A stretch of DNA of 64,000 nt, from positions 62,001 through 126,000 of the forward strand of contig NW_027254672.1 of the NCBI RefSeq assembly GCF_044704955.1. The letters are read 5' to 3'. Shown here piece after piece: positions 1 through 64,000 of this stretch (positions are counted from its first letter, which is position 1; the number at the start of each line of letters is the position of its first letter). A model generated the notes under the pieces. That model worked only from the letters and a program-made list of their open reading frames with translations. It searched no databases and was not told the origin of the DNA. The position numbers and the translations under genes were made by a program. The DNA is from Pristiophorus japonicus (lineage: Eukaryota).

Positions 1-135
1 TCTATCCTTCCTGAATATTGAATACCCCTGGATATTGAGTTCCCAGCCTTGGTCACCCTGGAGTATGTCTCCGTAATCCCAATTACATCATATCCATTAA
101 TATCTATCTGCGCAGTTAATTCGTCCACCTTATTG
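1..135 (-). mobile_element. CR1 LINE fragment (endonuclease region)
   Basis: Reverse complement reads like the start of a CR1 ORF2 APE domain (VDELTAQIDINGYDVIGITET...WELNIQGYSIFRKDR). Confidence 0.7.
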
Positions 136-245
136 CATTAAGTTTACCAGCGGTTTTTGTGATATTAATCAGATACTGATCAATAAATCCATGTGTAAGA
201 GGTTATTCCTTCTATTCAGGTTAATATAATGTAAACTGTATTTAC

Positions 246-588
246 TGGTTACATTGAGCTGGGTTCCGCTCCCGCTGATATCGCCCCACACTTTACAGTA
301 ATAGGCGACAGTGTCACTGGGCTGCACGTCTGTGACTGTCAGAATGAAGCTGTTATTGGAGGTGTCTCTGGAAGGCTGGAGACGGTCAGTGGAACCTGGG
401 CTCCCTCGTGTGCTGCCACTTGCCTCGTGTTAAAACCCACTCCGTATCTGGCCCCGGTAGTTGCCGGTACCAGTGGACATCGGTGTCGCTCACTCTGGCG
501 TTCCACATGGTGCACTGTAACCGCGCCGTGTGACCCTCTGTGACACGTTTTAGGCTCGGAGACTGGGTCAGGACAGGGACAACTGCAC
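246..588 (-). pseudogene. Germline-joined VJ-type Ig/TCR-like V-set exon (V2), frameshifted
   Basis: Acceptor ttaaAG|GT at 590-589, donor ACCA|GTAAAT at 245-244. Manual translation: GAVVPVLTQSPSLKRVTEGHTARLQCTMWNARVSDTDVHWYRQLPGPDTEWVLT / EASGSTRGSPGSTDRLQPSRDTSNNSFILTVTDVQPSDTVAYYCKVWGDISGSGTQLNVT. Contains the B-strand Cys, WYRQ, D-x-x-x-YYC and a GxGT J motif. Exon is 343 nt with a frameshift near 426-430. Not in the ORF track. Confidence 0.9.
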
Positions 589-939
589 CTTTAATGGTAA
601 AATATCAATCACTTAAAAACCGGTCTGAAGGTTACAAAGTGTCCCCGGTATTTAAAGGGCCAGTCCAGGCAGTACAAGTTAGACGGAGATCAAAGATTGC
701 AATCCTGGAGCAGTGCGGTTAGTCAGTTACTGATTCCGATCCAAAATGTGGAAAACCTGTGTTGTGAACCCTGTCTTTTATTTGAACAAGTTCACCAATA
801 TAAGAGAAGGTTCTTTTTCTTTTCATTCACCGGCTGGCGTTGGCACGGGTACAATGGGCCGAATCAGTGTCCTTCGGTGCTGTCTGATTCTATCATGGAA
901 ACTGGTAAAGGGAGACCTGGGGAGGGAACAACAACTGGT

Positions 940-1970
940 ATTGATATAGCGCCTTTAATGCAGTAAAAGGTCCCAAGGTGCTTCACAGGAGTGTTATTAG
1001 ACAAAAGATGGTTCCTTCAAGCTGCGAGGAACCATCAGCGGAAGGTCGGGGCTTTAAAAGGAGGAGCAGCATGGCGGCATACCACTGCAAGGTACAGCGC
1101 GAGCCAGTCAGGGAGGGCAACGACTGTGAAGAGGGCGACTGGAATGGACATCCTCATAATGCAGGTCGGTGATTGGAGCGTGGGCAGGTACAGCAGGAGC
1201 GATGAGGTGCGAAGTAGTGGCGAGGGATTGCAGACCAACGTGATCGGGGCCCAGGAGAGGCATGAGTTCGGGGACCAGAAGAGGCGAAGGCCCAGGGGCA
1301 CACGGGCCAGCCCACACTGCAATATGTGTGCAGTAGATCCGTGCAGCAGAGCTGGTTTCCAGTCGTCAAGGTTAATCCTTGCCACTGGACCAAGACCTAG
1401 CTCTGTCAAGCCCGTGTGGTGGTTGGTGTGCAACGGCCACCACACGTTAAAAAAATCCACACTCTGGCATCATCCATCCTTCAATCTGCAGTTCGGGACT
1501 TGGAATAGCCAGTCCTTCATTGAAACACATGTGAACTCATCCCTTTTTGGTGGAAGCAAGTCATACTCGATACAAGGGACTGCCGAAGAGAAGATAAGAC
1601 AAAAAATTTGATACCAAGACACATGACACAAATGGTCAAAGAAGTAGGTTTTAAGGGGCGTCTTACAGGAGAAAAGAGAGTCGAGAGGATTAGCAAGGAA
1701 TTCCAGAACATAGGGAGCTGGAGGCACGGCCGCCAGTGGTTGAGTAATTATAGTCGGGGGTGCTGAACAGGCCAGAATTAGTGGAGCGCAGACATCTCTT
1801 TGGCGGGGGGTCATGGGGCTGGAGGAGATTACAGAGAGTGTGAAGGTCGAGGCCATGGAGGGATTTGAAAACCAGGATGAGCATTTTTAAAATCGAGGCG
1901 TTGCTTAACCGGGAGCCAATGTAGGTCAGCGAGCACAGGGGAGATGGGTTTACAGGACTTGGAAAGTTTA
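940..1970 (-). mobile_element. L2 LINE 3' fragment split by the insertion at 1007-1596
   Basis: tatagcgccttt...cccaaggtgcttcacag continues after 1600 as ggtcaaagaagtaggttttaagg...gggagccaatgtaggtcagc, a typical L2 3' region. Confidence 0.6.
1007..1596 (+). mobile_element. Non-autonomous RTE-related SINE-like element
   Basis: Its 3' part matches the RTE 5' UTR at 55060-55165 and the RTE 3' tail (gtggaagcaagtc...gggactgcc). Flanked by an agacaaaa direct repeat. Related copies at 10179-11050 and 42770-43025. Confidence 0.65.
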
Positions 1971-4092
1971 CAGCACACAAGCGACCTATTCGGCCCATCG
2001 TGTCCGTGCCGGACGACAAAGCTATCCAGCCTAATCCCACTTTCCAGCTCTTGGTCCATAGCCTTGTATGTTACGGCATTTCAAGTGCATATCCAAGTAC
2101 TTTTTAAATGTGGTGAAGGTTTCTGTCTCTACCACCCTGTCAGGCAGTGAGGGGATAAGGGGTTATGGGGAGCGGGTGGGGAAGTGGAGCTGAGTCCATA
2201 ATCAGATCAGCCATGATCTTATTGAATGGCGGAGCAGGCTCGAGGGGCCATATGGCCTACACCTGTTCCTATTTCTTATGTTCTTATAGACCCCCACCAC
2301 TCTCTGGGTGAAAGAAATTCTCCTCAAATCCCCTCTAAACCTCGTACCAATTACTTTAAATCTATGCCCCCTGGTTGGTGACCCCTCTGCTGATGGAAAT
2401 AGGTCATTCCTATCCACTCTATCTCAGCTCCACATAATTTTAGACACCTCAATTAGGTCTCTCCTCAGCCTCCTATGTTCCAAAGAAAACAACCCCAGCC
2501 TATCCAATCATTCATTATGGCTAAAATTCTCCAGTCCAGGCAAAATCCTCGTAAATCTCCTCTATACCCTCTCTAGTGCAATCACATCTTTTCCTGTAAT
2601 GTGGTGACCAGAACTGCAGACAGTACTCTAGCTGTGGCTTAGCTAGTGTTTTATACCATTCAAGCATAACCTCCCGGCTCTTATATTCTATGTCTTGGCT
2701 AATAAAGGCAAGTATCCCGTATGCCTTCTTATCCACCTTATCTACCTGTCCTGCTACCTTCAGGGATCTGTAGACACAAGAACATAAGACATTTGAGCCG
2801 TTGTAGGCCATATGGCACCTCGAGCCTGCTCCGCCATTCAATAAGATCATGGCTGATCTGATCTTGGCCTCCACTCCACTTTCCTTCCTGTTCCCCATAG
2901 CCCTTGACTCCCCTATAGTTCAAGAATCTGTCTATCTCAGCCTTGAATATCTTCACTGACAGCCTCCACATCTCTCTGGGGTAGAGAATTCCAAAGATTC
3001 ATGACCCTCAGTGAAGAAATTACTCCTCATCTCCGTCTTAAATGGACGATCCCTTATTCTGAAACTATGTGCCCTAGTTCTAGATTCCCCCATGAGGAGA
3101 AACATCCTCTCAGCATCTGCCCTGTCAAGCCCCCTCAGAATCTTATATGTTTCAATAAGATCACCTCTCATTCTTCTAAAGTCCAAAGAGTACAGGCCCA
3201 ACCTGCTCAACCTTTCCTCATAACATGCCTTCATCCCAGTAATCAACCAAGTGAACCTTCTCTGAACTGCCTCCAATGCAACTATATCCCTCCTTAAATA
3301 AGGAGACCAAAATAGCATGCAGTACTCCAAGTTTGGTCTCACCAATGCCCTATACAGTTGCTGCAAGACTTCCCTACATTTATACTCCATCCCCCTTGCC
3401 ATAAAGGCCAACATTCCATTTGCCCTCCTAATTACTTGCTACTTGAATGTTAACTTTTTGTGTTACAAGTACAAGGATCCCCAGATCCCCCCGTACCACA
3501 GAATTCTGTAGTCTCTCTCCATTCAAATAATATTTTGCTTTTCTGTTCTTCCTATCAAATTGGATAACCTCACATTTTCCCACATTATACTCCATCTGCC
3601 AAATGTTTTCCCACTCAGTTAACCTATCTATATCCCTTTGCAGACTCTGAGTCCTCCTCACAACTTGATTTCCCACCTATCATTGTATTGTCGGCAAATT
3701 TGGCTGTAATACTCTGTCCCTTCACCCAAGTCACTACGATAGATTAAAATAGATTGTAAATAGTTGAGGCCCCAGCACTGATCGCTGTGGCACCCCACTA
3801 GTTACAGTTTGCCAACCTGAAAATGGCCCATTTATCTCGACTCTCTGTTTTCTGTTAGTTAGCTAATCCTCTACATGCTTATATATTACCCCCCAACACC
3901 ATGAGCTCTTATCTTGTGTAATAACCTTTTATGTCGCATCTTATCGAATGCCTTTTCGAAATCCAAGTACACAATATCTACTGGTTCTCCATTACGCACC
4001 CTGCTTGTTGCATCCTCAAAGAACAATAATAAATTTGTCAAAAATGATTTCCCTTTCATAAAACCATGTTGAATCTGCTTGATTGTATTATT

Positions 4093-7000
4093 ACTTTTGT
4101 ATTAATTCTTGGGGGTCACTAGACACCAGAGGGCACCGTCGTCGGAGGTCATCAGGCTGTATGCATGTGGCATGTGTGCTTGGTCACCTGTATATAAGCT
4201 GGGTGTCTTTGTCACGGTGGCACTCTTGGGCTGGAATAAAGATGGATCAAGTTGCACCTGAGTGAGTTTCCAGTAACCAGACTCTTGCGTCATTACAATT
4301 GGCGACGAGGTAATTTAAGAACCTTCGCATGCACAATGAGCACTGTTGGAATCCTGGAGAGATTCGTGGAGGGCGAGGATTGGGTGGATTTTGTCGACCG
4401 CCTGGATCAATATTTTGTGGCCAATGGCATGGAGGCAGAGGCCTACGCAGTTAAGTGCAGGGCAGTTCTCCTCACCGTTTGTGGTCTGAAAATTTACGGC
4501 TTCATGAAGAATCTTCTCTCGTCTGTACATCCGGTGGAAAAGGTACGAGGAATTGTGTACATTGGTGGGTAACCATCTGAAACCAAAAGCGGGGATCATC
4601 ATATCACACTACCGTTTCTACACACATGTTCATGCTGAGAGCCAGGACGTGTTGGGATTTGTCGCCGACCTGTGACGTCTTGCTGAGCCGTGTAAGTTCG
4701 GGAACAAACAGTAGTAACAAGGTTGGGGATGGCATCAAACAGAAAATTAGGGATGTGTGCAATAAGGGTACAGCAGTTATCATGGGTGACTTTAATCTGC
4801 ATATTGATTGGGCTAACCAAACTGGTAGCAATACTGTGGAGGAGGATTTCCTGGAGTGTATAAGGGATGGTTTTCGAGACCAATATGTCGAGGAACCAAC
4901 TAGAGAGCAGGCCATCCTAGACTGTGTAACGAGAGAGGATTAATTAGCAATCTAGTCGTGTGAGGCCCCTTGGGGAAGAGTGACCATAATATGGTAGAAT
5001 TCTTCATTAAGATGGAGAGTGACACAGTTAATTCAGAGACTAGGGTCCTGAACTTAAAGAAAGAAAACTTCGACGGTATGAGACGTGAATTGGCTGGGAT
5101 AGACTGGCGACTGATACTTAAAGGGTTGATGGTGGATAGGCAATGGCATACATTTAAAGATCACATGGATGAACTACAACAATTGTACATCCCTGTGTGG
5201 CGTAATAATAAAAAAAGGGAAGGTGGCTCAACCGTGGCTAACAAGGGAAATTAGGGAAAATGTTAAATTCAAGGAAGAGCTATATAAATTGGCCAGAAAA
5301 AGCAGCAAACCTGAGGACTGGGAGAAATTTAGAATTCAGCAGAGAAGGGCCAAGGGTTTAATTAGGAGGGGGAAACTAGAGTATGAGAGTAAGCTTGCAG
5401 GGAACATAAACCCTGCAAAAACTTCTACAGATATGTGAAGAGAAAAATATTAATGAAGACTAATGTAGCTCCCTTGCAGTCAGAATCAGGGGAATTCATA
5501 ATGGGGAACAAGGAAATGGCAGACCAATTGAACAAATACTTTTGTTCTGTCTTCACTAAGGAAGACACAAATAACCTCCCGAAAATACTATGGGACCGAG
5601 GGTCTAGCGAGAAGGGGGAACTGAGGGAAATCCTTAATAGTCAGGAAATGGTGTTAGGGAAATTGAAGGGCCTGATAGTCTGCACCCCAGAGTACTTAAG
5701 GAAGTGGCCCTAGAAATAGTAGATGCATTGGTGGTCATTATCCAACATTCCATGCACTCTGGTTCAGTTCCTATGGATTGGAGGGTAGCGAATGTAATGC
5801 CACTTTTTTAAAAAGGAGGGAGAGAGAAAACAGGGAATTATAGACCGGTTAGCCTGACATTGGTGGTGGGGAAAATGCTGGAATCAATTATTAAAGATGA
5901 AATAGCAGCGCATTTGGAAAGAGGTGACAGGATCGGGCCAAGTCAGCATGGATTTATGAAAGGGAAATCAAGCTTGACAAATCTTTGAGAGTTTTTTGAG
6001 GATGTAACTTGTAGATTGGATAAGGGAACACCAGTGTATGTGGTGTATTTGGATTTTCAAAAGGCTTTTGACACGAAATTAGTGTGCAAAATTGAGGCAC
6101 ATGCTATCGGGGGTAATGTATTGACATAGATAGCGAACTGGTTGGCAGACAGGAAGCAAAGAGTGGGAATAAACGGGTCCTTTTCAGAATGGTAGGTAGT
6201 GACTAGTGGGTGCCGCAGGGTTCAGTGCTATGGCCCCAGCTATTTTCAATATACATTAATGATTTAGACGAAGGAATTGAATGTAATATCTCCAAGTTTG
6301 CAGATGACAGGAAGCTGGGTGGCAGTGTGAGCTGTGAGGAGGATGCTAAGACGCCGCAGGGGGACTTGGACAGGTTGGGTGAATGGGCAAATGCAGTATA
6401 ATGTGGATATGTGTGAGGTTATCCACTTTAGTGGCAAAAACAGGAAGGCAGATTATTATCTGAATGGTGACAGATTAGTAAAAGGGGAGTTGCATCGAGA
6501 CCTGGGTGTCGTGGTACATCGGTCATTGAAGGTAGGCATGCAGGTACAGCAGGCAGTAAAGAAATCAAATGGCATGCTGGCCTTCATAATGAGGGTATTT
6601 GAGTATAGGAGCAGGGAGGTCTTACTTCAGACCACACCTTGAGTATTGTGTGCAGTTTTGGTCTCCTAATCTGAGGAAGGACACCCTTGCCACTGAGGGA
6701 ATGCAGACTGATTCCCGGAATGGCAGGACTGACATATGAAGAAAGACTGGATCAACTAGGCTTATATTCACTGGAATTTAGAAGAATGAGTGGGGATCTC
6801 AGAGAAGCAGATAAAACTCTGATGGGATTGGACAGGTTAGATGCTGGAAGAATGTTCCCGATGTTGGGGAAGTCCAGAACCAGGGTCACAGTCTAAGGAT
6901 GAGGGGTAAGCCATTTAAGACCAACATGAAGGAAACTTCTTCACTCAGAGAATTGTGAACCTGTGGAGTTCTCTACCGTAGTAGTTGAGGCCAGTTTGTC

Positions 7001-9667
7001 AGATATATTCAAATGGGAGTTAAATGTGGCCCTTACGACTAAAGGAATCAAGGAGTATGGAGAGAAAGCAGGAATGGGGTACTGAAGTTGCATGATCAGC
7101 CATGATCATATTGAATGGGGTGCAGGCTCGAAGGGCCGAATGGCCTACTCCTGCACCTACTTTCTATGTTTCTAAGACATGCGGCGTGATGTCTCAGTGA
7201 TAGGCATCAGCCATGATGCGATGCTCAGGAAGCTGTTGGCTGCAGATACGCTGGATTTGAAAAAGGCCATCGCGACTGCCCAGGTATGCATGACAACAGA
7301 TGAGAATTTGAGGCAGATATCATCGACGAGTTGGAGTTCCATGACAAGTACTGTACACAAGAGGGCGTTGTCTTCAGGCAGAATTGCTTCCGCGAAACCT
7401 GCCGCTGCTCAGAGTCCGCCAACTGGTTCGATCCAGATTTCACCCTGTTGGTGATGTGGGGGCAATTATCGGCCTCATCAGTGTCGGTTTATGCAATGGA
7501 TGTTTAAAAGTGGGGCACCTTCACAGGGTGTGTCCACAACGGAGCAAGCATGGTGCGGCTCACCACGTGGTGGATGAGGATCAGTTCAGTGATGGCCCGG
7601 ATACACAACCCGAGGAGGAAGTGAATGGACTGTATTCGTTCCTGAGCAAGAGCCAGCCGAATAGTGGTTAATGTGAAGCTGCATGGCGTGCGTGTATCAA
7701 TGGAGCTGGACACGGGTGTGAGCCAGTCGATAATGAGCCAAAGGACATTCGACAAGCTGTGGGACACTAAGGCTGCGAAACCAAAGCTGAGTCCAGTCAA
7801 TGCCAGGTTGCGTACTTGCACTAAGGAACTCATACCTGTGCTCGGCAATGCAGCAATCGAGGTGTCATATGATGGTGTGGTTCACGAGCTACCATTATGG
7901 ATCATCCCAGGTCATTATCCAACGCTGTTCGGCAGGAATTCACTCGAGAAAATCAAGCTGAATTGGAATGATGTCAAGATGTTGTCCTGGGTAGATGATA
8001 CTTAGTGTGCTCAAGTATTGAAAAAGTTTCCTTCTTTGTTTGAACCGGGCATTGGTAATTTTACAGATTCACCTGGACTCGAATGCAAGGCCTGCCTATC
8101 ACAAAGCTCGGTCTGTTCCATACATGATGAGGGACAAGGTTGAAATCGAGCTTGACAGACTCCAGCATGAAGGGATCATATCACCGGTCAAGTTTAACGA
8201 GTGGGCCAGTCCCATTGTTCCTGTGTTGAAGAGTGATGGCATTGTCAGGATTTGTGGAGACAACAAGATTATGATTAACCGATTTTCAAAACAGGATCAG
8301 TATCCATTACCGAGGACCGATGACCTGTTCGCCATGCTAGCTGGTGGAAAGTCGTCCACGAAACTGGATCTGACGTCGGCCTATATGACCCAGGAACTTG
8401 TCACCACTTCGAAGAAACTCACCTGCATCAACACCCATAAAGGACTGTTCGTCTACAACAGGTGTCCTTTTGGGATTTGTTCAGTTGCAGCCATATTTAA
8501 GAGGACTGTGGAGAGTTTACTGAAGTCTGTTCCGAGGAAAGATGTTTTTTGTCGTAGTAGATGCATATTCTAAGTGGTTATTTCGTCATCCAGCACGTCT
8601 ACAGCTAACATTGAGAGCCTTCGTATCATGTTTGCTACTCATGGTTTGCCTGACATTGTTGTGAGCGACAATGGATCTTGCTTCTCAAGTCTTGAGTTCC
8701 AGGAGTTCATGAAACTCAATGACATCAGACATGTGAGATCAGCTCCTTCAAGCCTACTTCTAATGGTCTAGCAGAGCGTGCCATTCAAATGATCAAGCAA
8801 AGTATGAAACATGTAACTCAGGGCTCACTGCAGAGACGGTTGCCATGTATATTGCTCAGTTACAGGTCAAGACTTCATACACTTACTGGGGTTCCTCCTG
8901 CTGAACTACTGATGGAGAAATCTCAAGACCAGGCTTTCACTTCATCCCGATTTGAATGATCATGTTGAAAACAGACGTCAAAGTCAGCAATGGTGTCATG
9001 ATCGTGTTGCCATGTCACGTGACATCTCGGTCAACGATCCGGTTTATGTACTGAACTATGGTCAAGGTCCAAAGTGGATCGCCGGCACTGTTACAGCCAA
9101 GGAGGATAACAGAGTGTTTATTGTCATGCTCAAGAATGGGCAAACATGCAGGAAACACCTTGACCAGGTTAAACTGCGGCACACGGATGAACTGGAACCA
9201 AGTGAGGAAGATGCAGTCAGTGACCAACCAGCCATTGTTGACCCATCAGAGGACTCTGCTGACATTACTGACTCTGAACCTTCAGTCTCTGATGTGGTCA
9301 TGACCACTCCCATCAGCTCAGCTACTCAGCCCTCAGTCTCAACGGACTCAGAACGCTCGCCCAGAGACAAAGTTGAACTGAGACGATCAACTCGTGAGAG
9401 GAAAGCCCCAGACCATCTTAATTTGTAAAAAAAAAAACTCGTTAAGATTTTAAAAGGGGAATGTTGTTATGTATTAATACTTGAGGGTCACCAGACACCA
9501 GAGGGTGCCGCGGTCAGAGGTCATTGGGCTGTACACATGTGGCATGTGTGCTTGGTCACCTGTATATAAGCTGGGTGTCTTTGTCACGCTGGCACTCTTG
9601 GGCTGGAATAAAGAAGGATCAGGTTGCACCTGAGTGAGTTTACAGTAAACAGACTTGAGTCATTACA
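4093..9667 (+). mobile_element. Gypsy (Mag-like) LTR retrotransposon, degenerate, with internal pol deletion
   Basis: Two LTRs of about 205 bp (about 4093-4297 and 9462-9667) ending CATTACA, each with TATATAA and AATAAA. PBS TGGCGACGAGG at 4300-4310 (tRNA-Ser(GCT) complement). PPT AAAAGGGGAA at 9452-9461. gag ATG at 4336, protease MELDTG, RT (WASPIVPV, KLDL, PFG), integrase (VVVDAYSKW, VSDNG). Confidence 0.9.
4703..7175 (+). mobile_element. CR1 LINE inserted in Gypsy gag
   Basis: APE (IMGDFN, SDH) and RT fragments, ending in a tttctatgtttcta tail. gag sequence resumes at about 7176. Confidence 0.85.
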
Positions 9668-10178
9668 ATTTTCTAAATGTCCTGCTACTACTTCCTTAAT
9701 AATAGATTCCAGCATTTTCTCAATGACAGATGTTAGTCTCACTGACCTATAATTTCCTGCTATCTGTCTCCCTCCTTTCTTAAAGAGGGGTGTTCCATTT
9801 GCAGTTTTCCAATCCTTGGGACCTTTCCAGAATTTAGGGAATTTTGAAACATTACAACCAATGCATCCACTATCTCTGCAGTCACTTCTTTTAAGACCCA
9901 AGGATGCAGGCCATCAGGTCCAGGGGACTTGTCAGTCTTTAGTCCCATTAGTTTGCCGATTACTTTTTCTGTAGTGATGATAATTGCTTTTATTTACTCC
10001 CGACCCTTTGCCCTTGATTTTCTATTAGTAGGATGCTTTTCATGTCTTCTACCGTAAAGACAGATACAAATATTTGTTCAAAGTCTCTGCCATTTCCTTG
10101 TTTCCCATTATTATTTCCCCAGTCTCACCCTCTAAGGGACCAATATTTACTTCAGCTACTCCCTTCCTTTTTATATAC

Positions 10179-11050
10179 GTGGCGTGGTGACCCCGACCAG
10201 CGAGGAAATACCAGCAGCAGGTCGGGGCCATAAAAGGCGAGCAGCGAGCGACCCTGGGAGCAGCGTGGTGACATGCCACTTCAGGGAGCAGTGCGAGCTG
10301 GTGCAAGAGGGCAACAGCAGTGCAGCGGGCAACTGGATTGGACATCACCAAGGTCCAGGTCGGTGATTGGAACGTGGGCATGTACAGCAGCAGCGGAGAG
10401 TTTGGGACACAGGAGCGGTGAGTTATCGTGGAGCGATGTGATCGAGGCCCAGGAGAGGCGTGAGTTCGGGGCCCAGCAGAGGCGAGGGCCCTGGGGCAGC
10501 AACTTCTTCACTCAGAGAATTGTTAACCTGTGGAATCCTCGACCGCAGAAAGCTGTTGAGGCCAGTTCATTAGATATATTCAAAAGGGAGTTAGATATGG
10601 CCCTTACGGCCAAAATGGCTTTCCCCTTATTCTTAGAGAGTGACTGGTTCTGGAACTCCCCAGCAATGGGAACATTCTTTCTGCCTCTAACCTGTCCAAT
10701 CCCGTCAGAATTTTATATGTTTCTATGAGATCCCCTCTCATTCTTCTAAACTCCAGTGGATACAAGCCCAGTTGATCCAGTCTCTCCTCATAGGTCAATA
10801 AGGGGTATGGAGAGAAAGCAGGAAAGGGGTACTGAGGTTGAATGATCAGCCATGATCTTGTTGAATGTCGGTGCAGGCTCGAAGGGCCGAATGGCCTGCT
10901 CCTGCACCTAATTTCTATGTTTCTATGTTTCTACGTTTAACATGTAGTTCGGGACCAGGAATATCAGGTCTTTCATTGAAACACCTGTGAACTCATCCTG
11001 TTTTAGTGTGGAAGTGGGTCATCCTCGATACGAGGGACCGCCTAAGAGAG
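10179..11050 (+). mobile_element. RTE-related SINE-like element carrying a CR1 3' end with an inverted CR1 segment
   Basis: Similar to 1007-1596. Short atatac direct repeat at the flanks. CR1 on + at 10500-10935 contains a minus-strand CR1 piece at about 10615-10795. Confidence 0.55.
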
Positions 11051-12444
11051 ATATACTTGTAGAAGCTCTTACCGTCTGTTTTTATATTATTTGCTAGTTT
11101 ACTCTCAGAATCTATTTTATCCTTCTTTATTCATTTTTTAGTTATCCTTTGGAGGTTTATAACATTTTGCCAATCTTCTAGCCTACCACTAATCTTTGCA
11201 ACATATCTGCCTTTTCTTTCAATTTGATTCTCAATGGAATATATCTTTGTTGAGAATTATGAAATATCTCCTTAAATGTGTGCCACTGCTTATCTACTGT
11301 CTTACCTTTTAATCTAATTTCTCACTCCACATTAACCAATTCTGACTTCATACCTTTGTAATTGCCTTTATTTAGGCTTAAGATATAGTTTCAGATCCAA
11401 GTTTCTCACCCTCAAACTGAACGTGAAATTTTATCATGTTATGCTCACTCTTCCCGAGAGGATCCTTTACTATGAGGCAATCAATTAATCCTGTCTCATT
11501 GCACCTTACCAGATCTAAAATAGCTTGTTCCCTGGTTGGTTCTACAATGTATGGTTCTAAGAAACTGTCACGAATACACCCTATGAACTAGTTGTCACAG
11601 CTACCTTTGCCAATTTGATTTGTTGAATCTATATGAAGATTAAAATTGCCCACGATTATTGCAGTACCTCTCTTAAAAGCCCCATTATTTCTTAATTTAT
11701 ACTCTGTCCTGCACTCCAAGGTCCCTCTGTTCCTCTACACTTCTCATTGTCCTACCATTTATTGTATATTCCTTTACATTGTTAGCCCTTCCCAAATGCA
11801 TTACCTCACACTTCTCCGGATTGAATTCCATTTGCCACTGTTCTGCCCACGTGATCAGTACATTGATATCTTTCCTACAGTCTACAGCTTTCTTCTTCAT
11901 TATCAACCATACAAAAAATGGTAGTATCATCTACAAACTTCTTAATCATACCCCCTATATTCAAGTCTAAATCATTGATATATACCACAAAAAGCAAGGG
12001 AACTTGTACTGAGCCCTGTGGAACCCCACTGGAAATAGCCTTGCAGACACAAAAGCACCCATCGACCATTACCCTTTGCTTCCTTCCTCCAAGCCAATTT
12101 TGGATCCAACTTGTCACTTTGCCCTGTATCTCATGGGCTTTACCCTTCATGACCAGTCTACCATGTGGGACCTTATCAAAAGCCTTGGTAAAAACCCATA
12201 TATACTACATCGTACGCACTACCCTCATCAAACCTCCTTGTTACCTCCTCATAAATTCAGTCAAGTTAGTCAGACACTATCTTCCCTTAAAAAATCCATG
12301 TTGACTGTCCTGTGTATTTCGAAATGAAGATTTATCCTGTCCCTCAGAATGTTTTCCCATAATTCTCCCACCACCGACGTTAGGCTGATAGGCCTGCAAT
12401 TCTCGGTCTATCCCTTTCTCATTTTTTAAACAACAGTATAATGG

Positions 12445-13020
12445 GCAGGGGGAGAGAGAGAGAGAGAGAGACAGTGAACAGGCGGGGAGAGAGAGAGAGG
12501 CCACGATTGGGCAGGTGAGAGAGAAAGGCCACGATCGGGCAGGGAGAGAGAGAGGCCATGATTGGGTGGAAGAGAGAGAGAGACCACGATCGGGTGGGGG
12601 GGAGAGAGAGAAAGGCCATGATTGGGCGGGAGAGAGATAGAGACCATGAACAGGTGGGGAGAGAGAGAGGGCTCGATTGGGTGGGGAGAGAGAGAGAGAG
12701 GCCATGATCGGGCGAGGGGGAGAGAGAGAGAGAGGCCACGATTGGGCAGGGGAGAGAGAGAGGCCACGATCGGGCAGGGAGAGAGAGAGGCTACGATCGA
12801 GCAGGGAGAGAGAGAGGCCATGATTGGGCGAGGGAGAGGGGGGGGAGAGAGAGAGGCTACGATCGGGCAGGGAGAGAAAGAGGCCATGATTGGGCGAGGG
12901 AGAGGGGGGGGAGAGAGAGAGAGAGAGAGAGAGACCACGATCGGGTGGGGGGAGGTGCGGGAGGGGAGGGAGAGAGAGGGCATGATTGGGGGAGGGGGAA
13001 GGGAAAGGAGAGAGTGCGCT
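12445..13020 (+). repeat. Purine-rich minisatellite (about 30-bp unit, ggg(ga)n ggccacgatcgggca)
   Basis: Directly visible; more than 15 imperfect units with variable (GA)n length. Confidence 0.9.
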
Positions 13021-13422
13021 ATCTGGAGGACTTGGGCATGTTGGGGACAATTTTCCCATAATTAACACTAACACCCACCCCTCCGATGCTCTCCCGCACT
13101 GCGTGGGGGGGGCAGAGGGTGGCAGGGGGTTAATATCAGGGTCGATTTAATGGTTTAGAGCTCTCTAAATTATTCCTATTACTGCACTTTTCCCTCAACA
13201 TGTATTTTACCGTTGAATCCTGTGTGTGAGATTTTGTCCCACCATGTGCTCACAATTATTTGTTCTGTTAAAAACAAATTGAGTTTGGCCCAGATTTCAC
13301 CCTCCATTCTGTAGTTAAAACTCAGTGTTACTGTAAAAGGAACAGCTTGTATAACATTTAAACAAGATGCTTGTACATAACATTATTAGGTATAAAACCA
13401 ATATAACATAGAAGGTACTTAC

Positions 13423-13771
13423 TGGTTACTTTCAGCCGGGTTCCATTTCCATAGATTGTTCCCCAAAATACCACAGATATAGTCAGCGCTGTCTCTGCGC
13501 TGCATACCTCTGATGGTCAGAATGTAGCTGTTACTGGCATCATCTCTGGAGAGCTGAAACCGCTCAGAGAAACTGTGTGATCGGTCAACCCTGCCACCTA
13601 CATAATGAGTAAATATTTTGTGTTTCCTATCCTGTGAGAGGTACCAGTGTACAGTATATTTATCCACATTCACATTGCTGCTCTCCAGGGTACACCGAAA
13701 CTTCACCATCCCACCCTCGGGCACCGTCACAACTTCTGGGGACTGGATAAGAACCGGACTTGTCTTTAGAC
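13423..13771 (-). pseudogene. Germline-joined VJ-type Ig/TCR-like V-set exon (V1), 1-nt frameshift in the CDR3 region
   Basis: Acceptor ttcacAG|GT at 13773-13772, donor ACCA|GTAAGT at 13422-13421. Translation PVLIQSPEVVTVPEGGMVKFRC...HWY...ERFQLSRDDASNSYILTI...DSADYIC. Removing one base from the T4G4 run (13461-13468) gives CGIWGTIYGNGTRLKVT and a 348-nt phase-1/phase-1 exon. Confidence 0.92.
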
Positions 13772-13894
13772 CTGTGAATAGTAAATAACTGATGATCAGA
13801 ACTGATGAGGAACAACAAAAAGTAATAACTTGAAATGGAAGTGGCGATGAGGTCACGACGCGTGTGTGTAACCCCGCTCTACCCTTCACTTAAG

Positions 13895-14347
13895 GTGAGA
13901 GTATTCAGCATTCAGAAACATCGGTCCACTGGGCCACCAGGGAGGGGCCAGGCCACTGACCCTGTTGCCGGCCCGGCTGAACCCGGGGCAATAATTGGCC
14001 GGCCGATCGGGAAGTCGGCCGGCAAAAATAAAAACATGGTGGCCGCGGCAGTGGGCCCTCCCCTTGAAGGGCCGCCACGCTGTCGTGCTGCACACAGGCA
14101 GAACAAGGTGCACCAACAGAAAAAGCTGTCGGGGGCACCATGCAGCGGCTCATGGATTTTTTAAAGTAACTTTGGGGCAGATTGCAATGGAGGTGCGGGA
14201 TAGCGGCGGTGCGTGCTTTGATGACGCGCTTGTGGCTGAATTTGGGTCGGGGTGGCCAATGGACTGCAACATGGCGGCCACTCGATTTCACCACGTGACC
14301 GTCGCAAAACGGCGGTAACCGGCCTTACACGGACCCTGAATTTCAGC
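13895..14347. mobile_element. GC-rich fragment, probably a non-autonomous DNA transposon
   Basis: CpG-rich block with an abrupt end at ctgaatttcagc; no coding motifs. Family not determined. Confidence 0.35.
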
Positions 14348-14749
14348 TAGTTGTTTTAAACATATCCTGAGCTTAGCTCTTTAACATCACACTGTACTGG
14401 CCAACAGTGTCAGCCTAGCTTCTTGTGCTCAAGTCTCTGGAGAGGGACTTGACCTGAGCCATGGCTGACACACAGCAGGGAGGGATCGAGGGGGTGGAAC
14501 ATTGGGTTGGAGGCAGGCCTGAAGGGCAAAAGGTGTGCTGGTGTTGGGTGGGTATCAACAGGGCTCCGCGTGAGCGACAGGGCGAGCTCGGCCAGGAGCA
14601 GTGCAGCTTCCCCCAGTTAGAGGCCGACCACAAAGCCCCAGGCAGAAAATCATCACAGAGCAGTTTAGTCAGGGGGTGGGCCATTTTATTGGGAGGTTAA
14701 AATATTCCTGCATTTTTCTATCAGTTACGTTTTAACTTGTGTTGTTTAC

Positions 14750-14780
14750 CTGTGTGTAACCAGAGAGCTCAGGGGAACAT
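14750..14780 (-). other. Possible degenerate leader exon for the V exon(s)
   Basis: ATG TTC CCC TGA GCT CTC TGG TTA CAC ACA G|GTAAAC. Phase 1 is compatible with V1, and two CCAAT boxes lie upstream (about 14810 and 14880). It is short and has an in-frame TGA. Confidence 0.25.
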
Positions 14781-14951
14781 GTTTTACAAAAGTATTTTGA
14801 GTGGTTTGATTGGTTGACCTACCGTTCTTTTCTGTTGCTGGATCTAGTGTCCTGTGTGCTGTAGTTATGAAGTTCTGATTGGTTGTATCTGAAAGGATTT
14901 TTAAAAAGAGGTGTGATTTGATTGCTTCAGATTGTGTCATGTCCTGAATCA

Positions 14952-17900
14952 CCGACCCCGATATTAACGCAGAGACGGGAACAGAGCGCGTGGGGCGGGA
15001 ACATAAGAACATAAGAACATAAGAATTAAGAATAGCAGTAGGCCATCTAGCCCCTTGAGCCTGCTCCGCCATTCAATAAGATCATGGCTGATCTGGCCGT
15101 GGACTCAGCTCCACTTACCCGCCCGCTCCCCGTAACCCTTAATTCCCTTATTGGTTAAAAATCTATCTATCTGTGACTTGAATACATTCAGTGAGCTAGC
15201 CTCAACTGCTTCCTTGGGCAGAGAATTCCACAGATTCACAACCCTCTGGGAGAAGAAATTCCTTCTCAACTCGGTTTTAAATTGGCTCCCCCGTATTTTG
15301 AGGCTGTGCCCCCTAGTTCTAGTCTCCCCCACCAGTGGAAACAACCTCTCTGCCTCTATCTTGTCTATCCCTTTCATTATTTTAAATGTTTCGATAAGAT
15401 CACCCATCATCCTTCTGAACTCCAAGGAGTAAAGACCCAGTCTACTCAATCTATCATCATAAGGTAACTCCCTCATCTCCGGAATCAGCCAAGTGAATCA
15501 TCTCTGTACCCCCTCCAAAGCCAGTGACCAAAACTGCACGCAGTACTCCAGGTGTGGCCTTACCAATACCCTATACAGTTGCAGCAGGACCTCCCTGATT
15601 TTGTACTCCATCCCTCTCGCAATGAAGGCCAACATTCCATTCACCTTCCTGATTACCTGCTGCACCTGCAAACTAACTTTTTGGGATTCATGCACAAGGA
15701 CCCCCAGGTCCCTCTGCACCTCAGCATGTTGTAATTTCTCCCCATTCAAATAATATTCCCTTTTACTGTTTTTTTTTCCCAAGGTGGATGACCTCACACT
15801 TTCCGACATTGTATTCCATCTGCCAAACCTTAGCCCATTCGCTTAACCTATCCAAATCTCTTTGCAGCCTCTCTGTGTCCTCCACCCACTTTCCCACTAA
15901 TCTTTGTGTCATCTGCAAATTTTGTTACACTACACTCTGTCCCCTCTTCCAGGTCATCTATGTATATTGTAAACAGTTGTGGTCCCAGCACCGATCCCTG
16001 TGGCACACCACTAACCACCGATTTCCAACCCCAAAAGGACCCATTTATCCCGACTCTCTGCTTTGTGTTAGCCAGCCAATTCTATATCCATGCTAATACA
16101 TTTCCTCTGACTCCGCGTTCCTCTATCTTCTGCAGTAACCTTTTGTGTGGCACCTTATCGAATGCCTTTTGGAAATCTAAATACAACACATCCATCGGTA
16201 CACCTCTATCCACCATGCTCGTTATATCCTCAAAGAATTCCAGTAAATTAGTTAAACATGATTTCCCCTTCATGAATCCATGTTGTGTCTGCTTGATTGC
16301 ACTATTCCTATCTAGATGTCCCGCTATTTCTTCCTTAATGATAGTTTCAAGCATTTTCCCCACTATAGATGTTAAACTAACCGGCCTATCGTTACCTGCC
16401 TTTTGTCTGCCCCCTTTTTTAAACAGAGGCGTTACATTAGCTGCTTTCCAATTCGCTGGTACCTCCCCAGAGTCCAGAGAATTTTGGTAGATTATAACGA
16501 ATGTATCTGCTATAATTCCGCCATCTCTTTTAATACCCTGGGATGCATTTCATCAGGACCAGGGGACTTGTCTACCTTGAGTCCCATTAGCCTGTCCAGC
16601 ACTAACCCCTAGTGATCATGATTGTCTCAAGGTCCTCCCTTCCCACATTCCTGTGACCAGCAATATTTGGCATTGTTTTTGTGTCTTCCACTGTGAAGAC
16701 TGAAGCAAAATAATTGTTTAAGGTCTCAGCCATTTCCACATTTCCCATTATTAAATCCCCCTTCTTATCTTCTAAGGGACCAACATTTACTTTAGTCACT
16801 CTTTTCCGTTTTATATATCTGTAAAAGCTTTTACTGTCTGTTTTTATGTTTTGCGCAAGTTTACCTTCGTAATCTATCTTTCCTTTCTTTATTGTTTTTT
16901 AGTCATGCTTTGCTGTTGTTAAAAATTTTCCCAATCTTCTAGTTTCCCACTAACCTTGGCCACCTTATACGCATTGGTCTTTGATTTGATACTCTCCTTT
17001 ATTTCCTCGGTTATCCACGGCTTGTTATCCCTTCTCTTACCGCCCTTCTTTTTCACTGGAATATATTTTTGTTGAGCACTATGAAAGAGCTCCTTAAAAG
17101 TCCTCCACTGTTCCTCAATTGTGCCACCGTTTAGTCTGTGTTTCCAGTCTACTTTAGCCAACTCTGCCCTCATCCCACTGTAGTCCCCTTTGTTGAAGCA
17201 TAGTACGCTTGTATCTGGGATATAACGAGCGACTGTCCCGCAGCATCGCCAGACCAGGAAATCTGGCTGATTTTAACTGCCGGGCCTCATTTGAATATAG
17301 CTCCCGGGTTCATCATCTTCTCTGTGCATCGGTGGAAGTGACGCAGACCCGCGTGATGCAATTTCCCGGCGCCAATTCCAAGGTTCAGCTCAGCACGGAA
17401 ATGGAGGAAGAGGTTCGCGCTTTCTACACAGAGGACAGAAGAAGAGGAACTGTGAGAGGCTGCGGAAAGTGGGAAGGTTGCCGCTATGCCCCCATTTCAC
17501 AGAAGCTTCCCCTGATGTTCTGCTGGGGGCTGTCAGAGCCAGGAGGGACGGGCTAGTTCCCACCAGCAGGAAAAGGAAAGCTGCTGTCACAGCTCAAGGT
17601 GTGAGTGGAGGCGGCAGAAGTCAGGAGCAGGAGTGTGACCAGGAGGTTGTAGATTCAGTGCTGTTAACGGTTCAATGACTTGACTAGGTCAGGGAAGGTC
17701 AGTCGATGGCTATCTGCACCCGAATCCTCCAACGCACACCTCCTCTCATCCTCACTCCCTTCACAAGCTCATCACCCTCTTCCTCACTCCACCACTGTCA
17801 GTAACCGCAATTCTCATCTCATCTGACCTAAATCACCTCCACCCACTCTCATTACACATCCTGAGGTGGCACCGTGACCACGTTCCTCAAAGGCATGCCA

Positions 17901-18438
17901 TTCTCACTCCTTATGCATCTGCCTGATTCTCACCTTCACCATATGCAGTGCACCCATCGGATGCCACTCACAGGGCTGCAGGATGAAGAGAGCGCAGAAT
18001 GCCAGGGAAAGGGCCAGGACCAGAGGAGGGCTGCAGGAAATTGTTAAGAGGAGGCGCTGGTGATCCGTGACATCTCAAGCACTGTGAGCATTGGAGATGG
18101 AGAGGTTGGCGGAGCAGGGCGACTGCTTTAATCTTTCATACCTGCACCTCCCACAAAGCAACATCACCCACAGTGGGCTTCACAACATCATCACCTGATC
18201 AAGTGCTTCATGGGCATATCAACAATTACAAAGTACCATCTCCAAATATTATCTCTTCCTTCTCGCCCCAGTGCCATCACATGAAGAACCCGAGCCACTG
18301 CCCAGGGAGGATGAAGATTCCTCGAGGACCTTATACCTGCGGAGGATGTACCATCACAGGTTACATGCATTGCAGGCACCAGTGCAGATACCAGCACCTC
18401 GGTGATTCTCACTGCACAAATCAACATGAGCAGAGTGG
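14952..18438 (+). mobile_element. PIF/Harbinger element A, left part, with Myb/SANT-like gene remnant
   Basis: Terminus cgaccccgatattaac (an inverted copy lies at about 13129-13144). Myb-like remnant at 17470-17697: PHFTEASPDVLLGAVRARRD...RFNDLTRSGK|gtcagt. Second exon at about 17980-18115 (KRAQNARERART). Split by the CR1 at 15001-17210. Confidence 0.7.
15001..17210 (-). mobile_element. CR1 LINE, 5'-truncated
   Basis: (acataaga)n tail at 15001. RT motifs QHGFMKGKSCLTNL and YLDFQKAFDKVPH. Confidence 0.9.
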
Positions 18439-19022
18439 TGGTGAGAATACATACTGAACATGGATATTAAATGTATACAGACATTTAAGTCGAGAAGTTG
18501 AGAACATGGGAATTATATATGGACAGTATAAGCTAACAAAGAATTCATGGAGGAATAGCCATGACATCTCAGACTCGAGACTGCAAAATGTTACAACACT
18601 AACACATATTGAAACAAAACCCACAGCTTGCAGAAAAACCTCAAGGTCTTATTAAATCATGTTATTAACCTGAAACATTAACAGAAGGTCTTTGTTTAAA
18701 ATCAGACCATACTTAGGTCGGCTTATGAGTGGACAAAGGGAAAGAGGGATCAAAAGGGATAGGCTGAACTAGGATGTCACTCTAGCCCTATCTTGTTATC
18801 TTTTACCGAAAATGTATAACCTTCGTCCCTTTACAATGTAAAGTCACTTTGTCCGTAGGAAGTGAGTGCGTTCTATCAGAGTTGCATTCCTTCTGTCTGA
18901 TAAGGTCCCCGATCGGGATTTGCTTTTTAAATAAAAGCTTGCTTTGTTTAAAGCACAATCGGTATTCGACTCAGTGATTTCACTGAACCAGATTGAGGGA
19001 AAATAATCCAGAAATCAACATT

Positions 19023-19040
19023 TGGTGTCAGAAGTGGGAT
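19023..19040 (+). promoter_or_regulatory. Primer-binding site, tRNA-Leu
   Basis: TGGTGTCAGAAGTGGGAT is complementary to the 3' 18 nt of vertebrate tRNA-Leu(CAA) and starts 2 nt after the LTR CA end. Confidence 0.85.
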
Positions 19041-21090
19041 CTCCATGGACGACTGCTGAAAACTTGCGAATTAAGAGCCAGACTAGCCTTGGACGAGACG
19101 AGGGGAAAGTGGCCACTGGAGTAAGTATACTTTCAATACTGCTCCAGTTTCCCCCGGTTTCAAAAGTCTGAGGAAAGTTTAGCCACTCGCTGGTTCTCAG
19201 GTAGTGTCTGAACGAGATCCAGGACAATCTGGTGAATACCTTTCAAACTTAGAATAGGGATAGAGATAGGGAAATTGCGCGGTGACGCAAACCAAGCGGC
19301 GACTTGGAAAGATAGGTTAGAATAGGTAAGTCTGCCTGGGTTCGAGGCCCAGAGCCTGACTGGGTTCGAGGTCCAATGTCTGTGTGGGTTCGAGGCCCAA
19401 GTAAAACCGCGCGGCAACGCGGAGAGAGAGAGAGAATCGCGCGAACCGCGTAGGGAAACGCGGAGGTTAGGGAATTACGTAAAATTAAGCCGTGGGACTA
19501 CGCGGGACTGTGTAAATTTTAAATTGTACTTACGCCAGGTACGGCGTCAATCTTGTATATCACTTGGTCCACCTAGACTCTGGGTAAGATAACTGAAACC
19601 ACCACGGGGCGACGTGGAGACAATCAGGACTAATTAGGACCCTGATCCAACGTGCAGCGACACAGGATGGGTAATTTAGATAAAACTACGAATTCCCTGA
19701 AAGGTCATGGATCCAAAAATAGAGCCGGCCAAAACAATTAATAGGAAAGAAGAGAGACTCTTGTGAATGTCTGTTTTAAATGAGAAATGCTTATGTGATT
19801 TTTACTGTGGAAAAGAAAGCCGGGGAGTTGTGGTTTGTTTTAGCTCCACCCACTTTTTCAAACAGAATGAAAGTTTTTTTAACCCTTCGTAGTGTTGTCC
19901 TGTATGTGGGAAGTTTAAGAGTGTGAGCCTTATTGAATTACGTATATTCGGATGATAAGTTACGGAGCCAGGAAATGCACAAAGGATAGGTTTGTTGAGT
20001 AAAAAAAGAAAAAAAAACATGGTCCCGGTGGTTAAAAAAGGATTTGACATGCTCACTTACTTGTCGAAAGAAAACATGCAATGATTGATTACATTACAAA
20101 GTTTGAATCGGGATTTTGAGATATTCAGAGAAGGCACAGCAAAACAACTGAGATGGATTCAAAAGGATTCAAAAAAAAAATATTATATTAAATCTGCAGT
20201 TTAGAAGAAATAGTATAACACGACCTTGAGGCTGGAACAATTGAGATAACGAAAAGCAGTCCACAGCCTACGTGCCAGACTTCCCTCTAGTTGTGGAAAA
20301 GATGAAAAAAAAGACGTAACGTACTAAATAGGTGCTGAAAAAAAAATGTTCTGAGATTTTAAATTATGAGAAAAGTTCCATTGCAGTTTAAAAAAAAATG
20401 CATCACTCCTGTCGAGTTGGCAGAAAAACTCCATTAAATTAAGGCTTTCATTGACAGAAGGAGGACATATTAAAAACCGTAGACATCTTAAAGAAAGAGT
20501 GCATGCACGAGAAATGTACTCAGAGATCCACTGGGACCTCTGAGAAAGGTATCGATAGACTACGTAGTTAAAATGGTTGGCTTTGCATTCACTGAGGCTG
20601 ATGACAAAATTGAATTTCAGTAAACAAATAGCTATTAAAAATGTGTGGTCTCGTTTTAAATCAATTAAAAAAAATATCTTTGGCAAGTACTTGAATAAGA
20701 AGTTAAAAAATATTGGCGTTTAATCAAATGCTGCCTTTCCTGATGAAAAGATTTTTTTTCAGATGGTTACGCGAAGTCACGTAATGACATCAGGTCTTCT
20801 TACAAACCTGTAAAGGAGTTAACCCTTTCCATTGACAGCTGTTTCATACTGAACATTATCAATTTGGATTTCTTCATAGAAAAAAGACCCACCTAACAGA
20901 GGAATGGTGCGATAGTCAGAATAAAAATAAAAACAGAACTAGCTTATGTAATAATACTTGCCTGATACAATAAAGAAATAGATACTCAAACAAAACAAAT
21001 TGAAGAGTTAAAAGGCTAAGATAAATAAGCTGAAAGGGATCCACAAACCCAACTTAACCCTGACCTCCGATTTCACGGAGTGACCTCGAC

Positions 21091-21978
21091 ATGCATGGAT
21101 ATAATGCAGAATCAAGGGACCTGTGGGCCCTCGTAAAGCCAACCCTGAGCCCAACTGAGCAAGCCCGATTTCTAACTCACCTAGGACGTGCTACTCATGA
21201 TGCATTGTTGGTTGCTCACCCTAACGATGTCCAGGATCGCCTAAACACTAATGCTCTCACCACGACCCTTCAGAAGCCCATCAGTATGGCCGCAGTATTA
21301 GAAACTAAACCCAAACGAGAAGAAACTGCCGATGAATTCATGGAAAGATTTATTGAAATATACGGAAGTCAATCAGGAGATAATGCCTTCAGGGCAGGAG
21401 AGGATTCTCCTCAATTCTGCGCTATCCTACTTCAGTGCCTGCCCTATTCGGTTGCTCACGCTATCCGGACAAATAATATGAATTGGGCAGATAACAGTAA
21501 AGCCCAGATGGAAAGGGCGGTTAAATATTATTGGCAGGAAAAGAAAGGAGAGGGGGGAGGTGCGCCCCCAACCCGGGTCAAGACTGAATACGTGACTAGA
21601 AAGGAAGAGCCGCCTCGGGTGGAAGGACCAAAACCCGACCCAAGGGGATACCAGATGGAACCGCAGTGTTGCGTGCAGGGTTGGTGGATAAACAGGGATA
21701 CGGTTATATCAAACACCCAAATGGCCCGGGCCCTGCTAATTACGGACCGCCCTACTGTCCCCGGCCTGGTATGGGAAGAGGTCGGGGCTGGGAAAGACGA
21801 GATGGATGCTTTATTTGTGGGCAAGAAGGACATTGGAATAGAAATTGTCCCTCCCGTCAGCACGAAAAAGGAAGAGGAGGAAGAGGAGTGGGGCAAGGGG
21901 GGAAGAGGACGGGGATCTTGCACTAACTTCTCCCAGAACAACCCCTTTGGCCAACCGTCCCCCGATTATTCGTATTGA
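21091..21978 (+). pseudogene. gag: ERV gag (CA-NC), frameshifted
   Basis: Capsid-like ORF; the zinc knuckle lies in the shifted frame 21666-21926. Ends at TGA 21976-21978. Confidence 0.85.
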
Positions 21979-23733
21979 CTACGTAGCTTGATTGTGCAGG
22001 GACCCTCCCCGGATGACGAACCGATGATATTGTTAAAAATTCGGAATGAGTGGCAACCCTTCTTGATAGATACGGGAGCCTTCATTTCTTCTGTACAATC
22101 AAAGCTTAAACTCCCCGCCTTCACTGAAACACAGGGACTGTCAGGATTCCCAGGACAAGTCTCTACATTCCTGGTGTCAGAACCGGTTAAAATGGGTTAC
22201 CAGGAAGAATCGGTGGAACGTCGATTTGTTATCACAACCAATCTGGACTGTAACTTGATGGCTAGAGACCTCCTCTGCAAATTCCAGTTGCATTTGGAGT
22301 GTGGAGATGATGGGATTATGGTAAAACAAGGAACCCTGAAGCGGCAGTATTATACCACTAGAACCCCTCAGTGGTGGTCTCTGGACCTGCCGCAGGCACC
22401 CTATCACGTGACCCTAGCATACGATCCCAGTGGAAAGAATCAGGAGCTGCAGAACTTTTATCAGGATCACGAAGAGGAAGTGAAGGAAATTCTATTAAGG
22501 GCTAGAGTGACTGGACCGGAAGGGAAGGCAGATTTTGTGGAAATGGACAGCCCCCAACGGTGGCACCACATATTACTCGTGAAGTATTACCTCCCCACCA
22601 CGCTAAAGATTTGGGAGTTATGGTGCGCCAGGCTATAGACGAGGCTGACCCTACCAGCCGGGATGTGCAAACTGTAAAACATGGCCTAACAGTCCAATTC
22701 CACGGGGACCCCGAGAAGGTCTTAACAACTCTGCAGCATCATACTGGCTCTGACATACCTGACTATGTGGATCCTCATGTGTGGGCAGAGGACCCCTCCC
22801 AAGTGGGTTATACTCCCATTGATCCGATTGAGATCCCAGTGCAGGGCAATGTGGACTGGCCCTCTATCCGACAGTACCCACTGAAATCACAGGCAATACC
22901 GAGTATCCACCGAGCTCTGGAGGCTAGCCGAGTCGAACCAATTTGCCAGTTTCCAGTCCCTAGCACGGCTAAACAAATGCGCCAGTGGTTGGGGATGATC
23001 AATTACTGCAGATCCTGGATCCCTAATGTTGCCCTGATGACTAAGCACCTCACCCCGTATACAAATAAGGAAGGCAGCTTTGAAATAGAAACCGCAGACG
23101 TCCAAGCCTTTAAGGAACTAAAGACAGCCCTGCTGCAAGCTCCGGCTTTGGTCCGGCCCCTCTATGACCGGCCCTTTTAACTGTATTGTACAATCCTGAA
23201 AGACTGTGCTACCGTTGTCTTAACACCTCTCACTCCGTAGCTGCCCTCCTGGGCCAGTTGCAGACTCAACACCTTACCATGGCCAGGCAAAGCAGATATG
23301 AGATCTACCTACTAAACAATCCTAAGCTGACCTTTCGGCACTGTACTGCAATTAATCCGGCCTGTTTTCTTACTGAGCCGCCCCAAGATGAGGAAGAACC
23401 CAGTCATGACTGTTTATCTTTAATTCAAGAGGCCACATCAGTCAGGGAAGATTTAGTTGATGTACCAATGGAAGATCCAGACTGTATTATGTATGTTGAC
23501 GGAAGTTCTTCTATTAGTCCAGAAGGTACACGAATCTCAGGATACGCCATAGTAAACCAGGAGAATCAGGTCTTGGAATCTGCCGCCTTTGAAACCGCCA
23601 ATTCTGCCCAACAAGCTGAGCTATTCGCCCTCACCCGAGCCTGTATCTTGGCCAAAGACCTCAAAGTCAATATCTATACCGACTCCAGGTATGCCTTTGG
23701 GGTGGCCCATGATTTCGGACAATTATGGAAAAA
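21979..23733 (+). pseudogene. pol: ERV pro-pol remnant: protease, candidate 2H phosphoesterase, deleted RT, RNase H
   Basis: In frame after the gag stop. DTGA; HVT at 22405-22413 and HIT at 22569-22577; RT core missing at about 22908. Confidence 0.85.
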
Positions 23734-24310
23734 TTTTGACCTTTCACCCCACTGGTCACTGCCTGCCATTCTAAAAAGGACCCGTTTATCCCGACTCTCT
23801 GCTTCCTGTCTGCCAACCAGTTCTCTATCCACGTCAATACATTACCCCCAATACCACGTGCTTTAATTTTGTACACCAATCTCTTGTGTGGGACCTTGTC
23901 AAAAGCCTTTAGCAAGTCCAAATATTTTCTCTGAACGTAGATGTTATAACCATGCATCCATTGTGGATAGAAACCGTATTAGCATGTAACTTTAGAATTT
24001 GTTGTCTTTCCGTAATAGTACCTAGTCTATTGGTTTATGCCATGCAGAGGAAGATATCCACGAATCAGGCGGACCAGAGGAACACCGGATATACAGACCC
24101 TGACTGACTTGGCAGAATGTGCTGCAGCACTAGTGGGCAGTCACAGTCGCTCTGCCACCCGCGGTGGTGCAGGTCCCGTTGTTGCACAGCGTGACTAATG
24201 TGTAAAGCAGTGGTAAACCAGAGTCATTTAAAGTCATTTAATGGCATTTCATTATAATATAATAATAATGCCATGTTATGCATGCAGCTTCTGTAGTACT
24301 CTCAGTTAAA

Positions 24311-24528
24311 GAACATAAGAACATAAGAAATAGGAGCAGGAGTGGGCCATACGGCCCCTCGAGCCTGCTCTGCCATTCAATACGATCATGGCTGATCTGA
24401 TCATGGACTCAGCTCCACTTCCCTTCTCGCTCCCCATAACCCTTTACTCCCTTGTCGCTCAAAAGTCTGTCTATCTCTGCCTTAAATATATTCAATGACC
24501 CAGCCTCCACAGCTCTCTGGGGCATAGA
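24311..24528 (-). mobile_element. CR1 3' end fragment
   Basis: gaacataagaacataagaaataggagcaggag tail. Confidence 0.85.
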
Positions 24529-25075
24529 TGTACAACCATAATGATGTAATCATATGTAACGTCTCTTGTTCACATTTATTGCAGTAATGTTGCTCCTCGT
24601 ACATATGCCAGTACAGCGCAAGCATTCTCCTGTCTACCCTTCTGTTCTAATAACCTCAATGATGATTTGCAGGTCCCGAGACTCCCGAGGTGCGAAGGGA
24701 GGCCCCTCCATGGAAGCCTGTGCCATTGCAGGTGGTCATCACCACGGGTCCAGAGGAGACTACTGAGGAGGAGGAAGATGACCAATTGTCATCTGTTGTA
24801 CCTGCGGCCACGTCTTCATGGGCGGATGAAGTAGCGGGGCCAAGCGGCTTGCAGCAGGCCACTCCAAGGTGCACAGTGCCCACGCTGACCCCACGGAGGT
24901 TGATTCGGCGAGATAGGCATGCACTGCGACAGGCAGATCCTACTGAGGACCTGGTGACACTGTCCAGGGACAGTGTCCATATCGGTCGACAGCTCCTCCA
25001 GGCGATTGGTGGGTTGACCAGAAACACTGCCGCAATGTCCACACGAATATCGGAGGGCGTGGAGCGGATAGTTTT

Positions 25076-27037
25076 GGTGGTCCCATCTGCAATTGTTGTC
25101 CTCTCCTGACAGCTAGATTATGCAACATGCAGCACACCACATTAAGCTCCGCGACCTGCTCAGGGTGGTATTGTAGGTTACCTCCTGAGTGGTCCAGGCA
25201 TCTGAAGCGCTGTTTAAGCACTCCAATTGACTTTCTAACGACATTGCATGTCGCTATATGGCTTTCATTGTAGCACTTCTCGGCTTCCATCTGGGGCTTA
25301 CGCAGGGGGGTCATGAGCCAGCTGGCAAGGTCATATCCTTTATCCCCCAGCATCCAACCGTGACCTTGTGGCTGACTCTTAAACAGGTCAGAGACAGTGC
25401 TCCCATGCAAGATGTGTGCATCATGGATGCTGCCTGGATAATTGCATTTATTGCCAGGATTATTTGCTTGTGGTTGACAACGAGCTGCACGTTCAGGGAG
25501 TGGAATCCTTTTCGCTTCCAAAGTACCTCTACATCCTGAAAAGGTGCTCGCAGGGCGATGTGCGTACAGTCTATTGCTCCCTGCACCTTGAGAAAGTTAT
25601 CTATTTGCGAGAAACCCAAAGCCCTCTCAATCTGTGCCTTCCTGGCCATAGGGAAGTTTATAAAGTCCATCCTGAGTGCGTAAAGGGCTTCAGTCACCTG
25701 TCGAATGGAGCAGTGTGTGTCGGGCGTGCTGATAGCTTCCGCAAATGTCGCCAGCTGAGGTTTGAAAGGAGCCCGATGCGTAGAAGGAAAGTGCCGCAGT
25801 AACCTTAACCTCAACAGGCAGTGCAGTCCTGATGGTGCTGGTAGACTGCAGATCTCCCTTGATGAGCTGGCATAAGTTGGGTGGCAGTGTGAGCTGCGAG
25901 GAGGATGCTGTGAGGCTGCAGAGCGACTTGGATAGGTTAGGTGAGTGGGCAAATGCATGGCAGATGAAGTATAATGTGGATAAATGTGAGGTTATCCACT
26001 TTGGTGGTAAAAACAGAGAGACAGACTATTATCTGAATGGTGACAGATTAGGAAAAGGGGAGGTGCAAAGAGACCTGGGTGTCATGGTACATCAGTCATT
26101 GAAGGTTGGCATGCAGGTGCAGCAGGCGGTTAAGAAAGCAAATGGCATGTTGGCCTTCATAGCAAGGGGATTTGAGTACAGGGGCAGGGAGGTGTTGCTA
26201 CAGTTGTACAGGGCATTGGTGAGGCCACACCTGGAGTATTGTGTACAGTTTTGGTCTCCTAACCTGAGGAAGGACATTCTTGCTATTGAGGAAGTGCAGC
26301 GAAGGTTCACCAGACTGATTCCCGGGATGGCGGGACTGACCTATCAAGAAAGACTGGATCAACTGGGCTTGTATTCACTGGAGTTCAGAAGAATGAGAGG
26401 GGACCTCATAGAAACATTTAAAATTCTGACGGAGTTAGACAGGTTAGATGCAGGAAGAATGTTCCCAATGTTGGGGAAGTCCAGAACCAGAGGTCACAGT
26501 CTAAGGATAAGGGGTAAGCCATTTAGGACCGAGATGCGGAGGAACTTCTTCACCCAGAGAGTGGTGAACCTGTGGAATTCTCTACTACAGAAAGTAGTTG
26601 AGGCCAATTCACTAAATATATTCAAAAAGGAGTTAGATGAAGTCCTTACTACTAGGGGAATCAAGGGGTATGGTGAGAAAGCAGGAATGGGGTACTGAAG
26701 TTGAATGTTCAGCCATAAACTCATTGAATGGCGGTGCAGGCTAGAAGGGCCGAATGGCCTACTCCTGCACCTATTTTCTATGTTTCTATGTTTCTATATG
26801 TTTCTATCTCACTGATGTCCTCCTTTCGGAATCGCAGCCTCCTAACGCACATGTTATCGGACAAGTTCAGCTATGATCACTTTTCCCTGTAAATGCGTTG
26901 GGTGTAAGGTCTCCTCCTCTGCACCAGTCTGCCAACTCTTTGATTGGACACATAATGCTCTTCAATATACCTTCTCCCATCGTCAGTCTGCAGCATGTGA
27001 TTAGTGACCAATACTGGCTGAGAAATTACAGGCCCAT
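25076..27037 (-). pseudogene. Harbinger (HARBI1-like, DDE_Tnp_4) transposase remnant
   Basis: VRRLRFRKEDISEI / CQLIKGDL...VKVTAALSFYASGSFQ, GAIDCTHI, KGFHSLNVQLV, PGSIHDAHI, LGDKGY, YNESH, GVLKQRFRCLD, CCMLHNLA. Frameshifts present; CR1 insertion at 25875-26805. Confidence 0.9.
25875..26805 (+). mobile_element. Young 5'-truncated CR1 inserted in the Harbinger transposase
   Basis: Uninterrupted ORF2 C-terminus (ORF 25832-26698) and a (tttctatg)n tail. Confidence 0.92.
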
Positions 27038-27210
27038 CACTATCAATCACTAGAAATGCCCTTCATTTGTCCTCAACAGATACAAATGTGATTCGATAAT
27101 TGGCAAGGGTCAAAAAGGCCCTAAAAATCACTCAGAGATTGATTCTCCTCACAAACACTTGAAGCAGCCTTTCAGTACAGATCCTCCGACTGTCGAAAAG
27201 GCGTCGGTAG

Positions 27211-28280
27211 TGCCGAGTACTGCCGAGTATTGCCGAGTACTGCCGAGTATTGCCGAGTACTGCCGAGTATTGCAGAGTACTGCCGAGTATTGCCGAGTAC
27301 TCCCGAGTACTGTCGAGTATTGCCGAGTACTGCCGAGTATTGCCGAGTACTGCCGAGTATTGCAGAGTACTGCCGAGTATTGCCGAGTACTGCAGAGTAC
27401 TGCCGAGTATTGCCGAGTACTGCCGAGTACTGCCGAGTATTGCCAAGTACTGCCGAGTACTGCCGAGTATTGCAGAGTACTGCCGAGTATTGCCGAGTAC
27501 TGCCGAGTATTGCAGAGTACTGCCGAGTACTGCCGAGTACTGCCGAATATTGCCGAGTACTGCCGAGTACTGCCGAGTGCTGCCGAGTCCTGCCGAGTAC
27601 TGCCGAGTATTGCCAAGTACTGCCGATGACTGCCGAGTATTGCCGAGTACTGCCGACTACTGCCGAGTATTGCCGAGTATTTCCGAGTACTGCCGAGTAT
27701 TGCCAAGTACTGCCGAGTACTGCCGAGTATTGCCGAGTACTGCCGAGTATTGCCGAGTACTGCCGAGTACTGCCGAGTACTGCCGAGTATTGCCGAGTAC
27801 TGCCGAGTATTGCCGAGTACTGCCGACTACTGCCGAGTATTTCCGAGTACTGCCGAGTACTGCCGAGTACTGCCGAGTATTTCCGAGTACTGCCGAGTAC
27901 TGCCGAGTACTGCCGAGTATTTCCGAGTACTGCCGAGTATTGCCGAGTACTGCCGACTACTGCCGAGTACTGCCGAGTATTTCCGAGTACTGCCGAGTAC
28001 TGCCGAGTACTGCCGAGTATTTCCGAGTACTGCCGAGTATTGCCAAGTACTGCCGATGACTGCCGAGTACTGCCGAGTATTTCCGAGTACTGCCGAGTAT
28101 TGCCGAGTACTGCCGAGTATTGCCGAGTATTGCCGAGTACTGCCGAGTATTGCCGAGTATTGCCGAGTACTGCCGAGTATTGCCGAGTACTGCCGAGTAC
28201 TGCCGAGTATTGCCGAGTACTGCCGAGTACTGCCGAGTATTGCCGAATACTGCCGAGTATTGCCGAGGACTGCCGAGTAG
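27211..28280. repeat. 10-bp tandem satellite (TGCCGAGTAY) x107
   Basis: Directly visible; stays in register with the 10-nt columns for 1070 bp. Confidence 0.98.
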
Positions 28281-28379
28281 CACCGACTTAAGGTCAGGTG
28301 AGTGCAGCTTTTTTTCAGCGACTTTTTCGACCAGCGACCATTTCGGCGAAGTGTGGGCGAAATGCCGGAAGTTGCGGTG

Positions 28380-28735
28380 GCGATAAATGGGCGATAATCG
28401 GGCACAAGTTTCCAGTTTCAGCACTATTCTCGGCCTGGCACGCAGATGACGTCATATATTTTTTAAACTTACGCCGGGCGATGCAGCACATTCATGTGTG
28501 CCAAAAGTTTGGCCGGCGATAAATGGGCGATAATCGGGTGCTAGTTTCCACTTTCTGGCAAAAATGGGCAATAGCCTGTATCTCAGCATTAAATGGGCGA
28601 TAAATGGGTGATAAATGGGCGATAAATGGGTGATAAATGGGCGATAAATGGGCGATAAATGGGTGATAAATGGGCGATCAATAGGCGTAAATGGGCTATA
28701 AGTGGGCGATAAATGGGGGATAAATTGGGCGATGA
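28380..28735. repeat. 11-bp subterminal repeats (GCGATAAATGG)n of Harbinger B
   Basis: Dispersed copies at about 28380 and 28516, tandem from about 28590 to 28735, adjacent to the element end. Confidence 0.8.
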
Positions 28736-28755
28736 TGTGCCGAAAGTCTAGTCCC

Positions 28756-30528
28756 ATAGATTCTAGAACGGTTCCCTTGGACTGGAATGTTGCTAATGTT
28801 ACGCCACTATTTACGAAAGGAAGGAGAGAGAAAACGGGGAACTACAGACCAGTTTGCCTGACATCAGTAATAGGGAAAATGCTCGAATCTATTATTAAGG
28901 GCACTGAGAAAATAATAATAGGATTGGGCAGAGTCAACATCGATTTATGAAAGGGAAAACGTGTTTGACAAATCTGTTTTGAGTTTTTTGAGGTGGTAAC
29001 TAGCAGAATAGATCGGGGGAATCAGTGAATGTGGTCTAGTTTGGATATTCAGAAGGCATTCGATAAGGTGCCACACCAGAGATTATTAAACAAAGGAGGG
29101 TTGATGGGATTAGGGGTAATATACTAGCATGGATTGAAGATTGGTTAAAGGGTTGGGAAAATGTTGTTAAAGAATCAGTAGCAGGACATTTGGAAAAACA
29201 TAATGCAGTCAGGCAGAGTCAGCATGGATTTATGAAGGGGAAGTCATGTTTGACAAATTTGCTGGAATTCTTTGAGGATCTAATGAACAGGATGGATAAA
29301 GGGGAACCTGTGGATGTGGTGTATTTGGATTTCCAGAAGACATTTGACAAGGTGCCACATAAAAGGTTACTGCACAAGATAAAAGTTAACGGGGTTGGGG
29401 GTGATATATTAGCATGGATAGAGGATTGGCTAACTAACAGAAAACAGAGAGTCGGAATAAATGGTTCATTCTCTGGTTGGCAATCAGTAACTAGTGGGGT
29501 GCCACAGGGATCAGTGCTGGGACCCCACCTATTTACAATCTATATTAATGATTGGAAGAAGGGACCGAGTGTAACGGAGCCAAGTTTGCGAGCGAAACAA
29601 AGATGGGAGGAAAAGCAATGAGTGAGGAGGACAAAAAAAATCTGCAAAAGGACATAGACAGGCTAAGTGAGTGGGCAAACATTTGGCAGATGGAGTATAA
29701 TGTTGGAAAGTGTGAGGTCATGCACTTTGGCAGAAAAAAAATCAAAGAGCAAGTTATTATTTTAATGGAGAAAGATTGCAAAGTGCCGCAGTACAGTGAG
29801 ACCTGGGGGTCCTGGTGCATGAAATACAAAAGGATAATATGCAGGTACAGCAAGTGATCAGGAAGGTCAATGGAATCTTGGCCTTTATTGCAAAGGGGAT
29901 GGAGTATAAAAGCAGGGAAGTCTTGCTACAGTTATACAGGGTATTGGTGAGGCCACACCTGGAATACTGCGTGCAGTTTTGCTTTCCATATTTACGAAAG
30001 GATGTACTTGCTTTGGAGGCAGTTCAGAGAAGGATCACTAGGTTGATTCCGGAGATGAGGGGGCTGACTTATGAGGAAAGGCTGAGGAGGTTAGGCCTCT
30101 ATTCATTGGAATTCAGAAGAATGAGAGGGGATCTTATCGAAGCGTTTAAGATTATGAGGGGGCTTGACAAGGTGGATGCAGAGAGGATGTTTCTGCTGAT
30201 GGGGGAGACTAGAACTCGGGGGCATGATCTTAGAATAAGGGGCCGCCCATTTAAAAATGAGATGAGGAGGAATTTCTTCTCTCAGAGGGTTGTAAATCTT
30301 TGGAATTCACTGCCTCAGTCTGCTTTTGGATGCTGGATCATTTAATGGATTTGACAGAAAGCGACAGGTTTTAACTGATAAGGGGTTAAGGGGTTATGGG
30401 GAGTGGGCAGGGAAGTGGATCTGAGTCCATGATCCGATCAGCCATGATCGTATTAAATAGCGGAGCAACTCGAGGGGCCTTATGGCCTACTCCTGCTCCT
30501 ATTTCTTATGTTCTTATGTTCTTATGAC
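28756..30528 (+). mobile_element. CR1 LINE (two fused pieces)
   Basis: RT motifs restart at about 29150; ends in (ttcttatg)n. Confidence 0.88.
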
Positions 30529-33500
30529 TGCTGCACCACCGTTGCTCTGAGCATCCAGCACTCCAAACCCAAGAAACACAAAAGCTGTTTCAGAAGGACA
30601 TTGGAGTGCTAGAGTCATCCTCCACCCAGAAATGTGGGCATGGAGAAGGCAAACAAGTTTATCATTGTCCATCGCCCGAGCAGTACATTTGGATGCGGTC
30701 AGCAATTCCATACAATACATTTGGATGCTGGGTTATAACCAAGTGTAAAGCTGTTATTGTATTCTAGTGCATCTAGTCATTTTAATCTCAAGCCCAGGGG
30801 TTTTTGACCAACACAGTTACATCAAGGTAACTGGACGGGTCAAACCGTGACATCACAGGGCAAGCCTGACCCTACCCTGTGCATCACAGTGAGATCAGGC
30901 ATCACAATAGGTTTGTAACCTGGGGCTACCTGAGACACAAGCAGTTTCAGTGAAGGAAAGCACTGACTGAGACTAACTGGCTGATATCTCTAGCAGTGAA
31001 TGTGGCCGGATACAATATCTTACCATTTTTGCTTTTTGAAGAGAACACTATGAAAACATCATCAACCAGCAGATTAGAGAGAAGGTTGTGAGCTTTGAAA
31101 GGTTGGGATTAACCTATTGATCTTGTATCATCATTTGTGAAAGTCAGAATGAGCAACATAACGAGTTTAATAGATACAGTAATACTGGTGCACAGTAGCT
31201 TGTTAGAACAGTACATTTTGTTGTTATTCGATCTTCTTTGGGGTTGTTAATAGTTAGTCTGGAGCCTGTTGCCTGCTCACAGATGGTTACTGAGTCCCAC
31301 TCTCAGCTCCCTCACTAACCAGACTCTCCCAGCCCTTGCGTTTGGTGCTCACTCCATGTTCTGTAAATGTAGACAACTACTTATCATTGATAGATCTCCT
31401 GGGGCATTGCTCGGGACAGTCTGCAGGGTGAGCAACAGTCACACATGTAACTGGGCCCCACTGAGAGAAGGGGGCACGGAGAAGGCAAACAATCCCATCA
31501 CTGCCCATTGCCCGCACACCCGACTCTCTGGGTCATAACCAAGTGCAAAGCGGTTATTGTATTCCAGCACATCCAACCTAAGGCCCAAGGCTTTTTGGCC
31601 AAACACCGTTGCATCAAAGTGAGGCCCTTTCACTGGACGGGTCAAACTGTTACATCACAGGGCAAGCCTGACCCTACCCTGTGCATCACGTGATCACTGA
31701 CATCACGATAGGTTTGTAAACAGGGGCAACATGAGGCAGAAGAGGTTGCACTAGCAGTTTCAGTGAAGGAAAGGGAGCTGTACTGACTGACTAACTGGCT
31801 GATTTCTCTAGGAGTGAATGTGGCCGGCTAGAAGATCTGGTGAAGGGAGCGTGAACAATGGAATCATCACTAACCAGCTAACAGTCGGAAGGGTGTTGCT
31901 GTGGAAGGTTTGTTTATTCCAGCTCGAACTAGGAGGCATAATCTTAGAATAAGGGGCCGCCCATTTAAAACTGAGATGAGGAGGAATTACTTCTCTCAGA
32001 GGGTTGTAAACCTGTAGAATTCACAGACTCAGAGTGCTTTGGATGCTGGGCCATTGAATGGATTTAAGACAGAGATCGACTGTTTCTTAACTGATAAGGG
32101 GTTAAGGGGTTATGAGCGGGCAGGGAAATGGACCTGAGTCCATGATCGTATTAAATGGTGGAGCAGGCTCGAGGGGCCGAATGGCCTGCTCCTGCTCCTA
32201 TTTCTTATGTTCTTATGTTCTTATGACTGCTGCACCACCATTGATCTGAGCGTCCAGCACTCCAAACCCAAGAAACACAAACGCTGTTTCAGAAGGACAT
32301 TGGAGTGCTAGAGTCATCCTCCACCCAGAGATGTGGGCACGGAGAAGGCAAACAAGTTTATCATTGTCCATCGCCCGAGCACCCACATCTCTGGGTCATA
32401 ACCAAGTGTAAAGCTATTATCGCATTCTAGTGCATCTAGGCCTTGTAATCTAAAGCCCAGGGTTTTTTGGCCAAACGCAGTTACATCAAGGTGAAGACCT
32501 TTCACTGGACGGGTCAAACTGTGACATCACAGGGCAAGCCTGACCCTACCTTGTGCATCACGTGATCACTGACATCACAATAGGTTTGTAAACAGGGGCA
32601 ACATGAGGCAGAGAAGCTGCACAAGCAGTTTCAGTGAAGGAAAGGGAGCTGGACTGAATGTGACTAACTGGCTGATTTCTCTAGGAGTGAATGTGGCCGG
32701 CTAGAAGACCTGGTGAAGGGAGTGTGAATAATGGAATCATCGCTAACCAGCTGACAATCGGAAGGGTGTTGCTGTGGAAGGTTTGTTTCTTCCAGCTAGA
32801 ACTAGGAGGCATAATCTTAGATTAAGGGCCGCCCATTTAAAACTGAGATGAGGAGGAATTTCTTCTTTCAGAGGGTTGTAAACCTGTGGAATTCACAGAC
32901 TCAGAGTGCTTTGGATGCTGGGTCATTGGATGGATTTAAGGCAGAGATAGAGAGTTTCTTAACTGATAAGGGAATAAGGGGTTATGGGGAGCGGGCAGGG
33001 AAGTGGACCTGATCGGATCAGCCATGATCGTATTAAATAGCGGAGCAGGCTCGAGGTGCCGAATGGCCTACTCCTGCTCCTATTTCTTATGTTCTTATGT
33101 TCTTATGACTGCTGCACCACCATTGATCTGAGTGTCCAGCAGTCCAAGAAACACAAACGCTGTTTCATAAGGACATAGGAGTGCGAGAATCATCCTCCAC
33201 CCAGAGATGTGGGCACGGAGAAGGCAAACTAGTTTATCATTGCCCATCGCCCGAGCACCCTCTTCTTGAGGTCATTTTTTTAATATTTCAAAATAGAAAC
33301 ATAGAAATATAGACACATGGAAAATAGGTGCAGGAGTAGGCCATTCGGCCCTTCTAGCCTACACCGCCATTCAATGAGTTCATGGCTGAACATGCAACTT
33401 CAGTGCCCCATTCCTGCTTTCTTGCCATACCCCTTGATCCCCCGAGTAGTAAGGACTACATCTAACTCCTTTTTGAAAATATTTAGTGAATTGGCCTCAA

Positions 33501-34527
33501 CAACTTTCTGTGATAGAGAATTCCACAGGTTCACCACTCTCTGAGTGAAGAAGTTTCTCCTCATCTCGGTCCTAAATGGCTTACCACTTATCCTTAGACT
33601 GTGACACCTGGTTCTGGACTTCCCCAACATTGGGAACATTCTTCCTGCATCTAACCTGTCTAAATCCGTCAGAATTTTAAACGTTTCGATGAGAACCCCT
33701 CTCATTCTTCTGAACTCCAGTGAATACAAGCCCAGTTGATCCAGTCTTTCTTGAAATGTCAGTCCCGCCAACACGGGAATCAGTCTGGTGAACTTTCGCT
33801 GCACTCCCTCAATAGCAGGAATGTCCTTCCGCAAGTTAGGGACCAAAACTATACACAATACTCCAGGTGTGGCCTCACCAAGGCCCTGTACAACTGTAGT
33901 AACACCTCGTTGTCCCTGTACTTTGAGGATATAACGTGCATGGTGGATAGAGGTATACCGATGGATGTGGTGTATTTAGATTTCCAAATGGCATTCGATA
34001 AGGTGCCACACGAAAGGTTACTGCAGAAGATAAAGGTACGCGGAGTCACAGGAAATGTATTAGCATGGATAGAGATTTGGCTGGCTAACAGAAAGCAGAG
34101 AGTCGGGATAAATGGGTCCTTTTCGGGTTGGAAATCGGTGGTTAGTGGTGTGCCACAGGGATCGGTGCTGGGACCACAACTGTTTACAATATACATAGAT
34201 GACCTAGAAGAGGGGACAGAGTGTAGTGTAACAAAATTTGCAGATGACACAAAGACTAGTGGGAAAGCGGGTTGTGTAGAGAACACAGAGAGGCTGCAAA
34301 GAGATTTAGATAGGTTAAGCGAATGGGCTAAGGTTTGGCAGATGGAATACAATGTCGGAATATGTGAGGTCATCCACCTTGGAATAAAAAACAGTAAAAG
34401 GGAATATTATTTGAATGGGGAGAAATTACAACATGCTGCGGTGCAGAGGGACCTGGGGGTCCTTGTGCATGAAACTCTCTTTGGGTAAACAATTAGTTCA
34501 AGTGCCCCCTGAATACAGGGGTGGGAT

Positions 34528-34628
34528 AAAGCCTCCAGTCTTCCATCCAAGTACTAACAAGGCCTGACTTCGCTTAGCTTTCAAGATCAGATGAGAGCAG
34601 GCATTTTCAGACTAGTGTGGTCGTAGGC
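34528..34628 (-). rRNA. 5S rRNA copy (pseudogene, about 20-nt internal deletion)
   Basis: Reverse complement: GCCTACGACCACACTAGTCTGAAAATGCCTGCTCTCATCTGATCTTGAAAGCTAAGCGAAGTCAGGCCTTGTTAGTACTTGGATGGAAGACTGGAGGCTTT. Box A and box C are recognisable; the segment corresponding to GCCTGGGAATACCGGGTGCT is missing. Confidence 0.9.
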
Positions 34629-34635
34629 CTAAATC

Positions 34636-34727
34636 TGCCTTTGGTGGCACTCGAACTCTCAACTTTTGAATGCTTTACAAACATCCTGATTCGAAGTCCA
34701 ATGCGCTATCCATTGCGCCACGAGAGG
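34636..34727 (-). tRNA. Intron-containing tRNA-Arg copy (TCT-family body, TCG anticodon), probably a pseudogene
   Basis: GTGGCGCAATGGATAGCGCATTGGACTTCGA-[19-nt intron 34672-34690]-ATTCAAAAGTTGAGAGTTCGAGTGCCACCAAAGGCA. Anticodon at 34694-34692; mismatches in the T and acceptor stems. Confidence 0.88.
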
Positions 34728-37700
34728 GATGGAGTACAAAAGCAGGGAGGTCCTTCTGCAACTGTACAGGGTATTGGTGAGGCCGCACCTGGAGTACTGC
34801 GTGCAGTTTTGGTCACCTTACTTAAGGAAGGATATACTAGCTTTGGAGGGGGTACAGAGATGATTCACTAGGCTGATTCCGGAGATGAGGGGGTTACCTG
34901 ATGATGATAGATTGAGTCAACTGGGTCTTTACTCATTGGAGTTCAGAAGGATGAGGGGTGATCTTATGGAAACATTTAAAATAATGAAAGGGATAGACAA
35001 GATAGAGGCAGAGAGGTTGTTTCCACTGGTCGGGGAGACTAGAACTAGGGGGCACAGCCTCAAAATACAGGGGAGCCAATTTAAAACCGAGTTGAGAAGG
35101 AATTTCTTCTCCCAGAGGGTTGTGAATCTGTGGAATTCTCTGCCCAAGGAAGCAATTGAGGCTAGCTCATTGAATGTATTCAAAGCACAGATAGATAGAT
35201 TTTTAGCCAATAAGGGAATTAAGGGTTACGGGGAGCGGGCGGGTAAGTGGAGCTGAGTCCACGGCCAGATCAGCCATGATCTTGTTTAATGGCGGAGCAG
35301 GCTCGAGGGGCTAGATGGCCTACTCCTGTTCCTAATTCTTATGTTCTTATGTACTCAAATCCCCTCGCTATGAAGGCCAACATGCCATTTGCTTTCTTAA
35401 CCGCCTGCTGCACCTGCATGCCACCCTTCAATGACTGATGTACCATGACACCCAGGTCTCGTTGCACCTCCCCTTTTCCGAATCTGTCACCATTCAGATA
35501 ATAGTCTGTCTCTCTGTTTTTACCACCAAAGTGGATAACCTCATATTTCTATACTTTATTCATATAAAAATTTGCACGGTACATTGGAAGGCATTTCTGT
35601 ACATTTGGATGCAGTCAGCAATTCCATACAATACATTTGGATGCTGACGACAGTTCCGTCAATACATTTGGATGCTGGGTCATAATCAGGTGTAAAGCTG
35701 TTGTTGAATTCTAGTGCATCCAGTCATTTTAATCTCAAGCCCAGGGGTTTTTGACCAACACAGTTACATCAAGGTAACTGGACGGGTCAAACTGTGACAT
35801 CACAGGGCAAGCCTGACCCTACCCTGTGCATCACAGTGAGATGAGGCATCACAATAGGTTTGTCACCTGGGGCTACCTGAGACACAAGCAGTTTCAGTGA
35901 AGGAAAGCACTGACTGAGACTAACTGGCTGATATCTCTAGCAGTGAATGTGGCCGGATACAATATCTCACCATTTTAATTTTATGAAGAGAACACGATGA
36001 AAACATCATCAACCAGCAGATTAGAGAGAAGGTTGTGAGCTTTGAAAGGTTGGGATTAACCTATTGATCTTGTATTATCATTTGTGAAAGTCAGAATGAG
36101 CAACATAACGAGTTTAATAGATACAGTAATACTGGTGCACAATAGCTTGTTAGAACAGTACATTTTGTTGTTATTTGATCTTCTTTGGGGTTGTTAATAG
36201 TTAGTCTGGAGCCTGTTGCCTGCTCACAGATGGTTACTGAGTCCCACTCTCAGCTCCCTCACTAACCAGACTCTCCCAGCCCTTGCGTTTGGTGCTCACT
36301 CCATGTTCTGTAAATGTAGACAACTACTTATCATTGATAGACCTCCCGGGGCATTGCTCAGGACAGTCTGCAGGGTGAGCAACAGTCACACATGTAACTG
36401 GGCCCCACTGAGAGAAGGGGGCACGGAGAAGGCAAACAATCCCATCACTGCCCATTGCCCGCACACCCGACTCTCTGGGTCATAACCAAGTGCAAAGCGG
36501 TTATTGTATTCCAGCACATCCAACCTAAGGCTCAAGGCTTTTTGGCCAAACACCGTTGCATCAAAGTGAGGCCCTTTCACTGGACGGGTCAAACTGTGAC
36601 ATCACAGGGCAAGCCTGACCCTACCCTGTGCATCACGTGATCACTGACATCATGATAGGTTTGTAAACAGGGGCAACATGCGGCAGAAGAGGCTGCACAA
36701 GCAGTTTCAGTGAAGGAAAGGGAGCTGTACTGACTGTGACTAACTGGCTGATTTCTCTAGGAGTGAATGTGGCCGGCTAGAAGACCTGGTGAAGGGAGTG
36801 TGAACAATGGAATCATCACTAACCAGCTGACAGTCGGAAGGGTGTTGCTGTGGAAGGTTTGTTTATTCCAGCTAGAACTGGGAGGCATAATCTTAGAATA
36901 AGGGCCGCCCATTTAAAACTGTGATGAGAAGGAATTTCTTCTCTCAGAGGGTTGTAAACCTGTAGAATTCACTGCCTCAGAGTGCTTTGGATGCTGGGTC
37001 ATTGAATGGATTTAAGGCAGAGATAGAGAATTTCTTAACTGATAAGGGATTAAGGGGTTATGGGGAGCGGGCAGGGAAATGGACCTGAGTCCATGATCGG
37101 ATTAGCCATGATCATATTAAATAGTGGAGCAGGCTCGAGGGGCCGAATGGCCTACTCCTGCTCCTATTTCTTATGTTCTTATGTTCTTATGTTCTTATGT
37201 TCTTATGACTGCTGCACCACCATTGATCTGAGCGTCCAGCACTCCAAACCCAAGAAACACAAACGCTGTTTCAGAAGGACATTGGAGTGCTAGAGTCATC
37301 CTCCACCCAGAGATGTGGGCACGGAGAAGGCAAACAAGTTTATCATTGTCCATCGCCCGAGCACCCTTATCTCTGGGACATAACCAAGTGTAAAGCTGTT
37401 ATTGCATTCTAGCGCATCTAGTCCTTGTAATCTAAAGCCCAGGGGATTCTGGCCAAACACAGTTACATCAAGGTGAGGCCCTTTCACTGGACGGGTCAAA
37501 CTGTGACATCACAGGGCAAGCCTGACTCTACCAGGTGCATCATGTGATCACTGACATCACGATAGGTTTGTAAACAGGGGCAACATGAGGCAGAAGAGGC
37601 TGCACAAGCAGTTTCAGTGAAGGAAAGGGAGCTGTACTGACTGTGACTAACTGGCTGATTTCTCTAGGAGTGAATGTGGCCGGCTAGAAGACCTGGTGAA

Positions 37701-40700
37701 GGGAGTGTGAACAATGGAATCATCACTAACCAGCTGACAGTCGGAAGGGTGTTGCTGTGGAAGGTTTGTTTATTCCAGCTAGAACTGGGAGGCATAATCT
37801 TAGAATAAGGGCCGCCCACTTAAAACTGTGATGAGAAGGAATTTCTTCTCTCAGAGGGTTGTAAATCTGTAGAATTCACAGACTCAGAGTGCTTTGGATG
37901 CTGGGACATTGAATGGATTTAAGACAGAGATAGACTGTTTCTTAACTGATAAGGGATTAAGGGGTTATGGGGAGCGGGCAGGGAAATGGACCTGAGTCCA
38001 TGATCGTATTAAATGGCAGAGCAGGCTCGAGGGGCTGAATGGTCTACTCCTGCTCCTATTTCTTATGTTCTTATGTTCTTATGACTGCTGCACCATCATT
38101 GATCTGAGCGTCCAGCACTCCAAACCCAAGAAACACAAAAGCTGTTTCAGAAGGACATTGGAGTGCTAGAGTCATCCTCCACCCAGAGATGTGGGCACGG
38201 AGAAGGCAAACTAGTTTATCATTGTCCATCGCCCGAGCACCCACTTCTCCGGGTCATAACCAAGTGTAAAGTTGTTATTGCATTCTAGCGCATCTAGTCC
38301 TTGTAATCTAAAGCCCAGTGGATTCTGGCCAAACGCAGTTACATCAAGGTGAGGTTCTTTGACTGGATGGGTCAAACTGTGACATCACAGGGCAAGCCTG
38401 ACCCTACCCTGTGCATCACGTGATCACTGACATCACGATAGGTTTGTAAACAGGAGCAACATGAGGCAGAAGAGGCTGCACAAGCAGTTTCAGTGAAGGA
38501 AAGGGAGCTGTACTGACTGTGACTAACTGGCTGATCTCTCTAGGAGTGAATGTGGCCGGCTAGAAGACCTGGTGAAGGGAGTGTGAACAATGGAATCATC
38601 ACTAACCAGCTGACAGTCGGAAGGGTGTTGCTGTAGAAGGTTTGTTTATTCCAGCTAGAACTAGGAGGCATTATCTTAGATTAAGGGGCCGCCCATTTAA
38701 ATCTGAGATGAGGAGGAATTTCTTCTCTCAGAGGGTTGTAAACCTGTGGAATTCACTGCCTCAGAGTGCTTTGGATGCTGGGTCATTGAATGGATTTAAG
38801 GCAGAGATAGAGAATTTCTTAACTGATAAGGGATTAAGGGGTTATGGGGAGCGGGCAGGGAAGTGGACCTGAGTCCATGATCGGATCAGCCATGATCATA
38901 TTAAATAGTGGAGCAGGCTCGAGGGGCCGAATGGCCTACTCCTGCTCCTATTTCTTATGTTCTTATGACTGCTGCACCACCATTGATCTGAGCGTCCAGC
39001 ACTCCAAACCCAAGAAACACAAACGCTGTTTCAGAAGGACATTGGAGTGCTAGAGTCATCCTCCACCCAGAGATGTGGGCACGGAGAAGGCAAACAAGTT
39101 TATCATTGTCCATCGCCCGAGCACCCTCTTCTCTGGGACATAACCAAGTGTAAAGCTGTTATTGCATTCTAGCGCATCTTGTCCTTGTAATCTAAAGCCC
39201 AGGGGATTCTGGCCAAACACAGTTACATCAAGGTGAGGCCCTTTCACTGGACGGGTCAAACTGTGACATCACAGGGCAAGCCTGACTCTACCCGGTGCAT
39301 CACGTGATCACTGACATCACGATAGGTTTGTAAACAGGGGCAACATGAGGCAGAAGAGGTTGCACAAGCAGTTTCAGTGAAGGAAAGGGAGCTGGACTGA
39401 CTGTGACTAACTGGCTGATCTCTCTAGGAGTGAATGTGGCCGGCTAGAAGACCTGGTGAAGGGAGCGTGAACAATGGAATCATCACTAACCAGCTGACAA
39501 TCGGAAGGGTGTTGCTGTAGAAGGTTTGTTTAATCCAGCTTGGATAATTCCCTGTGAAAGTCAGAGTGTGTAACAGTATAACCCACTGCAGTGACCATGC
39601 AGACATCAATGTTCAAACCCTGGGAACTGAAACCAGATCAGTACTCGCTCGTTGTTCTGATCAACTGGGATAATCTGTGGGACAAGGAGTCGATGGGAAA
39701 CTCTTGTCCCAGCTGTTACTGGTGCCCTCTGACCTTGTCAATCCCTGGGTCCTTATCAAGGACCTGCTCCCAGGTCAGCTGGCTCAGGTACTGCCACCAA
39801 TAGCCCTCCGATTGTCAGAGAAGTTCCTTGTCCCAATGATCCTGGTTCACCTGATGGCATTGCCGCCATTCTGGACCATCTCTCGGATTCTGAAGAAGGT
39901 GTAAATTCCCCAACTCCACAACCTTTAATACTCAGGTGGCAGCAGAATCTGTGGCCAGTGACATTACATGGAAAGAAACACGTTGATAGTTTTGCCCCCA
40001 GAATCTGCATTAAACATTTACAGCTTCAATGGTTTACTGTACAATGCTCGTTCTAAAGTACCTGTCGTTGTCTTGTTGTGATCCAGTGATTTAAAAACAA
40101 ATCTGTCATTTGTTCTTCTGCTAGAGGTACACGGTTGGCGTCAGGATGAGAGAGAGAAAATGGGCGGTTTCATCAAAGTACCTCCAGACTAAAGTTGTGA
40201 GTAACAAAACCACAAAGACAAGTGGATCAGACACACAAGAGAGAGCACATCGTGACAGAAATCAAATCAATGCCAGCAGAGAAACCACAGGAGCGGGCGG
40301 TGTAACTGAAATTATCCCGATGCCCTCCCTCTGTGTCCCATCCATTTCTCAGTACCAACTCCACACCTTTCAATTTGTGTTTCATTTAACGGCCAGTATC
40401 CCCCCTTCCCCAGAGACCCATCTAGTCCTCATGTCCCTGCACCGGCAACAAGCACCAACCCTGCTCCAACTCCAGGCTCAGTTTGGCAATGCTTGGGGTG
40501 AACTGCACTGGCACTGGGTAAAGCCCAGTCTGTGCCATCATCTCCAACCAGTGCCATCCAGGGGTCCACCTCGGGACTTAACAGGAAAGTCTCAAGCATG
40601 GACGCTCTGGTTGTTGCCCCGAGACATCCCAGAATTCAGAGGGAGCCCTCCCCTGGCACCAGCTGGCTCGGAGGAGTCCGTGACTGCTGGTACCAGGATC

Positions 40701-41524
40701 TCTCCCAATTCCTATGAGGCATCGAGGTTCCAAGGGCTCTCACTCCAAGGGAGGATATGTGTGCCCCAGTGGTACCTCCCCCACGAGGCGGGGGCTCATG
40801 TCTGCAGGGTCTAACTCAATCGGCCTTTGTATTCATGAGCCTGTAACTAATCGCTTCCGAAGGCAGGAAGCCTCCAGTAGCTTCCTCGGGCTGAACCGGC
40901 AGGAAGGCTGATCGTGAGGCCCTCATCTCTGTTCCCAGAGCCTCACTATCAACCTTCCCTGTCTCTTCAGCCCGAGGCAGCTTCCCAGAGCCATCCCACC
41001 TTCGGATGCCAAGCTGGGAGCCTGAGTCGGACCAGCACCTCCAGTCTTTTGGGCTTTTTCATGTATTTAACACAAGGGTGACGAATCTGAAACTGTGGGT
41101 TCCAGAAGTCCCTTCACTTGGGGGTTTGTGTCTTTACTTGGGGTTTACTCAGGCTGTTGCTGTATTCATCCGACCAATTTCCAGGGCACTTCGGGTGGAC
41201 TGCTGCAGCAGAACCTTCATCGTTCCCAGAATTGATGGCATGAATCGCAGAATTGATGGAACAAATCCCAAAACCGCTCACCCTCAAGCAGCAGGTTTTA
41301 AAAATGCCAATGCGCAGACCCCACATCCATTCACGGAGCGGAGCGAGCTCTGCCCACACCAGGTGGTGCTCTGAGCATGGCTCCAGCTGTATGGAAGCCG
41401 CCAGAATGTGGGTGACGTAAGCCCGGGAAATGTAAAGATACTTGTTTCTAAACCTTCCTCCTCTCGATGTTGTAGCCCACCCCATCTATAGGCCCCTTCC
41501 ACTCACCATCACCAATCCTTTCTT

Positions 41525-42765
41525 ATATTTAAGGAGGGAGATGAAACTTGTCCAGGGAACTATAGATCAGTCAGCTTAACATTAGTCATAGGAAAAATAA
41601 TGCAATCCCTACTAAAGGAGAAAACAGAAGCACATCTATAAACCAAAAATATAATAATGGATAGCAGCCTGGATTTCAAAAGGAAATGTCTTGCTTGACC
41701 AGCCTCATTGAAAAGGTAACAGAGAGAGTAGATAAGGGCAATGCAGTAGATGTCATTTATCTAGATTTTCAAAAAGCCTTCAATAAGGTACCACAAAATA
41801 GACTAAAATATAAGGTCAGAGAAGGTGGAGTCAGGAGACAAGTAACAGAATGGATAGCTAGCTGGCCTCAAGACAGAAAGCAGAGAGGAGGGGTAAAGGG
41901 TAGCTATTGACAGTGGCAGAATGTGGGGAGTGGTGTTCTACAAGGATCAGTGCTGGGACCAATGTTGTTCACAATTTATATTAATGATTTAGACTTTGGA
42001 ATCAAAGACACAATTTCTAAATTTGCCGATGACACTAAATTGGAGGGTAGTCAATACTGAGGAGGACCGCAACAAATTATAAAGGAGGACATTAATAAAC
42101 TTGCAGAATGGGCATCTACTTGGCAAATTAATTTCAAACAGAAAAATGTGAGGTATTACATTTTGGTGGGAAGAATAAGGAGGTCACTTATTGTTTGGAT
42201 CGTGCGAGTCTGGGTGGGGTCGAGGAACAAAGGGATCTCGGAGTACAAATACACCAATTGATGAAAGTTGTGACACAGACTAACAAGGCCATAAAATAAG
42301 CAAACCAGGCACTGGGGTTTATTTCTAGAGGGACAGAATTGAAAAGTAGCGAAGCTATGCTAAACTTGTATCAAACCTTGGTTAGACCACACTTGGAGCA
42401 CTGCGTACAATTCTGGTCACCATATTACAGATAGGATATAGAGGCACTGGAGCGGGTGCAGAGAAGACTTACAAGGATGATATTGAAATGCGAGGGTAAA
42501 CCTATCAGAAAGTGATGAACAGGCTGGGTCTCTTTTTGCTTGATAAAAGAAGGCTGAGGGATAACCAATAGAGATCTTTAAAATGATGAAAGGTTTTGAT
42601 CGAGTAGTTACAGAGAGAATGTTTTCACTCGAGGACATCAATATAAGATAGTCACCCACAAATCAATTAGGAATTCAGAAGAAACTTCTTTACCCAGAGA
42701 ATGGTGAGATGTGGAGTAGTTGAGGCAAATAGTATCGATGTATTTAAGGGGAGGCTAGATGAGAT
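41525..42765 (+). mobile_element. Older CR1 LINE
   Basis: SCLTSL, YLDFQKAF, QGSVLGP and KFADDTK motifs with many stop codons. Confidence 0.85.
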
Positions 42766-42979
42766 ATGTGTACACACTAGGTCCATGCAGCAGAGCTGGT
42801 TTCTAATCGTCTTGGTCAACCCTTGCCATTGGACCAAGACCTCGCTCTGTCAAGCCCATGTGGTGGCTGGTGTGCAACGGCCACCAGATTTTAAAAACAT
42901 CCAAGCACAGGCATCTTCCAACCTTGAGGATGTAGTTCGGGGTCTTCATTGAAACACCTGTGAACTCATCCTTTTTTGG

Positions 42980-45900
42980 CGTGGAAGCAAGTCATCCTCA
43001 TTTCGAGGGACTGCCTATGATGATTGATTGAGAAGTATAGAAGGGAGAAGTGAATCGAGGGTTATCCTGATAGTTAGATGAGTGGAGACAGGGGGAGGCT
43101 CGAGTGGAGTATAAACGCCAGCATGGACTGGTTTAGCCGAATGGCCTGTTTCTGTGCTGTATTCCTATGTAATCATTCACCTCCATTAGCCTTTACAAGG
43201 CTTTATCCGGACCGCAATGTCCTTTGCACCATGATCGCCTATCATTCCAGATTAGGACCTGGAATGCAGGGAGGTAACTTTCGATACCCGTTCCAGTTCC
43301 ACCTCCCCAAGCAGTGATCAGCAGCCTCGGGTGTGAATGGTACAATAGGACATTGTAGACTTTCAGACTCGGTGAGGGGCAAGTCAGCATGTCTACACTC
43401 AGACTGTATGACAGTAGTCCGGTATTTCTACAGTCTGGGACCCACTCCTGGGTCCCTCTGTCAAGTTGACGTGTTGCTTCCCATTGGTGCTTGAATGACG
43501 GGGTGACACTCTTGCTGCCACATTTGTCCTAGGTGGAGGTCATCATCATAGGCAGTCCCTCGGAATAGAGGAAGACTTGCTTCCACTCCTCAAGTGAGTT
43601 ATTTGGTGGCTGAATAGTCCAATACGAGAGCCACAGACTCTGTCACAGGTGGGACAGATAGTCGTTGAGGGTAAGGGAGGGTGGGACTGGTTTGCCGCAT
43701 GCTCTTTCCGCTGTCTGTGCTTGATTTCCGCACGCTCTCGGCGTTGAGACTCGAAGTGTTCAACACCCTCCCGATGCACTTTCTCCACTTAGGACGGACT
43801 TTGGCCAGGGACTCCGAGGTGTCAGTGATGATGTCGCACTTTATCAGTGAGGCTATGAGGGTGTCCTTGCAATGGTTCCGCTGCCCACCTTTGGCTCATT
43901 TGCCGTGAAGGAGCTCAGCATCGATCACTTGCCTTGGGAGTCTCGTGTCTGACATGCGAACTTTGTGGCCTGCCCAGCCAAGCTGACCGAGTGTGGTCAG
44001 TGCTTCAATGCTGGGGATGTTAGCCTGGATGAGGACGCTAATGTTGGTGTGCCTGTCCTCCGAGGGGATTTGTAGGATCTTGCGGAGACATCGTTGGTGA
44101 TATATCTCCAGCGAATTGAGGTGTCTTCTGTACATCGTCCATGCCCCTAAGCCATACAGGAGGTTGGGTATTACTACAGCCCTGTAGACCTTGAGCTTGG
44201 TGCTAGATTTGAGGGCCTGGTCTTTGAACAGTTTTTTTCTCAGGCAGCCGAGGGTTGCACTGGCTCACTGGAGGGAGTGTTGTATCTCTGCATCACTGTC
44301 TGCTTTTGTTGACAAGAGGCTCTCGAGGTATGGGAAATGATGCACGTTGTTGAGGGCCGTGGATCTTGATGACTGGGGGGCAGTGCTGTGCGGTGAGGAC
44401 AGGCTGATGGAGGAACTTTATCTTACGGATGTTTAGCGTAAGGCCTATGCTTTCGTATGCCTCAGTAAATACGTCGACTCTATTCTGGAGTTCAGCCTCA
44501 GAATGTGCGCAGACACAGGAGGCCAGGCTCCACCTCACAGTCAACAAGCTCCCCGCTGGAGTGGAACTAAACTACAGACCAGTGGGAAGCTGTTTAACCC
44601 ACGCTGCCTCCAGGCCAGGACCAAGATCACCCCAACCTCTGTCGTTGAGCTACAGTACGCGGATGCCGCCTGCATCTGCACACATTCTGAGGCTGAACTT
44701 CAGGTTACAGTCGATGTATTTACTGAGGCATACGAAAGCATGGGCCCTACGCTAAATATCCATAAGACAAAGGTCCTCCACCAGCCTGTCCTTGCCACAA
44801 AGCACTGCCCCGAGTCATCAAGATCCACGGCGCGGCCCTCAACAACGTGGACCATGTCCCTTACCTCAGGAACCTCTTATCAACAAAAGCAGACAGTGAT
44901 GCGGAGATTCAACACCGCCTCCAGTGCGCCAGTGCAGCCTTCGGCCACCTGAGGAAAAGAGTGTTTGAAGACCAGGCCCTCAAATCTATCAGTAAGCTCA
45001 TGGTCTACAGGGCTGTAGTAATACCCACCCTCCTGTATGGCTTAGGGGCATGGACGATGTACAGAAGAGACCTCAAGTCGCTGGAGATATATCATCAATG
45101 ATGTCTCCGCAAGATCCTTCATATCCTGTGGGAGGACAGACGCACCAGCATCAGTGTCCTTGCCTAGGTTAACATCCCCAGCTTGGGCAGGTCACTTAGT
45201 TCACATACCAGACACGATGCTCCCAAAGCAAGCGCTCTATGCGGCGCACCTTCATGGCAACGAGCCAAAGGTGGGCAGTGGAAACGTTACAAGGACACCC
45301 TCAAAGCCTCCCTGGTGAAGTGTGACATCACCACCGACACCTGGGAGACCCTGTCCGAAGACCGTCCTAGGTGGAGAAAGTGCATTCAGGAGGGTGTTGA
45401 GTTCTTCGAATCTCAACGCTGCGAGTGTGAAGAGGTCAGGTGCAGGCAGCGGAAGGGGCGTGTGGTAAATCAGTGCCACCCCACCCTTTCCACGACGAAT
45501 GTCTGTCCCACCTGTGACAGGGTCTGTGGTTCTCATGTTGGACTGTTCAGCCACTAAAGAACTCACTTTAGTAGTGGAAGCAAGTCTTCCTCGATTCCGA
45601 GAGACTGCCTATGATGATTGATTGAGATAAGCATTTCAGGGAGAAGTGAACAGAGAGTTATCCTGATCGTTAAATGAGGGGAGACAGGGGGGAGGCTCGA
45701 GTGGACCATAAACGCTAGCATGGACTGGTTGAGCCGAATGGCCTGTTTCTGTGCTGTAATCGATGTAATCATTCACCTCCATAAGACTTTACAATGCTTT
45801 ATCCAGACCGTAATGTCCTTTGTACCATCTAGTCCATCATTCCCGATTAGGACCTGGAATGCAGGGCAGTAACCTTCGAAACCCGTTCCAGCTCCACGTC

Positions 45901-48900
45901 CCCAAACAGTGATCAGCAGCCTCGGGATGTGAATGGTCCAATAGGACAGTGTAGACTTTCAGTCTCAGTGCCGGGCAAGTCAGCATGTCTGCGGACAGAC
46001 TGTATGACAGTAGTCCGGTATTTCTACAGTCTGGGACCCCCTCCTGGGTCCCTTTGTCAAGTTGACGTGTTATTTCCCATTGCTGCTTGAACGACGGGGT
46101 GACATTCTTGCTGCCATATTTGGCCAGGGTGGACATCATCATCATAGGCAGTCCCTCGGAATAGAGGAAGACGTTCGTGCACTCCTGAAATGAGTACTTT
46201 GCTGGCTGAGTAGTCCAATAAGAGAGCCACTGCCTCTGTCACAGGTGGGACAGATAGTCATTGAGGGGAAGGCTGGGTGGGACTGGTTTGCCACATGCTC
46301 TTTCCGCTGTCTGCGCTTGATTTCCGCACGCTCTTGGCGTTGAGACTCGAGGTGCTCATCACCCTCCCGATGCACTTTCTTCACTTAGGGCGGTCTTTGG
46401 CCAGGGACTCTCGGTGTCAGTGATGGTGTCGCACTCTATCAGGGAGGCTTTGAGGGTGTCATTGCACCGTTTCCGCTGCTCACCTTTGGCTCATTTGTCG
46501 TGAAGGAGCTCTGCATAGTTCACTTGCTTCAGGAATCTCGTGTCTGACATGCGAACTAGGTGGCCTGTCCAGCGAAGCTGACCGAGTGTGGTCAGTGCTT
46601 CAGTGCTGGGAATGATAGCCTGGACGTAGTCGCTAATGTTGGTGCGCCTGTCCTCCGAGGGGATTTGTAGGATCTTACAAAGACATCGTTGGTGCTATAT
46701 CTCCAGCGAATTGAGGTGTCTTCTGTACATCGTCCATGCCCCTGAGCCATACAGGAGGGTATTACTACAGCCCTATAGAGCATGAGCTTGGTGGTAGATA
46801 AAGGTCCTCCACCAGCCTGTCCTTGCCGCAAAGCACTGTCCCCCAGTCATCAAGTTCCATGGCGTGGCCCCCGACAACCTGGACCATTTCCCTTACCTCA
46901 GGAGCCTCTTATCAACAAAAGCAGATGTTGATGCGGAGATTCAACACCGCCCCCAGTGCGCCAGTGCAGCCTTCGGCCACCTGAGGAAAAGAGTGTTCCA
47001 AGTCCAGGCCTTGAAATCTACCACTGAGCTCATGGTCTACATGGCTGTAGTAATACCCGCCCTCCTGTATGGCTCAGGGGCATGGACGATGTACAGAAAA
47101 TACCTCAAAGTCACTGGAGATATATCATCAATGATGTCTCCGCAAGATCCTTCATATCCCGTGGGAGGACAGATGCACCAACATCAGTGTCCTTGCCTAG
47201 GCTAACATCCCCAGCTTGGGCAGGTCACTTAGTTCGCATGCCAGACACGATGCACCCAAAGCAAGCGCTCTGTGCAGCGCACCTTCATGGCAAACGAGCC
47301 AAAGGTGGGCAGTGGAGACGTTACAAGGACACCCTCAAAGCCTCCCTGGTGAAGTGAGACATCATCACCGACACCTGGGAGACCCTGGCTGAAGACCGCC
47401 TTAGGTGGCGAAAGTGCATTCGGAAGGGTGTTGAGTTCTTCGAATCTCATCGCTGCGAGTGTGAAGAGGTCAGGTGCAGGCAGCGGAAGGGGCGTGTGGT
47501 AAATCAGTGCCACCCCACCCTTTCCACGACGAATGTCTGTCCCACCTGTGACAGGGTCTGTGGTTCTCGTGTTGGACTGTTCAGCCACTAAAGAACTCAC
47601 TTTAGTAGTGGAAGCAAGTCTTCCTCGATTCCGAGAGACTGCCTCTGATGATTGATTGGTCACTTTTCCCTGAAATGCTTATCTCAGAGAGTTATCCTGA
47701 TAGTTAAATGAGGGGAGACAGCGGGGAGGCTCGAGTGGACCATAAACGCTAGCATGGACTGGTTGAGCCGAATGGCCTGTTTCTGTGCTGTAATCGATGT
47801 AATCATTCACCTCCATAAGACTTTACAATGCTTTATCCAGACCGTAATGTCCTTTGTACCATCTAGTCCATCATTCCCGATTAGGACCTGGAATGCAGGG
47901 CAGTAACCTTCGAAACCCGTTCCAGCTCCACGTCCCCAAACAGTGATCAGCAGCCTCAGGATGTGAATGGTCCAATAGGACAGTGTAGACTTTCAGTCTC
48001 AGTGCCGGGCAAGTCAGCATGTCTGCAGACAGACTGTATGACAATAGTCTGGTATTTCTACAGTCTGGGACTACCTTCTGGGTCCCTCTGTCAAGTTGAC
48101 GTCTTACTTCCCATTGATGCTTGAACAACGGGGTGACACTCTTGCTGCCACATTTGGCCAGGGTGGACATCATCATCATAGGCAGTCCCTCGGAATAAAG
48201 GAAGACTTGCTTCCACTCCTGAAGTGAGTACTTTGGTGGCTGAGTAGTCCAATAAGAGAGCCACTGCCTCTGTCACAGGTGGGACAGATAGTCGTTGAGG
48301 GGAAGGCTGGGTGGGACTGGTTTGCCACATGCTCTTTCCGCTGTCTGCGCTTGATTTCCGCACGCTCTTGGTGTTGAGACTCGAGGTGCTCATCACCCTC
48401 CCGATGCACTTTCTTCACTTAGGGCGATCTTTGGCCAGGGACTCTCGGTGTCAGTGATGATGTCGCACTCTATCAGGGAGGCTTTGAGGGTGTCATTGCA
48501 CCGTTTCCGCTGCTCACCTTTGGCTCATTTGTCGTGAAGGAGCTCCGCATAGTTCACTTGCTGAAGGAATCTCGTGTCTGACATGCGAACTATGTGGCCT
48601 GCCCAGCGAAGCTGACCGAGTGTGGTCAGTGCTTCAGTGCTGGGAATGATAGCCTGGACGTGGTCGCTAATGTTGGTGCGCCTGTCCTCCGAGGGGATTA
48701 GTAGGATCTTGCGAAGACATCGTTGGTGCTATATTTCCAGCGAATTGAAGTGCCTTCTGTACATCGTCCATGCCCCTGAGCCATACAGGAGGGTATTACT
48801 ACAGCCCTATAGAGCATGAGCTTGGTGGTAGATAAAGGTCCTCCACCAGCCTGTCCTTGCCGCAAAGCACTGTCCCCCAGTCATCAAGTTCCATGGCGTG

Positions 48901-51900
48901 GCCCCCGACAACCTGGACCATTTCCCTTACCTCAGGAGCCTCTTATCAACAAAAGCAGATGTTGATGCGGAGATTCAACACCGCCTCCAGTGCGCCAGTG
49001 TAGCCTGCGGCCACCTGAGGAAAAGAGTGTTCGAAGTCCAGGCCCTGAAATCTACCACTAAGCTCATGGTCTACAGTGCTGTATTAATACCCGCCCTCCT
49101 GTATGGGTCAGGGGCATGGACGATGTACAGAAGACACCTCAAGTCGCTGGAGATATATCATCAATGATGTCTCCGCAAGATCCTTCATATCCCGTGGGAG
49201 GACAGACGCACCAACATCAGTGTCCTTGCCCAGGCCAACATCCCCAGCTTGGGCAGGTCACTTAGTTTGCATGCCAGACACGATGCTCCCAAAGCAAGCG
49301 CTCTATGCGGCGCACCTTCATGGCAACGAGCCAAATGTGGGCAGTGGAAACGTTACAAGGACACCCTCAAAGCCTCCCTGGTGAGTGTGACATCATCACC
49401 GACACCTGGGAGACCCTGTCCGAAGACCGCCTTAGGTGGAGAAAGTGCATTCGGGTGGGTGTTGAGTTCTTTGAATCTCAACGCTGCGAGTGTGAAGAGG
49501 TCAGGTGCAGGCAGCGGAAGGGGCGTGTGGTAAATCAGTACCACCCCACCCTTTCCACGACGAATGTCTGTCCCACCTGTGACAGGGTCTGTGGTTCTCG
49601 TGTTGGACTGTTCAGCCACTAAAGAACTCACTTTAGTAGTGGAAGCAAGTCTTCCTCGATTCCGAGAGACTGCCTATGATGATTGATTGAGATAAGCATT
49701 TCAGGGAGAAGTAAATAGAGGGTTATCCTGATAGTTAGATGAGGGGAGACAGCGGTGAGGCTCGAGTGGAGCATAAACGCTAGCATGGACTGGTTGAGCC
49801 GAATGGCCTGTTTCTGTGCTGTAATCGATGTAATCATTCACCTCCATAAGACTTTACAATGCTTTATCCAGACCGTAATGTCCTTTGTACCATCTAGTCC
49901 ATCATTCCCGATTAGGACCTGGAATGCAGGGCAGTAACCTTCGAAACCTGTTCCAGCTCCACGTCCCCAAACAGTGATCAGCAGCCTCGGGATGTGAATG
50001 GTCCAATAGGACAGTGTACACTTTCAGTCTCAGTGCCGGGCAAGTCAGCATGTCTGCAGACAGACTGTATGACAGTGGTCCGGTATTTCTACAGTCTGGG
50101 ACCCCCTCCTGGGTCCCTCTGTCAAGTTGACGTGTTACTTCCCATTGGTGCTTGAACGACGGGGTGACACTCTTGCTGCCACATTTGGCCGGTGTGGACA
50201 TCATCATCATAGGCAGTCCCTCAGAATAGAGGAAGACTTGCTTCCACTCCTGAAATGAGTACTTTGGTGGCTGAGTAGTCCAATAAGAGAGCCACTGCCT
50301 CTGTCACAGGTGGGACAGATAGTCGTTGAGGGGAAGGCTGGGTGGGACTGGTTTGCCACATGCTCTTTCCGCTGTCTGCGCTTGATTTCCGCACGCTCTT
50401 GGCGTTGAGACTCGAGGTGCTCATCACCCTCCAGATGCACTTTCTTCACTTAGGGCGGTCTTTGGCCAGGGACTCTCGGTGTCAGTGATGGTGTCGCACT
50501 CTATCAGGGAGGCTTTGAGGGTGTCATTGCACCGTTTCCGCTGCTCACCTTTGGCTCATTTGTCGTGAAGGAGCTCTGCATAGTTCACTTGCTTCAGGAA
50601 TCTCGTGTCTGACATGCGAACTATGTGGCCTGCCCAGCGAAGCTGACCGAGTGTGGTCGGTGCTTCAGTGCTGGGAATGATAGCCTGGACGTGGACGCTA
50701 ATGTTGGTGCGCCTGTCCTCCGAGGGGATTAGTAGGATCTTACAAAGACATCGTTGGTGCTATATCTCCAGCGAATTGAGGTGTCTTCTGTACATCGTCC
50801 ATGCCCCTGAGCCATACAGGAGGGTATTACTACAGCCCTATAGAGCATGAGCTTGGTGGTAGAAAAAGGTCCTCCACCAGCCTGTCCTTGCCGCAAAGCA
50901 CTGTCCCCCAGTCATCAAGTTCCATGGCGTGGCCCCTGACAACCTGGACCATTTCCCTTACCTCAGCAGCCTCTTATCAACAAAAGCAGATGTTGATGCG
51001 GAGATTCAACACCGCCTCCAGTGCGCCAGTGCAGCCTTCGGCCACCTGAGGAAAAGAGTGTTCGAAGTCCAGGCCCTGAAATCTACCACTAAGCTCATGG
51101 TCTACATGGCTGTAGTAATACCCGCCCTCCTGTATGGCTCCGGGGCATGGACGATGTAGAGAAGACACCTCAAGTCACTGGAGATATATCATCAATGATG
51201 TCTCCGCAAGATTCTTCATATCCCGTGGGAGGACAGACGCACCAACATCAGTGTCCTTGCCTAGGCTAACATCCCCAGCTTGGGCAGGTCACTTAGTTTG
51301 CATGCCAGACACGATGCTCCCAAAGCAAGCGCTCTATGCGGCACACCTTCATGGCAAACGAGCCAAAGGTGGGCAGTGGAGACGTTACAAGGACACCCTC
51401 AAAGCCTCCCTGGTGAGTGTGACATCACCACCGACACCTGGGAGACCCTGGCCGAAGACCGCCTTAGATGGAGAAAGTGCATTCGGAAGGGTGTTGACTT
51501 CTTCGAATCTCAACGCTGCGAGTGTGAAGAGGTCAGGTGCAGGCAGCGGAAGGAACGTGTGGTAAATCAGTGCCACCCCACCCTTTCCACGACGAATGTC
51601 TGTCCCACCTGTGACAGGGTCTGTGGTTCTCGTGTTGGACTGTTCAGCCACTAAAGAACTCACTTTAATAGTGGAAGCAAGTCTTCCTCGATTCCGAGAG
51701 ACTGACTATGATGATTGATTGAGATAAGCATTTCAGGGAGAAGTGAACAGAGAGTTATCCTGATAGTTAAATGAGGGGAGACAGCGGGGAGGCTCGAGTG
51801 GACCATAAACGCTAGCATGGACTGGTTGAGCCGAATGGCCTGTTTCTGTGCTGTAATCGATGTAATCATTCACCTCCATAAGACTTTACAATGCTTTATC

Positions 51901-53775
51901 CAGACCGTAATGTCCTTTGTACCATCTAGTCCATCATTCCCGATTAGGACCTGGAATGCAGGGCAGTAACCTTCGAAACCCGTTCCAGCTCCACGTCCCC
52001 AAACAGTGATCAGCAGCCTCAGGATGTGAATGGTCCAATAGGACAGTGTACACTTTCAGTCTCAGTGCCGGGCAAGTCAGCATGTCTACAGACAGACTGT
52101 ATGACAGTGGTCCGGTATTTCTACAGTCTGGGACCCTCTCCTGGGTCCCTCTGTCAAGTTGACGTGTTACTTCCCATTGGTGCTTGAACAACGGGGTGAC
52201 ACTCTTGCTGCCACATTTGGCCAGGGTGGGCATCATCATCATAGGCAGTCCCTCGGAATAGAGGAAGACTTGCTTCCACTCCTGAAATGAGTACTTTGGT
52301 GGCTGAGTAGTCCAATAAGAGAGCCACTGCCTCTGTGACAGGTGGGACAGATAGTCGTTGAGGGGAAGGCTGGGTGGGACTGGTTTGCCACATGCTCTGT
52401 CTGCGCTTGATTTCCGCACGCTCTTGGCGTTGAGACTCGAGGTGCTCATCACCCTCCCGATGCACTTTCTTCACTTAGGGCGGTCTTTGGCCAGGGACTC
52501 TCGGTGTCAGTGATGGTGTCGCACTCTATCAGGGAGGCTTTGAGGGTGTCATTGCACCGTTTCCGCTGCTCACCTTTGGCTCATTTGTCGTGAAGGAGCT
52601 CTGCATAGTTCACTTGCTTCAGGAATCTCGTGTCTGACATGCGAACTATGTGGCCTGTCCAGCGAAGCTGACCGAGTGTGGTCGGTGCTTCAGTGCTGGG
52701 AATGATAGCCTGGACATGGACACTAATGTTGGTGCGCCTGTCCTCCGAGGGGATTAGTAGGATCTTGCGAAGACATCGTTGGTGCTATATTTCCAGCGAA
52801 TTGAAGTGCCTTCTGTACATCGTCCATGCCCCTGAGCTATACAGGAGGGTATTACTACAGCCCTATAGAGCATGAGCTTGGTGGTAGATAAAGGTCCTCC
52901 ACCAGCCTGTCCTTGCCGCAAAGCACTGTCCCCCAGTCATCAAGTTCCATGGCGTGGCCCCCGACAACCTGGACCATTTCCCTTACCTCAGGAGCCTCTT
53001 ATCAACAAAAGCAGATGTTGATGCGGAGATTCAACACCGCCTCCAGTGCGCCAGTGCAGCCTTCGGCCACCTGAGGAAAAGAGTGTTCGAAGTCCAGGCC
53101 CTGAAATCTACCACTAAGCTCATGGTCTACATGGCTGTAGTAATACCCACCCTCCTGTATGGGTCAGGGGCATGGACGATGTACAGAAGACACCTCAAGT
53201 CGCTGGAGATATATCACCAACGATGTCTCCGCAAGATCCTTCATATCCCGTGGGAGGACAGACACACCAACATCAGTGTCCTTGCCCAGGCCAACATCCC
53301 CAGCATTGAAGCACTGACCACACTCGATCAGCTTCGCTGGGCAGGCCACTTAGTTTGCATGGCAGACACGAGACCCCCAAAGCAAGCGCTCTATGCGGCG
53401 CTCCTTCATGGTAAACGAGCCAAAGGTGGGCAGCGGAAACGTTACAAAGACACCCTCAAAGCCTCCCTGGTGAAGTGTGACATCACCACTGACACCTGGG
53501 AGATCCTGGTTGAAGGCCACCTTAGGTGGAGAAAGTGCATTCGGGAGGGTGTTGAGCTCTTCGAATCTCAACGCTGCGAGTGTGAAGAGGTCAGGTGCAG
53601 GCAGCGGAAGGGGCGTGTGGTAAATCAGTGCCACCCCACCCTTTCCACGACGAATGTCTGTCCCACCTGTGACAGGGTCTGTGGCTCTCGTGTTGGACTG
53701 TTCAGCCACTAAAGGACTTACTTTAGTAGTGGAAGCAAGTCTTCCTCGATTCCGAGGGACTACCTGTGATGATGA
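42980..53775. repeat. Tandem array of five units (about 2.6 kb, then 4 x about 2.03 kb), each with an inverted pair of RTE fragments, a LINE tail remnant and a unique segment
   Basis: Marker gtaatcattcacctcca at about 43169, 45766, 47800, 49830 and 51862. RTE motifs DHFPYL, LLYGS..WT, LRWAGH and CPTCDR.C.S..GL.SH on both strands. Confidence 0.95.
52954..53712 (+). pseudogene. RTE LINE ORF C-terminal fragment (252 aa open)
   Basis: RTE RT C-terminus and terminal C2H2-like motif, followed by a (tga)n tail. Confidence 0.9.
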
Positions 53776-53899
53776 TTATGGGGCCTTGGAAGTTTGGACT
53801 GTAGTTGGTCTTGACTGCGATGAAGAATCCTCGCATATCGTGACTATCGGCCAGCTGCTGTATCTCCTGTGCTTTCTCCATCCACCACCTTTTTGTTAG

Positions 53900-55170
53900 G
53901 TCCCGGGTTTTTTGTTGGACCTCAGCCTTGAGCCGTCTGTAATGTTACTTTGCTGCTCCCATGTTGGGTTGTTGTTTGAGGCTCAGAAATGCTCTGCTCT
54001 TGTGATCTATTAGTTCTTGGATCACCTGATCATTCTCATCAAACCAGTCCTGGTGTTTTCTAGTTGAGTGACCAAGTGGTCACAGGCACTGGTTATGGAG
54101 GCCTGGAGGGCAGACCAAGCACTGTGGGCATTCAGTATCTCAGGGTTATCAAGGCATGCCAGGTTAGCTGTGAGGTTCTGGCTGTATAGGTCCATCTTTG
54201 CTGGGTCTTTAAGTGCCCCTGCATTGACTTTTTTGTGGCACTGCTTCTGCTGTCCCCTTCGCTTTGGGGCTTTTAAATGTCGATGATGGATCGGATTAGG
54301 CGCTGGTCCGTCCAGCAGTCGTCAGCTCCTGTCATGGCGCGGGTGATGTGCACATACTTGCAATCCCTGGCTCGGATGATGACAGTCGAGAAGGTGCCAG
54401 TGTTTGGAGCGAGGGTGTTGCCACGATACCTTGTATTTGTCCCTCTGGCGGAACAGGATGTTGGTGATGAGAGGTTCATGTTCTGGACATTTTGTCAGGA
54501 GTAGGGTACCGCTGGCTTTCTCTATCCCCTCGCTGCCAATCCCAGAGGGCTGTGTCTTTGCTGACCCTGACGTGAAGTCACCTCGGAGGATCAGTTTGTC
54601 GCCCGCGGGGACACGGGACAGGGATATTTCGAGGTTGGAATAAAAACCCTCTTTGGTCTCATCCGTTGCATCGAGTGTAGAGGCCTACGCAATGATGATC
54701 GTGGTGCATCGGTTCCGGGATAGGGTGAGTCGAAGAGTCATGAGGCGTTCGTTAACCCCACAGGGGGAGTCTTTGAGGTGGCCGACCAGCTCACTTTTGA
54801 TGGCGAAACCGACTCTGTGAAGGCGGCGTTCTTCCTCTGGTTTTCCGTTCCAGAAAAAGGTGTAACCTCCACCTTATTCCTTGAGCTGGGCTTCCCCTGC
54901 CCACCGGGTCTCGCTTAGGATGGCTATGTCGATGTCAAAGCGCCTAAGTTCCCGGGCGACTATGGCGGTGAGGCGTTCTGGCCTGTCGCTGTTGGAGTTC
55001 TCCATGAGGGTCCTGACGTTTCAGGTCCCGAACTTCATGTTAACAAAGTGAAAGATGCCTGTGTGTGAGTTCTTTTAATGTGGGGTGGTCGTTGCACACG
55101 GGCTTAGCTGAGCAAGGTCTTGGTCCATTGGCAAAGGGGTCCAAGACGACTGGAGACCAGGCACTGCTGT
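53900..55170 (-). mobile_element. RTE LINE 5' part (UTR plus AP endonuclease), internally deleted
   Basis: ATG at 55038: MKFGT*NVRTL...DIDIAILSETR...GYTFFWNG...VGFAI...NERLMTLRL...GDF. Confidence 0.88.
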
Positions 55171-55304
55171 ATGAGCCGAATTGCCTACAGCGAGATGTTG
55201 GCGGCAAGCTCGGCACTGAGTAGCGCCCTTGATTGTAGGTGTCCCGAGGCTTGGTTGGGGGCAGGCATTAGGAAGGTCAGTTGTCCGCTGGAGTTCCGAG
55301 GGAT

Positions 55305-55495
55305 GTTTTAAAAAGTTTCTTCCAAAGTTTAAAAAATAAGTTTTCTAAAATTATGTAACACTTTCTCCAGAGGTTTTAAACTAATTTCTCCAAGTTGTTT
55401 AAAAGTTTAAAAGTTTTCCCAAATTGTTTGGAAAGTTTCTCAAGTTGATTAAAAGTTTAAAAGTTGATTAAAAGCTTCTTAAAAGTTTAAGATGT
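55305..55495. repeat. AT-rich low-complexity tract (aaagttt motif)
   Basis: Directly visible. Confidence 0.7.
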
Positions 55496-55744
55496 AAGTC
55501 AGTAGTAGGTTACTCCCTTGGCACTGCTCCATGGGCACTGCCAGCCCTCTGCAGCTGCACAAAGCCCTGGGCAGACCACACCCGGAGCACCGCGGGGAGG
55601 TAGCGGCCCAGTCGTCCCCAAGGGAGCCCAAATGCCCGGACTCTGCCGGGGAGAGGCCCAGACATCACTGGGAAGAGGCCTGGATGCCATTGGGGGCCCG
55701 AGCGCAAGCTGGGTGTATTGAGCAGTAGTTTTGGGTAGTTCCGG

Positions 55745-56085
55745 CCCTGGAGTCCCTTCGGTCGGGGTGGACAATACTACAGTCAGCACAGTCAGCCGCT
55801 CTGTGGTTCACCCTGACAAGTGGATGATCCACACTGAGATCGTCCAGAATATCTTCAGCACTTTGAGGCTTACCAGATCGATGGACTTGCTCGTATCACC
55901 GGACAATCGCCAATCTGCTCGAGGACCTCAGGCAGTCAGGCGGAGGCTGGACAGTCTTTCGTTCTTTAGTTTCTAGATTCTGTTGCTCAGGGGTTGCCTG
56001 ATCTCCAGGATGCTACAGAAAATTGCAGCAGATGGTGATTCTGGTTAACCCTTTCCTTGCCTCACAAACCGTGTTTCTCATACAC
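55745..56085 (+). mobile_element. DIRS1-like retrotransposon remnant (RNase H / methyltransferase-like region)
   Basis: VDNTTV...SR...DKWMIH...IF...MDLLVSPDNRQ...LISRMLQKIAAD..VILV.PF resembles the DIRS DNTT / EW.L / DLFAS..N / LI.R.L.K motif series. Confidence 0.5.
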
Positions 56086-57217
56086 CCGCGTGTTGAATAT
56101 TGCCGGTCTGACTTCAGAAGCTCACAGGAGTCATTTCCAGATTAAAGACAAGCCTACTTTTTTTTAGGGAATCGTTATTTTTCATTCCAACATGCTCCAC
56201 ATACTGTTGGACACTGACCAACTGGTAATCAGGGTGAGAAGGGTGGGCCCTGTAAGGGAACAGACTCTGCAACTCCCAGGACAAATTGATCAAAGTCAGA
56301 GTTATTCACGGACACCAGCGCCAGATCGAAACAGCAAACTGCATCAGCAGGATCTGGATTTGGATCTTGCCAGCTTCTGATTGGTAGCCTGGCTGTTGAG
56401 ATGGCATGCCCATCAGAGTAGGGTGTACCCATGGGTAATAATCACTTTATCACGTCTGTCTGGTCACTTAAGCCTCCTTTCTCATCCTCCTCGTCTACTT
56501 GGATGGTTGCCAGCAGTGCGTGGGGAATGCCCAAATGAAGATCAGCTCCTTTGTAAGCTGTTCCCTTGTAAGCTCCTCTTCATTCTTCAAGTGACGGCAT
56601 TTTCAAGCTACCTGGTTGTCTCTTGTGTCTTTTGTGGAGGGAAGTGAATGGATTCTCCTCATTCTGGATTGTCTTTGGGTGTCAACAAACTGAGTTCTGG
56701 AGTGTGCTAAAAGTTAACACAGCATGGGAGCCGCGTAAATTGTGCCGATGCACCCCGATAATTAGGTCCCCATCCCCAACCGCCTCACCCCCCTTGAACC
56801 CTCCCATTTGGCCCATTAATGTTTAGGAGCTGATGTTTCATCCATTCATTGCTGCTGGCTCTGTAACTCAATTCCAATCCACTGAGCATGGCAGGGCCCA
56901 AAGGAATGGCAAATGAAAGGGGTCACAGTTAGCGCTTTCAAAAACAGATTGGCGACAGTGTTTGTGCAAGCCGGAATGACATAAAAGTGAAAACTCGGGA
57001 CAAGCCGCTGACGGGTTTCAAGTCATCATCGAATGTTGTCTGCTGGTACAGAGCATCTCAGTTGTGTGGGACAGGCTGGATGGAGCAGCGGGTCGTTTCC
57101 TGTCCGTCATTTATGTTTCAAGTCACGTTATTTCAACAACTTAATTGTGAGAAGTTTAACATCTGGAAATAAAGGTGCAATGAAGATTAACGAACTTACT
57201 CTGTGTTTCCTGATTTA

Positions 57218-59115
57218 CATAAGAACATAAGAACATAAGAATTAGGAACAGGAGTAGGCCTTCTAGCCCCTCGAGCCTGCTCCGCCATTCAACAAGGTCA
57301 TGGCTGATCTGGCCGTGGACTCAGCTCCACTTACCCGCCCGCTCCCCGTAACCCTTAATTCCCTTATTGGTTAAAAATCTATCTCTCTGTGATTTGAATA
57401 CATTCAATGAGCTAGCCTCAACTGCTTCCTTGGGCAGAGAATTCCAAGATTCACAACCCTCTGGGAGAAGAAATTCCCTCTCAAATCGGTTTTAAATTGG
57501 CTCCCCCATATTTTGAGGCTGTGCCCTCTATTTCTCGTCTCCCCGACCAGTGGAAACAACCTCTCTGCCTCTATCTTATCTATCCCTTTCATTATTTTAA
57601 ATGTTTCCATAAGATCACCCCTCGTCCTTCTGAACTCCAACGAGTAAAGACCCAGTCTACTCAATCTATCTTCATAAGGTAACCCCCTCATCTCCGGAAT
57701 CAGCCTAGTGAATCGTCTCTGTACCCGCTCCAAAGCTAGTATATCCTTCCTTAAGTAAGATGACCAAAACTGCACACATTACTCCAGGTGCGGCCTCACC
57801 AATACCCTATAGAGTTGCAGCAGGACCATCCTGCTTTTGTACTCCATCCCTCTCGCAATGAAGGCCAACATTCCATTCGCCTTCCTGATTACCTGCTGCA
57901 CCTGCAAATTAACTTTTTGTGATTCATGCACAAGGACCCCCAGGTCCATCTGCACCACAGCATGTTGCAATTTCTCCCCATTCAAATAATTTTTTTCCAA
58001 GGTGGATGACTTCACACTTTCCTACATTGTATTCCATCTGCCAAACCTTAGCCCATTCGCTTAACCTATCTAAATCTCTTTGCAGCCTCTTTGTGTCCTC
58101 TACACAACCCGCTTTCCCACTAATCTTTGTGTCATCTGCAAATTTTGTTACACTGCACTCTGTCCCCTCTTCCAGGTCATCTATGTATATTGTAAACAGT
58201 TGTGGTCCCAGCACCGATCCCTGTGGCACACCACTAACCACCGATTCCCAACCCGAAAAGGACCCATTTATCCCGATTCTCTGCTTTCTGTTAACCAGCC
58301 AATTCTCTCTCCATGCTAATACATTTCCTCTGACTCCGCGTACCTTTATCTTCTGCAGTCAGCTTTTGTGTGGCAACTTATCAAATGCCTTTTGGAAATC
58401 TAAATACACCACATCCACCGGTACACCTCTATCCACCATGCTCGTTATATCCTCAAAGAATTCCAGTAAATTAGTTAAACATGATTTCCCCTTCATGAAT
58501 CCATGCTGTGTCTGCTTGATTGCACTATTCCTATCTAGATTTCCCACTATTTCTTTCTTAATGATAGCTTCAAGCATTTTCCCCACTACAGATGTTAAAC
58601 TAACTGGCCTATAGTTACCTGCCTTTTGTCTGCCCCCTTTTTTAAACAGAGGCATTACATTAGCTGCTTTCCAATCCGCTGGTACCTCCCCAGATTCCAG
58701 AGAATTTGGGGAGATTATAACGAATGCATCTGCTATAACTTCCGCCATCTCTTTTAATACCCTGGGAGGCATTTCATCAGGACCAGGGGACTTGTCAACC
58801 TTGAGTCCCATTAGCCTGTCCAGCACTAACCCCTAGTGTTAGTGATTGTCTCGAGGTGCTCCCTTCCCACATTCCCATGACCAGCAATTTTTGGCATGGT
58901 TTTTGTGTCTTCCACTGTGAAGACCGAAGCAAAATAATTGTTTAAGGTCTCAGCCATTTCCACATTTCCCATTATTAAATCCCCCTTCTCATCTTCTAAG
59001 AGACCAACATTTACTTTAGTCACTCTTTTCCATTTTATATATCGGTAAAAGCTTTTACTATCTGTTTTTATGTTTTGCGCAAGTTTACTTTCGTAATCTA
59101 TCTTTCCTTTCTTTA
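57218..59115 (-). mobile_element. CR1 LINE, 5'-truncated
   Basis: Same family as 15001-17210; RT motifs and acataaga tail. Confidence 0.9.
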
Positions 59116-59862
59116 CACCTTTGTGCACAGATCATAGCAAGGAACAAAGGGGAAGGGTTGAGTTCTTCGATGGGGAGTTTTTGCAGACTGTGGATTGTCC
59201 TTGGGCTGAGCTACTGACTGGGTGAACTCTCTGAGCCACACACCAGGCAGGGCCCTGAGATAATCCTCAGTCTGCACATACAAACCTACAAAAGGACCAT
59301 CAGTAGATAAAGACTCTCAGACAGCATAACCTCGCCTGCTCCTGTCCCACCTCCAGTAATGCTATCTCTTGGAACAAACAAAGGAATGTGGCCAATTCAG
59401 GAAAAAAACCTCTGGGCAATTGCTCTACAACTCCCTGAGGTTCCAGGGAGAGCATTGCTGCTCCAGGAACATCACAATCTAAAGTGGCCTCTCACTCCCC
59501 GTAACTGCCAATGTCCGCTCAGAAAGTTTTCAACTTCCCCTGTAAAATAAATGAGTGTAGTGCCCCAACACTCACTCACCCTCTGTTACTCACCACATGT
59601 TGCACTCTGATGACTCTGTGACAAGCCATGGACTCATACAGCACGGAAGGAGGCCATTCAGCCCATTATGTCTATGCTGGACCTTTGCACGAGCCACACA
59701 AAAGTCCCATTCCCCTGCTCCCTCCCCACAGTCCCACAAATGGCTCCTAACCACCCGCTGCCCTCCCAGCACACATCTAATTCTCTCCTTGTTCCCTTCC
59801 CACAGCCCTGTAAGTGGCTCCCACACCCCCTGCCCTCTCAGCTGGAAGTGGTTTCCCTTCGG

Positions 59863-60807
59863 TGTTTTCGAAGCATCCCCACTTTACAATAGTTCTAACG
59901 CTGGGAATTATTACTGTACCGAACAGATGGATGAGTCAGGGATGGGTACCTTGGTCCGAGTACTGGCAATGCTTTTATTAAAGTTAAAACACACACTTGC
60001 ACCCAGTACAAACACACCCTGGTAGTGTAATAAAAACAAACGCAGTACAACACACAGTCTGGCCTGTCTAAGCCTACTGCGAAGTACCCACGTCTAAAAC
60101 ACCTCCCCTGAAAATCCCTAAGATATTGGTTGGGAGAACGCACGATACCCCCTCACACCGTGACTGTGATTTTAAAAGATGTGTGTGCAGAAATAATGCT
60201 CACCGATTCGCTGGCTTACTCACTGCTTCATCCGATGAAAAGGTGTCTCTTCTGGTTTCTTCTCTCCATCCCACATGGAGGGTTGGATTCTTGTCGAGGT
60301 GAAACAGCGATGCAAGAGAGAGAGAGAGTGACCACACGGCCTCTTTTATATCCCAGTACTGTCTGTCCTTTCAGGCTGAATAAAGTTTGTTTCGAGGCAA
60401 GACTTCCTGTGGGTGTGTCTTCTGCTTTTAGCTCAATAAAGTTTCTCCCTTTGTTTCGAGGTTTCCTGTTTTTCCAGTGATGGGTTTTGCTTCCGAGCAG
60501 TCTGGGGCTTAATGGCTTTCTATTGTTCTGGTCTCTCATCCAGGTAATGGCTCCATCACTGATCAGTTCACTTGACCAGTTCACATTGCTGAACAAAACA
60601 CAGTCCATTTGCTCATCATCTGCAATAAATTGCCTTAGCGTGGTCATTGTCTTCCCAGAACCCCTGCCCATCATTCTAAGTCCATCATAGCCGCACCTGG
60701 GCCCCTTCCAGCTTTTTCTGCGGTGAGAAAAACATTAAAATGCAAATCCTTGGGGATTAAAACGCAATGTCCAGATCCTTGGGGATTCGTTGCTTACAGT
60801 CCTTACA
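59863..60807 (-). mobile_element. Putative 3' LTR (about 945 bp) of the env-bearing element
   Basis: Minus strand: purine tract ATAGGGGAGAC then TGTAAG at 60807; TATAAAA at about 60350; AATAAA at about 59975; ends AAAACA at 59863. Confidence 0.6.
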
Positions 60808-60981
60808 GTCTCCCCTATGATATTTCAAGAGTCTTCGAGAACATATCAACGTCCGCTGGTGAGCAAGCCTCGTGGTTCCCAACCAATCCTATCCCTTTTT
60901 ACTTTTAAAACACCCCGAATATACATCCCTGAAATACAACCGTGCATCGCACTGTTACCATGGAGATACAGAACGTTACAT

Positions 60982-62596
60982 TCAAGGTTTGTTAACTGCA
61001 GCCTCCCATCGACTCCGGAGCATCTGACTTCTCTTTTTACAAGAAATACACAACAGGTATATCACAATCAAACACTGTACAATGACGCGAGCATGTGAGC
61101 ATATCTGGATCCACGGAGGAACCTCCACACTTATACCAAGGTCCCACCAGGACGGGGCATTTATCCCTTTAATTCTTTCCCCTGTGTCCCGGTTCTTCTG
61201 TTCCAGCGTGAAATAATGTTTTTGGGGTTAGCTCGATGGCCTTTAATAACGTTGTTAGGTGTCCCGGCTCAAAAGGAATCTGATACCTGAACTGGGTAAT
61301 GTATTGTTGCAGGTTCGGGATCGTGTTGTTTACCGTAATGTGTACCGTGGATGGTTCTGGGATCGGAATAATACCTTCCTGTGCCACTTGAACTTCGGCG
61401 TGGGGTTTGAAGCAGAAAGTGCTGTCATTGCCGGACACCAAGTGTCCCGGTGCATTCGATACCGGTCCACACTCGTGGTTACACAGTATGTCCCGTCGCC
61501 CACATGTGCTACCTGAGGTGGGACGTGGCTCTAGGGCCTCACCTCCATGGGGCAATTGATGAGCTCGTGCCTCTTGGATTCAAACCCACACTCTGGCCGA
61601 TCGAATGCGTTCAAATGCTGGGGACACAATATGACGTGTGCACCCCTGCTCTGGCACCCCTTGTGGTCAGTGCCAGTCATGGCGTGCTCCCACTTTATAA
61701 CAAATGGTGGGACAGCATGATACCGCATGTGCACCCCATCCCGTACGCCCCCAATGTTCTCCACCCTGTATACCGGCGCTGGTTGTGATGTCCCACCCAT
61801 TACCGGCGTACACAACACTATCCCCATGATTGAGTGGTTGGACAGACCACAATCCACTGAGACTGATAGGCTTCAGAGGCTAGACACAGCTGACACGGGC
61901 TCATCGAATTACTGTACGGGCTGAGTGCTGCGAGGTGCTGGTTGCTGATCCATGGCGGGATGTGACCTTACTGGAGGTCCTCTAAATTACTGCACCCCTC
62001 GCTCAGCAACCAGGCACCGTACAACATGCACACTTCGTTTTGTGCTGCCTGCACCGAGGTATTCCTGTCCTCCAGTATTAATACATTTACAGTTTTTGCA
62101 TGTGTCTCCAGCTCTGCGATAGCCTTTAAATGGACAGTCATTGCCTGGTCCTCCTCTAACTCTGACCCTCCCACCGCGTTCCCTTCCCCAGGATTTTCCA
62201 CAGCTGGTCCTTGAAACCACTGATCTGCAGCTGCATGGTGTCCATGCTGTTGACCAGAGATGTACCCGCGCTAAACGCAGTAGTGACCTCATTGAGCACC
62301 CCTCGCCTCTGCCTCCCCGGACTAACGTTATCCCTCACTCCCATAGTGTACAATCTATCCCGACTCACATCCCCGTAACTGAGTTCAAAGAACTGGCGGA
62401 ACATTTCTCCAATGAGCACCTCATACAGCTGCTCAGTTTCTTTTAGACACCACTCAGGCAGATGTACCGCGGTTAGGTTTAACATGACCGATGCCACTGT
62501 GTAATGCAGCCCCTGGAATAAAACCTTTCTGGTCAGGACTAAAACTAAACCATTCCCTGGGCCTGGTGTGGTGGTGGGACACCTAACTTCTGTCAT
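60982..62596 (-). pseudogene. env: F-type class I fusion (env-like) glycoprotein remnant
   Basis: RQRR furin site followed by GVLNEVTTAFSAGTSLVNS and a heptad-like segment; Cys-rich middle (CPQH, ECGF, YCVTT, FCFKP); SWWD then a hydrophobic TM VIVQCLIVIYLLCISC and KKR; stop at 60982-60984. Several frameshifts and stops. Confidence 0.8.
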
Positions 62597-62624
62597 TACC
62601 GCGTGAAAGTTCGTGATCCGTTAG

Positions 62625-62851
62625 TCGTCGCCAATTTGTTATGTTCAGAATAAATTCACAGGACTATATCGCAAGTGCAAACTGTTGTGACCTTGGTCTC
62701 TTTATTCAGACTCCAGAGTGAGGAAGCAGCATGGTGAGTCACCTTTTATACCCGCTTGCCCCAGGTGCACAGGTGATCCTTAGGTCTCCCACAGGTGTGC
62801 CCCCTAGTGGCAAGTCTTACATTTTGACAAGGTTTACATCCATACATAATA
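62625..62851 (-). mobile_element. Gypsy-type 5' LTR (62637-62851) with PBS TGGCGACGA (62633-62625)
   Basis: About 215 bp with TATAAAA and AATAAA, ending AACA. Same PBS and layout as the Gypsy element at 4093. Confidence 0.8.
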
Positions 62852-63390
62852 TCGGCGAAGAGATTCGAAGTGCTGAGTGCCTTCCCGGATGCTCTTCCTC
62901 CACTTTGGGCAGTCTTGGGCCAAGGATTCCCAGGTGTTGGTGGGGATGTTACACTTTATCAAGGAGGCTTTGAGGGTGTCCTTGAAGTATTTCCTTTGCC
63001 CACCTGGGGCTCGCTTGCCGTGTCAAAGCTCCGCATAGAGCGCTTGCTTTGGGAGTCTCGTGTCGGGCATGCGGACCATGCGGCCCGCCCAATGGGGCTG
63101 ATCGAGCGTGGTCAGTGCTTCGATGCTTGGGATGTTGGCCTGAGCGAGAACACTGACATTGGTGCGTCTATCCTGCCAATGGATTTGCAGAATCTTGCGG
63201 AGGCAGCGTTGGTGGTACTTCTCCAGTGTTTTGAGGTGCCTACTGCACATAGTCCATGTCTCTGAGCCCTACAGGAGGGCGGGTATCACCACTGCCCTGT
63301 AGACCATACGCTTGGTGCCGGGTTTGAGGTCATGGTCTTCAAACACTCTCTTCCTCAGGTAACTAAAGGAGGCTGCACTGGCACACCTTG
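62852..63390 (-). mobile_element. RTE LINE fragment
   Basis: YHQRCLRKIL, WAG, DTRLPKQALY motifs. Confidence 0.88.
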
Positions 63391-63399
63391 TCAGTGATG

Positions 63400-64000
63400 T
63401 AAGAACATAATAAATCGGAGCAGGAGTAGGCCACCTGGACCCTCGAGCCTGCTCTGCCATTTAATAAGATCATGCTGATATGATCATGGAATCAGTTCCA
63501 CTTCCCTGCCCCCTCCACATAAACCTTTATTCGCTCAAAAATCTGTGGCAGAGATTTCCACAGATTTACAACCCTCTGAGAGAAGAAATTACTCCTCATT
63601 TCAGTTTTAAATGGGCGGCCCCTAATTCTGAGATTATGTCCCCTAGTTTTAGTTTCCCCCATCAGTGTAAATATCCTCTCTGCATCCACCTTGTCAAACC
63701 CCCTCATTATCTTATAAGTTTCAATAAGATCACCTCTCATTCTTCTGAACTCCAATGTGTATAGGCTCAACCTACTCAACCTAGCCTCACAAGTCAATCC
63801 CCTTCATCTCCGGAATCAACCTAGTGAAACTTCTCTGAACAGCCTCCAATGCAAGTATATCCTTCCTTAAATACGGAGGCCAAAACTGCACGCAGTACTC
63901 CAGGTGTGGCCTCTCTAATACCCTGTACAGTTGTAGCAGGACTTCTCTGCTTTTATACTCTATCCCCCTTGCAATAAAGGCCAACATTCCATTTGCCTTC
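63400..64000 (-). mobile_element. CR1 LINE 3' part
   Basis: LYRVLERPHLEYC and RRMRGDLIE motifs; aagaacata tail. Confidence 0.9.

Follow-up and report, generated by a model that had tools for sequence, protein, structure and literature searches.

The 64,000-nucleotide stretch of Pristiophorus japonicus DNA analysed here (the window) very probably holds what is left of an endogenous retrovirus (ERV) of cartilaginous fish, namely a dead, 5'-truncated env and a 3' LTR from a virus that is likely SnRV-related (clade Huo, class III) and whose Env, predicted to be a class Ib, F-like protein, likely carried an Ig-like head. The Env appears to work like an F-type fusogen, the RT test speaks against a lokiretrovirus, and an SnRV-like class III ERV is the likely source. 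The window locus itself is a dead fragment and ordinary junk. The family to which it belongs puts an F-type Env on an SnRV-like polymerase, and this combination is of real evolutionary interest.

The truncated env in the window and its history

The window env lies on the minus strand (62596-60982) and is split into six open pieces: its frame changes at least four times (near 62186, 61865, 61430, and 61227), and in-frame stops lie at 61970 and 61533. The features that the initial annotation had noticed there (RQRR, a fusion-peptide-like segment, helices, a Cys-rich region, WW, TM, a basic tail, and no CX6CC) are all present on this strand, and CX6CC is absent from all six frames of the window env. 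The 20-mer that follows RQRR is Gly/Ala/Ser-rich and mildly hydrophobic (mean KD 0.64), long helices and a Cys-rich beta region are predicted, and the TM segment (KD 2.0 over a 19-mer) is followed by a KKR basic tail and a stop near 60982. Pfam scans of five of the window env pieces return zero matches. The remnant aligns to a 777-aa natural open frame of a sister subfamily with a tblastn E-value of 2e-148, and all 40 of the genome matches that were scored span the greater part of it at 94-100% identity; it is therefore a real env and not a chance arrangement. Of the parts of a provirus, the window retains env, the polypurine tract, and the 3' LTR only (Table 1). The initial annotation had placed the LTR at 59863-60807; its nature is borne out, and its far end lies some 20 nucleotides further, at about 59843. 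In L039, a longer copy of the same subfamily, the 5' LTR is followed by a tRNA-Arg-like PBS and shares about 70% identity with the window LTR.

Table 1. Features of the env remnant and its surroundings in the window
Feature	Position	Strand	Remark
ERV env, 3' two-thirds, pseudogene	60982..62593	-	About residues 236-777 of the family protein
Order of parts in the window env	60982..62593	-	F2-like segment, furin site, fusion peptide, HRA, Cys-rich beta domains, HRB, WW, TM, basic tail
RQRR furin-type cleavage motif	62303..62314	-	Residues 327-330 of the full-length sister Env
Predicted fusion peptide (the 20 codons that follow RQRR)	62243..62302	-	Assigned from its position
WWD membrane-proximal motif and TM, then a short basic tail	61045..61150	-	
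Polypurine-tract-like stretch directly before the 3' LTR	60808..60820	-	
ERV 3' LTR	59843..60807	-	About 965 bp, with TG...CA ends, a TATA-like motif, and AATAAA
Unrelated Gypsy-type LTR retrotransposon, 5' end, joined to env in frame	62594..62850	-	False start

The apparent start of the window env is misleading. The 255 bases 5' of it belong to a dispersed Gypsy-type element with 3259 candidates in the genome, which contributes an LTR (about 62850-62636), a PBS, a short leader, and a gag ATG at 62596. The label "Gypsy" follows our own reading of a gag-like frame and a short LTR and is best regarded as provisional. The gag ATG is joined to env with a two-base overlap at about residue 235 of the family protein, and the fusion arose by deletion or rearrangement. 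Because the window ATG is a gag ATG at a deletion junction, the short "F2-like" N-terminus is an artefact; the junction happens to fall near the point at which the F-like part of Env begins. The furin motif, which the initial annotation had put about 100 aa from the start and which is residue 95 when counted from the ATG at 62596, thus has its true position at about residue 327. About 235 N-terminal residues are missing from the window copy, including the signal peptide and an Ig-like domain recognised by weak matches, and with the signal peptide and head gone and a frame shift after 137 codons, the window copy cannot make a full Env.

Twelve other copies are near-identical to the window over env and both flanks, and these shared flanks identify them as segmental duplicates of the window block. 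Another contig holds seventeen further copies, of about 95% identity and greater length than the window copy: env homology begins at family residue 8-22 in 16 of the 17, the flank past the LTR is common to 15, and in those read further upstream, env follows an integrase. All 30 examined copies of the window subfamily share one break (at about codon 371) and contain further stops, so they are likely to descend from one insertion that was already dead. A single ERV insertion would have gained env frameshifts and then been duplicated along with its flank; a Gypsy-type element would later have been joined to env, deleting the signal peptide and the Ig head, and the block would have been duplicated again at 98-99.9% identity.

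Clusters of dead window-subfamily copies (L014-L030) occupy 13.78-14.45 Mb and 86.39-86.60 Mb of contig C3 of the genome (G000), where a spacing of about 35-100 kb and a common flank indicate large tandem segmental duplications. The window contains repeats of other kinds as well: a tandem array of about 2.03-kb units at 43300-54900 (five copies, 94-100% identical, made up of LINE fragments that appear RTE-like from our reading of their frames) and two further arrays, whose units measure about 876 bp (at 30500-39700) and 10 bp (from about 27050).

The full-length Env of the sister subfamily and its predicted fold

A sister subfamily, 68% identical in DNA to that of the window over env, provides the full-length protein. 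The natural open frame encodes 777 aa from Met, with the TM at 734-752, and the window pieces are 57-71% identical to it (52% for the C-terminal piece). It has a signal-like start, an additional stretch of about 215 residues, and a Pro/Thr linker that leads to the F2-like segment and the R-x-x-R site, which reads RQRR or RQKR in the family. After this site come a hydrophobic segment and helices, then the Cys-rich beta region, and finally WW, the TM, and the basic tail. The sister copies have the layout of a Retroviridae provirus (LTR-PBS-gag-pro-pol-env-PPT-LTR, with TG...CA ends, a short target duplication, and a tRNA primer), the gene order before env is gag, PR, RT, tether, RNase H, and IN, and LTR length in the family is 965-1310 bp. 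The LTR pairs of dispersed sister copies are 97.5-99.85% identical (six of six pairs), and 4-bp target duplications flank four of the five copies with both flanks visible. By hand count, 26 of the 107 scored sister matches are stop-free and lie within open frames of at least 790 codons, which reflects the youth of these dispersed proviruses and not co-option. So young and numerous a subfamily suggests a lineage that may have infected the germ line of this shark recently.

The PBS occurs in three variants among the copies L039, L040, and L089-L099, each complementary to a different host tRNA-Arg gene (two TCG, one CCG), a pattern that copying of the primer in the course of reverse transcription would produce. 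tRNA calling on four loci with the PBS pattern yielded two tRNA-Arg(TCG) genes, one tRNA without assignment, and nothing at the fourth; ARAGORN found zero tRNA genes over six proviral loci. The gag frame ends with UGA followed by CUAG in all three sister copies L089, L091, and L093, and the protease frame continues in frame after this UGA in both copies for which it is listed. UGA-CUAG is a readthrough context familiar from alphaviruses. In the available text of a review of readthrough, SnRV is listed with UAG, and SSSV and two fish/frog ERVs are listed with UGA in hexamers that differ from this one (PMC13517186).

One sister provirus lies just past the window end, on the plus strand at G000:C4060:126500-135800 (L040, L045, L046), with gag, pol, and env remnants; a Gypsy-type element interrupts it after env, and it has been duplicated together with the window block (L041-L044, L047-L054).

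From about residue 240 onward, Env is predicted to adopt a class Ib F fold. The class Ib fusogens, namely paramyxo- and pneumovirus F, foamy Env, and coronavirus S2, have a core beta sheet and a helical bundle to which both cleavage products contribute. The protein folded was the sister Env and not the window copy: its 479-aa ectodomain was modelled with AF2 from a 28-row alignment and no templates (pLDDT 63, pTM 0.47). One window piece was misaligned in alignments A2 and A3 and was omitted from A4, and junk or partial rows were omitted from A7. In a Foldseek search of the PDB with 133 matches at E<=0.001, all 34 rows listed are paramyxovirus or pneumovirus F proteins (best E 4.7e-10, TM 0.23-0.36), and the alignments span both sides of the furin site. 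The top matches in BFVD are F-type glycoproteins of lispi-, filo-, paramyxo-, and baculoviruses, and the retroviral matches there include the Envs of WEHV1 (1.1e-8), WDSV (3.6e-6), and feline foamy virus (4e-5). VIA ranks NDV F first, at a Z-score only just above the tool's "common" level (8.6, rmsd 16.5, 285 residues aligned). The second-ranked match is foamy Env 8rm0, at Z 7.5 with 208 residues aligned at an rmsd of 4.1; generic helical matches score 7.2 or below. The low TM-scores (0.23-0.37) and high rmsd arise because the model mixes conformations. When the 28-row sequence profile was compared with the PDB, the two best matches were again foamy Env, with marginal E-values (0.014 and 0.019) and aligned cysteines.

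The model thus supports the earlier suggestion of an F-like env in place of a gamma-type SU/TM env. Gamma-type TM proteins, named in the initial annotation as a structural match that would speak against an F-like protein, are found nowhere among the listed structural matches, and CX6CC or an ISD is found in none of 44 env homologues, nor in the full Env. The likeness to F proteins is one of predicted structure: PF00523 had zero matches in single-sequence scans of 27 proteins, about 23 of which were frames of env or its homologues, and phmmer with a 483-aa sister frame found nothing significant in the PDB. By analogy with F and foamy Env, the protein would form a trimer cleaved by furin, in which both halves together build the fusion machine; upon triggering, HRA would extend, the fusion peptide would insert, and HRB would zip back to form a six-helix bundle. 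The Ig-like head would serve as a built-in receptor-binding module, N-terminal as in the coronavirus spike.

When 1.84 billion representatives were searched with a profile, 35 matched Env. Ten of these representatives were looked up, nine of which have a named host, among them the sharks Mustelus, Chiloscyllium, Heterodontus, Rhincodon, Scyliorhinus, and Pristiophorus and the frogs Pelodytes and Xenopus; a skate homologue was found in a separate search. Env homologues thus occur in two frogs and in no fewer than seven genera of cartilaginous fish, the distant ones at 17-30% identity; the closest with a named host are from sharks and a skate, in agreement with a cartilaginous fish as host of the window ERV. 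Distant homologues of near full length (P0103, P0107, P0111/P0120) include those from Pelodytes and Xenopus tropicalis (LOC116408820), and the N-terminus of P0107 has a weak V-set match (E 0.045). Two sawshark gene models (P0003, P0091) fuse env pieces to Niban-1-like and cadherin-like proteins; they are probably gene-prediction artefacts and possibly cases of exonisation.

The N-terminal head is likely to be an Ig domain. An Ig-like pattern at about residues 88-185, with the B-strand Cys, the C-strand Trp, and the D-x-G-x-Y-x-C F strand, is conserved in the shark and skate homologues and, in broken form, in the subfamily of the window. Matches of the head to Pfam Ig_3 (E 0.0012-0.017) fall short of the cut-off, and those to PDB profiles, CRTAM and CD8 among them, are weak (E 0.1-0.9). 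A low-confidence model of the head is all-beta (pLDDT 42), and its best Foldseek match has an E-value of 0.02, with none at E<=0.001; a cohesin comes first, and most rows are antibody V domains. A distant bamboo-shark homologue carries the UniRef name "Ig-like domain-containing protein". For a receptor-binding role of the Ig-like head, the chances appear evenly balanced.

The polymerase and the origin of the family

The polymerase analysed is that of the sister subfamily; where RT remnants are best preserved in the subfamily of the window, their identity to the sister RT is 72-88%. The sister Pol comprises RT, two RNase-H-like domains (a PF17917/PF17919 tether, then PF00075), and IN. Its best matches among solved RTs are MLV-type (132 bits), followed by foamy (112) and Ty3 (93), and the closest named Pols, labelled NYNRIN-like, are from coelacanth and frogs (44-52% identity). 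A quick RT tree of 76 rows, from which three of 78 matches had been dropped as too short and in which named SnRV, loki, and foamy rows were not included, groups the family with coelacanth, frog, and two class-I-like Pols (the last two on long branches), apart from Gypsy (SH-aLRT 96). A scan of IMG/VR with the RT for named retroviral references gave four pattern matches, none of which was confirmed. The SnRV assignment comes from a by-eye count against four rows of the RT alignment in the loki paper: over one 53-aa stretch, the family RT shares 37 identities with SnRV, 27 with WDSV, 25 with Loki-Lch, and 23 with SFV. The Gag has a coiled-coil N-terminus, one zinc knuckle, and in-frame read-through into pol, the features reported for SnRV Gag in the available part of PMC2717909. 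With MLV-type RT matches, a tether followed by RNase H, and a tRNA-Arg PBS, the element is a retrovirus proper, and the "env-capturing LTR lineage" that the initial annotation had also considered does not describe it.

Related viruses have been described in such hosts. As far as the available texts go, an SnRV-related lineage is known in elephant shark (CmiERV lineage I; PMC4422223), SnRV-like ERVs are reported in coelacanth and frogs (PMC4977317), clade Huo has the widest host range reported, and some SnRV-related ERVs carry a gamma-type Env (bioRxiv 10.1101/2021.11.23.469661).

The initial annotation had leaned towards a loki-like lineage, and a lokiretrovirus remnant would be the first in a cartilaginous fish. 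Such a virus would share with the family the dual RNase H, the Gag coiled coil, and an F-like Env that has R-x-x-R, a fusion peptide, a coiled coil, and a TM. The F-like part of the family Env opens with GPGNGLVL, which by eye resembles the loki Env start GPPTGIVL in the accessible loki supplement. In addition, the closest Pols carry the NYNRIN label, and loki IN is reported, in the text at hand, to lie near CGIN1, presumably the same gene as NYNRIN. The RT nevertheless makes this reading very unlikely: the family motif is PQG, whereas PFG stands in 24 of the 24 loki rows of the loki supplement, the YVDD context also differs, and the identity over the 53-aa stretch is higher to SnRV than to Loki-Lch. 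Neither of two loki-type Env motifs occurs in any of the 44 env homologues, no PF00523 match is seen, loki Env has its furin site about 110-120 aa from the start as against 327 in the family, and the loki survey, in the text available, scored none of six chondrichthyan genomes as positive (PMC7947760). Still less probable is a Gypsy- or errantivirus-like element with a captured F env, for which 62596-62850 would be its own 5' end. Although the window and the 12 near-identical copies all have the LTR, PBS, and ATG joined in frame to env, and errantiviruses are reported to carry F-type env (available text of PMC13524379), those copies are segmental duplicates, the two LTRs differ, and the fused frame lacks a signal peptide and shifts after 137 codons. 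Furthermore, the frame runs into gag-like sequence in eight of eight other copies of the Gypsy 5' end examined, none of which matches env, and a retroviral integrase precedes the longer env copies. It is equally hard to credit a co-opted, syncytin-like host gene. The initial annotation had asked for intact, possibly co-opted copies, and open env frames do exist, in the young, dispersed sister subfamily; these frames and the occurrence of the window block in 13 or more near-identical copies might be taken as signs of co-option. However, the window copy is dead, the break near codon 371 and further stops run through all 30 window-subfamily copies, and the LTR pairs and target duplications of the sister copies mark their open frames as those of young proviruses.

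A closer contender, though falling somewhat short of even chances, is that the family is a recombinant in which an SnRV-like gag-pol acquired an F-type env, with a loki, foamy, or mononegaviral virus as the donor. This agrees with an SnRV-related ERV as to what the window contains and differs only on the origin of env; the family would then be uninformative on the ancestral retroviral envelope. Env swaps between retroviral classes are described as common in the available portions of two sources (bioRxiv 10.1101/2021.11.23.469661; PMC3758190), other SnRV-related ERVs carry a gamma-type Env, and the top BFVD matches are lispi-, filo-, and paramyxovirus glycoproteins, not retroviral Envs. On the other side, foamy Env provides both the best sequence-profile match and, among F-type folds, the match of lowest rmsd. 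As homologues, the distant ones at 17-30% identity, reach across seven or more genera of cartilaginous fish and two frogs, any capture would have been very old, and capture from a paramyxovirus is not required, since F-like Env is also reported in foamy viruses (PMC11468914, available text).

F-like retroviral Env has been published for lokiretroviruses (PMC7947760), foamy viruses (PMC11468914), and invertebrate errantiviruses (PMC13524379), as described in the accessible parts of these papers. No published SnRV-like ERV with an F-type Env or Ig head was found in a literature search with incomplete coverage of subscription journals and Repbase, and the available texts of PMC12193657, PMC13709493, and PMC12583693 hold nothing on F-type Env in SnRV-like ERVs. 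A tentative and rather unlikely broader reading is that the SnRV-like retroviruses of sharks, skates, and frogs form a further class Ib Env lineage with a captured Ig head, the F type being ancestral together with foamy, loki, and epsilon viruses and the gamma/beta SU/TM envelopes being later replacements. If SnRV-like and epsilon viruses are also class Ib, the nature of the first retroviral envelope becomes testable by Pol and Env trees, and the N-terminal Ig-like head, if true, would represent a further way of adding a receptor module to an F scaffold, beside those of coronaviruses and foamy viruses.

Comparison with known viral systems

SnRV and clade Huo resemble the family in RT motifs, in a Gag with a coiled coil and one zinc knuckle, in in-frame readthrough, and in an aquatic host; the readthrough codon is UAG in SnRV and UGA in the family. 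The likeness to SnRV and CmiERV-I, as far as the available texts go, is one of RT, Gag, and readthrough (PMC4422223, PMC6001957). Foamy Env (8rm0, 8rm1) shares with the family Env an F-like core in a retrovirus and gives its best PDB sequence-profile match and lowest-rmsd F-type fold match. However, according to the accessible text of PMC11468914, the receptor-binding domain of foamy Env sits between the subunits, whereas the extra module of the family is N-terminal and Ig-like; foamy Gag is reported to have no zinc knuckle (PMC2717909, in part), and the family Gag has one.

The F proteins of paramyxo- and pneumoviruses (PF00523; 8v5k, 3rki, 3maw) have the same predicted fold and the same order of parts, from the F2-like strand and helix to the TM. 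In contrast, the family Env is only 8-15% identical to them, has no PF00523 match, bears an N-terminal extension of about 215 aa, and is encoded by an LTR retrovirus. Loki Env is likewise F-like, with a signal peptide, an RXKR site, a fusion peptide, a coiled coil, and a TM, in a virus with dual RNase H and an optional smc gene whose RT clade is sister to all other retroviruses, as described in the available text of PMC7947760; dual RNase H is a feature of all retroviruses, the family and loki included. The same text shows loki Env to match PF00523 and to have no N-terminal extension; the family Env bears such an extension and had no PF00523 match in single-sequence scans, and the RT signatures differ.

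The predicted structures of the epsilonretrovirus Envs (WDSV, WEHV1) match the family model, although these proteins are much longer (1159-1317 aa) and the epsilon Pol is class I. Epsilon Env is described as a distinct, uncharacterised type in the accessible parts of PMC3758190 and PMC9967133; the WEHV1 and WDSV matches (BFVD Q9WHI8, A4GTG3), being matches between predicted models, hint that it may also be a class Ib fusogen. In errantiviruses and other env-bearing Ty3/Gypsy elements, env is tied to a Gypsy-type Pol, whereas the Pol upstream of env in this family is retroviral.
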